Assembly: GCF_032191835.1 (NCBI RefSeq)
Contig: NC_083226.1
Location: forward strand, 108,562,001-108,626,000
Direction: 5' to 3'
DNA length: 64,000 nt
Source of the DNA: Heteronotia binoei
Taxonomy: Eukaryota
Part shown: positions 1 through 64,000 of the stretch, in pieces
Layout of the letters: every line of letters begins with the position of its first letter
Numbering within the stretch: the stretch's first letter is position 1
Notes under the pieces: model-generated
Told to the model about the DNA's origin: nothing
What the model saw: only the letters and a program-made list of their open reading frames with translations
The model's database searches: none
Translations under genes and position numbers: made by a program

Positions 1-1059
1 ATGTGGGGAGCTGTGTTACAGGTTATATAGACTACCTTGAGCCCTTAGGGGATGGGAGGCACAGGGGTGGATGACAGGTGGTCAGCTGGTACATGACCTC
101 AGAAAAGAGGAGGCTCTGCAGTGACCATAAGGGTTGGACTTCTGCAGTAGCCAATAGCAAGTTAATTGGTGGCACCTAATTGGGTGCCCATGACTGACCA
201 ATGAACAAGCCTGGTCCAGGGTTACCTGGTTGGACTTTCAGGTTGTAATGGACCAGGGTGAGGCTCCAAAATGGGGGGAAAAATGGGGGAAATTACTGGG
301 TGGAGGTGTGCTTGAGTTTATCAAACTTATCTAAAAAGGTGACAATAGATGGCCAAATTGCTACCTAAGGTAACACCCGGTTTACACAAAGGAACTTGCC
401 TCTGGCTGAAGATGGTCTTCCTCTTGTTCAGTCTTCTTCTTGGCACCAGTCTTTGACTTGAGTTCCGTTAGACAAAGGCTTAGGCGGTCTGGCAGGATCC
501 ACGCCTAAGATAAGCTTGATTGCTTTATGCAGAAGTTGAAGCAGCTGTTGGATGTAGAGTCAGGAAAACAAGATGGATTCTGGTGGTGTTAGCCTTTGGG
601 TCATGGAAACAGGCTGGAAACTGTTTGCCTGTACAGTTCATGGTGGCGTGGCTTCTTCCACTGCAGCGACCAAGACTGGGCATGCAAGGAGCAGCTGGAA
701 GCTCGTCTGTAGTTCTGGCTAACACCCATCCAGAGATGCAGGATGCTGCTGCAAAGCTGTGGCTTATCATATCCATATAAGCCTTAGAAACCGTGGGCAA
801 AGTCCATTTCTTAGAGCAGATGTGTGCGAGTCAAAACTCCAGGCACCCTGGCAACCATACTGATGATCACGATGTCCATGTGTATGAAAAGTAGGGGGCT
901 TTTTCTTACACAGGCCAGCCAAGGTCTGGTTTTCCTCTCCCTTGCCCAGGCTCCACCAACCGGGCAGACCCCAACAGAGGAGGGCAACGTGTGGCAACCA
1001 TGGCTGTCCTCAAGCAAAAGCCTGGTGGAACAGCTCTGCTTTACAGGCCCTGTGGAACT

Positions 1060-1230
1060 ATAAAAAATCCCGCAGGGCCCTGGTGTCTTTTGGGAGAGTG
1101 TTCCATCAGGTTGGGGTCAGGACTGAAAAAGTCCTGGCCCTTGTTGAGGACAGTCAGGCCTCTTTAGGGCCAGGGATCACCAGAAGATTGCTGCATTTAG
1201 TGGAGATCACCAGGCATATGCTGCATTTAA
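1060..1230 (-). mobile_element. L2-clade LINE 3' fragment
   Basis: Reverse strand resembles the RA-FS-x-AP-x-x-WN-x-LP tail of squamate L2 ORF2; similar to copies at 5990, 6560, 57230 and 58570. Boundaries approximate. Confidence 0.6.
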
Positions 1231-4200
1231 CGGAAAATGTCCTGTCTATCACTGGTCAGACCAAATAGCTATGTTTAATATTGCAACCCTATGTTACTAT
1301 CACTGCTTTCTGTTGTAATAAATCCATTATGTTCATTGAAAATACATCTCTTTTAAATGCACTTACAAAAATACTGAACAATGACATATTGAGGAGACTT
1401 GAAATAATTTTAACAAAATTGGTCAATTAGGTATTGTCTCCATAAAGGCTGGAAAGATTTCTCTGAAATGACCCCAAATTCTTTAGACCATTCTAATGAA
1501 AAAGAAAAGCAGCTGTAGTGTATGCTTGAATCTTTGCCAGAAGTAATAGTTTAAATATTTTACCCTGTTACCCATGGCAAAGGACGCATTCAACATTTGC
1601 AAATAATTCACTTATTTATTATAGTAGTTTTGATGTTGCAGGCCATTTCAGTTAAGTGAGCACCTAATAAAGTCATTGTTCCCACCAAGAGAAATAAATG
1701 AAGATAAGTTTAGGAATGCTCACTCATTGTTCATTCAGCAAAAACCTTTTAATTCAAGCTAAATTTTAAAATATGCTCTTTTAGATTCTTGTTGAGGTAT
1801 AGCAGTGGTATTTCAGTCTAAGGCACTAAGCTTTAAGAACACAAACATTTGAGGAAATATCATATTTAACAGTGGCTCCAGTTGGAGGAATTATACCAGA
1901 AAAGCATCTGTTGTTTACAAAGTTACGGAAAACGCTAATGTTGTATTTATGCACAGATGAACAAAATGCAGTTTTCTAGTGCCTCTCTGCTACCACCTGT
2001 CAGCAATGAAATTATTTTAGTGGGTAGGATATCCTTTGCCATTTGTGCCTATAGAAAAGACCCAAGATTATGAACAATAGTTCATCCCATGTTATTCTAG
2101 TACTTCTGAAGTTAGCAATGAAACTTCTTTTTACCCTTCTTTCCTCCAACTACTAACTCTTTCTATCATATATATCCTTCAGCTCTTTTTTTAAAAACCT
2201 GTCATCTATTTTTAAAGACTGCTGAGACTATGATTGTTTTGTATTATTAAAATATGTTTATCTTTTTCCTTTAACAAATATCTGTAGTGAAACAGACCAA
2301 TAAATGCATTGTTTGGGGGAGAAACATTGTGGCCTACTGTTGTTGCTGAGAGGTGCTGCCTGGTTGTGGAAGCACCCCAATATTAAATGGGGTCCCCATG
2401 ATTTTTACCTAAACTAGAGATCCTGCCAGAAAAACAGGCTCAGTGAGAACACTATCTGCTTGAGCCTAAAACCTTGCCAACGCTTTCCAAAAAGGTTGCA
2501 AAAACAGCATCTCCTGACTCCTCCCCCCCATCCTGCAATGGAATGTCTGAAACAATGGATTCCCCCAGGTAAATATCCCAATTTCTAAAGGTGTCTGGCA
2601 ACATCCGTCTAAACCTCTCCTGATTCCAATACCCCTTCCTGGCACATATTGTGTTGTCCTATGCTAATGTGCAAACCCCTTACACAAACCCTCTTTCCTT
2701 CCTGCCTACTCCCCAGAGTAACAAAGTAAAATTAGTTTCAACATTAAAACCATCATGGCTCTTCCTGACATCCATCAGGAACCATTTTCATCTTTTGTCT
2801 CAAACTGGGATCCCACTCAAGGTACCCAGGAAAATCCACCAATGATTGTTAACTCAATCTTTTTCCAGAAGGAGGGACCACTCCTCCAAAACAGTATAAA
2901 ACATGAGATTAAACTTGGCTCCATTGTGCAATCTGTGGGCACTTAGGCAAGTTGTACCTCTATTACTCTTAGTAATGGGCCTGTTTGCCCACCTACCCCT
3001 CGAATGAAACATTACACAAGTTATGGGTTAAACTGGGAATTTTATCTACACATAAGCTGATCTGCACCATTACATACATCTTAAAGCACAGGTTGCATTG
3101 AAATCCCCTTAGAAACAAAGGGGCCTGATTCTTCTTCTTTTTTTCCCAAGATCAACACTTCTTTTACTGAGATGAAAACTGGTAAAGATTGTTGTACAGA
3201 AGCAGTGGGGCTCTTCCAGACTCCTGATTCTTCTATGCAAAAATTCTCTGGATTCAAACATGAGACTTTCAAATCCTCAACTTTTATTGAATTGATCCTT
3301 ATGACAATAAAAACTGCATATGGGTGCTAGTGAATGAATATATGGGATGTGTAGGGAAGTAGCACAGAAAACGTTGTATATGTATATGTCATCAAGTCAC
3401 TTTTGGTGATCCCAGAAAGGGGCTTTCAAGGCAAGTGAAAAGCTGATGTACTTTGTCATTGCCTTTTCCTGCAGAGTTTTCCTTGGTAATCCCACACCCG
3501 AGCTCCAACTCAGTCTAGTTTCCAAAATCTGATAAGATTTAGTTATAACATACCATCCCACATCTCCTAAAACTGTGTACAGTTGTGTTATACTCTGTGG
3601 AATGCTACTGAACTGTATTTATGCAAATTCAATTTGTTTTCCAGTAGAATTGTGGGATGGATAAAATGGGATGAACGCACAGATACTTGTCCTAAACTCC
3701 TTGGCAGCAAAGTAGGATGCAAATGTGATTAGTTATCATTATCATCTGCTTATGACAAGCACAAACAAGCTTATACCTCCACTGTAAAATGAGAACAAAC
3801 AAAAGAGTTTCAAAAGACAATTGTCCCATTTTGAAAGTTGTTAGTGTAAGGAGGTACCCTTACACAAGAGCAATAATACAAAATATTTTTTAAAAAGAAA
3901 AAGACTGAATAGCTTTATTTTCTGCATTTCATTTCATGTTTTCATTTTCATTTTATTCGATTTATATCCCGCCCTCCGCACTGAAGCGGATCAGGGCGGC
4001 ACACAAAAAAGTTCCTTAATTTTCTGTGTGCACACAAAAAAGTTCCTTAATTCTAGGGAAAATATTAAATTGGATAGTTTTCTCTTGATATCAGTTTCTT
4101 GTAGAAGACACACCATTGAGCAGCACAATAGTTGCCCAATTACACATTTTACTGTACACTGCACACTTTTGTGGCCTCCTATAATAAGTATTGCCCAAGA

Positions 4201-5904
4201 GATTAGTTCCATCCTCTTGAAACAGAATCTGTAGCTAAATGAAGCCTACTTTGCTCTATTTGTTTTTACAAAGCTCTCTAGCTTCAGGCCACCATCAGGC
4301 ATTCTGAAACTGGAGAAAGCCTGTGTATCCAATAAAAGCAATTAACACATTCATTTATGGAGAAAAATCAGGAGTGGGGATTGGACCAAAACCAAAGCCT
4401 CGAGCTTCCCATGAATGTTCTGTTTTTGATCTAGATGATCTTCCTTCTCATGTGCTTGTTCCAGTAAAGATCACAATCACAGCGTACGAAAGCAGCAATT
4501 CTCCATTAAGAGGCAAGTTACACACCAGCTACTAGAGAATGGCAGAAATCACAGAGTGTTACATGTAACTTTTTATGTATAGGGATTCTTAAAATGAAGA
4601 CTAATAAACCTTACTTTTACTATCAGTATGGCAAGTTAAGGAACTGAGGGGCTGAGGTGAAACTCTCAGAAAGGTTCAGGAGCTGCATGCCTGTGAGCTC
4701 CCACTGAATCTGAGGTCTGGCCATTATTAAATAGCTTTCTGGACCATTGATTCTGATGAAACAAGTTTAAGCCTAGCTATAACGTCCATTGAAATAATGG
4801 TTTAGATTGTGATGATAGAATCATGCTCTGTCCTATGTGCCAGCAAGAAGAAATGTTAACTTGCTGGAGGAAGAAATCACCCGAAGCCCTCTGATTTTGT
4901 CTTTGAGGCATCATTCTTTTTAAGGTGCTATTTCTTCTACTGCTTTTCTGCTTGGCATAATCTACAACTATAATGATTTCTTATAAACAAGGTATATGTT
5001 GACTTGTGTAACAGTGTCATGACACCTGTTCTTAAAAAGAAATGCAAACAATGGGAAGGGAATTTAAAATAGAAAAGCAGTGGAAAGGATGACTAACAAT
5101 CTATTTTTATTTTCTTACTTGCCTACTGAGATTGCCCATTGTCCTACCCTATGAAGCACAAGAGGAATTTTGAGTAGTAAAATGGCAGATAGACAAAAGG
5201 TTACAAGTCGCTAGTGTTCTGTTTTAAGTTCCACCTTTCCAAAGCTGCAGCCCACTTTACAGAAAGGCACTTAGAGCAGTGCTATGGATATAAGACTATG
5301 TGGCTTTTTCAATTCAAATTCTAAAGTACTGAAGGATCCATTTCAGATTAACTGTTCTTGAAAAGCCACTAAGAAACAAGATCTGCTCTTTAATGAAGTA
5401 ATATAGAGGTGACAGCAGATTTTTTTTAATACCATCACTTAGCCAAAGAATCTTAATCTTTTTTGAGACTATATATAAAGAATTCAATAGATGTAGACTC
5501 TCTTTGTAATACTATTTCAGAGAAACCAGATTTCTGTTCTGGTCTTTTTATTCAGAGAAATACCCGTATTTATTAAAAACAACATTGCGGATGTTAGATT
5601 TAAATTGTACTAAAATGAGCCTTGCTGTGTAACACATACTAATTCTTATGTTACAGTAAATGCATATACAATTGAATGTCTGAAACACTACATTTATCTA
5701 GATATTAGTCCCCAGTTTCATTTGTAAAGTAATTGCCCATTAGTTCTCCCTTACAAACAGACAAATATACATACAGGTAGAATGTACATGCATTCACTGC
5801 AACATGTTAATGAGGCTACTGTTTATTCAGGTTATTGCCACCACTTGAAGTTTTTGTTCCTTTATAACAAAAGCACCTTCAATGTCATATTGGAAGGTAT
5901 TAAT

Positions 5905-5990
5905 TGACTAAATAATTAGCTAATTATTTAAGTAATTAGCTAATTATTAATTAATTAATTGATTGATTGATTGATTGATTGATTAATTAG
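5905..5990. repeat. (TAAT)n/(TTGA)n simple repeat
   Basis: Directly visible tandem tetramers. Confidence 0.85.
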
Positions 5991-6330
5991 GGTCAGGGCT
6001 TTTTCAGTACTGGCCCCGACCTGGTGAAATCAGCTCCCTATTGAGATCCGGGCCCTACCTGGCTTATTAGCCTTCTGTAGGCCTGTAAAATGGAGTTGTT
6101 CTGCCAGGTTTTTAGCTGAGGCTGTGGGCGTCTATTCTTGATCAGGTTGGCCTCCCCAGCCAGTACTGTCATCTGTGCTAGGAAACGGAATAAAAACTGC
6201 CATCTCTGTGAAATACCATGATGTGAGACGGCTAGGCTGGGCAATATGTGATGACATGGTAATCTGAGTGTTGTTGTCTGCTTATAGAATGTTTTTATTG
6301 TATTTTATTGTTTTATCATATGTTGTACTC
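5990..6330 (+). mobile_element. L2-clade LINE 3' end
   Basis: AGGGCTTTTTCAGTACTGGCCCCGACCTGGTG... followed by an AT-rich tail; boundaries approximate. Confidence 0.6.
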
Positions 6331-6559
6331 CACCCTGAGCCCTATGGGGAATGGGCAGAATAGAAATATACTAAAATAAATAAAATAGATAATTTGGGGA
6401 GGGAGATGGTTTTTAATTAATTAGCAGGATAGAACCTTTAGTAGTAGGAAATAGTTTTAGTAGACTTTGGGAGATATTAATAGATAGAGCATTAGGTTGA
6501 CCAGGTGGGCTTGGAGCAAGACAAATATTGAGATAATACTAAAAGCGATCTGAGGCTCA

Positions 6560-7110
6560 GTAAGATTAGAGAGAGATGTCTGGTCAGGGGATTCCAGTGC
6601 TCTATATGATCAAGGGCCTATCCTTCTTCGGGACCGCCTTTTTCTGCATGTTCCCCAGAGATCACTGCATTCAGAGACGGAACATCTATTGACCATCCTC
6701 GGACCAAGGGAGGCCAGGCTGTGCTCTACACGGTCCAGGGCCTTCTCAGTGACAGCACCTGAAATATAGAATGCACTTCCAGAGGCCATAAGGGTCCTGT
6801 GGAACCTCTCTCATTTCCACAGGGCCTGCAAAACCAAGTTATTTCGACAGGCCTTTGGCACCTAATCTGGGAGAGGACTGCCACCTTATACTACTGAGAA
6901 ATTGGAAACACTACGGGTTCACTGTTAGTAAAGGACGATCCCGCCTAGGTTGTTGCTTAACAGCACCATAAAATGTTTTAAAATGTTTGAACTGTATTTA
7001 CTGTTTGAAGCGTTGAAGCTCTGAATTGTTTAATTGTATCTATTTGAAGTTTTGAACTGAGTCTGCTTGTGGAGAGGGTGAGATATAAATGAAAGGTAAG
7101 AATAATAATA
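6560..7110 (+). mobile_element. L2-clade LINE 3' fragment(s)
   Basis: Degenerate ORF2 C-terminal coding (CCAGGGCCTTCTCAGTG...) plus a 3' tail; boundaries approximate. Confidence 0.55.
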
Positions 7111-7969
7111 AAAATAATAATTAATATTATTACAGTTGATCTAGACATAGGGATTTTTAAAGACACTGATTTATTAAGATTTAAATAACATAACCAACTA
7201 CAGAACACAAGGAAAAATGCAACAGCCTGTGAAAAATTTTTTACATACAGTAATATTGCAGTTTATTTCTGCTTGTCTCCACCATGTGCACTTTCCTTGG
7301 CTGATCTAGTATCTACACCAGGGGTATGCAAAAACCAAAAACCAAAAAAAAACCCAACATGTTTTTGTTGTTGTTGTTGTTGTTCAGATATATTGAACCT
7401 GAAGAAAAAAAAAAAAGGTATTTCCCAGTGTTCCCAATCCCAATCCCGGTATGGTATTTGTATTTGGGAAACCCAAATTATTTCTGCCCCATTTTACCCT
7501 ATGGGAACTATAGTCACTTTAAATGCCTTTTCCAAGCCACATTGCTGCCACCACAGAGCAACTCGAAGAGTGCACTCAGAAGGTATTTAAAGAGGACTTT
7601 GGTCTCTTTAAATGGCTTCCTATAGCTCAGCCCAAATAAAAGCCAAATAATATCGACTTTTTTTCAGGCTCAGCTATATTGGTAGTGGAAAAGGTTTTTT
7701 TGAGGTTTTTTTCCAGGTAAACTAAATGTACACCCCAATCTACCCCTCTCTATGGCTTATTTTCTTCAACTCTGTCTTTGCCTGCTGATTCTGACTAGTG
7801 CTAATAGATTTTCACACTCTTTTCAACCTTAGAATTTTTATACTTCTACCAATCAAAGGCAAATCAAGCAGTGACTAATCATCTTTCAGTTCCAATCTCC
7901 TTTTTCTAAACTCTCTCAATGATCACCCCCCCCCCTTTTGTTAATTAACTAAAGCCCTTATTTTGGCAC

Positions 7970-8278
7970 AGGAAAGGAAAAAAGGAAAGGTCCCCTGCGC
8001 AAGCACCAGTCATTTCCGACTATGGGGTGACATTGCTTTCACAATGTTTTCACAGCAGACTTTTTACGGGGTGGTTTGCCATTGCCTTCCTCAGTCTTTT
8101 ACACTTTCCCACCAGCAAGCTGGGTACTCATTTTACTGGCTTTAGAAGGATGGAAGGCTGAGTCAACCTTGGGCCAGCTACCTGAATCCAGCTTCCGCCG
8201 GAATCTAACTCAGGTTATGAGCAGAGAGTTCAGACCACAGTACTGCAGTACTGCTGCTTTACCACTCTGCACAAGGTG
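7970..8278 (-). mobile_element. Sauria-type SINE
   Basis: Near-identical to 33750-34039. tRNA-like head on minus (GTGGTAAAGCAGCAGTACTGCAGT) and a (CCTTT)n-type tail. Confidence 0.85.
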
Positions 8279-8822
8279 TACCTAAATTAGGGGTTTCCAA
8301 CCTTTTTCAGCCTGTGAGCACTTTTGGAATTCTGATTAAGGGCAATGAGCACAATTGAAAAATGGCTGTCGCAGGAGGTGGAGTCAACCATAAAATGTCA
8401 AGTATTGAGGTTATGTACAACTCTAACAGCAACATTTTCAACATTTCAGACAGAAACATTTCAGCCCCAATTACCCCACTGCTTTCTAAAATTATTTGGT
8501 GGGCACCAGGAAAGGTGTTGGCAGGTGCTATGGTGCCCAGAGGCATTGCCTTGAGGACCCCTGACCTAAATGAAGCTTCCCTTTGTTTTCAGTGAAACAG
8601 AACTCAATCTTCTCAAAAGTAAGTTCCACTAAGAACATAACTAGACAAAACACTGTAGATCTGTAATTGGATTTCTTTAAACATCTTCTATACACAGTAG
8701 CCACAGAGAAGCTGATTTTGATTGTGGTGCTGGGAAAGGGAATGAGGTTAACTTTCTAATACCCAATTCCTACAGTGAATAGGCTCCCTGGAGGTGCTGT
8801 TCATCATGACAGAGAAACTCTT

Positions 8823-10810
8823 ATGCTTGCAGACTGCAGCATAGCTGCTAGGCTGCATGAGCAGAGTTTGCTTCCCTGGATGGGAAGAGTCAGGGGGCGC
8901 CCGTTTCAGCGCGCAGAGAAAAAGGCTCCTCGTTGGCTCCTTCGTCTTGGCAGACGATCGGCTGAGGCTCTTCTTTTGTTTTTGGTTGGATGTCGGGGTT
9001 TGTTGGGGCAGTTGACTGGGCAGCGGTGGGTGAAGCATTGGCTGGAGCATCGGCGTCGGCTGGAGCATCGGCTGCAGTGCTGCGGGCTGGCGGCGGTGGC
9101 ATCAGAGGTGGTGGAGGACGTGGCATTGTCCTTCTTGTTGGCTGAGTCTGCCTAGGGTTTGGGGTCTGCTGGGGCAGGGGTTGTGGAGCCCAGGGGTTGG
9201 TCTTTCACCTTTTAATTTTTGAGGGTGTGGGCCTGTGGGGCAACCTGGTTTTTTATTATTGTCCTTGAGGTTGGCAGGTGACCATTTTGGAGAGCCTCCC
9301 CCTCCCACCCATTTTTCTCCTACTGGGGACATTGGTGTGCAGCAGAGGCTTTTGTGGCCATTTTGAGTTCCCTTTCTTCTTCCAGGGGGAAGCCATTTTA
9401 GAGTGGAGCTGCAAGAGGCCATTTTGAGGTCTTGTGCTTGCTATTTAGATTGCTGGTGGAAAAGGGTCGGGCAAGCCCAAAGGAAAAAAGCCAATGCCTA
9501 AGGCACCCAAGGCTCCTGCGAAAAGACCACCACCGCCGTTATCCTCTTCTGATGAGGAGGGTGGTATGGTGGTTGATTCCAATATTGCTTGTAGATTGAG
9601 AGCATTGGAACAGGCAGCGGGCATCCTTTCTCCAGGTGGGGAGGATGGTGTGAGGCAATCTAAGAAGGGTAAACAGGCGAGTATTCTCACCAGGCTGTCT
9701 ATTCTTGAGGGCAGGTCTGGTGGAGTCATGCCCGGCAGGGACGCTGGCCTTTGCGGTCTGGAGGTGGCTTTGATGGCGGCTGGAGCATCTGGGGTTGGTT
9801 TGCCATTGGTTCCTGCTGGATTCGAAGGTATGTCGGGTGATAATTTACAGGCAGGGCCTGGACAGGTTTGACCATGGGGAGCATGGGGGCCTGCTTCAGC
9901 GGCCGGGCAGGGCGCTTCCATGTCAAGCACGGGGGCACCTGCCTCCTCTGCATTGGGCGCGTTTCAGAATTGGGTTTGGCCATATGGGCAAGGCATTTCT
10001 AGTGTGTACCCGGGCGCAGGGCATCCTGGCACGGCTGGTTCCTTTATGGGGGCACCCTCAACATATGGGATGGTGCCTTTTGCTGCTTTGCCATTTGGTG
10101 AGGTTGCCTTGCCGCTGGGGGACCACTTGCTTCCCGTTACTAGGGAAAAAATATTAAAAGGGGAGTACGTGGATATTTTTTCTCTTCTCTTTTGGGAGGT
10201 TGAGAAAAAAGACAAGGAAGAATTGGATGAGAAAGAGAAGGAAAAATGGAAAAAACGGAAGGTGGACAGGACCTGGGCTAATTGGGTTCCTGGGTTCTGT
10301 ATTTATGCCGGGGTGATTGCGAGGGCACAGCCGTGGCGAGCAGCATCCCTGTTCCAGTATTTGGACATAATTTATAAAGGCTATACAGCCTTTAGTGGAC
10401 CAGCCTGGTTACAATATGACCAGGAATTTAGGATGAGGGCTGCCCTGTATCCGTCCCTTCAGTGGGATCTGATCCATCAGCAGCTTTGGCTGCAGGTTAT
10501 GTCCCCAGCTAGGCCTAATCTGGGTGATCGCTCTGATAGTGGTCTATTGGTGAGTAGGTCATTCACATCCGCTGCTGGTTCATCGGGCTCTCCCTGCGGT
10601 GCAGCGGGGCATGCGGTTCAACCCCGCATGCTCTGCTGGGAATTTGGATCCCTTGGGGTATGTAATAAAAAGACGTGCCAGTTCAAGCACAAGTGCCCCA
10701 GGTGTGGTGGTTCCCACTCATTTGACAACTGCCCTAGAGCCCGTGGGCGTAAAAATATGAAGAAGCCTGGTGGGAGCGGAAGAGCCTTTCCAGCTAAGAA
10801 AGGGGCCCAG
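8823..10810 (+). mobile_element. Ngaro/DIRS-type YR retrotransposon, 3'-truncated (leader + ORF1/gag only)
   Basis: ORFs 9494-9871 and 9920-10924 are homologous to gag of the element at 13448-14950 (GEYVDIFSLL, WxxYDxEFR, CWEF..C...C.FKHKCP.CGG.H). Homology stops near 10810. The 5' start ATGCTTGCAG is shared with 57618. Confidence 0.85.
9920..10810 (+). pseudogene. Ngaro gag-like ORF1 core with C-terminal CCCH/CCHC zinc fingers
   Basis: 334-aa ORF; its last ~35 codons run into unrelated flanking DNA. Confidence 0.8.
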
Positions 10811-11414
10811 TGCACAAGCATGAAGTTCCGATTTTTTCTTTTTAAAAAAAATCCAAACATAGACAGCAAAAAAATTGCTTTTGCTAGAGATTTTGGAACA
10901 TTGACTAATGTTAGCCCTGTTTAATTGTGTTTGACAACTCAGATCTTAGTTTAGAACTATGTATGGATTATATAACGAATTTACATTAAAACTGCAGCAC
11001 ATAATTAATCACCCAACTTGCCCAGCATAATGTTTGGCAACTGGCCAGGATTTTAGGTAGGGGTTAAAGCAGGAAATGGGGGCTAGAAATTCCACCTTTC
11101 AGTGCTGTAACAATCCAATTAGATTGAGTATTAGCACATTTCTGAACTGTTTCAAAAGAAAACATGGAGGATTGGGTAGCAGTCAGGTCTCCATTTCATG
11201 TTGTTTTTGGAGCTTGATTAGACCTGATCTAAATTCAAAGTGGACATATACCACCAAACCAAATAGGTTTCTTTTTAACATTTCACCATTGCATTATAGC
11301 TACAGCATATAAAATGTTATTTTGTGTCATGTTATATGATGCAAAATAATTGGCTACCAACAGTACAAAGTTAAACAGAGTTGTTACCCTTCTTTGTCCA
11401 TTCAAGTCAAGTCA

Positions 11415-11615
11415 TTGTGTGTAGAACAGACTTGGAATCCAAAAGCACCTTAGAGACAAACAAAATTTTCCATGGTATAAGCTTTTGTGAGTCAAAGCTC
11501 ACTTTGACACTTCTGACAAAGTGAACTTTGACTCATGTAGGTTTATACTGTGGAAAATTCTGTTCATTTATATAGTGCTATTGGACTCAAATTTTGATTT
11601 GCTATTACAGTCTAA
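11415..11615. mobile_element. Palindromic Penelope-derived non-autonomous element (inverted pLTR-like arms)
   Basis: Arms 11462-11505 and 11518-11559 are reverse complements (about 35/44) and extend outwards. They contain decayed CTGA..GTGAG..CTCAC..GAAA-type motifs. A related fragment lies at 54500-54640. Confidence 0.6.
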
Positions 11616-12235
11616 AATGCCTACCTAACTGAAATTGGGTTTAGAAGAATTTAACACTGCTTAGAATGGCAATGTAAATACAGGAAGACCACCGATAAAT
11701 ATGTTAAAAATAAAACAAAATAAAACAAGCACACCTGAACAGAATTGACTGTATTTAAAGCACTACCGGGAAATGTCTTTTTCTTGTATAACAAAAACTG
11801 TTAGACGAGAAACTACAAAAATATAATGGTTCATAGTTGAAAGGTAAGCCAACAGTTCATTCCACTGCAACAATGCAGCTCAAATTCTGTGCAAGGTTAT
11901 GGGGCACATCCTAGTTCTACCTGCTACTAGTATTGTACTATGAACAGAAACTCACTTCTTTCTTCTTGCCTTGTTAAAATGCAGTCAGGCTTCAGCTACT
12001 GTTATTAGCTCCAAAAACTAGGCCTCATTGTTTGGCAAACACAAAAGTTGAGGTTTGCCATTTCCTGCATTTGAAATATCCCTTAGGTCTTTGCACAAGA
12101 TGATTCTATGCTGCCAAGAATCAAATGCTGTCTGTGCAATCCAATATTATAAAGTTCCTATAAAATGTAATAGTTAAAGTTTTTAACATTAAGCTACAAA
12201 GAAAATGTACACTCAGCAGGCCTAGGACTGTCCAT

Positions 12236-13107
12236 TGTATAAAAAGCAGACACTCTTATTTTTAGATATCAATGTCACATTGCTAATGGGAGTTAGTAAT
12301 GGTAGCACTTGCTATTTATCCCCCATAGCCTCACCTCCCCAAGTGCTTTTCCCCAGCTAATCCGGCCCCTTCCCGCCCACGCCGCCACTCGGCGGTATAG
12401 GGCAGGGGCCGCATTTGCCTCCCTGGATGGAGCCAAGGCAAACGGACCTCTGCCCATCCGGGTATATTTGGGGGCATGGACTGGGGCTTTATTAGCCCAG
12501 CCACGCCTCCTATTGTGCAGTCCTCAGGCACTTTCGGACTGAACGGGAGTGTGTTCAGTCGCTCCGGTTGTGTGGCCTTGGTTTACAGCGGCGGCAGTCT
12601 TTGCTGTGCGGTGTCGAAGTGGAGGAGCGTGCCTTCGTCGGTTTTTCCTCCCTCTCATTTGTGCAGCAGACACTCTTATTTTTTGTATAAAAAACAGACA
12701 CTCTTATTTTTAGATATCAGTGTCACATTGCTAATGGGAGCTAGTAATGGTAGCACTTGCTATTTATCCCCCATAGCCTCACCTCCCCAAGTACTTTTCC
12801 CCAGCTAATCCAGCCCCTTACCGCCCATGCTGCCGCTCGGCGGTATAGGGCAGGGGCCGTGTTTGCCTCCCCGGATGGAGCCAAGGCAAACGGACCTCTG
12901 CCCATCCGGGTATGTTTGGGGGCATGGACTGGGGCCTTATTAGCCAAGCCACGCCTCCTGTTGCGCAGTTCTCGGGCACTTTTGGACTGAACGAGAGTGT
13001 GTTCAGTCGCTCCGGTTGTGTGGCCTTGGTTTACAGCGGCGGCGGTCTTTGCTGTGCGGTGTCAGAGCAGAGGAGCGTGCCTTCATCGGCTTTCCCTCCC
13101 TCTCATT
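12236..13107 (+). repeat. Tandem duplication, 448-bp period, spanning the flank/Ngaro 5' junction
   Basis: 12236-12659 vs 12684-13107, about 30 substitutions by eye (~7%). Confidence 0.95.
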
Positions 13108-13447
13108 CATGAAGTGCCTGAGGCCGTTGACAGGCTGCACATTGGCGCAGCATCAGGTTCGCCACCCCCCCCCCCTTTCTCAGTTTGCGTGGCTTTGGGG
13201 CTGGGCTGTGATTTGGGGGCAAGGCAGGGGTCGGGGTTACTGATACCCCTCTCACCACCACACCCCACTCCCCTCTCCCATCAGTAGAGTTCTAGGGATT
13301 CGGGGTAGGACCTTTTCGTGGTAAAGCAGCAGTACTGCAGTACTATGGGCTGAACGTTCTTGTTTTCTCCCCCCCGCCGCCCGTCAAAGTTAGAGCTCTC
13401 CTTCCTCCCACTCTTGGTAGTGTTTCTAGGGTGTTCCAGGCAGACCC

Positions 13448-14950
13448 ATGGCACCCAGAAAGGGTCAGAGGGTGTCTAAAGGCAAACAGCCCATTAAGAG
13501 AGTGCCTGGGAGGCACATGCCCACTGAGCGCCAGGGGGGGAAGAGGAGGCATGCACCAGTCATGCTATAATCGACCAGCTGGTGACGTTGGAGCGGCAAC
13601 AGGGTTTGGTCCCAGGGTCAGCTGGGCTAGCTAGGGAGTGTAAAGCTGCTTGGACCTCTACCGGGGCCATTGAGCAGGAGGTGCTGGCCCGTCTTTCTAC
13701 TTTACAGGATAAGACCACACGGCCTGGTCCTTCGGGAGTGCCGAGCTGGGATCCACCAGACAATAATCCAGATTACGATGAAGATGGCAATAGTCCGGAT
13801 GGGGCAAGTCTTTCTGGTGGAGCCAGGGGTCTGGTGCCTGTGGTGTTAGCTGTTAATGTGGACGACTCTGATGGTAAGCATGTCTGTCCTGGTAATAATA
13901 GTGGATGGCCCGGGGGGGGTTGGGGGCCCCTCTGCACTACGGGCGCAGCTGGCTCTACAACTATGTTCAGTCCGGGTGATGTTGGGGGGTCACCTAACTT
14001 GCCCTGTGCTTCAGGGGCTTGGGCCCCTGGGGCTCACGGGCAGGTTTTATCTTGGGGAGCTTCTCAGGTGTCTTTGGCTGCTGCTATTCCATCTACCTTG
14101 TCCGGGGCTTCGACCCAGCAGTCGTCGGTGAGGTCCTTACCATGGGGACATCAAATGAGTGGGCAATGGCCTGCCGTATGGCCAGCTGCTCAGTGGGGGG
14201 GGATGGAGTTTGGCCCCGACTCCCTATGGGGCAGTTCCTTTTCAGTGTCGTCTGTTCAGTGTCCCTGCCATGCCCCTGGGGGATCATTTGATGGTGTCGA
14301 CCAGAGAAAAGATCTTGCGTGGGGAGTATGTGGATGTCTTTAGCCTTCTCTATAGGGAACTCAAGAAGAAGGACAAGGACGAACTTGAGGATAAGGACAA
14401 GGAGAAACTCAAGCACAGAAAGGTCGAGAGGAATTGGGCCAACTGGTTACCGGGGATTTTGATTTATGCGGGGGTAATAGCGTGAGCACAGCCTTTACAG
14501 GCGGCTCCGCTATTCCAATACTGTGACATCATTTACAAGGCTTATATGGACTTTTTGGGTGCTGTGTGGCTGCAGTACGACGAGGAGTTCCGTATGAGGG
14601 CAGCATTGAACCCCGCAATTCCCTGGGACCGGGTTAACCAGCAGCTGTGGCTGCAACTCATGTCTCCAGCTAAGCCTAATACCGGTGACAGGTCGGACAG
14701 TGGTCATCTTGTGAGTAAACAGGCAAGTGTGGTGGGTCCCCGCGCAGCAGCGGGGCAGTTGGTTCAACCCCGGCTGCTCTGTTGGGAGTACACGTCACAG
14801 GGCATGTGCAACAGAAAAACATGCAAGTATAAGCATGAGTGCCCGCTGTGTGGGGGTTCGCATGCGTTATCGGCATGCAATAAATCCAAGCACAGACCTG
14901 GGAATAAGTGGTCAGGTGGCAGTGGGAATACCCAATCAGCTAACAAAGGG
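13448..14950 (+). pseudogene. Ngaro ORF1/gag-like, frameshifted
   Basis: ATG 13448 gives MAPRKGQRVSKGKQP (cf. MAPMKEQGRSKGKQP at 60080). Continues through ORFs 13582, 14159 and 14546 to the zinc fingers. Confidence 0.85.
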
Positions 14951-16549
14951 GCCAGCCCCATCAAGCTGACGGTACTTAAGGACCTTTTGGCGGAGTACCC
15001 GAAGGCCAGGGACAGGGAGTACTTGTGGGAAAGATTTCTTTGTGGGTTTCGTATCCCATTCCAGGGCCCCAGAGGACCCTGTATGGCAAGGAATTTATGT
15101 TCAATTCAGGGGATGGAGCACATGGTGAGGGATAAGATCGGGAGGGAGTGCAAGAAGGGCCGGGTATCAGGCCTTTTTGATGCACCCCCTGTCCCGAATT
15201 TGCGGGTATCCCCTTTGGGTGTGGTGCCCAAGAAGGCACCGGGGGAGTTCCAGCTGATTCACCACTTGTCCTACCCAAAAGGGGGGTCGGTGAATGATGC
15301 CATTCCCGACTTCCTATGTACAGTCCAGTATACTTCCTTTGACCAGGCGGTCAAAGTGGTATGGAGTTGTGGGATTGGGGCGGAGATGGCAAAATGTGAC
15401 ATTAAGTCTGCATTTCGCCTTCTGCTGGTGCACCCTGATGACTTTGAACTTTGGGGTTTTATGTTTGATGGTAAGTATTATATGGACAGGGCCTTGCCGA
15501 TGGGTTGCTCCATCTCTTGTTCAGCTTTTGAACGTTTTAGCACCTTTTTGGAATAGGTCCTGTGTAAAAGGACGGACTCAGCTAATTCAGTTCATTATCT
15601 TGATGATTTTTGTTTGTGGGCCCACGGGGGTCGGGCCAGTGCGCCTGGCTGCTTCAGTCTTTTTTATGGTTGGCTGAGGACCTGGGGGTCCTGCTGGCCC
15701 ATGAAAAGACAGAGGGTCCTTCGTTAGTTTTGACTTTTTTGGGTATTGAGTTGGACACAGTGCGGCAGGCTTCATGGCTGCCATTCGAGAAAATCAGGTG
15801 CCTGCGGTTAAAACTGGCATGTTTGAAAGGTAAGCGGAAGATTTCGCTACTGGAGCTCCAGCAGATTGTGGGCCATCTCAACTTTGCATGCAAAGTGGTG
15901 GCACCAGGGAGGGCATTTTTGCGGTGACTGTGTAATGCTATGGGGGCGTTATGAATGCCCCATCACCAGATTAGGATCAGTAGAGGAATGCGTCAGGATT
16001 TTGAGGTATGGGAGCAGTTTTTGTCTTCATTTAATGGGGTTTCCTTTTGGCGTGAGGATATGAGAATTGAGGCTGATCTTCAGATTACCTAGGATGCCAC
16101 GGGATCCATTGGTTTTGGGGTATACTTTCGAGGGCATTGGTGCGCTGAAAGTTGGCCCAGAGAATGGTTGGGCAGCGACCTATGTCGTAATTTGACCTTT
16201 CTTGAGTTTTTTCCAATAGTTGTAGCTTTCAGTTTTGGGAGTGGAGTTGGCTAATCATGTTGTGCATTTTTGGTACGACAACCTGACCGTAGTTCATATT
16301 ATCAATACGTTGACTTCTAAATCTGTTCCCGTTATGGGCCTGGCAAGGGCATTTACTTTGCACTGTTTACATCTGAACATTTTATTTCTCGCTAAGCATG
16401 TGCCAGGTGTGTGCAACAGTGTGGTGGATGCTCTGTCTCGCCGGCAGATGGAGCGATTTCGACAGCTTGCACCAGAAGCCGACCTCCTGCCGGCCCAGAT
16501 GCCCCCAGAGATGCGGCAGCTTGGAGAGTCGAGGCTGACCGGGCAATGA
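14945..16549 (+). pseudogene. Ngaro reverse transcriptase + RNase H
   Basis: SPLGVVPKK, KCDIKSAFRLL, LPMGCSISC, HYLDDF (~15591), then RNase H-like HFWYDNLTVVH and NSVVDALSR; stops and frameshifts present. Confidence 0.92.
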
Positions 16550-17410
16550 TGTTAGCTCTGGCTCCCAGCACCAGGAAGGCCTATAATCGCTCTGTTAAGC
16601 AGTTCCATGCATTTAGGGAACAGGTAGGGTTAGGCAGGCTTTGGCCTATTCCAGCGTTACACCTTATGCAGTTCTGCATCCATTTGAAGGGTAAGGGGCT
16701 TGTAGTTAAGTCTATAAGGGCCAAGCTTGCAGCATTAGCGTTTACGAGTAAAATAAAGGGTTTTGCGGACACCTCAAGCAATTTTAGACTTTGTAAGATG
16801 TTGGAGGGTTGGGCTCGGGAGCAGGGCCCTTGGCCCGAAACTCAGCAACCCTTTTCACCTTCTGTTTTAAGAGGATTGCAGGCAGTGTGGCCTGGAGTTT
16901 GATCCTCAAAGTTCAAGGCTTTATTATTCCAGGCTGCAGCTATGACAGCCTTTTTTGGGGCGCTCAAGGTTAGCGAGCTTGTGGTTAGCTCACACCATGA
17001 CTCTTCTGGCCGTTCCCTTCAGTCTGGTGATTTGAAAATAGCGGGTGACTATGTATCCATTAAGGTTCGACGTTCTAAGACCGATCAGACGCAGAGGGGT
17101 ACTGTTATCACCTTGGGTCCGTGCCTAGATCAGGAAATTTGCCCTGTGATTGCCCTGAAGAGGTACATTGCAGCATGGGGGGATGTGGCCAGCCCCTTAT
17201 TTTGTCATGAAGGCCGGTCACCTTTGACCAAGTTTCAGTTCTGGACCATCACCAGCAGGGCCTTGGAGAGGCTAGGGCTGGGTGGGGTCAGATTTGGGAC
17301 CCACTCTTTCCACATTGGGGTGGCATCTACAGCAGCAGCTTTGGGGATCCTGGAACGGCCATACAGCGGGTGGGCCATTGGCGGTCCACGGCATATAAGG
17401 GTTATGTTTG
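16545..17410 (+). pseudogene. Tyrosine recombinase, with catalytic Arg residues apparently mutated
   Basis: LAPSTRKAY N-terminus. AFFGALKVSEL has K where R is expected, RSKTDQ is present, and HSFHIG has H where R is expected. Confidence 0.9.
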
Positions 17411-17492
17411 CCCATTGGATACCCAACATGCTGATGTATGATACGTTGTTTCCAGTTTTGTGTGATTCATTCTGTTCCTTTCTGTTTTTTAG

Positions 17493-18044
17493 GTGCTGTG
17501 GCGCGGCATGAGAGGTGGAGGATTTTGATCGCTGGCCACAGCATGGTGTTTTGGGTAGCCCGTGAGGCCCGGCGTTCACCAATTGGATCGCCTTCGGTGG
17601 TCCGGGCTCCTGCCTCTCCTTTTCCAAGGGAGAAATGGTCCTCCACCTCACATTTTGGTTATTCACCTTGGTGGTAACAATCTGGGCTTGCTGAAGGGGA
17701 AGGCCCTTTCACTGCAGGCGATCGAAGACCTCAGGGTGATACAGAGCAGGTGGCCCGAGGTGCTGATTTTGTGGTCCGCCATCCTTCCCCGCAGGGTTTG
17801 GAGGGCTGCCTGGGACCCTGCGGGGATTGAAAGGGCTAGGCGCAAGGCCAATATGGCGATCAAGAAGGCACTGGGTGGAGGCTTGGGTGTTTACCTGCCT
17901 CACCCTGCTATAAGGTCGGAGTCAGCGGACCTATATCGGCAGGACGGTGTCCACCTGTCCGTAAAAGGTAACAGGGCATTTTTGCTTGAACTACGGCTGG
18001 GGCTATGGTTGGCCTTGGGCCAACCGGTGGGCCCAAGTGCCTAA
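17493..18044 (+). pseudogene. SGNH/GDSL hydrolase ORF of Ngaro; no ATG of its own, internal deletion/frameshift
   Basis: Blocks ILIAGHS, IHLGGNNLG and DGVH; preceded by a polypyrimidine-AG acceptor at 17491-17492. Confidence 0.88.
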
Positions 18045-18904
18045 GCGGAGGCCTGGCAATGTGGTGGCAGGAGTTTGATTTGGGCTATGTAGGTAACCAG
18101 TGAGCACCCTCGGTTTTCCCTGTTTTCAGGGGAGTAGCGGGATGGGACGGCAGCTGGGCTGTATGGCTCTCTGCGGTGATCCCCGCTATAGAGTTCCCTC
18201 CTCTGGCAGTCCGCTCCTGGGTGGGCGGCATTGCCACTTGGGGGTATTCCCAGCCTTCACCGGCCTAGCAGTAGCCAGTACAAACTGGCTTCTGCCGGGG
18301 GCTGGGTGGCTCGCCCTATCCAGACAATGAAGGGTCACGGGTTTACCTTGGCCTGTCCAGGAGTTTTTAGGTTGCCCCATGCCGTGTTTTGTTCAAAAAG
18401 TTGCCCTGTTTGTTTACCCAATACACCGTGTTGTCTTGTTCTTCCGACTGGTGGGGCAAATTCACTTTCATTTGCAGAGCTCAGCTGAGAAATAAAGCAC
18501 TGAGTGAGTAGAGATATACCAAACTGAGGCAACCCATTATTAAGTAGTTTCTGGTCTGTACCCCTTTAAAATTTGTTCAAAAATCAGAACTTCCATTTTG
18601 TTTGTAGTTGAGGAAGGCCTTTGTCTAAACTAAATGTCTACCACCATCGTTTCAGTTCTACCTATTTTTAGTCACACCAACATCTTACTGAATGGATTAT
18701 GAAAACTTGATATGTTGTTTAATTTCCCTCAAGGATCAACTTCTTCCTTAAAGAATGCCAAGTCCTTGACCCCATCCTGTGGGAATTAATATCACATTCT
18801 AATTAAATAAATATATCACAGCACAACCCACAAATTTTTCTACCTGAACAATGTAAATACTCAGCACATGTATACATGAAATAATAAATTATTATAATTA
18901 TTAC

Positions 18905-20230
18905 ATTACAGTTCTGGTCACTGTATCTTAAAAAGGACATTACAGATTGGGAAAAGTCCAGAAGAGGGCAATCAAGTTGATTAGGGGGTTGGAGCATCTT
19001 CCACATGAGGAAAGGCTGAAGAGCCTGGTGCTTTTCAGTTTAGAAAAGAGATAACTAAGTGGCAGTGTGATAGAAGTTTATAAAATTATGCATGGGGTAG
19101 AGAGAGTTGACAAAAAGAATTTTTTCTCCCTCTCCCAAAATAATAGAACTCAGGGGCATCCAGTGAAGCTGATGGGCATTGGATTCCAGAGAGTCAAAAG
19201 AAAATACTTCTTTACATTATAATGGGGAATTTGCTGCCAGAGGATATAGTGATGTCCATAGGAACAGACAACTTTAGGGTTGCCAAGTCCAATTCAAGAA
19301 ATATCTGGGGCCTTTGGGGGTGGAGCCAGGAGACATTGGGGCGGAGCCAGGAACAAGGGTGTGACAAGCATAATTGAACTCCAAGGGAGTTCTGGCCATC
19401 ACATTTAAAGGGACAGCACACCTTTTTAAATGCTCTTCTTCCATAGGAAATAATGAAGGATAGGGGCACCATCTTTTGGGGCTCATAGAATTGGACCCCC
19501 TGGTCCAATCATTTTGAAACTTGGGGGGTATTTTGGGGAGAGGCACTAGATGCTATACTAAAAATGTGGTGCCACTACTTCAAAACATAGCCCCCCCCAG
19601 AGCCCCCAATACCTACAGATCAATTCCCCATTATTCTCTATGGGAATCGTTCTCCATAGGGAATAATAGAGTGCCCAGTAGACATTTCCCTCCCCCACCC
19701 CCGCTTTCTAAAGCAGGGGAAGGGCCTCCAAACCAGGGAATCCCCTGCCCCCTCCCTCTTTCACACACACAAACACTTACTGGGTCTTGTTCCTGCAGAA
19801 CTTTACTTGATCTGAAAACGAAAGCAAAACAAAGGGAGGGGCCATTCTCCGAAGCCCTTCCTGTTTCCTGCTTCCTGCTCAGCCTTAAAGGCACATATTT
19901 TAAAAATGGACCTGCAGGAGCTCTAAAACTACTTGGTGATTGTCGGGGGGGGGCTTCCCCCACCGGCCAGCTGGCTGGGGGCGGGGAGAAGCCTGTAAAA
20001 ATAGGGGGTCCCCCGTTGGAACCTGGGGATTGGGAAACCTAGACAGCTTTAAAAGGAGATTACATGGATATTTGGAGGATAAGTCTATCAATGGCTACAA
20101 GCCATAGTGCCTGAGAGGAGCCTCCATCTTCATAGGCACTAAACCTCTGAATCTCAGAACCAAGAGGCAACATTGGAGGAAGGTCTGAGCCTCTATTTCA
20201 CCCATGGTCTTCAGCCCTGGTGAAATAAGA
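18905..20230 (+). mobile_element. CR1 LINE 3' fragment interrupted by a MITE
   Basis: Typical CR1 ORF2 end (GAGGAAAGGCTGAAGAGCCTGG..TTCAGTTTAGAAAAGAG); resumes at 20042 after the insertion. Confidence 0.75.
19275..20041. mobile_element. hAT-type MITE
   Basis: TIRs TAGGGTTGCCAA / TTGGGAAACCTA; 8-bp TSD GACAACTT (19267-19274) / GACAGCTT (20042-20049). Confidence 0.85.
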
Positions 20231-21866
20231 ATTCTCTCTGAACAGAGGAAAATAGATTTCAATCCAATTATAGGAAAAACTTGTTACATTTGCAAAGTGG
20301 TGGATGCCTCAGAGTTAGCCTACCTCAGTTCCATCTTTTCATCAGAAAGACTGTCTATATCAGGAGGCTGTTTATAAACAACAAAGGGACTTGAACTGTG
20401 CACCTATTGCAAACATATGCTAAAATGGCTGCTACACAAGGTAAATGTGATGTTCCTCACATATGGAGGATTTTTGTTCCTGTTTTCAGTCACTATTATT
20501 ACCATTATTGCATTTTTTTTCTGTACTATAATTTAGTGGGTTCAATGCCAGGAGGAGACACAGTTGCAGTGATCATAGCTCTCTTTATTAGTTACACATG
20601 GTAATGGCTGAACTAGTAGACTGTTGAACAGGACTAACAGGGCCAACTATATACAGTTCAAGGTTACTGTGCTAGGATGCCATTGGATCATATAAACCAG
20701 CAGAGGGCCTGTGATTGGAGCAGAGCAGCAGGGTTTTGAATTCTACTGCCCATTGTTCCTGAGTTCCCAAGCTTAGACCTAAAGGCTCCAATGAGACAAG
20801 CAAGAACACAGGTAATTGCATCATTAGTCCACAAACACAACATGTGCCTACCCAGCTGGTCTGTAATGTGGCAAAGAAGAGGTTCCTCTATGGCTTCAGC
20901 TTCTTTGCAGTTAACTCTCTTACTCTATTTCTAAAAGTTTACTGCTAGCAGCTTGTATCAACTCTGCCATCTGATGAAAATACAGTTGGTTTCTTCTGCT
21001 CAACAAATATATTTCCTGTTTTCAGTCATTTCATAAGCAAGATTTTCAAGACTGACATCATCACAATGTACCTTTATAGATTGTATTCATCTGCAGCATT
21101 GTAGCAGCTGAAAAATGGAATTGTGCACATTTAAAAAATGAAATTGCTCTGCTGGTACAAATTTAGTTCCCTTTGTCTTCTGCCAAGCTTGTAATTAATG
21201 ACATTCCTCATAAGTGTCTTCAAAGAAGACTTCAGTAATGTAGCATGCAGATTAGGATAGCCAGCCTTGTGACTGTGCTTCCATATATAGCAGGAGAGCT
21301 TTTCAGGGTGATGGCCAAGGAGACAATGTAAAGATGGGGGGTATTCTTAGAGCTCTGAGGGGTAAGAGTTGGAAGTGTATATACTTTCCCCACATTTGTC
21401 TGCTACAACAGTTCTGTTTACTTGTTTGAAACCCAATATCATCCCTAAGTAAATTAGTGTTACAGTTGTTCCAAAGATTTCAGTGAATTGCTCTGAAGCA
21501 AGTGAAGAGTGAAACATAACAAAATGGCTACCATAGCTGTGGAAAGCTTTAATTCTAATGTCCTGTTTGTGACTGTTACCACAACTGATTCTGGTAGAAA
21601 TTTAGTTTTCTTATGATATAGTACAAATCTTCTTGAAGCTGCTACAATCGCATCATAACCACATTTTCCTCTGCTTGCATTTCATTTTCTTATTCAGGAA
21701 ATGCAGAGCTTGTATGCCCTTTTGAAGTGCAAACATTCATAATAGAATAAATATTCTAAAATACTATGTGATTACAACAAGAACACAGAATTTTACGTCC
21801 TAGATTTTGTTTGTGATGCATAGGAGCTGCTTTCCTTCCCTGTCTGAAGGAGATATAACAATTACA

Positions 21867-22118
21867 TATAGGGTTGCCAACCTCCAGGTGGGGGTTAGAG
21901 ATCTAGAATTACAACTGATCACCAGGCTATATAAATCATTTATTGTTTGTTCATTTAAAACATTTATTCCACTTCTTCTGGAGAAAATGGCTGCTTTGGA
22001 AGGTGGACTGCATGGCATTATACCCTACCAAACTCCTTCCCCTCCCTAAACCTCACTCTCTCAAGCTCCACCCTCAAATTCCAGGTATTTCCAATCCTGG
22101 AGCTGTTAACATAGCATC
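21867..22118. mobile_element. TAGGGTTGCCA-family MITE, decayed
   Basis: Starts TAGGGTTGCCAACCTCCAGG; right end degenerate. Confidence 0.6.
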
Positions 22119-23932
22119 TCTGGTCATTGCTCCAAGGATGTTTTCTTGTAAACTTAGTTTGTATGCTGTGGTCCATATAAAATCTCTGTCTTTGTAGTAC
22201 ACAGAACATCAGGGTGACTCCTATATTTGATATCAATTTGAAAAGCAAGTTGATACATTATATTAATTTTACAGAAACATCAGCTATATAGTCTGGTTGA
22301 CATCAGGATTCTGGCAAACTGCAGCTGCAGCTGAGATGGGTGGTTGTAGCTGCAGTGAATACAAGCTGTTTAATTTTTGTTGCTCAAAAGTCTGTCATGC
22401 CCCAGGAAAGAACTGAAAAGGTTTCATTGTGATCAGCAGGGCTGTGCAATTGAAAACATTGTTAAATTCATTCTGATCAATTCATTAAAAGTTCAAATGT
22501 TGTTTGAAAGCTATCTATACTAGATGGATTTCTTTCACCATTTCTATTCACAGAAATATAGAGAGCAAAAAGCACAATACAGAGAGAAAAATCCATCTTC
22601 CTGCAACTTTATTTTCTGAGAAAATCACACATTTGCAATGATAGAGCTGAGTAATGATAACTTTAAAAATAGTTAATGATTTCTGGGATATTCCTTGACT
22701 AAAATCAGTCCGTTCAGATACCATTAGGAAGGGCTCTATCTTTTGACAAATGTATTGACGGTGATGTTATAATTTGTACTCTTCCCACCATTCCAGAAAT
22801 AATACATTCTCTTGTAAAGTGCAGTAGACTCAAACACTGTTAAAAGTGTATGAGCTTGTACAGAAATGGGTCCTGATGTGCCTAGAAAAGAACTATGACC
22901 ACCATCCTCATATCATCCAAAATGGCCCCAGGATAAAGTCAGCTAGAGTCAATGCTGTTAGGAGAAATGAGACTTCGGTAATACCCATCTAATTACTTCT
23001 ATTGATTTCAGCTGGATGTAATAAGCAGACTTAAGCACATCTACTTGGAAGTAACTACCGTTCAATGGGACTCATAGGAAAGTGTGTTTTTAGCAAAAAA
23101 AAGGTCTATGTTACAAGTCATAACTAAATTTATCTGGATTGGGTCCACTAACTTTATATAATTAAAAATGTGTTATAAAATTTAGGTCAATGAGCATTCC
23201 ACTGAATTTTTTTTATTTGTAGGTACATGTTTGTAGTGAGGAAACCAGGGTGAGACGGTTAACAAGAGGGTGGGGTCAAGATAACCGACAAGGGATATTA
23301 AGGAGTAAAGGAGAAAAGCTGGAGAAGAGGGCAGGCACACTGAGATAAGATTACTCACCAGCAGTAAGCAGCAAGAGGAGAAAAATGCTGAGGAAATCCA
23401 AGAGCAGATGTTTAAGGCTGCAAAAGGAAGCCTGGAGGAGACTGGCTCAGCAATGCCCTGTCAACAGGAATGGCACTTGAGGAAGAGGAGCGAAAGACAA
23501 ACTTTTATCTTTTCTGGGTGAAACAATCAACTAGAACAAGAGAGCAAGTAAAGACTGAGATGGGAGGAACTTTCTATTAAATGACTCTCTGTGGGGTTGG
23601 TTTAAGGGCAAAGACTGAGCACTTGTAAAGTGATAGAATTGAGCTCACCCATTAAAGGCAATTAAAGGAAGGTGCTGCATGCTGTGAAGTTATTGATAAA
23701 AACAGACTGACCCAAAGACTCTCACCCCTGTGGGGGCGGGGTCTCCTCTGTGCTACAACTGACAATGATATAATTTCATATAAAATGTTAGAGTTAGCAT
23801 TTTAGGTGACCTGTAATATACTCAATTTTCTGTGTTGTTTTGCAAAGAAGACTGCACCTCCAAGGGGAGAGGCATAGGGTGGTGAGGCCAATCTTACAAG
23901 CATGCAAATAAGACAAACAGAGTTATGTTGGA

Positions 23933-24507
23933 TAGCGGTGGGTACAAACCATCTGACAAAATAAAGTTCATCACAAATTTTGGTCTATTTGGGGTTTGTA
24001 AACTAACGTTCATGAACTGAAAAACTGGGATGAACTACCACAAATTTTGGTGCAATTCATGGTGACTCATGACAATTTGTGAAGAGCACAGGAAACAGCT
24101 GAGTGGCTGGGTGATCTCCACTGGTCAGCTGTTTGGTTTAAATTACTTAGAGGCATTTAAATCCTGCTTTCAGCTCCTCAATGCTTTTCACAGGAGCAGA
24201 AAGCAGGTTTTAAGTGGCTCAGAGCCATTTAAACCATTGCTGCTTCCCAATCCCAACATTTTCCTGAAAAGTACTTTCCTGAGGACATTTTGTTTGGGGG
24301 TCCATAACTTGGACTCTCCTCCCCCAGGTCAGTCTTCACCAAACTAGTTGGGTAGGTAGAGGAGAGTCAGCTGGGGCACCCCCATATCCCAAAGTTTGGA
24401 AACAGAACCAGTGTATGAACCAGACTGGTTCAGGACTCGGGTTTGCAAAATGGTTCAGGGCATGTCCCAAACCTGAACCCGGGTTTCTCAGTTTGTGCCT
24501 ATCCCTA
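23933..24507. mobile_element. MITE with TAGGGATGGGCAC-like TIRs
   Basis: TAGCGGTGGGTACAAAC ... GTTTGTGCCTATCCCTA; no clear TSD. Confidence 0.5.
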
Positions 24508-25786
24508 GCAGGAACTCTTCCACTCCTCAGCCTTGGGTTTTAACAAGAATATGTCTACATAATGTCCAATCGAAGTTTGTCTTGCATCAAGTCTCCCCTG
24601 GTCCTCTCACTGAGGGACACATTCTTGTGAAATGCCTGGGGAGGGTCCTCGTCATCCACGAAGGGTTGAGGAGATTGGCATAGTGGAGAGGGCTTGTGCA
24701 GATGGCCAGATTGACATGGGTCCCTCCACAACTCCCCTGGAGCCACCCTCCTCCTGAGGGCCAAAGTAAAAAGTCCTGGAATATGGACAGCAGCTCACCT
24801 GTAGTGCCTGGATAAACCCTCCTAATCAGAGAATGACTCGCCTGAAGGCCCCTGCTGTCTAACTCTTCCAGGGAACAATAAGCCATCTTCACTTCAACCA
24901 CTTCCTGTGTTGCTTCTCCCTTTTCAGTTTCCACCTGTTCTTGGAAGCGTTGTTGGAGCTGCTAGAGCTGTTGTTCTTGATGGTTGGTGTGCTGGCCTCT
25001 CTCTGCATCTGAGACAGCAGCTCAGCTCCAGCCTGATCCCAGGAAATTTGCCCCACCCTCTTAGAGAGACTTCCTAAAGCCTGCAACGGGCCCCTGTAGG
25101 GGGGCACAGTCTTTCTGGTGTCATGTGAGACTATTCTTATTCCTAAGAAAGTAGCAAGGTCAACCAGGCAAGCCCACTTCCTCCCACACACAGGTTCAGA
25201 ACACAGGACAGTGAGAAAGCTGAGCCAGCCAATAGAAGGAGGTGAATCCCACCCTGGGGAATTCATAGGCAGCAGACAGGAGGGGTGAAGTGCCCTGTGG
25301 GAGGCATTTCACTTCCAGATTTCTGCTGGCTTAAAGTTATTTACATGCTCCAGATCTGCTCCAGTTTCTAGCCTGCAATAGAAAGTGAACTGCTCTGCAG
25401 CTCATTTTACTCAACACCACAGATTACATTTATCTCACTGGTTCTGAATTGGACTGTACATTAGCAGTGATGGGATCAGATCACAAGCCTTCCCACTAGC
25501 TGCTTAATTCTGCCAGAGAGGGCTGGCAGGCTCAGCCTGGGAGACAGTAAATGCCAACTTGAAGAGTGGTGATGGTCATCCCTTCCTTGAAGCTGGGACC
25601 AACATACTTGAAGGACTGCCTAATACCTTATGAACCCTGCATTTCTTCCTGGAGGTTTGAAATGAGCAAAACCTTCACTGAGTTTTAAAAGTTTTGTTTT
25701 CCTTTGGACAGAGAACAGGCAGGGAGGAGGAAGTCAGTCAATGGCTTTCCAGGCTCATTTCAGCTATCTCTTAAGAAATGCTGATA

Positions 25787-27088
25787 CAGAGGTGTCAAAC
25801 TTATTTGTTATGAGAACCAGATCTGACATAAATGAGATCTTGTTGGGCTGGGCCATATGTGTCATAAAATATAATGTCAGTTAGTGGAGATATAAATTTT
25901 ATAAAGAACACAGACAAACCAAAGTAGATTTAAAAAAAAAACACCTTAAAATAAACATGCTTAAAACATTAGCACTCTTTCAGTATTTTGTTTATTTAAC
26001 AGTTTCTGATAACTGACACCTCTTGCTCTGAATTATTGCATCCAAATCTGAAGACGTCAGTGCTGTAGCAATCCTGAGTATGATGTTCAGGTATTGTTCA
26101 GGTGTGTGAGTTGCAAACCTACTTTTAATTTATTGATGTTCATTACCGAAATCCCATCATCAATGCTTTGAGCCTAAGTCTCAGAGAAAAGCATGAAATG
26201 ACTGGGCATTGTGAGCTTTTGTACATAAGTTGTTTCATGAGCTGGTCAAGAACTTGTGAAGGCACTATGACACAGACTGAGGGCTATGGATTTGTCTACA
26301 AAACTATTGTCTTCCTCAGAAAAATAACTATAGCTCCTATAAGGCCGTACAAGGATAGTAAGATAGCAATATATAGTGGTCAGTATCAACCTACTTTTCT
26401 GAGAAGTCTAGGTTAAAAATCCCCAGTCTTCAGAGGAAATGTGCTTGGGGAACTTGGTCTGGACACTCAGTCTCAGCCTAATCCACCTCACTGGTTTGTT
26501 GTTATTCCTCATCTAAATAGTCCACATGCTTTCCTACTGAGAAAGATTGGATCATGAAGGCATCAATACAGTGAAAAGGGGAAGGCAAACCCAGTTGCAC
26601 CCTGGAGACCTCTAGCATAATGAGCCCAACAAAACTCTCTTTCTGTGTGTGTGTGTGTAGCAAGACAAAAAGCTCATACCTTGAATAAAACTTTGTTGGT
26701 CTTAAAGGTGCTTTCTTTGTATTTCTACTGTGCAATTGAGGGATTGGGCAAAGGAAGCTCTTTCCTTCCCTTCCCAGGGGATGAGAAGGGGGAGGAGCTT
26801 CAGCCAATAGAAGGAAGAGAGGCTTGGCTCATTCATGTGATTCAGAGAGCTCATGTGATTCAGAGACTCTGGCAAAGCAAGCCCTCCCTCCCCCCTTCTT
26901 TCCAAGGGGATGGAGCCTCAGCTAATGGAGAAAATAGAGGCTTTGCTCTGTAGTTCCTCTGTGATTGAGCAAGCCTGGAAAAGCAAAAGAGGGAGAAGGA
27001 AGCAGATGACAGTGAGTTACTTGCGGGCCTTATAGGAGCTCCTCTGGGGGTCTGATCCATTCTGTGGGCCACACATTTGACACCTTTG
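25787..27088. mobile_element. hAT-Charlie-like non-autonomous DNA transposon
   Basis: TIRs CAGAGGTGTCAAAC / TTTGACACCTTTG; flanks TGCTGATA / TTCTAATA (6/8). Confidence 0.65.
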
Positions 27089-28635
27089 TTCTAATAGATC
27101 TAGCTAGAGACAATGGGATGGTCAAGCTCCTCCACCCTTCAAGCAGGGAACAGAGATATGGAGGCAGTAAATACTAGAGAGGCTTCAGGAAGGAAATTCT
27201 AGAGACTTCAGAAAAAGCTTTGCTGACTTGGCCTGACCTGGTCAGTGGGAGGGGAAAGGGAGAAGATAAAACTCCTGGGAGCAAGGAGGCAGCACTCTTT
27301 TGTGCTGGGTCCATTAGAGTAGACAGAACTCTTACCTGAGGTCTGGAGGAAGCAGTCATTTAACCATGTGCTGTCCTGGAGTGTTGAAGGAAGCTTCAAG
27401 GTAATGATATTCTGTAGAGGTTTGTAACTTCCTAAGATAAAGGATTATGTCCTATATTTTAACAAACAGAAGATTTGCATTTTAGCCATTTCTTTTCTAA
27501 ACCTGCTCAGTCTGGTGCTATGCTAAAATTAGAAGTGAATAGCCACCCAGAGCCCACTTGTGGAAAGCATGGGGTTTAAATTAATTAAATACAAATAAAT
27601 AAATACATTCTCTTTTTAAGAAATGCTTTACAACTTTTGATGCTAGTACTAGTTCTCTGTACCACATAGATAGACCTCCTTCATCTTGGACATGCTATTT
27701 TAAAAGGAGTTCCAGGGAGAAGGCCAGCAGTTGCAAACAGCTATTTCTCCAGGAGTGCACAAGGCAGTAAACAATCCCTGTCATGACCAGACATGGGGCA
27801 GCAGGAGACACAGAGGCAAGGTGTCAGAATTTGGAAGAGAAGTTGGGATCCCTGACCCTCCCATTGAATAATTCCTGCAAAAATCTGGTGGTGGTGGCCT
27901 CTCCAGGTATTGGGAGAACCTTGGAGGGCAGGGTGGAACTGCGCCTGCAGCCAGAGCAGTTCCATTCCACCACAAACCCATGCAACCATTATTCTTCAGT
28001 TAAAATGCAACTATTCAGGTATGCCACCTTCTGAGATCAGGTAAGTGGCAACTTGAGAGAGGGCCTTCTTGGTCAAACCACCAAATCTCTGGAACTCCCC
28101 AAAGAAATGTATCTGTCCCTGTCAGTCACGTGAAAATTTTGTTTGTTTAGCATTCTTTCAGTGATACCTCCTTACAATGTTTTTATGTTTTGTATATATT
28201 TTAGTTCTCTTTTTAAAAAAATATTTTAAAGAATTATTTTAATGATGTATGTTTGGGAGGGGGATTGATTTTTAATACTGGTACATGCAGGCCTGGCGCT
28301 GGGTTTTCCAGCGCCCAAGGCCAAAATCCTCCCCCCGCCCCCCTTTTTGGATATTTTGCGCATGCATAGTGCGCACACGACCTAATGATATCACCAGAAG
28401 TGACAAGTACTGAGTAAAGGGAAGTTGTTCACGAAGAGCTAAACCAAAAGCCTGTCGGCAAAACAACCACAAAACACTGCAAATATTACAAAATATTGTA
28501 TCTATTCATAAGCAATTGATATCATGGAAATGTTTCACATATGATGACTCACTGGCACCTTCAATTGAGCATTGTACATGGAGCCTTCAGCTTCCAACAT
28601 TCCATACAACTCATTAAAGGTGCATACACAGTTCA

Positions 28636-28770
28636 TCTTGAAATCAGGGTGGATTCTACATCTCTTTCAAAAAATTCACAGGAAGTCCCCAGGTCCAGCA
28701 CCATTCGTCTTGAAGTCAGAGTGGATTCTATGCCTCTTTCAAAAAATCCACAGGTAGTCCCCAGGTCCAG
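28636..28770. repeat. Two-copy direct repeat, 72-bp period
   Basis: 28636-28698 vs 28708-28770. Confidence 0.9.
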
Positions 28771-28824
28771 TGCGACAGCACACCGGTTGGATATCCGTTT
28801 CTCGAATGCTTCTTCAGGCACAAG
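28767..28824 (-). ncRNA. Putative type I hammerhead ribozyme in the PLE 3' region
   Basis: GUGC-CUGAAGA-AGCAUUCGA-GAAAC...GCU-GUC-GCAC. Stem I GUGC/GCAC and stem III ACGG/CUGU pair; stem II closing pair is mismatched. Confidence 0.55.
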
Positions 28825-31539
28825 CGTGTTGTGGGGACTCATACACTGTCAATTACAATCAATATCATATATAAATTAATCCTACAAATTCAAATGCCAC
28901 TTTGGGAACCCACAACCTCCATGTAAAAACAACTCACCTGAATCACATCACTCTACAATTCATACAATGTCAGTCATCAATAGCCAGCGTTCCTTACTGC
29001 TCAGACTGGGCATTGGAACGTGCACAATCTAAATACCTTCATTGTTTAATTAATGTCAGCTGCATCCTGCTGAACTTTTTAAAAGGATATATTCATTGAT
29101 TTCATTTATTTATTACAAAATAGTTCAAAAAATACTTTAAAACCTCCTACAATTTTGTGACAGTTTATGCCAATTTTAAAACTATTTACGTTGAATATTA
29201 CATCTTATTTAAATTTGCAAATGAATGCTCAATAAATACCAGCAACACTTGCTTATGATTTCTTTTCTTGAATTAATACAATCATAAATTTGGTGGCTTG
29301 ACTCTTGTATATAGTGTGTACAAAAAGAAAAAATTGCTTACAATAATGTTTGTTGATTTCATAAGCTCATTGCTATTGGAGCCATTACTGCTCCTACATG
29401 TGGTACATAAAACCGACTACTGCTTACAAAATGTTGAAGAGGCTCTCATCTCTAAACACCTATAAGAAACAAGTCAATTACAAATATGAATTAAGTCCAA
29501 TTGAAGCCAAAGCTCCCAGTTGAAATTAGAGCCGCTCATGATATTGTTTCTGGCGAGTAGCCCCTTCTATGAAAATCTTGCAACATTCTACTGCGTTTTT
29601 TGCAATAGTCATCCTGTTTAGTTGCATTTTTTTAAACACGGAGGAATTGCCCATACAGTAAGTTCCTCTTAAGGTGTTTGGGATGGAAAGATTGATACTT
29701 TAAATATGAGACTCTATCTGTGCTCTTTCTGAATGGTTTGACCACTTAGCAGCCACTACTATCCACATACACTGTGACATCTAAAAAGTTAACTGCCTCT
29801 TCATTAGCTGTACATGAATAATTTATATCAGGATGAATCCCGCTAATCCATTCTACAAAAGGTTGTACCTGGGTGGGGTACCGCAAAGATATCATTTATA
29901 AAGCAATAGTACATGCAAATATTATCCACAAAAGGATTGGCATTATTAAAAATAGATGCCTCTGCTAATTCTGACATAAACAAGTTTGCCACACTGGGGG
30001 CAAATGTGGAGCCCATTACTACCCCCCGAATTTGTCAACAATACACATCCTGAAATGTGAAAAAAATCTTTTCTAGAATAATATCTATTAATTCTAATAG
30101 GACAAAATTGGGGGGGGAGCAAATGAGCTCTGCCTACCAATAACCTTTCTATTTTGTTGCATGCTTCCTCAAGGGGAATGCTCGTGTAAAGAGCTGCAAC
30201 ATCCAGTGGGAGCAAAATCAATCCTGCAGGTACTTTCCAGCCTTCCACTTTCTAGATGAAGTCCCCAGTGTCCCTAATGTATGATCTCATCTGCTGTACT
30301 CTTGGTCTCAAAAACGTGTCTATATATTGTGATATGGGTTCAAGTAATGAGTCATTCCCAGACACTATAGGGCTTCCTGGCGGAGGATGTCCGCCCTTAT
30401 GGATTTTCGGTAGCGTGTACAGGATTGCAGTCCTTACATTTTCTTTTTTCAAAAAATTATGTGTGTCCCTGCTAATATGACCCATAATTTCTGCCTCATC
30501 CAAAACCACCTTGATGAGTGTTCACCATCTCCTCAGTGGGATCATAACCCACTGGGACATAAGTGGTGGAATCTGAGAGCTGTCTCTCGACTTCAGCAAT
30601 ATAGTCTGTTCTATCTTGCACCACAGTGTCTCCACCTTTATCTGCAGGTTTAATCACAATGGAAGTATCAAATGATAAATTCTGTAAGGCGCCAATTTCT
30701 TCCTTTGTCATATTATACCAATGTCTTCGATTTGTTTCTTCTAGAGTTTTTACATCTCTCAATACTGCCTTTTCAAAAGCACTGATCATAGGATCGGTTA
30801 TATCGGGAACGAAACTTGATTTAGGTCTTACAATACTAATCACTCATTTCTGTTTGTTCAATATCCTCAATAACTGCCTCCCTTATTGGTTCTCCAAAAA
30901 AATTTTTAAGTTTGATCTTTCGTACTAACTTGAACAAGTCAATCCTGGTATGGAATGGCACATACTTAGGGACCGGCACAAAGCCAAGTCCCATATTCAA
31001 AACCTGATTCTCTACTTCAGTAAGGGGTCGGGTTGAAAGATTGACCACTAGGTTCTCTTCCGCAGTTGATAAGGGCATTGCTGTAAAAAATTACTCCTAC
31101 CCTGTTGTTGTTTTCCTTTGTTGTTGAACGGAGTTTCAGAATGTCCTATACTCCTAAACCATCTTTTCTGTTCGCCCCTACCGCTAATCCCGTTCTTCAC
31201 TGGACGTGGAGCCTTGGATTCATATTCCTTTAATTCTTTTTCTATTTCTTTTACTCAATTCTCTAATGAATTATCCAAATCAGATGTCTTTAAGACACTC
31301 TCCACATTCCCAATTTCTTCTCTCACTTTTTGTACTTCGATCCTAGAGCATTCAATGATTAATAGCATTAAATCAAGGGAACACTTATTCAGTATAGTAG
31401 CTCAGTGAGTTCTAAATTCCTCATCCTCTAGAATCATAGCCGGGGGGGGGGGGGTTTAAAGATATGTAAACCTCGTGGAATTTTACCTGTCTTGCACTAC
31501 TGGGAGAGTGAAATCGCATGCAGGTTAAAAAAGAGAGAC

Positions 31540-32110
31540 CTACTCCGAGCCGGCCCCGGGGACATGTTGGCACTGATTACATTGGAAAATGTAGTTGTGT
31601 GGTCCTAAAGGGGAGTGGGAAGGTTTACTAGGCAAAAAGTTAAAGGCAAGAATTACAAAGGTAACATTCTCAAAATTGCTGCCAGTTCTACATGCAGGGT
31701 CAGCTAGACAGGCACTGTTCAGGGTTCCCAATGCATGGATGAGAAAGTTGTGCCATGATGAAGGATTTAGGCACTGGGGAACTTTCTGGAACAAGCTAAA
31801 CCTTCGCTAAAGAGGCAGGCTTCACTTGTACCAAAAGAGATCCAGCCTGCTGGTAATTAATGTCAAAAAGCTGACAAAGCAGATTTTAAATTAATCCCAT
31901 GAGGTAAGCTAACAGGAAATGGGGAACCTGCAGTTCAGGGCAAGTCATCCCAAAGGGACGATTGAGGAAATACTGATAGGAGCATAATAGAACTTGGGAG
32001 GGAGGATAGGATGACAACTGAGGGCCATGTGTGGTAAATAAACCCCTGGTTTAAAGGAACTGCAAAAGAAAGAGGAGGGGGAAAGCTGGGACATGAAGAG
32101 CAGTCTTCCT
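31540..32110 (+). mobile_element. CR1 ORF1 fragment (esterase-like domain)
   Basis: ORF 31595-31810 (FSKLLPV...NAWMRKLCHDEGF..HWGTFW) followed by a decayed DGLHL-like motif, typical of CR1 ORF1p. Confidence 0.65.
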
Positions 32111-33397
32111 ATGTCTCAACTGTTTTCTCATTTTTTTTCTGCAGTCCCTTTAAGCCAGCCTGGTTTAAAAGAACTACAGAGAAAATTGGTGGGTGGGATA
32201 GCTATGAAATGGGAGCAATTTGCTTCTGCTGCTCACCTGTTTTGCAGCTTTGCCACTTTTGGTAGGTTTCCCACACCCCAGGGTTTTTAATATCAGGTCT
32301 ATTGGGCTCAAAAAAAAATTTGATTTCTCTAAGAAAAAAACTCAGATCTGAATACTTTGCCAGTTCTGGGATTCCCCCCCCTTCCCCCTCCCATCCCATT
32401 TTTTTCATGAACCCAACAGATCTGAACTGAAACATTTGAAAAAATTCAGGCTCTACATTAGAGTCTGCCCCTTTTAACCATTACACCACGCTCTCTCTGC
32501 CTTGTATACTGCACTAAATGCAGAATAAGACTGGACATAATATATACAGGTACAATTTTTGAAAACAAATAAAATTGAATGCTTTAGTGATGTTAAGTAA
32601 TCACAACAGAGGCTGAATAAATGTTTGTCCACCTCCAAACAGATAAGTCCTGTTTTACAACGTCCTTGTTTTGCACAAAATGTTATAACAAAAAGGACTA
32701 CAGGCAACATTAACATCCTCAAGTCATTTATTCTGGAACAGTACCAGACAAGTTACCACCACCTCAGGGATGAGTAATTTGGGGCTTACCACTGAAAATG
32801 AAGAAATCTTTTTATGTTCCATTAACAACCCAAAGGAAATTGAAAATTCTTTATAAGTACAATTTGGGGGTCCTTGTGGTTCTAATAATGATCCTCATAT
32901 TGTAAATCTAAGAGTTTCTTGTCTCCTGTTTTCCACTACGAATGTGGTATATAATTTGCATCCTAATGAAAACAATTCACTTCCAAGCCTGGCTGTTGAT
33001 TTGACTTCTCATTTGACTTCTCATGCTCCTTGTGTCAAACAAGCATTAAAAATCAGACATTGTAGAGCTTTCATATAAGCTGGCATTACTTCTAATACAA
33101 TATATTTTTAATGAGAGTGCCATTCATTGAAGGTTACCAGCTGAATGATGAGACATTGAGTGACATATATAAATATGTGCATCTTAAGTGCAAAACACAA
33201 TAACACCTTTGGTTTGTAAAGCACATATGCAGAATTAGTTGAATGGCTCCATCAAAAGCTCATTATAGGTAGCAGCCGGAAAAGCAACAGATTGGCACTT
33301 TTTCATTTTTTTAAAAAAAGATGTTAGTTATTTTGTGTACAATCTCATTTAACTTCTATTGGCTTCAATGGGATTTAAGAAAGCTGTCTTTCGCATT

Positions 33398-33447
<50 letters not shown>

Positions 33448-33749
33448 TGGTAAAATTGTACCTAGTCTGGGAGTTTCTAACTGTTGTGTCTTGGTAAAGA
33501 GATAATAGCTAGTTTATACCATGCCAGAGTGATTTGCTACACTGATGTAAAAATCAAAATTAGAAACATCAGCAAGAATGAGATCAGCTAGTTAGATTGC
33601 AGGTAACTTACTTTTAATTTTTGAAGAAACTCAAATCACCTCTTTTTTCTAAGACTGTGATAACGACATCAATATTCCTGAACACAGCATTCCTATTACT
33701 TTTGGGGGAAATTACATAAAATACAACCAAGGATTATGTTCTAATAGGA

Positions 33750-34039
33750 AAGGAAAGGTCCCCTGTCCAAGTACCAGTCGTTTCCGACTCTGGGGTGATG
33801 CTGCTTTCACAACTTTTTTGTGGCAGACCTTTTTACGGGATGGTTTGCCATTGCCTTCCCCGGTCATTACACTTTCCCCCCAGCAAGCTGGGTACTCATT
33901 TTACCAACCTCGGAAGGATGGAAGGCTGAGTCAACACCGAGCCAGCTACCTGAACCAGCTTCCACTGGAATCAAACTCAGGTTGTGAGCAGAGGGCTCCA
34001 ACTGCAATACTGCAGTTTTACCACTCTGTGCCACGGGGA
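33750..34039 (-). mobile_element. Sauria-type SINE with a 10-bp TSD
   Basis: TSD TCTAATAGGA at 33740-33749 and 34040-34049. Confidence 0.9.
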
Positions 34040-34289
34040 TCTAATAGGAGCTAATGCCAATTTGGATGACTTTTTATTTTTCATGTGGCACAGCATTGGG
34101 CTACCCAGTAAAGCTGATGAAAAAAAATATCCTCTGATATTTGCTCCCTGTTCAGGTCAAAGAAAGAGAAATAGATATAAACATAAAATAATGGTACAAT
34201 ATTTTCTGAGGGCCTAACTACACATTACAGTCTCTGTGTCATGTTAACCATGAGGCCTCTCAAATCAAGCATATGCTGTGAATTCCCCG

Positions 34290-34450
34290 AGTAGTAGGTT
34301 AGGGTACCCTATCATCATCAAGCCGCATGCCAAAGTGACAGCTGCCCCACCCATACATGTGTGCACACACACAAAAACGAATGCCATATGCTTCCTTATG
34401 GGAGAGGGACGCAACAGTCCCAGAGGGGGCGGCTAGAAATCTACACCTAC
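34290..34450 (+). repeat. Maverick left TIR
   Basis: First 39 bp identical to the reverse complement of the right end; high identity beyond that. Confidence 0.95.
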
Positions 34451-34647
34451 AGTTTCTTATTAACATTAAAACCCATCCCTGTCTTCATTGTTGGGGATAA
34501 AGATTGCATCTTCTCCATGTAGGGGGAATGAAAACTGTCTCTCGTCCTCTGCAAGCACAGGGAGCTTGCCATTCTCCAGGCTGGAGAATCTATCTCTGAC
34601 TGTCAAAGCAAAACGCACATCCTTGCAAATAGAGTTGTCACAGAATC

Positions 34648-35408
34648 ATGTCTGGGGAAAGTGAATTCCAAAGTATCCTTTCCCACCTTCTAAGTCGATC
34701 GATCTTATATATTGCTAATTGTGAGACAAAAGTATTTAACCCCACAAACTGTCATAAAAGGTCAACTGTCCTAAAAAGGGCAGTGATTTCATGGTGAGAA
34801 CTGTTGAAATTTATGCCTCTCAGCCTTCTAATCTGATCGATCTTATATATTGCTAATTGTGAGACAAAAGTATTTGACCCCTCAAACTGTCCTAAAAGGT
34901 CAAGTGCTTAGACCGGGTCAAGATAAACAGAGGAAATTATGTTCTCACGTGATATATTTTCAGAGTCAAGTTGCCACATATTTTCTGACTCCCTCTCCCA
35001 CCCCCAAATAACTGTATTAACGATGTGTGAATGATCTTTAATGCTGCAAAACTTTTAAGACCAGCTGTAAACATACAACTTTCAGCATCATGGCAACACA
35101 GCTCAATGATTATCAAAGTAAGAATTTTTTGGGGGGGGGGTTGTGTGGATGTAAAACTACCAGCAGATAGACATTTAACAAATTTTACAGGTTCTTTTTT
35201 TTTTCATGACACAAACAAGCTGTAAAGATGTAAATGTAAAGTTTTCTGAATTAATTTGATCTGTTTTTTTTTTGACAGAGGTTATTTCACAAATGCACCC
35301 CCAGGCAGCTACTGTGTTTAAGGAGCCTGGTAAGAATATTAATTAATCAGCTCTTTGTTATTTTAATGGTTGGTTTTTTAGAAATGCCTTGTTTGCCAAA
35401 CAGATCTC

Positions 35409-35454
<46 letters not shown>

Positions 35455-36826
35455 TTACTTTTAACAGCATATGGGATTCAAAATCAATACTGCACAACTC
35501 TGTAATGCGGCAGTTTCTGCATTTTATATGAAACTAATGAAAGCTGTATAGGTTTTTAGGGAGGTTACTAGAATTTGGACGTTACAGTAAAGGTTTGTGT
35601 ATAAAAGATTTTAACACTTAAAGCTGCTTAGTTTTTACAACATTGTAATGCTGGAACAAGACTTGTAGAAGGTTTTATCAACAGATTTTAGGGGGTTTTG
35701 AATAATATTTTGACACACCTTAATACTCTGTGAAAAAGGCCCATTCATAGAAAGGAGCCCAACTCTCCAACACTTCCTGCATAGGTTCAACATTTAGAAC
35801 CACTGTCATGATGTCTATTTCAGCTGTTTCAGGTATTTTCTATAGTCGAGGCTTCCAACTTTTTCCACTGCTTAGCAAAATTATCCCAGCATTAGTTACC
35901 ATAAACCAACATACATATATGAACATATGAAGCTGCCTTATACTGAAGCAGACCCCTGATCCATCAGAGTCAGTATTGTCTACTCAGACTGGCAGTGGCT
36001 CTCCAGGGTCTGAAGCTGAGGTTTTTCACACCTACCTGCCTGGGTCCTTTTTAGTTGGAGATGCTGGGGATCGAACCTGAGACCTTCTGCTTACCAAGCA
36101 GATGCTCTACCACTGAGCTACCGTCCCTCCCCTTATGTATATCCCGTATGTATTATTAATTGGTTACAATTCTTGTAGAGTTTTTTTGTGGAGTCATATT
36201 TAACAAAAATAATTTAGTTCTAAACATCATAATCATCTTTTAAAACTTCCTGTACAAGTTTAATGTACTTTTGTCCAATACAATTGCGCAATTTTACATG
36301 ATCACAGCGTGTTTTTTGGTCTACATCTATGTATGTTTATTTTCTAGAATCTGTACCTGGAACATCACAAGCTGCTACGCCGTTGCAGGGTGATGGTGCA
36401 CCTCAAAAGAAACGTTCTGTGTCTACCAACAGCCAGAAGGAGCCTAAGCCTAAAAAGAGAAAAACTGACAGTGCAAGAACCAACGAAGGGTGTGTAATAA
36501 GCAATGGTGATCAACCTAAAAAGCAGATGGAATTCACTGAATCTCTTTTCAAACTCACTCAACAATTGAAAGAGAAAGATAATCTTATTAAGAAAGCCAA
36601 GGAGGCCTCTGATGTTGTCTGCAACAAGATCTCCAAGCTGTTTGACAACTATGAGACCGAATTGATTAAAAATTATGCAAAGTACCCAGCGTGTGCTGAT
36701 AGCGCTATACAGTACGGGGGGGCTCTGCCCTACAATGTCTCTGAAGGGGTAAGGGGCTCCCCAGACCTGATGTCTGTTCAAGCTGATGAGGTGGGGGGGG
36801 GAGGATGGAGAAGCACATTCTGCTAG
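34648..36826 (+). CDS. Predicted spliced Maverick left-end ORF (exons 34648-34660, 35279-35329, 36348 onward), possibly the pPolB N-terminus
   Basis: Phase-1 GT-AG junctions join MSGEK-VISQMHPQAATVFKEPE-SVPGTSQAAT... in frame; contains an NLS-like PKPKKRK and a coiled-coil-like stretch. Confidence 0.55.
35910..36132 (-). mobile_element. tRNA-derived SINE inserted in the Maverick
   Basis: Minus head GGGGAGGGACGGTAGCTCAGTGGTAGAGC...GGTTCGATCCCCAGC (A/B boxes) and an (ATATGTTC)-like tail. Confidence 0.85.
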
Positions 36827-39800
36827 CACCAATGTGGTTGGGGAGGGAGCAGCAGAGAGATGTGCAACCTCTCCATCACCTCCCAAAGTCTCCGACAGCC
36901 CCGATGGTGTGGAGGAGGTAAAGGCGGTGCTGGGGGGTCCAAGTGCCTTCCCACAACCTCCCGAAGTCTATGTGGAATGTGTGAGATGGTGGCAGAGGCC
37001 CTATGAAAGATTTAGGTCTTTAGTAACCAGCGAGGAATTTCGCTTTGTAAATTTAGAACACGTGCGTTCCTTTGCACATGCCTTGGAGGTGCTAACAAGG
37101 GGGATCCAGGATGTTCTGGATGAGATTAACGGCGGCATAGATGAGGGAGATTTTGTTCAAATGCGCCTATCGGGGGAAGGTCTACAAAACCCATTATTTT
37201 CATTTAAGAAAAAGAAAGACCATCTCAGCGCTGATGAGTTTCTGGAGTTTGTGGTAAATACGCTGCAAAGCAATAGAGAAATACTCCGCACCGACACACT
37301 GCGCTTAATTGTGACTGTTCCAAAGCCCCTGAGGGCGGTGCTCATCGTAGTATCAAGTTTATCCCTTACAGTTCAATAATTGAAAAAAAAATGGCGTTTT
37401 TTGGTAGATTTTTCAGATTATAACAACAATCTATGCTTCACGGCGGGGCTCATGGGTGTAATGAAAAGAGTGGGGGATCTTTCTGACGTAATCCTTTTAG
37501 AGGCAGCTAGAAAATTAGGATGGTATGATCAGAAAAAGGTGGGTCTCTGTGACATATCAGCAGTTGAGGAACATTTAAAAGTGAACATTCATGTTGTGTT
37601 GTGTTCTGATAAGGGATGGAGTATATTTAAAACGCAGCCCCCAAAATATCCTGAGACCCATTTTATGCTTTTACATAGTGATCATTTTTATGGCATTCTT
37701 CACATTAAGAGATTTTTTTGGGTCTAGGAATTATTGCAGGTATTGTTACACCCTATACAACCAATACCATAATTGTTCTCAATTTTGTAGAATGTGTTCC
37801 ACCGCAGAATGTAAAACGATCCTAGGGACACCTAAGAAATGTCCCAACTGCTGCTTGTATTGTAGCAGCGACTTTTGTTTTAAGAGGCATGGTGAGCTGG
37901 CGGCCCAAGATGAAACAGCATGTCCCTCCAGGGCATGGTGTACAAAACGCAGTACTTACAAGGACGTTATGCATCTGTTCGAAGAGTGTTATAGGAGGGC
38001 ATGTAGACAATGTGGTGGGAAGCTGGAGGATGATGAAGATTTCCACAGTCTGTGTTATTTAGAACCTCTGAAACAGCCCAATGTTTCGTCAAAATACATA
38101 TTTTATGATTTTGAATGCACACAAGACAACGTAGGTGGGGTGCATTGGCCCAATTATGTTTTTGCTAAAGCCTTGGGGGAAGATAAAAAATGGCGAGCCA
38201 GTGGTAAATCTTGGGAATTCAGGGGTGAAACGTGTGTTTATCAGTTTGTTAACACAATTACAGCACAAAAGCAGTTTAAGCATACCACCTTCATTGCCCA
38301 TAACTCCAAGGCTTACGATTCTTACTTTATTGTTAAGCAGCTGATTGAGGAGAGGTTGGATCCCAAACTGGTAGCCTTAGGGGGAAAGCTAATGTGCGTG
38401 AACATAAAAGGTCTCAACATAAAATTCATTGATTCGTTGAACCATCTTCCCATGGTCCTCTCTAAGCTGCCAAAAGTTCTAGGATTTTCCCAGAGTAAGG
38501 GCTATTTTTGTCATTTTTTCAACACTGAGGAAAATCATTCTTATGTGGGACTTTTACCATAGCCCAAATACTACGGGATAGACCTGATGATGCCCGAAGA
38601 AAGGGAGGCTTTCTTAAAATGGCACGAGGAGAAAAAGTCTAGAATTTTTGATCTCCAAAAAGAACTAGCTTTCTATTGCCAGCAAGATGTGAACATTCTG
38701 GAACAGGCTTGTACGTTGAACCGAACCGAAATTATGAGCATGACAGCCCAGGATGGTCTCAGTATAGATCCCCTACAATATCTCATATTGGTGGGGGTCT
38801 GTTTAGCCATGTACAGGTTTAATTTTCTGACACCTCTCTCGGTGTCAGTTTGGTGTAGTGGTTAAGTGTGCGGACTCTTATCTGGGAGAACCGGGTTTGA
38901 TTCCCCACTCCTCCACTTGCACCTGCTAGCATGGCCTTGGGTCAGCCATAGCTCTGGCAGAGGTTGTCCTTGAAAGGGCAGCTGCTGTGAGAGCCCTCTC
39001 CAGCCCCACCCACCTCACAGGGTGTCTGTTGTGGGGGAGGGAGATAAAGGAGACTGTGAGCCGCTCTGAGACTCTTCGGAGTGGAGGGCGGGATATAAAT
39101 CCAATATCATCTTCTTCTTCTTTGGTGGCCATTCCTCCTCCAGACCACTATCACAGGGAAACAAAGAGGTTTTCAACTTCTTCTATTCAGTGGCTCTGCT
39201 ACTTGGAGTACTCTGAAAAGATCCAAATACAACACTCGTTAAAGGGACAGGAATGTAAGGTTGGGAAGTATTTCCTAGATGGGTTTGCGGTGCTGAATGG
39301 GAAGAAAACAGCTTTTGAGTTTAACGGCTGCTATTGGCACGGCTGTCCACAATGTTATGAACCTAACAAAATCAATAGATTAGCAGGGAAAACATTTGAC
39401 GAGCTTTACTGTGCTACAAGGCGGAAGTATGATTACCTTAAAAGGATGGGGTTTCAAGTTGAGAGCATATGGGAGCACAAGTGGAACCGTCTTAAGAACA
39501 CTGACGAGGCTGTGAAAGCTTTTCTTAAAGCAGCAGACTTTCCTGATCCTCTGATTCCTAGAGATGCACTTTTGGGGGGGCGGACTAATGCCATTACCCT
39601 GTACTACAAAGCTGGAGAAGGAAAGCAAATACACTACTACGATTTCACCAGTCTGTACCCATTTGTGAATGCGACAAAGGTGTAACCTCTAGGCCACCCC
39701 GAGATCGTTCAAAATAATTTTGTGCCTCTCACAGAATATTTTGGATTGGCTAAGGTTAAAGTTTATCCCCTGAGAGGTCTTTTTTCCCCTGTGTTGCCAT

Positions 39801-40889
39801 CCTGGGTGGGTGGGAAGCTGTTTTTTACACTATGCAGGACCTGCGCTGAAACAAGACAACAGGAGACATGTTGGCATTCTGATGAGGAGAGGGCTCTGAC
39901 GGGCATGTGGGTCACCGTAGAACTGCATGTGGCTCTTGCCAAAGGCTACAGGGTTGTGAAAATCTTTGAAGTTTGGCATTTTGAGGGGAAAAGCAGGCAG
40001 CTCTTTGCAAAATATATTAAAAGACATCTCAGGCAGAAGCAGGAATCTTCTGGCTACCCAGATTGGTATGTGACACAGGCTGATAAAGAGAAATACATTG
40101 CTGATTTTTACAAAAAGGAAGGTGTCCTTCTCCACCCCAAGCATATCTGCCCCAACCCCGCAAAGCGCCAGATTGCTAAGCTTTCCCTCAATTCTTTGTG
40201 GGGTAAATTTGCACAGAGAACGAACTTGCCAAACACACCAAACACTGTGAGAGACCCAAACCGCTTTTTTGAGCGGGTATATTCAGAGAATTACAAGCCC
40301 ACAGCCTGCAGTTTCATCTGCGATGATGTAGCCTGGGTGCCTTGGAAGCACGCTGGGGAGCGTTTGACAGCTCCCAGATACACAAATGTGTTCATAGCTG
40401 CTTTTACCACAGCTTATGCATGATTAGAACTCCACGCTCTTATCAAAAGTTTAGGAGAGAGGTGCTTGTACTCAGATACTGATTCCATGATCTTTGTGAG
40501 CCGTCCCTGTGACTCTAATTCTCCCCCTAGTATGCTATCTAGGTCAGCTGAGTGAAGTGCCCGCGGGGCAGTATATAATGGAGTTTGTTTCTGCGGGTCC
40601 TAAGACTTACGGATACAAGCTGTCAGGAGGGGAAGGGTGTCTGAAAGTTAAGGGTGTTACTCTGAATGCCTCTAATAGTGAAAAGATCCATTTTGACAGT
40701 TTGAAGGATTTGGTTTTCACGCACGTTTCTGGCTCTGAGCCTGGTGAGATCACGGTGAGTCACCCAGGCACAGTCACAGACAAAAAGAACTTTGTTATTA
40801 AAACAAAACTTCTTAAAAAAACTCAGAAGGTGGTTTATGACAAACGAGTGCTCGGGGAGGGGTTTAAGAGTCTGCCCTACGGTTATTAA
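36786..40889 (+). pseudogene. polB: Protein-primed family B DNA polymerase with N-terminal TP-like/vOTU-like region, disrupted
   Basis: YDFEC, AHNSKAYDSYF, FIDSLNHL, GGRT, YDFTSLYP, KLSLNSLWGKF, YSDTD (~40468), GPKTYGY; several frameshifts and stops plus a SINE insertion. Confidence 0.96.
38841..39120 (+). mobile_element. MIR/Ther-1-like (Squam3-type) SINE inserted in pPolB
   Basis: Head CAGTTTGGTGTAGTGGTTAAG..GGGTTTGATTCCCC and a (TCT)n tail; the pPolB reading NFLTPLS|LVAIPPP is split by it. Confidence 0.9.
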
Positions 40890-40890
40890 A

Positions 40891-41522
40891 ATGGATAAAA
40901 GGTGGCGCCTTCTTTCTCGGCCATCCTGGCAGGACCCAGCAATTGCGGGAAAAGTTATTTTATAAAAAAATTTACTTGTGAACGCAGTCTATGCTTTCTG
41001 TCATGCCTGAAAATATTGTGTGGTTTTACGCATGCCGGCAACCATTGTATGAAGAATTGCTCAGACACTATTCTTTTATAAAGTTTGTAGAGGATTTGCC
41101 CTCCAATTTGAATGATGATGAATTGCTACCTCTTAATAAAATAAACCTCGTCATTGTGGATGATCTGATGGCATGTGCCTCTGATAATCAGAAATCTGAG
41201 TATTATTTACATCATACAGAATCTATTCTGCCAGGGGGAAAGCAGCAGAACCATCAATCTGAACACCAAGTACATGGTGTTATTTAAAAACCCCAGAAAT
41301 AAATTGCAAATAGCGACTCTAGCCAGACAGATGTACCCCGGGAAAGCGGCCTTTTTTATGGAGGCTTATGAAGATGCCACAGGAAAGCCCTTCGACTACC
41401 TGATGGTGGATTTAAACGCGACCACGCTGGAATCTTACAGACTTCGTACAGGGATGTTCCCCCCAGACCTCCCGGTCTGCTATGTTATTAAAAAAAAAGT
41501 CGGGGGGATTAAAAGGTGCTGA
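40891..41522 (+). pseudogene. A32/FtsK-like packaging ATPase, frameshifted
   Basis: Walker A AGPSNCGKS, Walker B LVIVDDLM, then QNLF..G..SRTINLNTKYMVLFKNPR. Confidence 0.93.
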
Positions 41523-41573
41523 TGCTCAACTCTGCAGGGCTTTTAAGGAGAGTCAGCCTGGCACGGAGGAAGC

Positions 41574-41899
41574 ATGTCTGCATGCTTAAAGAGAAACGGA
41601 AGTCTCCTGAGACTCATCTCCAAATCACCCCCTCATCTAAGGAATGCTATTCTGTGCGCTGCTCCAAACGATTTAATAAAGGCTAACGATTTAATAAACA
41701 TGCTGAAAGGCATCATCCCCCTGTCACAGTGGCAGAAGACTGTCCTGCAATTAAAACGGTCCCTGATTAAAACCCTGAGCAGCATTAAAACTCCCCTTAC
41801 AAAGAAGAAGAAACTGGTGAGACAGCCGGGGGGGGCCTTATAGGGTCCTTGCTGGGTTTTGTTCTGCCTTTGCTCACCAGCTTTTTAACACCCTCCTGA
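41574..41899 (+). pseudogene. Small basic Maverick core-type protein (PM-like) with an amphipathic C-terminus; frameshift in a G8 run
   Basis: 89-aa basic ORF; a frame change at 41828-41835 extends it with LIGSLLGFVLPLLTSFLTPS* to a TGA overlapping the next ATG. Confidence 0.7.
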
Positions 41900-42513
41900 T
41901 GGAACATGCGGAGAAGATGTACCTGGTCCCTAGCCAGCAGTTGGATCGTCTAACTAATCAGCAGCCCTCTGAGAGTGAATCCATCAGGCCCGCCATTGTG
42001 CACTCTCTAGACAAGGAGATGAAAACGGTTCTAGAGAGGGAGGATTTGTCCAAATACCAGGAGGCCAAGGTCTACACCGCTCTTCTTCAGAAATATCTCA
42101 CGCACGTCAGAATGGGTGAGGAAGAGAAAACTAAGCTGGATCTGTATCTCCCGCAAACTGAGTTAACACCTGATGTCAATAAAAAAAATGCAACCGTTTT
42201 TGAAAAGGTGATAGAGAATCTACCACATCAAAACAGGAACAATGCCTGTGTGCTGCTAAAGAAAATGGATCAAAACAAAGAAATTGCCTCTTGGGATGAA
42301 AGGGGAACTTTTCTTTACAGAGGAGCCCCTGTTGCTGGAAGCCACCTGCTTGACTTGGTCAAGGCTATTACTCAGACTCGCCCTCCCTCTTCTGCCCTCT
42401 CACCTAAAGGCATGGACGTGTTTATGAGGGCTCTGGCCAAACTCAACGTCCCCTCTTCAGTGGTGGGCACCCCGGCTGCTAGAAAAATGCTGGAAGACCT
42501 GAAAAGCCCATAG
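41899..42513 (+). CDS. Conserved Maverick protein of unknown function (PW-like by position)
   Basis: 204-aa open ORF (MEHAEKMYLVP...SWDERGTFLYRG); naming rests on gene order only. Confidence 0.65.
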   Translation: MEHAEKMYLVPSQQLDRLTNQQPSESESIRPAIVHSLDKEMKTVLEREDLSKYQEAKVYTALLQKYLTHVRMGEEEKTKLDLYLPQTELTPDVNKKNATVFEKVIENLPHQNRNNACVLLKKMDQNKEIASWDERGTFLYRGAPVAGSHLLDLVKAITQTRPPSSALSPKGMDVFMRALAKLNVPSSVVGTPAARKMLEDLKSP

Positions 42514-42651
42514 CCTCCGGCTTTAAAGAGCACGCTCGTAATTTCTTCTAAAAAAAAAAAAACAGCCTGCGTGGTTGACTATGGAAGAATAATTTTTTTT
42601 GTAAATGCAAATCTTTTGGCTCTGATTATTTTATGGACAAAAATGGACATT

Positions 42652-43203
42652 TTAATATCCCAACAGATTTTCATTAGGGGGACCACAAGAAACACAGGTT
42701 TGGGTGCGGGTGTACTTGTTTTGTAAAGTCCTTGAATTGTTCAGGGTGCTTTTTGCAAAACTCACGACCATCCTGTTGTTCAGTTTGGGAGTGGGAGAAT
42801 ACATCTTCACAATCTCGTGAAAGGGGGCAGCATTGCAGTGGTGGTGGAGAAAAAACCGGCAGTGCTGTCCGCATGTGTTAGATGTTGATCCTTGGAGATG
42901 GTTCCTCTGGAAACGCACCTCGTTAGAATTCTTGTTTAAAAAGTCCATAATGGCAGGCGGAAAGAGGGGGCTAGAGGGTGGGTTGCCGAATGAGTAAAAA
43001 AACTTGGAGGTCCCGGGGTCGCTGAGATAAATAGCCAGCCAATGTTCTCCCGGGAGGTAGTGGGGATGAGTGTTCACCACTAAAGAGATGGGCCTCTGGG
43101 ACAGCCTTTCAACAGGTAGCTGATCGCTGGGGAAGATGCTCAAGAAGCTTTTTCGAGTGTGAGGATTGTCTAGTAAGACACGTGTTAGCTGGACAGTATC
43201 CAT
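42652..43203 (-). CDS. Adenain-like cysteine protease (catalytic Asp appears mutated)
   Basis: VVNTHPHYLPGEHWLAIY, FFYSFG (Asp expected where Tyr is), LQG..SNTCGQHC. Confidence 0.92.
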   Translation of the reverse strand: MDTVQLTRVLLDNPHTRKSFLSIFPSDQLPVERLSQRPISLVVNTHPHYLPGEHWLAIYLSDPGTSKFFYSFGNPPSSPLFPPAIMDFLNKNSNEVRFQRNHLQGSTSNTCGQHCRFFLHHHCNAAPFHEIVKMYSPTPKLNNRMVVSFAKSTLNNSRTLQNKYTRTQTCVSCGPPNENLLGY

Positions 43204-43204
43204 G

Positions 43205-44506
43205 TTACATATAGTCAAAGAGCACGTTGCGGTTTTGGTTGATCTCGATGACGTTGTCAAACACCCCGTACACGATCAAATTCACCGTTTGGGGGAGTGC
43301 ATCTGCAAAGCATATTTCAGCTCTCAGGTTCCCCGTTTTGATCAGGGAGTAATCGTCTGTACATTCCTGATCGGGAGAGAGGTCAAAGGCAAACAGAGTG
43401 TACTCTTTCCGATACTCGTCACGATCTATTAGAAGCAGTCTATCCTGAAGATGCTTCCCTGCAGTTTGCACCAAACTCATGTATTCTCTCACGTTGTTCC
43501 CCATGACAAAGTCGGGCTGGAAGGGTTTGTGGGGGATCTGCTCCCCGTCCACATATAGGGCTGCAAAGTTAATGTTGTAATCTTTAAAGTGGAAAGGGTT
43601 TTTGGTGAAACCGCCGCTGAAAGCATCATTGTCCACCAGAGCCATGACCACCATTTTGGGAAGCTGTCCCAAAAACAAGTTGTCTTGGTTGCTTACCCAG
43701 GCTCCTGCTGAGATACTGAACACTTTCATGCTGACACGGTCCACAGGGTATTTTGCTGTGGAGGTCATCAGTGCTTCAGCATGGGCCAGTTGGACACTTG
43801 AGGACACCCTCACTTTTTTCACAAAGAGGGAGGCTGAATTTATCTGGAGCTTAAAACGTGTCCCGTCTCCTACACTGCTCATCAAGCAGAAGGTGTCCCT
43901 GCTGCGGGTTAGTTTGATTTTCACATCCACTCTGTTTAGTAGCAATTTTTCTTGAAAAAATAGGTCCGCGTGGAGATGCCCTAAAAAGTCTATCGCCCTG
44001 CTCTCGGCCATTAGTTCTTCTCTCTTGGCAAACCCCTTGTTGACGGGGTTTCGTGCTGGCCAGCTGTATCCTTATAAAAACCACCCGCTGAAAATTATGT
44101 GGCTAGGGTTTCCTCGCTGTAATTGAGCAGAGTTTCAATCATTGCCCTATAGGGGGTAGCAATTATTGCTCTGGCTGATCAGCCGATCTCCGACAGTCAC
44201 ATCCAGCTGACTGAATATGGATGCTATCGGGTAGTTCACCAGCACTACTCTAGTGTCAGCAGGGAGGTCTATGCCATTTTTTCGAGTAATTTTGCATTTC
44301 ACATAGAGGAGTGTATTGTTTAAATCGATGTAACCTTCCCCATTACCAGCTATGTAGAACTCTATAGGCGCAGATCCTGTAAGGGCTGATAGGGGTGGGA
44401 CTTCGATATACAGGCTTTTCTCGATGCAAGTTTGTGTCAGGGCTATCTGGAACAGATTGAGCTCCGACTTCACACACTCTTCCGAGCTGCAGTGAATGAA
44501 TGCCAT
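43205..44506 (-). pseudogene. Double jelly-roll major capsid protein, frameshifted
   Basis: MAFIHCSSEECVKSELNLF..., HLHADLFFQEKLLLN, NPFHFKDYNINF, YTLFAFDLSPD. Confidence 0.93.
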
Positions 44507-44513
44507 GGCCCGA

Positions 44514-44978
44514 TTATAAAATGTCTTTGACTCCCCCGTGAGGAGTCCTCTTCTTCTTCCTCTTTCCTCCCCTCTTCCTCAGTGCCTTCTGCTTCTTGGG
44601 GACCCCAAGACTTCTTTTAATGGGTCCTGGGGGGCCCCTACGTGTAGTAGACCATTTTCGTTTAAGTCCGCCCCTTCTTTTAAGATACAGAAAGCCCGAT
44701 CCCTCCTGGGGGTCAAGTTTATTCATAACTCGACATGTCACATGGCCCACGACATCTTGAGCAATATTGCGAGCTGCAGTTTTCAAGTGCGGCTTGATAA
44801 TGTCCACCCCTTTTTTAAAAAGCAGTATGGCCATTCGAAAAAGCCTCCGAAAAATCCCTCCAACTCCTGTCCCATACATAACGGGTGCACCATGAAATCC
44901 AGGGATAGTGTAACCGGCTTGTGAACAGTAATAGCCCCTAAACAGCGCTGGGTCCCCATAATCTTTCACCATCACCAT
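44514..44978 (-). CDS. Basic Maverick core-type protein (PZ-like by position)
   Basis: YYCSQAG..PGFHG..MYGTGVGGIFRRLFR and a Lys/Arg-rich C-terminus. Confidence 0.7.
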   Translation of the reverse strand: MVMVKDYGDPALFRGYYCSQAGYTIPGFHGAPVMYGTGVGGIFRRLFRMAILLFKKGVDIIKPHLKTAARNIAQDVVGHVTCRVMNKLDPQEGSGFLYLKRRGGLKRKWSTTRRGPPGPIKRSLGVPKKQKALRKRGGKRKKKRTPHGGVKDIL

Positions 44979-45706
44979 TTTTTCCACGGTCGTAAGTGCA
45001 ACCTTATGATGACCTTGCCGTAACGGAATGACACGGGTTGATTCTGATCCGTCTTTATTTCTACACGGATTGTTTCAATATGCTGTTTGTTGACGGGGAC
45101 GTAGTGGGGCTCATCATAGATGACTGTGACAAAATCGTGAGTTTTCCCTCTTATCAGAACAAAGCACAGAAGGGGCATGGCTGTGTCCCCTACCAGCTGG
45201 TGTTCTATGATATCGGTATATAGGTACAGAGAATTAAACCCTTTGGTAATATCCGTTGCATGTTGAATGTTTTTGAACGGCGTGTTAGGGGGAATCCCCA
45301 GCAGCAGCGCTAATTCGTTACCCATGATGAAGTGTGTAACGCTCGAACTGACAAATCTAGTTTTCCCTGTTGTTTGGTCATAAAGGAAACGCACATTGGG
45401 TGGTGTATCGGCATGTTTCCGTACAGCCGTCTGCATGGCGTCTAATATATGGCGAACATCTTCATAATAGCCCTGCTTCACCTGGAATTCGTTTCTAGTA
45501 ATCTCGGTACAAATTTGGAACATCTATGGCTTACTGATCGTGTACCAGGTGTGGGGGTACTGAATTTCCACCAATCCCACTTCCCACTCCCCCCTCAAAT
45601 CCAGAGGCTTAAACAAGCGCACCGTGAAAGCTAAAGTGGTGTTTTCAGGAAATAGGTTCTTAGAAGCGTTGCTGGGTAGCGGGATGTAAAAACCGTCATC
45701 TTCCAT
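44972..45706 (-). pseudogene. Minor capsid (penton) protein, one frameshift
   Basis: FYIPLPSNAS..WEVGLVEIQYPHTW, SLYLYTDIIEHQLVGD...PLL, HYVPV. Confidence 0.9.
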
Positions 45707-46799
45707 CCTGTTCAACGATGTCTTCAGCTGGGACCCAGCTGTTAAATTTGGGTGGCCACCCCCTCCACTTCACTAAGATCTGCTTCTGTTTCTTGTTTGT
45801 CCGGGTTTTTATAATTTTCTCTAGCTTGTATGTTCTGTCTTTCCAACGAGTCACTTTCTGCAACTCCTCCGTGTAAAACCCTCCTAGGATTGGTTCACCG
45901 TCAAAATCTATCAGGTGGTACACGGGCCTCTCGCCCCTTCCCCCCACCTCTTCTATAATAAAAATTTCTTCTGTGAAACTCTGTTCATAACCCTTCTCAA
46001 ATGTCCCCTTTGTTCTAGAGACCCTCACACAGTCCCCTTTTCTAAACAGAACTTGTGTTTCTTTTTTGGGAGAACCCAGGACCGCACCATACACACACCT
46101 CCACACTGTAAGCGTGTTAGAGGGTTTGACATCTACAGGCAGCGTCTGAATAGTTCTATGGTGACTATGGTTATAACTTTTGACTAGGTCTTGTAACACA
46201 TCCATATACTTAAAAGTGTTATTGTGTGTAAAATATCTCCACATCCTGGTCTTTAAAGTTCTATTAAACCTCTCCGCTACGGCCGCCTTCACCTCATTGT
46301 TGGTGACAAAATGGCGAACTCCATGTTCCTTTAACAGAGCACCCACTTTTTAATAGAGAAACTCCTTGCCCCTGTCTGTTTGCAGCTTTTGAGGGACCCT
46401 CCCTGATCCTCTGAAAAAGCTTTTAAAAGCAGTTGCCACCTCGGCTCCACCTTTGTCTTTCAGAGGCACCATCCACGTGTATTTAGACGGGATGTCTATC
46501 ACTGTCAGAATATATTTATAGCCCCTGTTGTAATTGAAATATTGTTGCATATCTACCAAATCCGCCTGCCACTGTTCGTCAACATTCCCCACGATTACCT
46601 TGTTCCTTTTGAAACGCACCCTGACCGGTTTATGCATACTGTATGCGCCCTGATCATCCAACCACTCTTTCACCTCATTTCTGCTCAGCTTATACCCCCT
46701 CTTAGATGCTGCCTGAAATAGCTGTTCAATACCCCCAAAACTACCAACCTCCCGCGGATTATAATAAATCCCTTTTAACACATCCCCGTGGTGCGTCAT
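45696..46799 (-). pseudogene. Retroviral-like integrase with C-terminal chromodomain, one frameshift near 46348
   Basis: QWQADLVDM, LQTDRGKEF, AERFNRTLK, ILVKWRGWPPKFNSWV. Confidence 0.95.
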
Positions 46800-46871
46800 G
46801 ACACTTTGCTCTCTTTTGCCACAATGAAAGTATTTTTTATTATGCTGCATATATACAGAAAAACTGGATCT

Positions 46872-47970
46872 TCACTCTGACTTGTTCTGATTCTCATCTT
46901 TTTCTCCGAGTTGTTTCTGCTTCTCAGCATGCTCCATGGCTTTCCTTTGCAGAAATTTACACAGGTCTTTCCCCTTTACTTCAAACACCGTAAACTTTGG
47001 AACATCTACAGACACACTTTGGGCACCGTATCCCTCCTTTTGAAACAGGGCAACCAGTCTGCAGCAGTAGCAACAGCCTGGGTTTATCTCCTCACTAATG
47101 CATCTGGCCAATAGTGCAAAATCAACAGGTCTGTCCCACACCTGTGTTCAAAGAAGAAAACACATTTTTAGTTCAAATATTGCTTTGTTACATTCACACA
47201 GTTGGTGCAGTTTTATTACACTTACATCAGGGAATAAAGCCTCAATGCATGGGCGGTTGTCTTCTTCTTCCCCCTCCTTGGCTATATCAGCATCCATTGG
47301 AGGCACATGTGTTTGCGCTTCATAAGCCGGGGGTTCCCTCGCCTTTTCCACAGCTTCAGGCACCGTGTCTGCTCCAAAATCTTCAGAGGTATCCTCCACG
47401 TCCGCTCCAGAATCACCGATGGTACCGAGCTCAGCATCTGCTAGGGAATCTTCCTCATCATCTCTTTCATCGCCTGAATCTTGAAAGTGGGCTAGACCCC
47501 CACAGTATGGGTAGTGAAAGGAGTCAGGCCCCCCTGAGTTGACAGCTGCCACATTCTCTATCTAGAAGTTTGAAGAAGCAAAAAAAAAAAAATTAGTATC
47601 CCGCCTCATGAGCATGCCCCCCAATTCCACACACCTCATTTTTAGGTCTTACATTCAGATAGAGCATTTCCTCCACAATCTCCATATTTTCTTGTGCCTC
47701 CCCTCCATGTTCTGATTCCTTGCCATCGCTTTTGGGTGAAAGATGCATCATCTCCTCGTAAACAGGTTCCTCACCAGCATCGGCTTTCCCCCCATCGGTC
47801 TCCACTGGGTTCATATAATCATGAACAGCCTGTTCCAAAGCCGGAACCCCGTCAGCCTCCACAGCATTCATTTCTTCATAAAATGATGGTTCAACAGAGC
47901 CGGGAAACCAAAAGCAACAAATGCTTGCCATGGAGTGGGGGGGGGTCTCCCCTATTTCAAAGAGTTCCAT
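46872..47970 (-). CDS. Predicted 3-exon acidic accessory protein (exons 47970 or 47931 to 47635, 47561-47226, 47141-46872)
   Basis: Two GT-AG phase-0 introns (47562-47634, 47142-47225) fuse three ORFs in frame; AATAAA on minus at 46836-46841. Confidence 0.75.
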
Positions 47971-48289
47971 GGGAAAGCACCACCGACACTCATTGGTGTG
48001 TTTAAATGTCGCAGGGGACACGCCCTGTGACAACCAGGGTCGGCTGACAACATGTCAGATATATGGTACAACGACATTTCTGGCACTTGCACTTCCCACC
48101 TGTAAACTATTGACTTGGGGGGGGGGGTCCTAAAGCAATGTGTCTGTTTTTGAAAACTGTTGCATCTCCACATTTCTCTAAATAACGTCTGTGTTGCAAA
48201 ACACGCTTTTCCTCAAACAATATGAAGCCTGCTACACCAGTGGCTCACCCTCCTTTCCCCCCTTAGGAAACAGCAGGCATTCCTTGGGG

Positions 48290-48450
48290 GGGGGGTGGAT
48301 TTCTAGCCGCCCCCTTGGGGACTGTTGCATCACTCCCCCCATAAGGAAACATACGGCGTTTGTTTTTGTGTGTGTGCGCGCATGTGTGGGCAGGGCAGCT
48401 GTCACTTTGGAATGCGGCTTGATGATGATAGGGTACCCTAACCTACTACT
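48290..48450 (-). repeat. Maverick right TIR
   Basis: Reverse complement of 34290-34450. Confidence 0.95.
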
Positions 48451-49144
48451 TCCCTGCTACGAACTTAATTTCCAGACATTCAGAGTCTCAGTTTAGATCA
48501 GGACTGCAAAATATGGAGAAAGTACTTGTTCCCCTCCCCTGTGCTATTTTCGCAACTCAAAATGGCTCTGGGTCTGAGTGTACTGATGAGTTACCAAAGG
48601 ATGCAAAATCCACCTATGGGGCCATATTCCATGTTGGTAAAATGATGTGACATAATAAAGGATTGTGCTCTGATGTTTTATGGCATACCCAGTTCTCTAC
48701 AAAAAGTTCCCAAACTCCAATTTCAACCATTTAGCTAATCTTCTAAAATATTTTCTTGGTAAGGCCACATGCTAGAAAAACTGCTTATATAGAACTATGA
48801 ATTATTACACAGGATGTGGAATGGTATTGTATAGCCCATTGGAAGCTAAGCAACTTGGATGGGAAACCATCAAGGAAGACTCTGCAGAGGAAAGCAATGA
48901 CAAATCATGTCTGGCCTTGAAAGCCCCTTGCTGGGCTCATTGTAAGTTGGTCTTGATTTGATGGCACTTACACACACAAGCTAAATATACATTTTTAAAA
49001 CATCAAGCACCCATACAAGTTAATGTTGGCACAGAAGCAGTTGGGGGACTAAACAGGGATCTAAGATAACTATACATGGTGGCTTAGATTCCGATAACTG
49101 CAAGTGGAATGGAGTTTGTGGAATTATCTTTCCCAGTTCTTCCT

Positions 49145-50585
49145 TTCTTATAAACAAATTTATTAGTAACATATGGTAGCAGAATTATATCTACAACTTA
49201 TAAAGAGCTTAAAATAAAAAAAAAATCATTCTACCCCATATCTTACTTTCCTCCCACCCCTCCCTCCGTTACTTGACCCCCGCCAGTGTTATTTTTTAAA
49301 AAAAACAAATATTAAAGGTACCTTTAAACTATAAAAATCTTAATCATCAAAAATTGTCCAATGTCCTTTTATTTTCCACTCTTTCTCTACGTATCTTCTG
49401 AATTTCTTCCACTCCTCATTAAAAAGTTCTAAATCATAGTCTCTTAGTTTTCTTGTTAATTTGTCCATTTCACTCCATGACATAACTTTTGTAATCCAGT
49501 CCCATTTTTCTGGTATTTTTTCTTGCTTCCATAACTGCGCATACAATGTCCTAGCAGCTGAGAGCAAGTACCATATTAAAGTTCTATCTTCTTTTGGAAA
49601 TTTTTCCGTTTGTAATCCCAGCAGAAAAGTCTCTGCCTCTTTGTTGAATTCATATCCCAGAATCTTAGAGATCTCTTGCTGAATCATCTGCCAAAACATT
49701 TTAGCCCTCTCACAAGTCCACCACATATGGTAGAAAGAACCTTCATGCTTTTTACATTTTCAACACCTATCTGGCATCTTGTTATTCATCTTTGCTATTT
49801 TTTTTTGAGTCATATACCATCTATACATCATCTTAAAACAGTTTTCTTTAATACTATGACATGTTGCGAGTTTCATAGAGTTCTTCCACAGATACTCCCA
49901 AGATTCCATCTTTATTTCTTTATTTACATTAATTGCCCATTTTATCATTTGAGATTTCACTACTTCATCTTCTGTAGACCATTGTAAAAGTAATTTGTAT
50001 ACTTTTGAGATTAATTTCTCATTGTCTCCAAGCAGAACTCTTTCCATTTCTATTTGTTCTTTCCTTATTCCTTCGGCTTTAATATCATTCTCCATCAAGC
50101 TTTTTATTTGTTGCATTTGAAACCAATCATATTTATAACTCAGTTCTTCTGCAGTTTTCAGTTCTATTTTCCCACTTTGTATTTTTAGTAACTGGTTATA
50201 TGATAGCTGTTTTTCATTAACTGTTTTAGCTGTTAACTTTATCACTTCAGCTGGCACTATCCACAAAGGTCTCCTCTCATCACCATATTTCTTATACTTT
50301 ATCCACACATTTAATAGATTACTTCTTATATAATGGTGAGAGAAAAGACCATCCATCTTCTTTTTTCCGTAATACAAATATGCATGCCAGCCGAATTTTT
50401 TTCCATGGCCTTCCAACACTAAAAGTTTTTTATTTAACAGCGTTATCCATTCTTTCATCCATACTAAACAAATTGCTTCATGATACAGTTTCAAATCTGG
50501 TAATTGGAATCCACCTCTCTCTCTTGCATCTGTCAGTTCTTCCTCATATGTGCCCTGCAACCTTCAAAAACCACTTTTAAGGGGA
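49145..50585 (-). mobile_element. L1/Tx1-clade LINE, 5'-truncated (ORF2 C-terminus + 3' UTR)
   Basis: ORFs 49760-50560 and 49340-49726 with a CCHC knuckle (RC.KC...GSFYHMWWTC). Confidence 0.85.
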
Positions 50586-51215
50586 CCCTGGAAATGGCAG
50601 AGGATGGCACAATTCGCCTTCCTTCTGCACAAGATCATGGTATATTCACTATAAAGCTTATTTCATAATATCTTAGAAGCCCATTTAGTCCCTGGACTGT
50701 CTCTGTGCCGGACTTGCTTGTGTGATTGCATGATATTTTGGTTCTGTTTGTGGTTGTCTGGATCCACATCAATGCCTTTTCGTAAACAGCAAAAAGATGA
50801 AAAAGCTTCAAGAAAATGCTCAAAACCTTTCGAATGATTTGACACAGTATCTAAAGGCTCAGGGATAAATCACTGAGTATAAGAATGTATCCAATGGAAG
50901 ATAAAGACAGTCTCCAATGCATAATGTACAAAACATTATAGGAGTAGCAAAAAGCACTTTTAGTGTAAAGCATGACAACACCTTTATAAGTAATAATACT
51001 GAGTTTGCTCTAGGATTGCTCTGGCTCCATTTGCTCTAATTCCAGTTTGCTCTAGGAGTGCTCTAGGATTGCTCTAGATTGATTTATGATCAGAATTTGG
51101 CACTCTCTCTCTATAGGCACACCCTATAGACTGCTTTGGATAACTGTAGCATCCTTTTGAAGAAGAGTGATTCAATCCAATTGGTTATGTTATGTTTTAG
51201 TGCCAATAATTCTGA

Positions 51216-53541
51216 TTTTATAATTTTTATTGATTTTAACTACAAAAAAGAAGAAGCAGGAGCAAAGATACATAAAAGGGGGGAAAGGGCATGTACAGAA
51301 TGGGAAAAACAGAAACAAAGAAAAGTACAAATATATCAATTATAATCTACCTCCAAATAAAATACCCAATTTGTTCTACCTGCAAGTATGAAGTTCTCCA
51401 TATATTTTACCATCTTTGTCTTTCATTATAATTTTTTTACTAAACTATTACTAGCAATATAAGTCTAAACAATTCTTCTTCAACACAAATAAGTATAAAA
51501 AATTCAAAGCCATCTAGACACAAGATTGGCTGATTTAGCTTAACCATGTTAAGAGCACAGACTAATTTGTTAGCTTGACAATATCCTTATTAAAATAAAC
51601 ACATAAAAATCATACCTTTATCCTTAACAAGTTAAAAAATACAACAATAATTTGTCTATCTCAGTATAAGCAATTTCTCCAGAGGAGCATATTAAAAACA
51701 AATCTGCAAAATTACAAAATAATTGTGCTGTCTGCCTTTTTAACAATTAATCCAACTCTTATATCAGTATGAGCAATTTCTCCAAACAAGCATGCTAAAA
51801 ATAAATCTGCCATATAAGAATAAATGTGTTGTCTTTACCATTGATCCAAATTAACTGTATATTTATCTAACACTTTAACAACACCCTTTCATCCTTAGGA
51901 TCTCCCTTGGCCTTTTAAGGACACATGTCAATTCTTATTAATAATGCCATATTTATTTACCCACAAGGAAAACCAGAACTCAGGAATCCTTCTTCCAGGA
52001 AAATTTTTAAATCTTAATTTTAGCTGCTTAACTTAGCCATATTAAAAATACAAATTCACTTATTGGTTCAACAATATCATCATTACAGTAGGCATAAAAA
52101 CATATATCTTTATCTATTAGATGCAAACCAAATTGAAAAATCATTACGTTATCTATCTACCTAAGTATATAGCCCAAAAATCCCACCTAGCCTTTTAAAA
52201 TCATATATGAATTCTTACTATAAGATACTTACTTTTTCCAACTGCTCAACAAGTTACAATTTGATTACATTATCTATCTTCTTAAAATTTAAAAACTTTT
52301 TGATCCCTTTTGCTTCTATATCCATATTACTCCAAGGAAAACCAACTTGATATAACCCAGACATCACACTTTGCCTTTTAAAATCGCATGTCAGTTGTTA
52401 TTGAGAGTTCCATTTCTAACTATCCACAGAGAGGGAAAAAGTTCAAGAGTCCTTCCTGAAAGATTTCCACATTCTCTCTTCTCAATGCAGCCACCCGTCT
52501 CGGTAATGAGGAGAAGAATTCTGTGCCATTTGTTCCTCTCAGCAGGACTTCATATAATCTTGATTTCAGGTCTTGTTTTGTAACTGCACTATAAGGATCC
52601 ATTCTGGTTTTCTTTTGTTCATTTCATTTCGGAACGGATCACTTTCCCATTCTGATTCTGCAGAAGTCGCCAAAATCTCTTTAGCACTCAGCTCATGTAG
52701 ATTTGAAAGTTCCCTAGCTTTCAGCATAAAAGCTCCCATTTGCTTTCTAATCAACTGCATTAATGAACCAAGATCCTGTTTCAGAGAAGTAATATTCCAT
52801 AATATATCTTTTTATAAGACATTTCGCTTGGCAGTGTCAGCAAACTCAGTCTCTTAATCCAAGTTGAAAAGTAGCTTAAAGATCCTTTTAGATCTGAGAT
52901 TTCAAATGTTATCATTTCAGTTACAGTCGGACGACAGGGACCAATCTCTCTAAAATATATTTCTTTTATGTTCAGACCATATTGCAGCCAAATAATAGTC
53001 TCTTTAATGTACGTCCAATTATAATCTGGGTCGATTTAAGTATTTGTATTCAGTCCAATTCAAGTTATTACCAATACTTAAAATTGCTCTTTGACTTTTC
53101 GAGGCCTCATTTGCAGGGAAAGTAGGTGTATAGTCGACCTCTATCCCTTCCTTTGAGCTGCCTGCTCGTTGTTATGTAAAATGACCCATTAGCCAGTGGT
53201 ATTGAAAGCTCACTTACTTGCAGAGTATAATTGCCATGCTTGGAGTAGAGAGGCGATACATCAAAAACTTACTGAAAGGAGTGAAAGAAAGCAGTCGGAT
53301 GTTCACCTTTTTCTGCTGAGTCAGCTATCATGGTGGCGGAGCCTTGGGACATGCAAGAACAGGAGCAGCTGCCGCTGTACCCCTAACTTCCCGCAAAAGT
53401 CCCATGCCAAAGAAAAACCCCTCCAGGTTCTTCCTGTGGGGGCACCACGTCTGTAGCACCCCTCCAGTCACCTGATTCAAAGTGCTGCAAGAGGACGATC
53501 TGCAGACACCCCTGAAGTCGGGGCGACATAACCCAGAAGTC
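51216..53541 (-). mobile_element. Full-length 2.3-kb non-autonomous LINE-like element (HAL1-like, no ORF2)
   Basis: Perfect 18-bp TSD TAGTGCCAATAATTCTGA (51198-51215, 53542-53559); A-rich tail at the 51216 end; GACTTCTGG start; decayed ORF1-like coding around 52370-52900. Confidence 0.72.
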
Positions 53542-54499
53542 TAGTGCCAATAATTCTGAACCCCATTATTACGTAAGTCCTGTCACATGGATTACTCAAG
53601 GAATAGCTTCAAAAAATCCAGTAAAAATTAAAACACTTCCATAGAATCTATACTTAATATATTTGTGAAGTGCACAATCAAAAATAAAACCAAACCTTTA
53701 AAAAAAACCCCATCAGACATGGGCCCCCATGATCGGCAAACAGTGTTATTCTCCACAAGGCTGCTGCCAGGATTTCTGGTGCCCTAGGCCTTGCCCCTGA
53801 ATCAACATTGGGCAGAATGTGAGAGTGGTGTGGCAGGGTGGGCATGCACTTCTTGGACTCTGCCTTCCCTTGCAGACTCTAAAGAGCACATACACTACTG
53901 TGCTGCACTGCTCCACTACTCTTGCCTTTCCAGGTCTGCACAGACCTAGGAAGGGGAAAGCAGGCAGGGCAGCATGTTCACGTCTCAGAAGGCAGGTTCC
54001 TCCTTGTATGGGAAGGCAGGCTTCAAGTTACACACACACCACCACTGGTGTCCCTTCTCTGCTGCTGCCACCATCTGCCCACAGGCCACAGCACTCCTGA
54101 TGGACAGCAGCAAGGGTGAGCATGACAGGGAAAGGGCACTGGAGGCAGTGGGGTGCATAGCTTGCCCCTGTGTTCAGGTGGCCCATAGGCAGCTGCCTTT
54201 CTGGTCTACTGGGGCATGCTGGCCCTGATTCTCCATAACCTTTTCTGCTTGGAAAAACAATGTGAGAGGGAGGCTTGATGCTCTCTTCTTATACAGCGCT
54301 CTCAAGCCCCTTGAGCAACAGAGTGCTTTGGAAGGTGAGTTCCCCAATCATATGTGTGGCTGCAAGTTATGCAAGACTCTCTTGGGCTGACTCCCATCAC
54401 ATAGATAATCTAATTTGGCCCTCAGACTATGACAGTGGATACTTGGGTTGAAATTCCTATTTGGTCATGATTCAACTCTGGTAGAACCCTTGTGGGCAA

Positions 54500-54640
54500 C
54501 AAGATTATTGGGGTATAACAAAGATACAAAAGAAAGAGCTTTGATTCTCAGGAACTCATACCCTGAAAATCTTGTTGGTTTCTAAGGTACTATTGGACTC
54601 AAATCTAGATATTCTACTGCAGACCAGCCTGGCTACCCTA
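54500..54640 (+). mobile_element. Penelope-derived pLTR-like fragment
   Basis: GAGCTTTGATTCTCAGGAACTCATACCCTGAAAATCTTGTTGG..., homologous to the arms at 11415-11615. Confidence 0.55.
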
Positions 54641-54790
54641 CATTACATAATACGAAATAATGCAATCAGTCAGTATAAGACATTCAATGGACAATGCATT
54701 GTGTCTAGACTTCTTGAATGACAGTGAATGGGATGGCTGTCCCAAGATAAACTATTTCAAAACCATTAGAGTGATTCTATCATACATACA

Positions 54791-55053
54791 GATCAATTTC
54801 CCACTATCCTTATGCCGCTCTCATGCTCCTCTTCTCCACAGGGCTTCCGTTGGATTTCACACTATCTGCCCTGGGGCTGCAACTCACTTTGCCTTTTTTG
54901 GGTGGCAAACAGAAACCGGTTTTTAGAGGATCTTGTTTGCTGTGCAAAAGAGGCAGAGTGAGTTGCAGCTCGGGACAGATAGTGTGAAATCCAATGGAAG
55001 CCCCGCAGAGAAGAGGAGAGTGAGAGTGGTATACGGCTAGTGGAGAATTGGTC
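54791..55053. mobile_element. Foldback MITE (~120-bp arms, 3-bp TSD ACA)
   Basis: Arms ~54791-54915 and ~54930-55053 are reverse complements at roughly 85%. Confidence 0.8.
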
Positions 55054-57229
55054 ACAATGAGTTGGACACAAAGTTAGTTTCTACTAAAAGAAGGTCCTTC
55101 CATTAACAGAACAAAATCTTCCTGTTTCCCACTGTACCCACTGAGCTCTGAAAGTGGTCCTCTATCCCCCAGCACAGGGCTGGTGTCAGCATATCCTCAG
55201 GTGAAGCAGCTGCCAGGGGCCAGAGTTTCTTACTGTTGCCAGCACCCCTTGCCCACTCACTTGGTAGCATTCTACCTCAGCTGACTCCTGCTGCATGCAC
55301 TGCTCAGTGCCACTGGGGAAAGGATAGCAGGAAGCTATAGGCATAGGCACTCGAAGGGCTTGTGAACAGACAAAGGAAGAAGGCACTAGCATGTGGGAGG
55401 CATACTGGTGTGTAATAGGGGAAAAGGGCATGAATACCTAGTGATGGGCAAAGGAGGGGTTGTGGTGGGAGCTCTGACTGCCCCCCCCCCAAACTGGCCT
55501 TGCCTCAGCTGCAATATTTCTGAAACATTGATGTATTACAATGGGGTGTATAGGAAAGTTCTATTCCATTGATAGAAGTGCCTTCAGTGAATGGAAAACA
55601 TAATTTCAGATGGTGCACCCAGAGGAGCTTCAGCATTAACTAATTCTAATAAAGCTGTATTTTTAGAAATCTGTCACTAATAACTTCAATGCTGTTCTTA
55701 ATTTGGCTCCTTCCTCAATGGAAAAAAGTCACAAATCATTACCATTGAGGGGAGCAAGCACTTTACATCCAAGCTCATTGCTTCACACTTGTTGTTAATA
55801 GGACTCCCTTTCCCTTAAGACTCTGTTGTAGGAAACCTCCTTAGATGAAGGAGAAACAGTAACTCTTTTTCTTAACCATTTCACTTCGACAAACATGGCT
55901 GGAGGTCAATGTTTTTCTATACCACCTCTATGTTCAATCAGTTCCTTTTATTTCAAGAATAATGTGGTATACCATCTGTGCTTTGCGAAGGAATGAGAGA
56001 AGAGGTTCTCAAGGAAATAGATTATTTAGCCATAGAATTGTTACTGACAAGAAGGGCTATTATGAGCTTCAAGTTTTAGTATATATACAGGTAAATGCTT
56101 CTGAGGAGGGAAGGAATATAACTCCAGAGCAGCAAAAGACAGTGGTTTTAAAAATGCTTCAATGGATTCTATGAAAAAGTACTTATTTGGCTACTTTGGG
56201 AATGATTCAGACCTGACATGAACAAAGCAATAAGGAAATCCTTATGTACCAGCTGGAAAGGAGAAAAATAATGAGTAACTGGAGATCTCCCATCTGATTA
56301 AACTTTTCTTATAGTTGTAGCTCTGTGCTGTTTGTGGTTTAGAACCATGATGCTGGACAATGTTTTGTCTCCCTGCAGACAAAATTTTGCCCCCTGCCCA
56401 GCAGTGTGATTTGCTCCAGTAGAATAAACTTTAATTTTTCGTGCAGACATTTTCTCTACCAGGACAAGAGCATCCCCAGGGCAATGTTTTACATCAAACA
56501 TAGAAGCAGTACAGAGATTTTTATCTCAGTGAAGGGTGATAGTCCAAGTGGCTCTGCCCTTGCCTGCCATGTGAGCACTATAAAGAGTGGCAGTGGTTTG
56601 AGCTGTGAACTGGGAGGCAGCTGGGAGCTGCCACCTACGCTGTCATCCTGCTGCCCCAGCTGGCCAAGCTGCCTGGCACATCCTCCCACTGCCACTGCAC
56701 CCCAACCGTCCTGCAATACGTTTCATCCATTAAAAGTTTTATGTGTGCTGGAGAAAGATGTGAAACTTTTTTTGGATGAAACGTATTGCATGAGTGAATG
56801 GATAGCATTATAGAATGCTGAGGATCAACTCACGAGGAAGCCCACTCTGTGAAACACTATCCATAAGCTGGTGGGAGTGTTAACGGTTTTCCTGGAACGT
56901 CTTATAGAGCTGATTCATCATCGGGATTCCACTGTGAATTTTTGCTATGACTATTGAAACTGAACTTTGAGTACTTCGAAAGCCTTTTTCAGAAAATCGT
57001 GGAATCTCTGGGATGTTATGACTTAGAAAAGATACAGCATCCTGAACTGTACTGTACTGTGCCTTTTGTATTCATGAGTTATATGAAGATTGTATATATA
57101 TGAATTGTTTTCTATAATATGAGATATATTCAGTTTGTAATGTGAATAGAGTATACACTGTATCTAAAATTCTGTGTGCACAGTCGCTTTGTTTACTGCC
57201 AACTCTCACTGTGTGTTCCTTTTTTGTTT

Positions 57230-57600
57230 GCTATCTCCAGTATGCTCAATTGGAGATGAAACTTTCATGTCTCACTAAAGTTTGTCAGAGAAGTCCATAT
57301 TGTCAGGGCTTTCTCAGTGGCAGAACCAAGAGTCTGGAATTCTCATTCTTGGGGTATGCACCTGACTTATTCCCTTCTGAGTGGCAGAAGGCTTATAATA
57401 ACCATCCTGTTTCACAGGACATTTGATCAGGGCTGATTTTACTCTGGCTAAAATTATTTTATGTTAGTTATGCTAAACATTACTAAGATGATTTTTCTTG
57501 CTCTTGTTTTATTTCTTTATTTTATATTTATTTATTTGGTTGAATTTCAATTTCTATTCTGCCCTTCCTGCGAATAGGCTCAGGGCAGGTTACAGAACTG
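57230..57600 (+). mobile_element. L2-clade 3' fragment
   Basis: CAGGGCTTTCTCAGTGGCAG..CTGGAATTC plus an AT-rich tail. Confidence 0.55.
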
Positions 57601-57617
57601 GTTTTAAAACTATTTCA

Positions 57618-58386
57618 ATGCTTGCAGCCTGTAGCAATGCTGCTAGGCTTCAGTAGCAAGGTTTGCCTCCCTAGGAGAGAAGGGATGATCTACAGCCCAT
57701 TTGGGCGGGGCCAGGCCATTGTAACGGCCAGACCTTTGCTCCCTGCTTCAGTCTTGATGACAATCAGCCCTCTCGCCCGCCCTGTTTGTTATGTAAGCGA
57801 TTGCTGGTCATCTCATGTTTGGGGGGGCCAGGTAGGATATTTTGCTTCCCAGCTGATTGGCAGTTGCTGGGGTGTGTTTTTTGCCTACCCTGCATAGCAA
57901 AACAGTGGATTGTGGATTTGGCTATCAGGAGGTGCTGTTAAATAGGTTGGTCGCTTTAGTTTGGCAGGTTTTTTCTGGATTAGGGTACTATGCGGCTAGG
58001 GGAGGACCATGAAGCATCCCCCTTTTGGGAAATTTGGGGTCTGGCATGATTAATCTTGGGATTTGATGACCCAGGGTGGGAAGAATGCAGACTGTTCCAG
58101 AGGCTCGACTAGAGGGTGCCTTCCATTGAGACGTGCATCTGGTGGTTGGGCCCTCTGGGGCGTGCCTCCCAGCTGGGCCAGCCTGGCAGGAGCTGCGTCA
58201 CACAGCTCTGGCTGGGGGCTGGGTCTCTCGCCTGCGAATGGCAGGGGAGCGGTTTGTTGAGACCCCTAGCCCTGACCAGGCTGCAGTTTGGGTGCCCTTG
58301 CCATTTTATTATGATGATTAATAAAGTGGCCCATTATTTATACCAATGCATTGTGTCCGACTCTTCATTCCGACTTGGGGGGCAAA
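57618..58386 (+). mobile_element. Probable solo Ngaro terminal repeat (A+B)
   Basis: 5' end homologous to 8823 (ATGCTTGCAG..GCTGCTAGGCT); 3' end TTCCGACTTGGGGGGCAAA like 18460; internal GGGGGCTGGGT..CTCGCC motif; AATAAA at ~58320. Confidence 0.65.
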
Positions 58387-58569
58387 CAGCAGACATTACA
58401 AAACTTCAACCCTAACAAGAAGACACTCAGGCTATTTATATAATTCCATGGTGTCCCAATAGTATTCAGTTAGAAAAAAAGGCAAATATCCTTCTCTTGG
58501 CCAGAGTAAGAATTGTGGTGCAGAGTCCTCAGAAATTACCCTTTTAGATGATAGCAGGAGGGGCCAGAT

Positions 58570-58800
58570 GGTGTTTGACATCTGCTGCCTCACCCAAAAG
58601 ACTGACAGAATAGCTCTGTCTTACAGGCTTTGCGAAACTGTAAAAGGTCCTGCAGGCCCCTGATCTCTAGTGGGAGCTTATTCCACCAGGTTGGGGCTGG
58701 AGCTGGAAACTCCCTGGCCCTGTTTGAGGTCAGGCAGATGTCTTTTGGGCCAGGGATCACCAGTAAGTGCTGAACTGATGAGTGCAAGGCTTGACTGCTC
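58570..58800 (-). mobile_element. L2-clade 3' fragment
   Basis: Minus ORF contains RAREFPAPAPTWWNKLPLEIRGLQDLLQFRKACKTELF. Confidence 0.7.
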
Positions 58801-59762
58801 GTTTTAGTGGTTGGCTGTTTGCAGTTGTTTGAAGTTGTTTGTATTGTATAGTTTTATTTTATGATTTTATTATTGTTTTGAGTTATTGCAGTGCAAGCTG
58901 CCTTAACAACTCTTCTAAAGGTAAGATATATAAAAAGGGCCCGGCCCTTCCCAGCCAAGCCGGCATCGCCGGTGTTCAGGCTGGAGGCCGTCTTTGCCCC
59001 CTCGGAAGGAGGGAGCAACAGAACGCTCGGCCCGGTACATCCGGGTCTGTTTCTGGGCATGGCGTCAGGGCTATATAAGCCCCGGCCCCGCCCAGAGCTC
59101 TTCAGTTCCTTTTGGGCTCTCTGGGTGAGAGCCACGTGCAGCATCGGCGCGCTTAAGGACTAGGCCTTGAACGTTGGTGGACGGTGTCGACGAGTCCGAG
59201 GCGCGTGCGGCGGCAGTGTGGCGCTGGCGGCGCCTGAGGCGCAAGCGGCAGCAGCAGCTGTGAGGCGCGAGCGCCGGGAGATGAGCATTGGGAGAGCTTC
59301 TCTTCTGTATTGAGTCTGGTGAAGTGCTTGGGGGTGCAATCGGCGGCCGTAGGCACTTGCGGCAGCCATTTTGAGGGGCGCACTTAGCTGGGCTGCAGGG
59401 GAGCGGGAAGAGCAGTGTGCGCGGCAGCCATTTTAAGGGCTTTTTGTTCTTTTTGGCAGCAAGGGGGAGGAGGAGCGAGTGCGGCAGCCATTTTGGTTGG
59501 GAAAAAACGAAGTTTGGATCGACATAGAGGCTAATAATATACATCGTTGGGGTGTTCGTGGGGTCCCTTAGGTGGATATCACCCCCCCACCCCCACCCTT
59601 TCTGCCCCTTACCAGGCCTGGTAGTCTGCTCCCTTCTCATTACTGTTTGGGTGTGGAGTGTCTGAGGCGGGGGGGGGGGGTTACGGCTTATAGAGCCACC
59701 TATCCTTCTGTGAACACCGGCACCCTCCCTACTATTTGCACTGTGCCCGCTGGCAGTTGGAA

Positions 59763-59892
59763 GAGCCTCTTGCCACAGAGTGTTAAAGCTGCAGTACTGC
59801 AGTCCCAGGCTCTGCTCATGATCTGAGTCGATCCCTGGCGGAAGCTGGGTGTTCAGGTAGCTGGCAAGAGGTTGACTCAGCTTTCTATCTTG
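59763..59892 (+). mobile_element. Sauria SINE 5' portion inside the Ngaro leader
   Basis: Matches the reverse complement of the tRNA-like head of 33750-34039. Confidence 0.75.
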
Positions 59893-60639
59893 GAGCTGCT
59901 GGGGGTCTTGCTTGATCTTTCTCTCCCCTAGTTGTGTCGGGTGGCTAAAGGGTGCATTAACCTTCTGGGCACCCATCCACTTATTGTGTCAATTAGGCTT
60001 GACAGAGGAACTTCAGACCGGCGGGGAAGGTGTCACACAGTTACTGCTGTGGGCCTGGCTGCTGGTTGGAGGCGTCCTGATGGCACCCATGAAAGAGCAG
60101 GGCAGGTCTAAGGGCAAACAGCCCGCCCGCCCGGCCCGGGGGCGAGGCCTGCAGCCCGGTCCTGCTGAAGAGCCGGGGCAGGGGAAGCAGGTCCGAAAGG
60201 CCATTATGGGCCAGTTAGAGGCCCTCGAGCAGGAAAGAGTTGCTAGGGGTGCTCCCATTTGGGAGGGGCGTCGTCATGCCTCTGGGCACCCGGCGCGGCT
60301 AACTTTTGAGACGGAGGTGCTGGCCCGCTTGTCTGCTTTACAGGGCGGCGCACCTGGGCCCGAACCTCAATTGGAACCGGACCAGGACGATGGTCCAGAC
60401 AAGGGTCCGTCGGGTGAACAGGCGAGCAGCGGTGCATCTGGAGGCGGAGTGCAGCAGACCCCGGGCGGGGCTGGAACGCCCTTGGGTATTGGTGGTAAGC
60501 TCCTGTTGCAGCAGACACAAGGGTGGCCCTGGGGTCCTATTCAAATGCCATCCCTCCCCCCGGCGGCAGGGGGTGGGGCTTGGCGCACTGGGCTGTCCGG
60601 AACTCCCGCCGAGCGGTGGGGTTCCGGGCTGCCTTTGGC

Positions 60640-61270
60640 TTGGGGCATGCAGGGCTGCACAAGTTTGGCCAGTTTGGCATGGGGATGCGGTGGCGGTGGC
60701 TGCTGCTGCTGCAAGGCAGCACGAGTTCGGCCAGTTCGGCATGGGGACGTGGCGGCGGCTGCTGCTGCAGGGCGGCACGAGTTTGGCCAGTTTGGCTTGG
60801 GGACGCGGCAGCGGTGGCTGCTGCTGCTGCAAGGCAGTACGAGTTCGGCCAGTTTGGCATGGGGACGCGGCGGCGGCTACTGCTGCAGGGCGGCACGAGT
60901 TCGGCCAGTTTGGCTTGGGGACGTGGCGGCGGTGGCTGCTGCTGCAAGGCAGCACAAGTTCGGCCAGTTCGGCATGGGGACGCGGCTGCTGCTGCAGGGC
61001 AGCAAGAGTTTGGCCAGTTCGGCGTGGGGACGTGGCAGCGGCTGCTGCTGCTGTTGCTTCAGGGAAGCATGAGTTTGGCCAGTTCGGCATGGGGATGCGG
61101 CGGCGGCTGCTGCTGCAGGGCAGCACGAGTTTGGCCAGTTTGGCTTGGGGACCTGGCGGCGGTGGCCCTGCTGCTGCAAGGCATCACGAGTTTGGCCAGT
61201 TCGGCGTGGGGACGCGGCGGCTGCTGCTGCTGCAGGGCAGCACGAGTTTGGCCAGTTCCTGCTTGGGGAT
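60640..61270. repeat. GC-rich minisatellite, 11 units of ~51-64 bp, inside Ngaro ORF1
   Basis: Core GCACGAGTT(T/C)GGCCAGTT(T/C)GGC(A/T/G)TGGGGA repeated 11 times, separated by GCG/GCT runs. Confidence 0.95.
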
Positions 61271-64000
61271 GCGGAGTGGTATCGCGGGGGTGCAGAGAGC
61301 CTGAGTTTTGGGGGTTGGAGGGCTCACGGTGAGGCTGGAGGGCCTCATGCCCCCCTTTCCCCCCCATGGTGGCTGAGCTGAGGGGGTGGTTTGAGGAGTG
61401 TGGGTTCCTTTTGCAATCTTTTGAGTTGTGGGTAGACGCCCCCCCCCTCCGCTTGTGGTCTTGGAGAGGGGCATTGGCTTGGTTGCAGGGCATCTGCTTA
61501 GCAAGCCGAGGGGCCCAGTTGCTATCCCCAACAGCCCCAACTAAAAAAGGGTCCAGGCAAATGGGCATAGAAAACCTCAGCTGGAGGCCCAGTGAGCTGC
61601 TGCCAATCTGTGCAGACAATACTGAATCTGACGGACCCACGGTCTGATTCTGTATAAGGCAGCTTCATATGGTCATATGTTAGTTTAATGTTCTCCCCTT
61701 TACCTCACAGCGGGCCAGCCGGTTCAATCCTGGCTGTTATGCTGGGAGTTTGCTTCTAAGGGAGTGTGCCCCAGAAAACCCTGCAATTTCAAGCACAAGT
61801 GTCCACTTTGCAGTGGGGCTCACGCCTTCTCCGCCTGTAGCAGGTCGAAGCCGAGGCCCGGGGGTAGGCGCCCCGGCGGGGGCGGTGGTGGCAGTCAGCA
61901 GCCCCCTGGAAAAGGGGCCCAGCCCCATTCGACTGATGGTACTCAGTAAATTATTGAGTAAGTACCCACGTAAAATAGATGGCCAGTATCTGTCAGAGGG
62001 GTTTTCTTTGGGGTTTCGGATCCCTTATCAGGGGCCTAGGGCCCCCCCTTTTTGGCTGCTAATCTTCCGTCAGTGGCGGGTCTTGAGCATGCAGTTAGGG
62101 CTAAGATCGCCAAAGAGTGTCAGGAGGGCAGGGTCTTAGGACCCTTTGATACGCCACCTGTACCCACATTGTGCGTATCTCCCTTTGGGGTGGGCCAGGG
62201 GAATATCGCCTCATTCTTCACCGGTTCTACCCCAGAGGGGCGTCGGTAAATTATGGAATTATGTTCGGTACGGTATACTTCCTTTGACCAGTCGGTCAAA
62301 GTACTGTGGGGTTTCAAGTACATCAAGTCGGCATTTCGCCTCTTGCCAGTTCATCCCAAGGATTTCGAGCTCCTGGGTTTTTTTTGTTTTGAGAGTAAAT
62401 TTTACATGGATCGCGCCCTCCCGATGGGGTGCTCGGTCTCCTGCGCTGCATTCGAGCGCTTTAGCTCCTTGGTTGAGTGGGCATTACAGGATAGGACCGG
62501 GCTTAATGACACGGCGCACTACCGGGGCGACTACCTTTTGTCGGTCCAGCGGACACAAGGTGATGCGTCTGGCTCTTACATGCTTTTCAGAAGTTGGCCA
62601 TCAAGCTGGGGTGAGCAACTTGTCAACCAGTTTGTGCTTTTCTGGGGCGATAACATGGCGGTAGTTCATGTTATCAACTCCTTGACCTCTAAGTCGTGTT
62701 GGTGATGAACCCGGTTAGGTTATTCACACTTCGTTACCTCCGGTGGAATATTTAGTTCCTGACAGGGCACGTACCCGGAGGCTGCAATGGGGTGGTGGAC
62801 GCTCTATCTCGCCAATAGATGGAGCGCTTTCAGCAGCTCGCCCCGGAAGTGGACTCGCGGCCGGCGCAAATGCCCCTGGACCTCTGGTAATTTGGGAAGC
62901 TGAAGCTGGTAGGGACATTCAGCTGGCTTTGGCACCTAGTACCAGAAGGGCTTATGGTAGAGCGGCTTCCCTATTCCGGGAGTTTCGGAGGGCCGCTGCG
63001 CTGCAGGATTGCTGGCCGATTTCGACGGCTCATATTATGCAATTCTGCGTGTTTCAGAAAGAGAGGTTTGGGGTTGAGGACTATTTGGGGCCAACTGGCG
63101 GCGTTGGCCTTTATTAGTAAAGCCCATGGGTTCGTTGAGAAGACCTACTAACAGAAGGGCATACGACAGAGCGGCTTCCCAATTCCGGGCATTTGGGAGC
63201 ACCGCGGGACTGCATTTTAGTTGGCTGGTTCCATGGCATGGGTTATGCAGTTCCCCTTTCGGGGCCGCTCTGCTTCATGCGGCCTTGTTGATGGCCTTTT
63301 TCGGCGCTATGTATTAGCGAGTTGGTTGTGCAGTCTAAGACTGACACTGCGGGGCGGGCGCCCCAGGCCAGGGATGTCAACATTGGTTGGCCTGTGGAGG
63401 GCGGCAGCCTTTTGAACCAGGTGCGCCCGTTGGTCACCTAGGGGGTATTTGTGCAGGGCGGTGGTTTCATCACCTCTTGGTTATTATCTGTTCTGACAAT
63501 TTTCTGTTTTTCAGGTGCTGTGGCTCATAGTGAGAGGCATCGTGTTCTCATCTGCGCGCACAGCAGGGTGTCCAGGCGGCCCATCAAGCCAGGCGGTCTC
63601 CAACGGGCACCCAGCTGGGCTGCAGCGACGGGGCAGTTGGGGAATGGCTGGGTCGCCGGGGGCTGGTGTTGGCTGGGGATTAGGCCATCGTAGTGCGGAG
63701 AGAGGAGGGCACCTCCTCCGCACATCTGGGTCATTCACTTGGGTGGTTTCAGGGGAGCACCTATGGCCTAGCACCAAGTGTGCAGGTGGTCTGTATGAAC
63801 TGCAGATGGGCTACATGGCTCAGTGCGGGGACTGCAGATCACGGAACAGCCTCACCTGAGCGTATCTTTCCATGGGGGATTGACGCTAGCACAGGTGGTG
63901 AATGGCTCGGGGCCTGGCCGCTCAGCAACAACCTGAATCTGGCGAGCTTGTGCTGGGGGCAGGGTGGCTCGCCCTTTGGACAAGGCGGGGTCAGGGTGTG

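Follow-up and report, generated by a model that had tools for sequence, protein, structure and literature searches.

Squamate Ngaro-like retrotransposons, three decayed copies of which lie in the 64,000-nucleotide stretch of Heteronotia binoei DNA analyzed here (the window), very probably contain a conserved GT-AG intron in phase 1. Splicing it out yields an RNA that joins the N-terminus of ORF1 to an SGNH esterase and that has at times been reinserted into the genome. The intron is real and conserved in a known class of element, and copies that lack it are evidence of its use. Splicing of Ngaro RNA at the predicted donor and acceptor we regard as close to certain; translation of the ORF1-N::esterase fusion, as read from the sequence, is probable. 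A first-pass annotation of the window had proposed a subgenomic spliced mRNA encoding such a protein, and the splice is supported by intron-less copies, by an intron in a RefSeq model and by conserved sites; translation of its product we infer. Splicing would account for the expression of the long-unexplained Ngaro enzyme gene, and would make this a tyrosine recombinase (YR) retrotransposon that exploits host splicing. Passages of PMC9210276 and PMC6681497 treat the function of the Ngaro hydrolase, and the way in which DIRS-order elements express their extra ORFs, as open questions of the field.

Ngaro-like copies in the window and their relatives

Mapping against an intact relative located the three decayed copies at ~8.8-10.8 kb (E1), 13.4-18.5 kb (E2) and 59-64 kb (E3), with the features collected in Table 1. 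The donors proposed in the first-pass annotation (GAAG/GTATGT at 9828, GATG/GTAAGC at 13874 and GGTG/GTAAGC at 60495, the slash marking the splice point) and the acceptors (TTTTTTAG/GTGCTGTG at 17491-17492 and TTTTTCAG/GTGCTGTG at 63513-63514) are correctly placed. The 138-residue exon claimed for E3 is likewise as described, running open from the ATG at 60080 for 415 nt to a phase-1 donor, in frame with an exon 2 that reads GAVAHSERHRVLICAHS. For E2, the donor stands in phase 1 when read in the ORF1 frame that follows a frameshift, but not in the ATG frame, which meets 4 stops in the 426 nt between the ATG (13448) and the donor. All three copies are dead, and none could now encode the fusion: E1 breaks off ahead of the reverse transcriptase (RT) with a stop near 10810 and has no hydrolase, E2 is frameshifted in both exons, and exon 2 of E3 has AHS in place of GHS and a stop after 59 codons. 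The splicing test therefore had to rest on family copies elsewhere in the genome of the window (G000, the genome searched for family copies).

Table 1. Features of the Ngaro-like copies E1, E2 and E3, in positions of the window
Copy	Feature	Position	Strand	Remarks
E1	Exon-1 coding part, ORF1 N-terminus, first codon ATT	9449..9827	+	Family members L051-L070
E1	5' splice site G/GTATGT, phase 1	9828..9833	+	Family has G/GTAGGT; equals exon 1 end of RefSeq model P0021
E1	Remaining ORF1, truncated; without RT, YR, hydrolase in window copy	9834..10810	+	
E2	Exon-1 coding part, ORF1 N-terminus, frameshift near 13520	13448..13873	+	
E2	Intron, 3,619 nt, GTAAGC...TTTTAG; contains ORF1 core, RT/RNase H, YR	13874..17492	+	
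E2	ORF1 core with Cys/His knuckles	14198..14950	+	72% to intact L031
E2	RT/RNase H, broken	14963..16546	+	
E2	Tyrosine recombinase, broken	16516..17417	+	
E2	Polypyrimidine tract and AG acceptor	17460..17492	+	
E2	Exon 2, SGNH hydrolase (GHS, GGN, DGVH), frameshift near 17590	17493..18044	+	
E2	3' split direct repeat B, one copy kept	18100..18460	+	76% to both L031 B copies
E3	Exon-1 coding part, 138 codons + 1 nt, open	60080..60494	+	
E3	Intron, 3,020 nt, GTAAGC...CTGAC...TTTCAG; RT and YR broken	60495..63514	+	
E3	ORF1 linker within the intron, tandem-expanded	60631-61283	+	
E3	Exon 2, degenerate hydrolase	63515..63821	+	

Searching G000 with the E2 hydrolase returned 9,530 first-look candidates. 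We retrieved 115 stretches of 6-9.5 kb, picked from the top matches of several queries, a sample biased to young, partly redundant copies with near-identical ones among them. Young copies carry split direct repeats (A1...B1-A2-B2) and four ORFs, all four of which are open in 21; self-alignment of L031, L036, L040, L044, L045 and L046 gave A repeats of 178-180 nt and B repeats of 382-390 nt, mostly 99-100% identical. The intact copy L031 has Pfam matches for RT (RVT_1, E 6e-12), YR (Phage_integrase, E 2e-5, below the curated cut-off) and, downstream of the YR, the hydrolase (Lipase_GDSL_2, E 8e-9), and the ORF order is gag-like ORF1, RT, YR, hydrolase. Cys/His knuckles are present in the family ORF1, Pfam gave no match to a methyltransferase in L031 or to RNase H on its RT ORF, and we take RNase H to follow RT on the grounds of position and known motifs. 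The repeats, ORF order and domains fit Ngaro-like YR retrotransposons as defined in sections of PMC9210276 and PMC8547959, the former setting vertebrate Ngaro members apart by an absent methyltransferase and a hydrolase ORF 3' of the YR.

Conservation of the donor and acceptor

ORF1 is open in 59 of 100 loci, with N-terminal halves that fall to 23% identity, and the aligned donor glycine reads G/GT in 58 of these 59, followed by AAG or AGG in 57. GGT occupies this position in 18/18 clusters formed at 80% identity (mutually related, such that their count is no formal probability), against 28% of the other glycine codons. In none of the 19 other conserved glycine columns is the codon invariant, and the combination GGT-AAG/AGG appears in only 10 of 90 other Gly-Lys/Arg pairs. 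By a simple count of matches to U1, the donor is not invariably the top-scoring GT within ORF1.

At the other end of the intron, the N-terminal motif of the hydrolase provided an anchor for aligning 96 of 105 loci. The acceptor column is AG in all 96 (62 TAG, 34 CAG) and stands in phase 1 in 94; the 10 bases before it are mainly pyrimidine, A peaks at -18 to -20, and YTRAY occurs at -40 to -12 in 76 copies. Conservation sets in abruptly at this AG, and the spacer that separates it from the YR stop is of variable length and falls in all three frames, which rules out read-through from the YR into the hydrolase. As a control, 22 subfamily representatives with 12-26 acceptor-like sites each were compared; here alone was an acceptor-like column common to all 22, the next best being common to 12.

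Donor and acceptor are kept at the nucleotide level beyond the coding requirement, and the conservation of both sites and of phase across families, which the first-pass annotation had put forward as one check on its proposal, is borne out among the G000 copies by these counts. The GT donor, putative branch point, pyrimidine tract and YAG acceptor correspond to the features of a U2-type spliceosomal intron. Splicing would remove a phase-1 GT-AG intron of 3-4 kb and fuse the opening 120-155 ORF1 codons to the reading frame of the SGNH hydrolase, such that the spliced RNA likely encodes an ORF1-N::esterase protein of 320-340 residues, and the unspliced RNA likely serves as genome and for Gag, RT and YR.

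The predicted fusion protein and its expression

The RefSeq model P0021 (LOC132583378, 100% identical to the G000 copy L114) has an exon 1 of 379 nt and an intron of 3,522 nt (G/GTAGGT...TTTTAG), and its exon junction is the very point at which the first-pass annotation had set the E1 donor. An ORF1-N profile matches 21 of 180 proteins, none of which holds ORF1 core, RT or YR; 12 of the 180 instead fuse the hydrolase to pieces of RT, YR or core. Named sources of the fusion proteins are Eublepharis, Heteronotia, Elgaria, Anolis sagrei, Hemicordylus, Rhineura and Pogona, the RefSeq entries being predicted gene models, and one 394-aa fusion (P0062) lies on a 1,677-bp Logan contig, shorter than the intron and of either RNA or DNA origin. 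Many "uncharacterized" lizard RefSeq genes of 320-420 aa would be explained as transposon products. Frog, salamander and caecilian models place the same hydrolase behind long low-complexity N-termini; a search for ORF1 identity there, using the N-terminus of newt P0034, matched only P0034 and P0035.

A model of the fusion protein P0011 (25-row alignment, mean pLDDT 75) has helices at residues 36-54 and 73-94, a linker predicted to be disordered, and an alpha/beta domain (149-336) modelled with confidence. The N-terminus is basic, with 8-9 Lys/Arg in the first 30 residues. SGNH hydrolases are described by conserved blocks, block I holding the Ser, block III the Asn and block V the D-x-x-H. The motifs GHS, GGND and DGVH are found in L031, L036, L040, L044 and most fusion proteins, and the best solved relative of the fusion hydrolase is the ZfL2-1 ORF1p esterase (4C1B, profile match at E 7.8e-8), with which blocks III and V align; on these sequence profiles it is a predicted SGNH/GDSL esterase.

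Retention of GHS, GGND and DGVH, together with phase 1, across subfamilies and species suggests selection on an active, in-frame fused enzyme, and makes it rather improbable that splicing, real as it is, was selected for a regulatory role with the esterase secondary, either by diverting gag-pol-YR transcripts or by making a truncated-Gag inhibitor of copy number. The regulatory role would sit well with a product that has the ORF1 N-terminus without its core and knuckles, with the donor and acceptor that the E3-type subfamily keeps despite a broken hydrolase, and with an esterase activity that is, from the relevant part of PMC13343379, apparently dispensable for transposition of some CR1/L2 elements.

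The first-pass annotation had described the hydrolase ORF as lacking an ATG, and had named an in-frame ATG in intact family members as grounds for abandoning the splice. In-frame ATGs do occur. E2 has one at 17543, immediately 3' of the GHS Ser codon, and 24/96 copies have one in the 60 nt that precede the acceptor, including 11 of the 21 with four intact ORFs (and none in the remaining 10), but no start is conserved: the upstream positions vary (18, 27, 33, 42 and 51 nt), and a frequency of about a quarter is close to chance for a T/G-rich spacer, as estimated from base frequencies. An in-frame stop falls within the same 60 nt in 49/96 copies. Since an upstream ATG is absent from 10 of 21 intact copies, half of the anchored copies or so have that stop, and a Met after GHS exists in just 34/96, splicing is the only expression route open to all subfamilies, a second route being possible in some. 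That the hydrolase comes mainly from unspliced RNA (by reinitiation at an ATG after the YR stop, such as the one 27 nt upstream of the acceptor in L031, or at the Met after GHS), with splicing a minor event, would agree with its treatment as a fourth, overlapping ORF in a section of the Xenopus paper (PMC9210276). We consider this quite unlikely given the intact copies, stops and shifting ATG positions above, and a start at the post-GHS Met would lose the Ser, the presumed nucleophile.

The predicted ORF1-esterase protein has a close parallel in layout in the zebrafish ZfL2-1 ORF1p (PDB 4C1A/4C1B), which, according to PMC3905857, combines a basic motif, a dimeric coiled coil as helical segment, a loose linker and a C-terminal SGNH esterase with affinity for acidic phospholipids. 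Only for ZfL2-1 have a coiled coil and lipid binding been demonstrated, the fusion having two predicted helices of ~20 residues each; and the CR1/L2 ORF1p is one contiguous ORF of a non-LTR element, whereas the Ngaro protein would be built by splicing two exons of a YR element in which the full-length ORF1 is retained as well. By analogy with ZfL2-1, binding or cleavage of membrane lipids would fall to the esterase, and the basic N-terminal tail and two short predicted helices would tether it to ORF1 particles or to RNA. The fusion may thus be a membrane-binding helper attached to ORF1 particles through the shared N-terminus, a reading we offer tentatively. Equally speculative is its extension to a tetrapod-wide spliced accessory protein that shares the N-terminal helices of Gag, co-assembles with particles of full-length ORF1 and provides them with an esterase that binds lipids and serves in membrane targeting or exit; the same splicing would also be how the hydrolase exon comes to be spliced into host genes. 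If true, this would be a splice-built counterpart of the CR1/L2 esterase ORF1p in vertebrate Ngaro. Definition of a likely real protein makes activity, lipid binding and co-assembly testable on the right construct.

Spliced RNAs beside an unspliced genome are familiar from gypsy and retroviral env, a membrane glycoprotein, and from foamy virus Bet. The term "env-like" used in the first-pass annotation suits the expression route but not the product, whose layout resembles the CR1/L2 esterase ORF1p; its N-terminus is basic and its domain an SGNH hydrolase, and we claim no identity with env. The short gag RNA of Ty1/copia elements also derives from a single transcription unit, whose RNA serves unspliced as the genome and, once spliced, encodes a separate protein; as described in part of PMC5580714, the copia splice yields Gag alone, whereas in Ngaro ~130 ORF1 residues would be joined to an enzyme and the intron comprises gag core, pol and the integrase region. 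Close in organization are the Ngaro-like Xenopus elements DIRS-53_XT and DIRS-54_XT, for which passages of PMC9210276 give A1...B1-A2-B2 repeats and the order gag-like, RT/RH, YR, SGNH. There the hydrolase is a separate ORF of unproven function, whereas here, in squamates, it forms a second exon joined to ORF1; "splic" and "intron" have 0 occurrences in the main text of that paper. Full-text literature searches turned up no account of a spliced hydrolase RNA in Ngaro or DIRS elements, in keeping with the earlier remark that the route is not well described.

Copies lacking the intron

Three copies in G000 (L115, L168 and L200) lack exactly the GT-AG segment, and in them the predicted ORF1-N/hydrolase junction, skipping gag core, RT and YR, is present as DNA. 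With the RefSeq protein P0021 as query, a single place matched residues 1-278 unbroken; there, in the copy L115, the split repeats are complete and ORF1-N runs straight into the hydrolase. Of the 40 matches to its junction, used in turn as a DNA query, one is L115 itself, another is a second copy without the intron (L135/L168), and in the other 38 the match stops at the junction base; GT follows the break in 27 of 28 retrieved unspliced relatives, which carry TTTTAG 5' of exon 2. Exon 1 of L115 is 94.6% identical to unspliced L169 and 77.8% to spliced L168, which suggests separate events for L115 and L168. The third copy, L200, was found with the junction pattern of the E3 family. On either side of the junction it shares 97.4-99.8% identity with four unspliced siblings, relative to which 3,035-3,041 nt are missing, from GTAAGC to TTTCAG (99.0-99.7% and 3,041 nt in the case of L196).

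Four other junction patterns yielded no genuine intron-less copy in G000, and such copies are therefore rare, at three against 9,530-16,088 first-look candidates in a non-exhaustive search. Pattern matches at L201 and at L165/L167 arose by chance, Ngaro coding sequence being absent from their surroundings; L132 (the same as L008) was treated as a deletion, its GT donor missing; and L080, L084 and L090, which have ORF1 and hydrolase without RT or YR, have breakpoints away from the splice sites.

An origin of the intron-less copies by DNA deletion, or by RT template switching at short stretches of shared sequence, with the motifs conserved for some other reason, is very improbable: internal deletions are frequent in the family (L064, L067, L080, L084, L090), deletion copy L132 ends at the acceptor and the E3 family has GGT common to donor and acceptor, but both ends are exact in three copies of two families, donor and acceptor share one base only in the L115 family (G/GT versus AG/AT), and the branch-point and pyrimidine-tract profile, codon-level donor constraint and RefSeq intron converge on the same two bases.

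L115 and L200 have native termini at both ends and no poly(A). L200 holds A1 and a single B, an arrangement also present in unspliced L199, and L168 is cut short at its 3' end. The 5' UTR of L115 is colinear with that of its parent except for one insertion, with no 5'-UTR intron. From the missing intron, native ends and lack of poly(A) in L115 and L200, we infer that spliced RNA was made, then copied and reinserted by the element's own enzymes. Because such RNA retains the terminal repeats, the element's RT and YR would occasionally copy it into DNA and insert it, most likely in trans; its mobilization with native ends would be a natural counterpart of the intron-reporter assay. The hydrolase frame is broken today in all three intron-less copies.

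Possible expression signals at the ORF boundaries

The overlap between ORF1 and the RT reading frame, with RT lying in frame +1, carries the motif AAAGGG(G)CCC in 40 of the 55 open ORF1s of the Ngaro family, which may be a ribosomal frameshift site for RT expression. At the following boundary, an ATG in the YR (tyrosine recombinase) frame overlaps the RT stop codon as ATGA only in the subfamily typified by L031, an intact four-ORF copy; the other Ngaro subfamilies have no ATG at this overlap, and similarity among the YRs begins upstream of it.

Coordinates of features in the window and in copies from the same genome (G000)
Feature	Window	Other copies
ORF1/RT overlap motif	about 14950-14975	L031:3760-3796 and equivalents
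ATGA at RT stop		L031:5366-5369
E3	59184-64000	
L132 stretch		G000:C3:126834000-126843000
300-nt copies	12235-12534, 12683-12982	
GC-rich ORF cluster	36300-50600	

Decayed and deleted copies

The E3-type subfamily is multi-copy (E3 itself, L071-L077 and L196-L199) and has RT, YR and hydrolase all broken; both the splice donor and acceptor are kept. Even with these genes broken it has spread recently, the repeats of L196-L198 being 99-100% identical. Three related copies (L080, L084 and L090) have lost RT and YR while retaining an open ORF1 and a hydrolase with its acceptor, and possibly constitute a non-autonomous family. In a further copy, L132, a deletion runs from within YR to the acceptor AG, and there is no GT donor.

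Upstream of E2, the decayed copy at 13.4-18.5 kb, lie two 300-nt copies (94% identity) containing sequence similar to the Ngaro A repeat. Elsewhere in the window, GC-rich ORFs of 120-325 aa are clustered on both strands.

Hydrolase domains in host-like proteins

The Ngaro-type hydrolase also occurs at the end of, or repeated within, host-like proteins (P0124, P0140, P0055, P0081, P0044, P0041 and P0190), comprising cold-shock-domain proteins of two fishes, ZNF318-like proteins of one lizard and one snake, one DUSP12 isoform, a gecko protein with six domains and a caecilian SPRY-domain isoform. These may reflect domestication, exon capture via the acceptor, or a host origin of the domain.

Follow-up and report, generated by a model that had tools for sequence, protein, structure and literature searches.

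Surveys of vertebrate Mavericks define intact elements by intronless ORFs, and whether these elements behave as viruses is an open question. In the available text of one such study (Barreat and Katzourakis 2021; PMC8097293), intact vertebrate Mavericks are described with terminal inverted repeats (TIRs), AGTAGT termini, a 6-bp target duplication, two inward-facing core modules, and accessory regions in the flanks, and no introns were seen in them. The element examined here, from the gecko Heteronotia binoei, is alike in its TIRs, termini, target duplication, modules, and flanking accessory region, but its accessory gene bears introns. Intron-bearing cargo is known from nematode Mavericks, in which, by the available part of a preprint (Widen et al., bioRxiv 10.1101/2022.07.12.499685), the genes wasp and krma lie between the TIR and the integrase, and modules are exchanged between elements. 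The gecko gene resembles this cargo in all three respects. The nematode genes, however, encode enzymes held to be host-derived and stand beside intronless core genes, whereas no enzyme fold or host donor was found for the gecko protein, which consists of intron-split Cys modules and short motifs. A further comparison is offered by the Oncoids of adintoviruses, which, in the available sections of their description (Starrett et al. 2021; PMC8502044), are accessory proteins known by short linear motifs beside Cys clusters, as is the gecko protein; "splic" has no match in the main text of that paper. Introners occur in dinoflagellate polinton-like elements (PMC12166617, in the portion available), and the accessible portions of two other preprints (10.1101/2024.03.25.586562 and 10.1101/2023.08.22.554363) contain nothing on spliced accessory genes.

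The initial annotation of this locus proposed a spliced Maverick accessory gene and knew of no earlier description of such genes. This holds for the protein family, of which no account was found in the literature searched, but not for intron-bearing cargo as such, since the nematode cases were already known (Widen et al., in the part available). Public databases hold automated five-exon gene models, named only "uncharacterized" or "hypothetical." Comparison of the copies indicates that the accessory gene belongs to a gecko protein family, so far undescribed, whose exons are shuffled between elements. Should accessory genes and the N-terminus of the polymerase be spliced, annotation based on ORFs will have missed or shortened them, and some gecko "uncharacterized" host gene models would be Maverick genes. 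The best explanation as a whole, to which we give a probability of about 0.6, is a spliced Maverick gene whose product would be a lipid-anchored adaptor acting on host signalling and ubiquitin proteins.

The host element and the structure of the gene

The window, by which we mean the whole stretch of 64,000 nucleotides that was analysed, holds an element of 14.2 kb from TIR to TIR. Its left TIR (34290..34447, plus strand) and right TIR (48292..48450, minus strand) match at 91% over 113 nt and 85% over 48 nt, both ends carry AGTAGT, and the flanking 6-bp target site duplication is matched at 5/6 positions. A Pfam search recovered DNA_pol_B_2 (E 6.6e-12), rve (E 2.9e-9), and Chromo (E 9e-12), all as pieces, together with a weak match of the protease to Peptidase_C5 (E 0.0047). 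The packaging ATPase and the major and minor capsid pieces gave no Pfam match, and these names are our assumption, resting on position and motifs. With its TIRs, AGTAGT termini, PolB, and rve with chromodomain, the element is a Maverick/Polinton of the adintovirus type, and its core genes are broken. A DNA search of the same genome, in which the best 40 of 209 candidates were scored, gave at least 56 matches, most of them 88-95% identical. Short, very abundant host repeats, probably SINEs, lie inside the element at ~35917-36130 and 38846-39115, one of them within the polymerase gene. Outside the right TIR, at 49340-50563 (minus strand), are ORF pieces without a Pfam match, which we take to resemble the 3' end of a LINE reverse transcriptase gene.

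The accessory gene reads inward from the right TIR and stops just ahead of the integrase with chromodomain, which lies directly downstream as two pieces with Pfam matches (45696..46871, minus strand); this is the position given in the initial annotation. Most of the structure proposed there could be reproduced. The minus-strand segments 47970-47635, 47561-47226, and 47141-46872 (336, 336, and 270 nt) are stop-free and join in phase 0, both proposed introns run from GT to AG with the signals quoted for them and contain an in-frame stop, and the AATAAA said to follow the stop codon is found at 46841-46836. To this we added a pairwise alignment of 23 sister copies, with the window copy as reference. 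The limits proposed for intron 2 are exact: its donor is kept in 21/22 sisters and its acceptor in 21/21, and three Maverick lineages have it at one and the same codon, 83-92 nt long, with the exons keeping frame.

Intron 1 and the start codon needed revision. The acceptor of intron 1 stands (22/23 sisters), but the donor first chosen, 47634, has GT in only 14/23, and an in-phase donor at 47652 is more likely. The latter has GT in 20/23 sisters and GTAAG in all eight matched copies of a paralogous lineage (11 loci examined, 3 not matched), and it is placed like other donors of the family; in several of those copies the exon ends in ALYPD, comparable to the LFPD preceding intron 2. In the window copy the two donors tie on U1 match (6/9 each), and both may be used. 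Of the two start codons offered, ATG 47931 is kept in 23/23 sisters, while ATG 47970 is found in 12/22 and precedes a C-run whose length varies. The product is thus likely to have 294 aa from ATG 47931 rather than the 300 or 313 aa first given, although a 300-aa isoform may also exist, both donor GTs being intact in the window copy.

In the revised model, all on the minus strand, a TATA-like element at 48001..48006, a putative promoter with similar context in other lineages, lies ~70 nt upstream of the likely start codon. Exon 1 (47653..47931; 93 codons from ATG 47931, 279 nt in 19/21 copies) encodes an N-terminal Cys/aromatic cluster and acidic tyrosine motifs. It is followed by intron 1 (47562..47652; 91 nt, phase 0, 85-128 nt in 21 copies), with the possible alternative donor 18 nt inside, and by exon 2 (47226..47561; 112 codons), which holds a degenerate Cys module, an acidic linker, and the first half of the last module. 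Intron 2 (47142..47225; 84 nt, phase 0, GTAAGT..ACAG) precedes exon 3 (46872..47141; 89 codons and the stop), with a CCxxC module at 47075-47061 and a C-terminal helix, and the polyadenylation signal lies at 46836..46841.

Evidence for splicing and selection

A strict intron scan of both strands of the 64 kb, with a filter of GTAAG..polyY-YAG at 65-110 nt between in-frame stop-free stretches of 85 codons, returned two matches, both in the accessory gene; the filter leaves out donor 47634 by construction. Sister copies reading through as a single ORF, named beforehand as the observation that would count against splicing, were not found among the 23 examined, and the in-frame stop of intron 2 is present in 21/21 assessable copies. 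The sister lineages extend this picture. In the five-exon lineage (12 loci), all measurable introns run from GTAAGT to AG. The counterpart of intron 2 is 84, 85, or 86 nt long in the 11 measurable of these 12 near-identical loci, the third intron varies between 77 and 89 nt, and the exons of the eight closest copies align over their full length. Intron sizes shift among copies with the exons unchanged, which is the intron-confined length change that the initial annotation had looked to and a sign of selection on the gene. Lineage D, whose exon 3 is 53% identical, has a counterpart of intron 2 at the same codon, of 92, 83, 88, and 88 nt. Automated gene models from Heteronotia, Gekko, Eublepharis, Paroedura, and Sphaerodactylus share the junction C-x4-FPD|VW of intron 2. 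Intron 2 has the GT-AG ends, pyrimidine tract, fixed position, and varying length of a U2-type spliceosomal intron, and intron 1 keeps its GT-AG ends across copies, counting the donor at 47652.

The second expectation, a dN/dS below 1 in the exons, was borne out for exon 3, at 0.26-0.31 in 8 between-lineage pairs with bootstrap upper limits of 0.51-0.63. These pairs compare the window copy or one young five-exon copy with four lineage-D copies, and so represent two lineages and are not independent; their dS of 1.1-1.5 is near saturation. The module core of exon 3 gives ~0.1 where computable, and within lineage D values range from 0.38 to 0.82 with intervals spanning 1. Judged by these ratios, exon 3 is under purifying selection between lineages. 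The earlier caution that an intact ORF is by itself no evidence of selection was well placed, as the spliced frame is open in 7/21 assessable copies (the window included, 3 partial copies dropped).

Could the gene be an accident, with remnants of separate ORFs in decayed DNA that happen to carry splice-like signals? The low share of open frames would be in keeping with this, as would the outcome of one RNA run, of low depth and swamped by repeats (word share 0.08), in which no junction of the accessory gene is among the joints listed. But decay does not account for young copies with four introns and canonical ends, for frame-breaking length changes restricted to introns, for a junction shared by five genera, or for a dN/dS of ~0.3, and we regard chance as extremely improbable. 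With splice sites conserved across copies and lineages, the reading first proposed is upheld: this is almost certainly a real spliced gene, whose exons are very likely joined by the host spliceosome at conserved GT-AG bounds.

One feature goes beyond this. The middle of intron 2 is over-conserved between lineages, with 41 matches over 56-60 nt (shuffle mean 29.8, maximum 38 in 500 shuffles) where synonymous sites are near saturation, and plain splicing does not explain it. It lends some weight to regulated alternative splicing, by which intron 2 would be retained or regulatory and the two in-phase donors of intron 1 would yield isoforms, giving several products or feeding the integrase, whose start lies just behind the polyadenylation signal. 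Against this, the length of intron 2 shifts the frame among near-identical copies, such that the peptide of a retained intron is not conserved, and lineage D keeps the conserved intron with the integrase absent nearby. We consider such regulation rather unlikely, although it can hold together with the membrane adaptor that we favor.

Splicing may not be restricted to the accessory gene. The polymerase frame appears to begin in two short upstream coding exons (35090-35117 and 35279-35329) spliced to 36348 (together 35090..36348, plus strand), a leader read from the sequence and one RNA contig. That contig, from a related element, has the GT-AG joint at 35329/36348 with a short side of 26 nt, which makes it weak, and on this one contig related elements appear to make spliced RNA. 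The leader splice sites are also found in another copy with other intron lengths, where 803 stop-free codons follow the second acceptor into PolB. A parallel for this leader, not for the accessory gene, is the E2B unit of adenovirus, whose replication proteins are made from spliced mRNAs, with pTP drawn from two exons (PMC11304566, in the text available).

Proposed function of the protein

All named protein relatives of the product are from geckos. A search of 1.84 billion representatives gave 14 matches, all of the accessory-protein family, with no Pfam family above the cut-off and no match in a fold search. The protein model, made with AlphaFold2 from a 22-row alignment, is of the five-exon relative P0001 rather than of the window product, and has a mean pLDDT of 60.8 and a pTM of 0.39; it shows four helical islands (pLDDT ~60-90) in disordered acidic linkers. 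The plan of a module is a Cys near the end of an exon, a phase-0 intron, and a helix with CCxxC in the next exon, with acidic linkers between modules. The five-exon sister lineages have four such Cys-rich helical modules, with a phase-0 intron interrupting each, and full-length homologues carry two to four. The C-terminus is acidic or charged.

Beyond the modules, the protein is marked by short motifs. The N-terminal Cys cluster recurs across genera, and in some homologues MG and basic residues come before it; N-terminal Cys clusters are known to be acylated, and YxxM is a binding motif for PI3K p85. The first YxxM (47869..47880, minus strand) is kept in 22/23 sisters. A second acidic tyrosine motif (47749..47760, minus strand) is YxxM in the window copy and the five-exon lineage, a form that only 2/23 sisters share. 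The position of DSGxx[ST] (47364..47381, minus strand) is unmatched in the window copy, but the motif is present in 14/23 sisters and 4/5 lineage-D loci. Across 10 homologues (the 14 representatives minus 4 that do not span the linker), YxxM and DSGxx[ST] are each found in 7/10, against 1.76 and 0.07 expected from shuffles, and are each absent in 3/10; the shuffles control for composition only, the proteins being related and the motifs short. On the conserved motifs, the odds that the product is an adaptor tethered to membranes that acts on SH2 and SCF-beta-TrCP proteins are about even.

In the mechanism that we propose, a promoter inside the right TIR would drive a spliced, polyadenylated mRNA, and splicing would assemble two to four small helical modules, with one Cys before the phase-0 intron and CCxxC after it, that are predicted to bind metal. 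The N-terminal Cys cluster, with the MG and basic residues before it in some homologues, may anchor the protein to membranes. Phosphorylation of the tyrosines in the acidic YEEM motifs would let them bind SH2 proteins such as PI3K p85, and DSGxx[ST] is predicted to bind beta-TrCP, either limiting the life of the protein itself or diverting the SCF ubiquitin ligase from host targets.

Two viral proteins are alike in working only. Polyomavirus middle T (PMC10740393, in the available text) is the product of a spliced viral gene and a membrane scaffold with phosphotyrosine SH2 sites, which include YEEI in hamster and PI3K binding at Y315 in mouse. No relation of sequence or fold was found between it and the gecko protein. 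Middle T has a J domain, a small-t-derived PP2A-binding region, and a C-terminal transmembrane helix; neither of the first two was found in the gecko protein, which has no Pfam match, and in place of the helix it has a predicted N-terminal lipid site. The other is HIV-1 Vpu, an unrelated membrane accessory protein in which DSGxxS serves as the beta-TrCP site (PMC1933454, in the portion available); in the gecko protein, which is without a transmembrane helix, recruitment of beta-TrCP is a prediction.

The initial annotation had likened the gene to E1 and E4 of adenovirus. Adenovirus early units are terminal and spliced and have acidic linkers and Cys clusters, and these traits, together with the description of the Oncoids, recall a nuclear regulator of E1A/E4 or "Oncoid" type whose Cys modules would influence the cell cycle or transcription. 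Yet LxCxE and CR1 occur at chance level in the homologues (1/10 each), the Cys pattern is CCxxC rather than paired CxxC, and the N-terminus resembles a lipid anchor. The Oncoids, moreover, are marked by LxCxE/CR1 and paired CxxC and typically lie upstream of PolB (PMC8502044, in its available sections), unlike the gecko gene, which is spliced and lies on the integrase side. A nuclear role is accordingly improbable, and the motifs accord better with a signalling adaptor at the membrane. A conserved, selected protein with host-targeting motifs would allow a direct test of host manipulation by Mavericks.

Lineages, exon shuffling, and origin

The accessory gene is found both in elements that have an integrase and in shorter derivatives that retain Maverick termini. 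The window gene tracks the five-exon lineage up to 47701 and again from 47467, and in between shares a segment (47263..47722, minus strand; 80-91% match) with the paralogous gene of lineage E, with crossovers placed within 47722-47701 and 47467-47263. Blocks of exons have been exchanged between lineages, and the copy in the window is a three-exon chimera in decay. Its degron, one N-terminal Cys, and one module Cys are unlike those of most sisters, differences that fit a decaying insertion. The lineages within one genome preserve a history of how exons were shuffled in a virus-like element.

Is the gene of host origin, captured with its introns and carried as cargo like the wasp proteases and krma kinases of nematode Mavericks? 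It occupies the same place between TIR and integrase, it has introns, its modules are swapped between elements, and its named homologues are all from geckos. However, no cellular donor was found, as the 14 matches among 1.84 billion representatives all belong to the accessory-protein family, with neither a Pfam family above the cut-off nor a fold match. In the gecko's own genome the gene exists in many copies; those examined lie within or next to Maverick sequence wherever their flanks were checked, and the polymerase leader is apparently also spliced, so introns need not arrive with captured genes. We think host capture improbable. More tentatively, and at odds short of even, gecko Mavericks may have an adenovirus-like spliced programme that includes the polymerase leader, and a virus-native family with a new metal-binding module, exon shuffling at phase-0 introns, and the devices of middle T and Vpu combined independently. 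Were this so, it would show that a recently amplified lineage of vertebrate Mavericks tampers, like a virus, with host signalling and immunity.

The lineages differ in what surrounds the gene. Ten loci (L076-L085) share one 60-residue exon of the five-exon form without a difference, and in eight of these the identity is 98-100% across ~2.3-3.1 kb, from which we take the five-exon lineage to have amplified recently. Near-identical five-exon proteins stand in RefSeq as uncharacterized genes. Lineage D (L127-L136) consists of ~10 kb elements with AGTAGT termini and a TIR sequence of their own that keep the accessory gene; tblastn found no core genes in 10/10 stretches, and these elements are likely to be non-autonomous Mavericks. 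In lineage E (L106-L124) the paralogous spliced gene has another first exon and orders its modules differently. In 7/7 stretches of 10 kb no core genes were found beside it, and TIR or subterminal matches lie beside 5/7 copies. Since deletion derivatives are expected to keep their terminal regions, a benefit of the accessory gene to lineages D and E is not shown by its retention.

Some single loci are worth recording. L117/L121 resembles an intermediate chimera. At L076/L077 (G000:C3 near 70.48 Mb), two gene copies with equal scores stand tail to tail as an inverted pair, which is either an inverted duplication or an assembly artefact. Finally, two unnamed proteins, P0015 and P0016, come from contigs of up to 16,744 nt, the size of a Maverick, and correspond to exon 3 and exon 2, called as separate ORFs, which is what an unrecognised intron would produce.

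Follow-up and report, generated by a model that had tools for sequence, protein, structure and literature searches.

A spliced accessory gene of gecko Mavericks encodes a putative lipid-anchored phosphotyrosine scaffold with conserved YxxM sites

Viral mimics of SH2-domain ligands are already known as a kind. Murine polyomavirus middle T is described as a membrane-bound, kinase-less scaffold that is produced from a spliced early gene and binds p85 at Y315 (PMC10740393), and the herpes simplex virus 1 (HSV-1) protein VP11/12 (UL46) is described as carrying tyrosine motifs, binding Src-family kinases and p85, and driving Akt activation (PMC7824580). According to a preprint (bioRxiv 10.1101/2025.03.22.644753), PI3K-alpha is activated when a HER3 bis-phosphopeptide with pYEEM engages the tandem SH2 domains of p85. 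For the Maverick-related adintoviruses, the account by Starrett et al. (PMC8502044) describes accessory genes termed Oncoids, whose defining features are the LxCxE/CK2 and CR1 motifs for Rb binding and whose usual position is upstream of PolB.

This study analyzed a spliced accessory gene of a Maverick element in a 64,000-nucleotide stretch of the Heteronotia binoei genome (contig NC_083226.1, positions 108,562,001 to 108,626,000; hereafter the window). Judging from sequence comparisons, we lean modestly toward the view that its product was a phosphotyrosine scaffold, tethered through a lipid anchor, that recruited class IA PI3K. The predicted protein resembles polyomavirus middle T (murine, hamster, and Merkel cell MT/ALTO) in its spliced gene and acidic SH2-ligand tyrosine motifs. 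However, the two show no sequence match, and middle T has a C-terminal transmembrane anchor, whereas the gecko anchor would be N-terminal cysteine acylation; the exons of the window contain neither a transmembrane segment (maximum hydropathy 0.56-1.03) nor a PxxP kinase-docking motif. VP11/12 is a herpesvirus tegument protein with additional Grb2 and Shc sites, whereas the gecko family conserves YxxM alone, and no homology between the two was detected. The gecko protein would thus act like middle T or VP11/12 while belonging to neither family. Epstein-Barr virus LMP2A and herpesvirus saimiri Tip, both transmembrane proteins, are likewise viral mimics of phosphotyrosine platforms, but the PPxY arm of LMP2A has no conserved counterpart in the gecko family. 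The tails of HER3, IRS, and BCAP share the tandem YxxM arrangement, and the HER3 peptide contains an identical pYEEM; these are host proteins, and a four-residue match would represent motif mimicry at most, not descent. With the Oncoids, the gecko gene shares its status as a Maverick accessory gene and its combination of CxxC motifs and short linear motifs of the kind known from small DNA tumour viruses; it differs in lying upstream of the integrase, whereas Oncoids lie mostly upstream of PolB, and in conserving tyrosine motifs and a cysteine anchor.

The host element is a broken Maverick/Polinton copy of approximately 14 kb (34290..48450, no strand assigned). Its terminal inverted repeats (left, 34290..34447, plus strand; right, 48292..48450, minus strand) were 159 nt in length and 88.7% identical, its ends read AGTAGT...ACTACT, that is, (AGT)2, and it was flanked by a near-perfect 6-bp target duplication with one mismatch. 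These are features of vertebrate Mavericks as given in PMC8097293. The expected genes were present in broken form, namely an rve integrase with a chromodomain (45696..46793, minus strand; PF00665, E=1.9e-9; PF00385, E=9e-12), a protein-primed polymerase B (37585..40423, plus strand; PF03175, best E=6.6e-12), and a weak adenain-type protease (42652..43275, minus strand; PF00770, E=0.0047, short of the curated cut-off). The in-frame stop inside the integrase and the splitting of PolB into several pieces identified the copy as broken. Open reading frames were found at the places expected for the major and minor capsid proteins and the packaging ATPase, and none of them had a Pfam or PHROGs match. 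The accessory gene is flanked by the right terminus and the integrase, a position that Barreat and Katzourakis describe as an accessory region (PMC8097293).

Other features of the window were also recorded. A second accessory gene, apparently with short exons, was seen at the left end of the element (35200-36830, plus strand), with homologous DNA in locus L098, and an open reading frame in the same interval (36302-36826) contained basic, nuclear-signal-like stretches. A short host-type repeat appeared to be inserted in the PolB region (38846-39122) and was 97% identical to a stretch of L103. Two matches to the POL2 open reading frame at divergent loci probably came from this repeat. Maverick core genes were not found near the D copies defined below, at 13 divergent-lineage loci, although L102 matched the left region of the element (76% identity over 548 nt). 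Outside the Maverick, the regions 8700-18100 and 59000-64000 were GC-rich and dense in open reading frames and are probably other mobile elements; the latter contained a tandem repeat (60631-61283).

The accessory gene comprised three exons on the minus strand at the right end of the element, starting from an ATG at 47931, and all three were stop-free and in phase 0 with AG acceptors. Exon 1 (47653..47931, minus strand, 93 codons) contained the cysteine cluster, the acidic repeats, and two YEEM motifs. It was followed by a predicted GT-AG, phase-0 intron of 91 nt (47562..47652, minus strand), which ranged from 85 to 128 nt across copies. Exon 2 (47226..47561, minus strand, 112 codons) encoded a degenerate cysteine module, an acidic linker, and the first part of the last cysteine module. 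The second predicted intron, also GT-AG and in phase 0 (47142..47225, minus strand, 84 nt), separated the same two flanks that are joined in the database model P0001. Exon 3 (46872..47141, minus strand, 89 codons plus stop) completed this module, which scored 51.8 bits with the module HMM and was supported by the family alignment, and added a C-terminal extension. A poly(A) signal (AATAAA, 46836..46841, minus strand) followed; 17 of the 19 readable A copies had it no more than 70 nt from the stop.

Two donors were considered for exon 1. The GT of the donor at 47652 (GTAAG) was retained in 21/24 same-type copies, compared with only 15/24 for the alternative at 47634, and in the sister copy L033 all four donors were GTAAG. 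The sequence pattern thus indicates that exon 1 more likely ends at 47653. With this donor, the product comprises 294 aa instead of 300 aa and the last motif of exon 1 reads YLN|I, which replaces the YLNV proposed in the sequence-only reading.

Transcript evidence was obtained from L033, a C copy, for which one of 19 RNA contigs joined position 1179 to 1258 with GT..AG ends, exactly matching the 78-nt intron predicted there (1181-1258). The shorter flank of the joint spans 30 letters, and this splice evidence consists of one contig from one RNA run of one study. Other contigs crossed two introns unspliced. For the introns of the window itself, 36 RNA contigs from one run contained no splice joint. 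In the young C copies, intron 1 (L033:860-943) was 84 nt long, open in frame, and hydrophobic, an open frame that other lineages did not preserve; the spliced L033 contig kept part of this intron, and such retention could add a membrane-seeking segment.

The motifs listed in the sequence-only reading were all present at the positions given there. The product begins with MASICCFWF and contains a CC pair within the aromatic cysteine cluster (47905..47931, minus strand), predicted to be a palmitoylation anchor; the window copy has Ser where 21/24 A copies hold a third Cys, and the CC pair was kept in 24/24 A copies. The tyrosine codons at 47880 and 47760 begin YEEM sites 1 (47869..47880) and 2 (47749..47760), those at 47817 and 47661 begin YMNP (47806..47817) and YLN (47653..47661), PPAY (47322..47333) lies in the acidic linker of exon 2, and CCYCC (47061..47075) lies in exon 3, all on the minus strand. 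The internal duplication proposed for exon 1 was real, but YMNP belongs to a degenerate middle repeat in which the Tyr aligns two positions later than that of the repeated YEEM. Against 20,000 composition shuffles, the motifs were more frequent than expected (two YxxM in exon 1, P=0.025; two YxN in exon 1, P=0.008; one PPxY in exon 2, P=0.018). Because of the internal repeat, these figures overstate the enrichment, and conservation is therefore the better test.

To this end, copies of the gene within the same genome (G000) were compared; a DNA search returned at least 55 matches and a protein search at least 222. The comparison covered 24 window-like A copies (90-94% identity to the window), 10 B and 9 C copies whose middle part is longer, 3 D copies, which are divergent, and 8 additional loci with shuffled module order. 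The C copies were 97-99.8% identical to the copy L032, which indicates that they are young. Site 1 read YxxM in 23/24 A, 10/10 B, 9/9 C, and 2/3 D copies, and site 2 did so in 8/10 B, 9/9 C, and 3/3 D copies but only 3/24 A copies, where 19 copies read YxxL, 2 lacked the Tyr, and Leu occupied +3 in 21/24. Most of the A copies L002-L024 would read YLD|I at the first splice junction, a feature confined to that lineage; the same tetrapeptide, YLDI, is the one through which murine middle T is reported to bind PLC-gamma1 (PMC10740393). Inverted duplications of element ends were seen at L038/L039 and L099/L100, one of them 2.3 kb at 99% identity.

The motifs that had been assigned to Grb2/Ras and Nedd4 signalling fared differently. 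The Tyr of YMNP was poorly kept across copies, and YMNP itself was present in only 2/24 A, 3/10 B, and 0/9 C copies; at the end of exon 1, Asn was present in 2/24, most copies reading YLD. Conserved pYxN sites for Grb2 recruitment were thus not found, each site being limited to 2/24 copies. PPxY was present in 13/21 readable A, 3/6 readable B, and 0/9 C copies, and the acidic tail containing it had a pN/pS of 1.11 between the window and L032, that is, about 1. Neither of these two proposed arms was upheld.

Word searches returned matches limited to gene models named from H. binoei and Gekko kuhli. A profile search of 1.84 billion representatives returned 18 matches; ten of the new ones were looked up, of which nine were gecko gene models (Gekko, Paroedura picta, Sphaerodactylus townsendi, and Eublepharis macularius) and one was a spurious bacterial IPT/TIG repeat protein (P0026), which was excluded together with its cluster mate P0037 before all counts. 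The family is unnamed and, among the identified matches, confined to geckos of five genera; the identity of its database members to P0001 ranged from 22 to 52%. Gekko, Paroedura, Sphaerodactylus, and Eublepharis together cover three gecko families.

An acidic YxxM was present in 24/43 family proteins and absent from 19/43, whereas PPxY was found in 0/43 and YxN was absent from 32/43. One or two acidic [IV]YxxM sites persisted across the family in a Src-substrate-like context, 10-40 residues apart. Among 17 representatives, Met occupied +3 in 13 of 15 acidic [IVT]-Y-[EDV] sites, compared with 4/90 for other tyrosines; the context was defined post hoc and the sites are homologous, so this count describes a pattern and is not a clean test. 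The variants YEDM, YVEM, YEKM, and YDEM changed at +1 or +2 and kept the Tyr and Met. In L032, L081, and P0006, both YEEM motifs were identical while the surrounding segment was only 41-49% identical, and the two tyrosines were 30, 10, and 19 residues apart, respectively; a spacing of 40 was also seen. In the Eublepharis models P0028 and P0038-P0045, a second YEEM was located internally between modules, and the C-terminal tail was unrelated, with repeated basic and cysteine-rich stretches. The acidic region that holds the conserved SH2-ligand-type YxxM was predicted to be disordered in the low-confidence AlphaFold model of P0001 (pLDDT 41).

Cysteine clusters near an N-terminus, with aromatic or basic neighbours, typically serve as palmitoylation anchors. 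In three lineages (L032, L081, and P0006), the cluster stood 16 residues before site 1 without a gap. An aromatic CxC cluster was present 15-35 residues before the first site in seven models from three genera, and in two Sphaerodactylus models a polybasic stretch preceded FFCRC. The models of 17 of the 24 YxxM-bearing proteins had no N-terminal CxC; many database models are fragmentary or begin at a Met further downstream. The recurrence of the cysteine cluster and YxxM in homologues from four other gecko genera at 22-50% identity, as compared at the sequence level, thus speaks for the PI3K arm of the original proposal.

Selection was assessed using uncorrected pN/pS, with the window compared with L032. 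The ratio was 0.28 for exon 1 (Fisher p=0.02), 0.45 for exon 3 (p=0.09), and 0.19 for the integrase; between C and D copies, it was 0.45-0.48 for the last exon (p about 3e-5), and the remaining module exons ranged from 0.34 to 0.85. For the three lineages L032, L081, and P0006, the gap-free block from the cysteine cluster to site 1 yielded 0.45-0.46 (p=0.07 and 0.04). Within the A copies, exon 1 had a pN/pS of 1.17, as expected for decay after insertion. By these ratios, exon 1 is under purifying selection, and the accessory gene is real and under selection.

These results bear on whether the motifs have any function, because they could have arisen incidentally from a T-rich leader and an acidic tandem repeat. 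The YxN and PPxY motifs are indeed unconserved, and the cysteine cluster is encoded by T/G-rich DNA and lies inside an inverted repeat in one lineage. However, the purifying selection on exon 1, the gap-free spacing, and the retention at 22-50% identity in other genera argue against such an origin, which we consider very improbable overall; for YxxM, the sequence comparisons largely refute it.

The inverted repeat concerns the D element L085/L091 (L101), in which one arm of a 483-nt repeat stops precisely at an ATG immediately behind the cysteine cluster; the second arm runs on into an unrelated gene. This divergent element was approximately 7 kb in length, its core genes were not detected, and the repeat reached the ATG of both terminal genes. 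The two unrelated genes would thus share a promoter and a cysteine-cluster leader. In the D element, the cluster either belongs to an untranslated leader or serves both genes as an anchor, translated from an in-frame ATG further upstream. In the A, B, and C copies, an ATG stands directly before the cluster. This position, the gap-free block in three lineages, and its pN/pS of about 0.45 suggest that the cluster is coding.

The part of the family that is best conserved by sequence comparison, more so than the tyrosine motifs, is a C..CCxxC module that the sequence-only reading had missed. The CCYCC cluster named there is present, but it is a variant of this repeated module and not a stand-alone feature. 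P0001 and P0005 each contained four CCxxC motifs, each approximately 30 residues after a Cys-Val/Ile, and in a leave-one-out test all eight modules beat 500/500 shuffles. The module occurs in one to four copies per gene, each split by a phase-0 intron; these introns and the varying number and order of modules suggest exon shuffling. Two modules are left in the window, namely the last one and, where exon 2 begins, a degenerate one. In L071-L077 and L082, an exon 2 of the A type, carrying the module variant CxCxxC, was joined to further modules, an arrangement that shows repeated gain, loss, and reordering.

The last module was modelled as a small alpha/beta domain with a pLDDT of 73.9, one of five models above 70. 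A fold search of this module against 48,161 chains yielded none at Z>=5 (best Z 3.8, rmsd 4.2, 57 aligned), and BFVD viral structures yielded none at E<=0.001. Pfam searches of the exons and homologues returned nothing at cut-off, PDB sequence searches with three alignments returned a single match in an acidic stretch (E=0.035), ESM Atlas searches with exon 3 and P0005 residues 50-260 returned no usable match, an IMG/VR scan returned 28 pattern matches of which none was confirmed, and a phage tblastn returned no match; a viral Foldseek search with the P0001 model was uninformative. The four cysteines point to zinc binding; the modules probably coordinate zinc and engage a second partner. Each unit has one CCxxC and an upstream Cys; the Oncoid type carries paired CxxC zinc motifs.

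The modules also raise the alternative of a nuclear regulator resembling E1A or the Oncoids, in which the acidic, aromatic N-terminus would serve as an activation domain and the CxxC modules would bind zinc and cell-cycle or chromatin factors. The terminal position of the gene, its splicing, the Asp and Glu content of 24-29% in exons 1 and 2, and the CxxC modules are compatible with such a protein; in addition, there are V/I-x-x-L-[FY] cores similar to the Rb-binding CR1, and P0001-type proteins contain IxCxE. Nevertheless, the published CR1 pattern, (DEN)(LIMV)xx(LM)(FY), did not occur in the window exons, P0001, P0005, or P0006, where only five-residue core matches preceded by Cys were seen, and [LI]xCxE was absent from the window and all Gekko models. 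The Oncoid LxCxE with its CK2 site was likewise absent from these, and elsewhere occurrences were scattered and did not align. An activation domain would also hardly be expected to fix Met at +3 or retain an N-terminal aromatic CxC. We regard this alternative as improbable.

The residues around the conserved sites bear on two further explanations. A Src substrate peptide, EEEIYGEF, is given in PMC7298416, with acidic residues and Ile at -1; the upstream acidic residues and Ile/Val at -1 of the gecko sites resemble this standard Src substrate. The same tyrosines could instead remain unphosphorylated. YEEM and YEEL both fit the YxxPhi consensus, and the last position of a sorting signal may be L, I, F, V, or M. 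As a membrane-tethered trafficking adaptor, the protein would present YxxM/YxxL to clathrin adaptors while its modules capture a host surface protein and draw it into endosomes, in the manner of Nef-type proteins. This would explain the Met-to-Leu change at site 2 in 21/24 A copies and is compatible with the acidic clusters and the cysteine anchor. We nonetheless consider it unlikely, given that Met was kept in 13/15 sites across genera although sorting signals tolerate other residues, and that the acidic residues before Ile/Val-Tyr suit a kinase site.

Alternatively, the tyrosines may be phosphorylated and serve as a decoy that dampens signalling or as a ligand for a different SH2 partner, such as a Src-family kinase, PLC-gamma, or SHP2. 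Hamster middle T is reported to bind Fyn through YEEI and murine middle T to bind PLC-gamma1 through YLDI (PMC10740393), and the A copies would for the most part carry YEEL (site 2) and YLD|I (first junction). Both readings were limited to A-type and related copies here, whereas Met at +3 is the rule of the family, and we judge this explanation, too, to have only a small chance of being correct.

For the PI3K scaffold that we favor, the following sequence of events would apply. Host acyltransferases would palmitoylate the cysteine cluster and thereby place the protein at the inner face of the membrane, a Src-family kinase would phosphorylate the tyrosines of the YxxM sites, and the SH2 domains of p85 would bind one or two pYxxM. 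The resulting Akt signalling may keep the infected cell alive or growing during replication of the element.

Whether vertebrate Mavericks are viruses or transposons is described as open, with no virion seen, and the genes of intact elements are reported to be without introns (PMC8097293). The gecko gene is a multi-intron, exon-shuffled accessory gene in a group reported as intronless, and it carries a new small cysteine module. We found no SH2-ligand or PI3K mimic in a Maverick in the literature searched; the supplements of PMC8502044 and PMC8097293 may already annotate the gene. The proposal offers a test on one protein, namely p85 binding and Akt activation. If it is correct, Mavericks would join the DNA viruses that have converged on PI3K hijacking. 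A cytoplasmic signalling mimic under purifying selection would make little sense for a pure germline transposon and would instead point to infection and cell manipulation. It is a reasonable possibility, though one we hold at somewhat below even chances, that gecko Mavericks were true viruses with an independently evolved middle-T-like oncoprotein, which would combine a palmitoylated, Src-phosphorylated PI3K activator with an exon-shuffled array of an undescribed zinc module, and which would have been kept across the gecko radiation and would still be transcribed and spliced from young germline copies.
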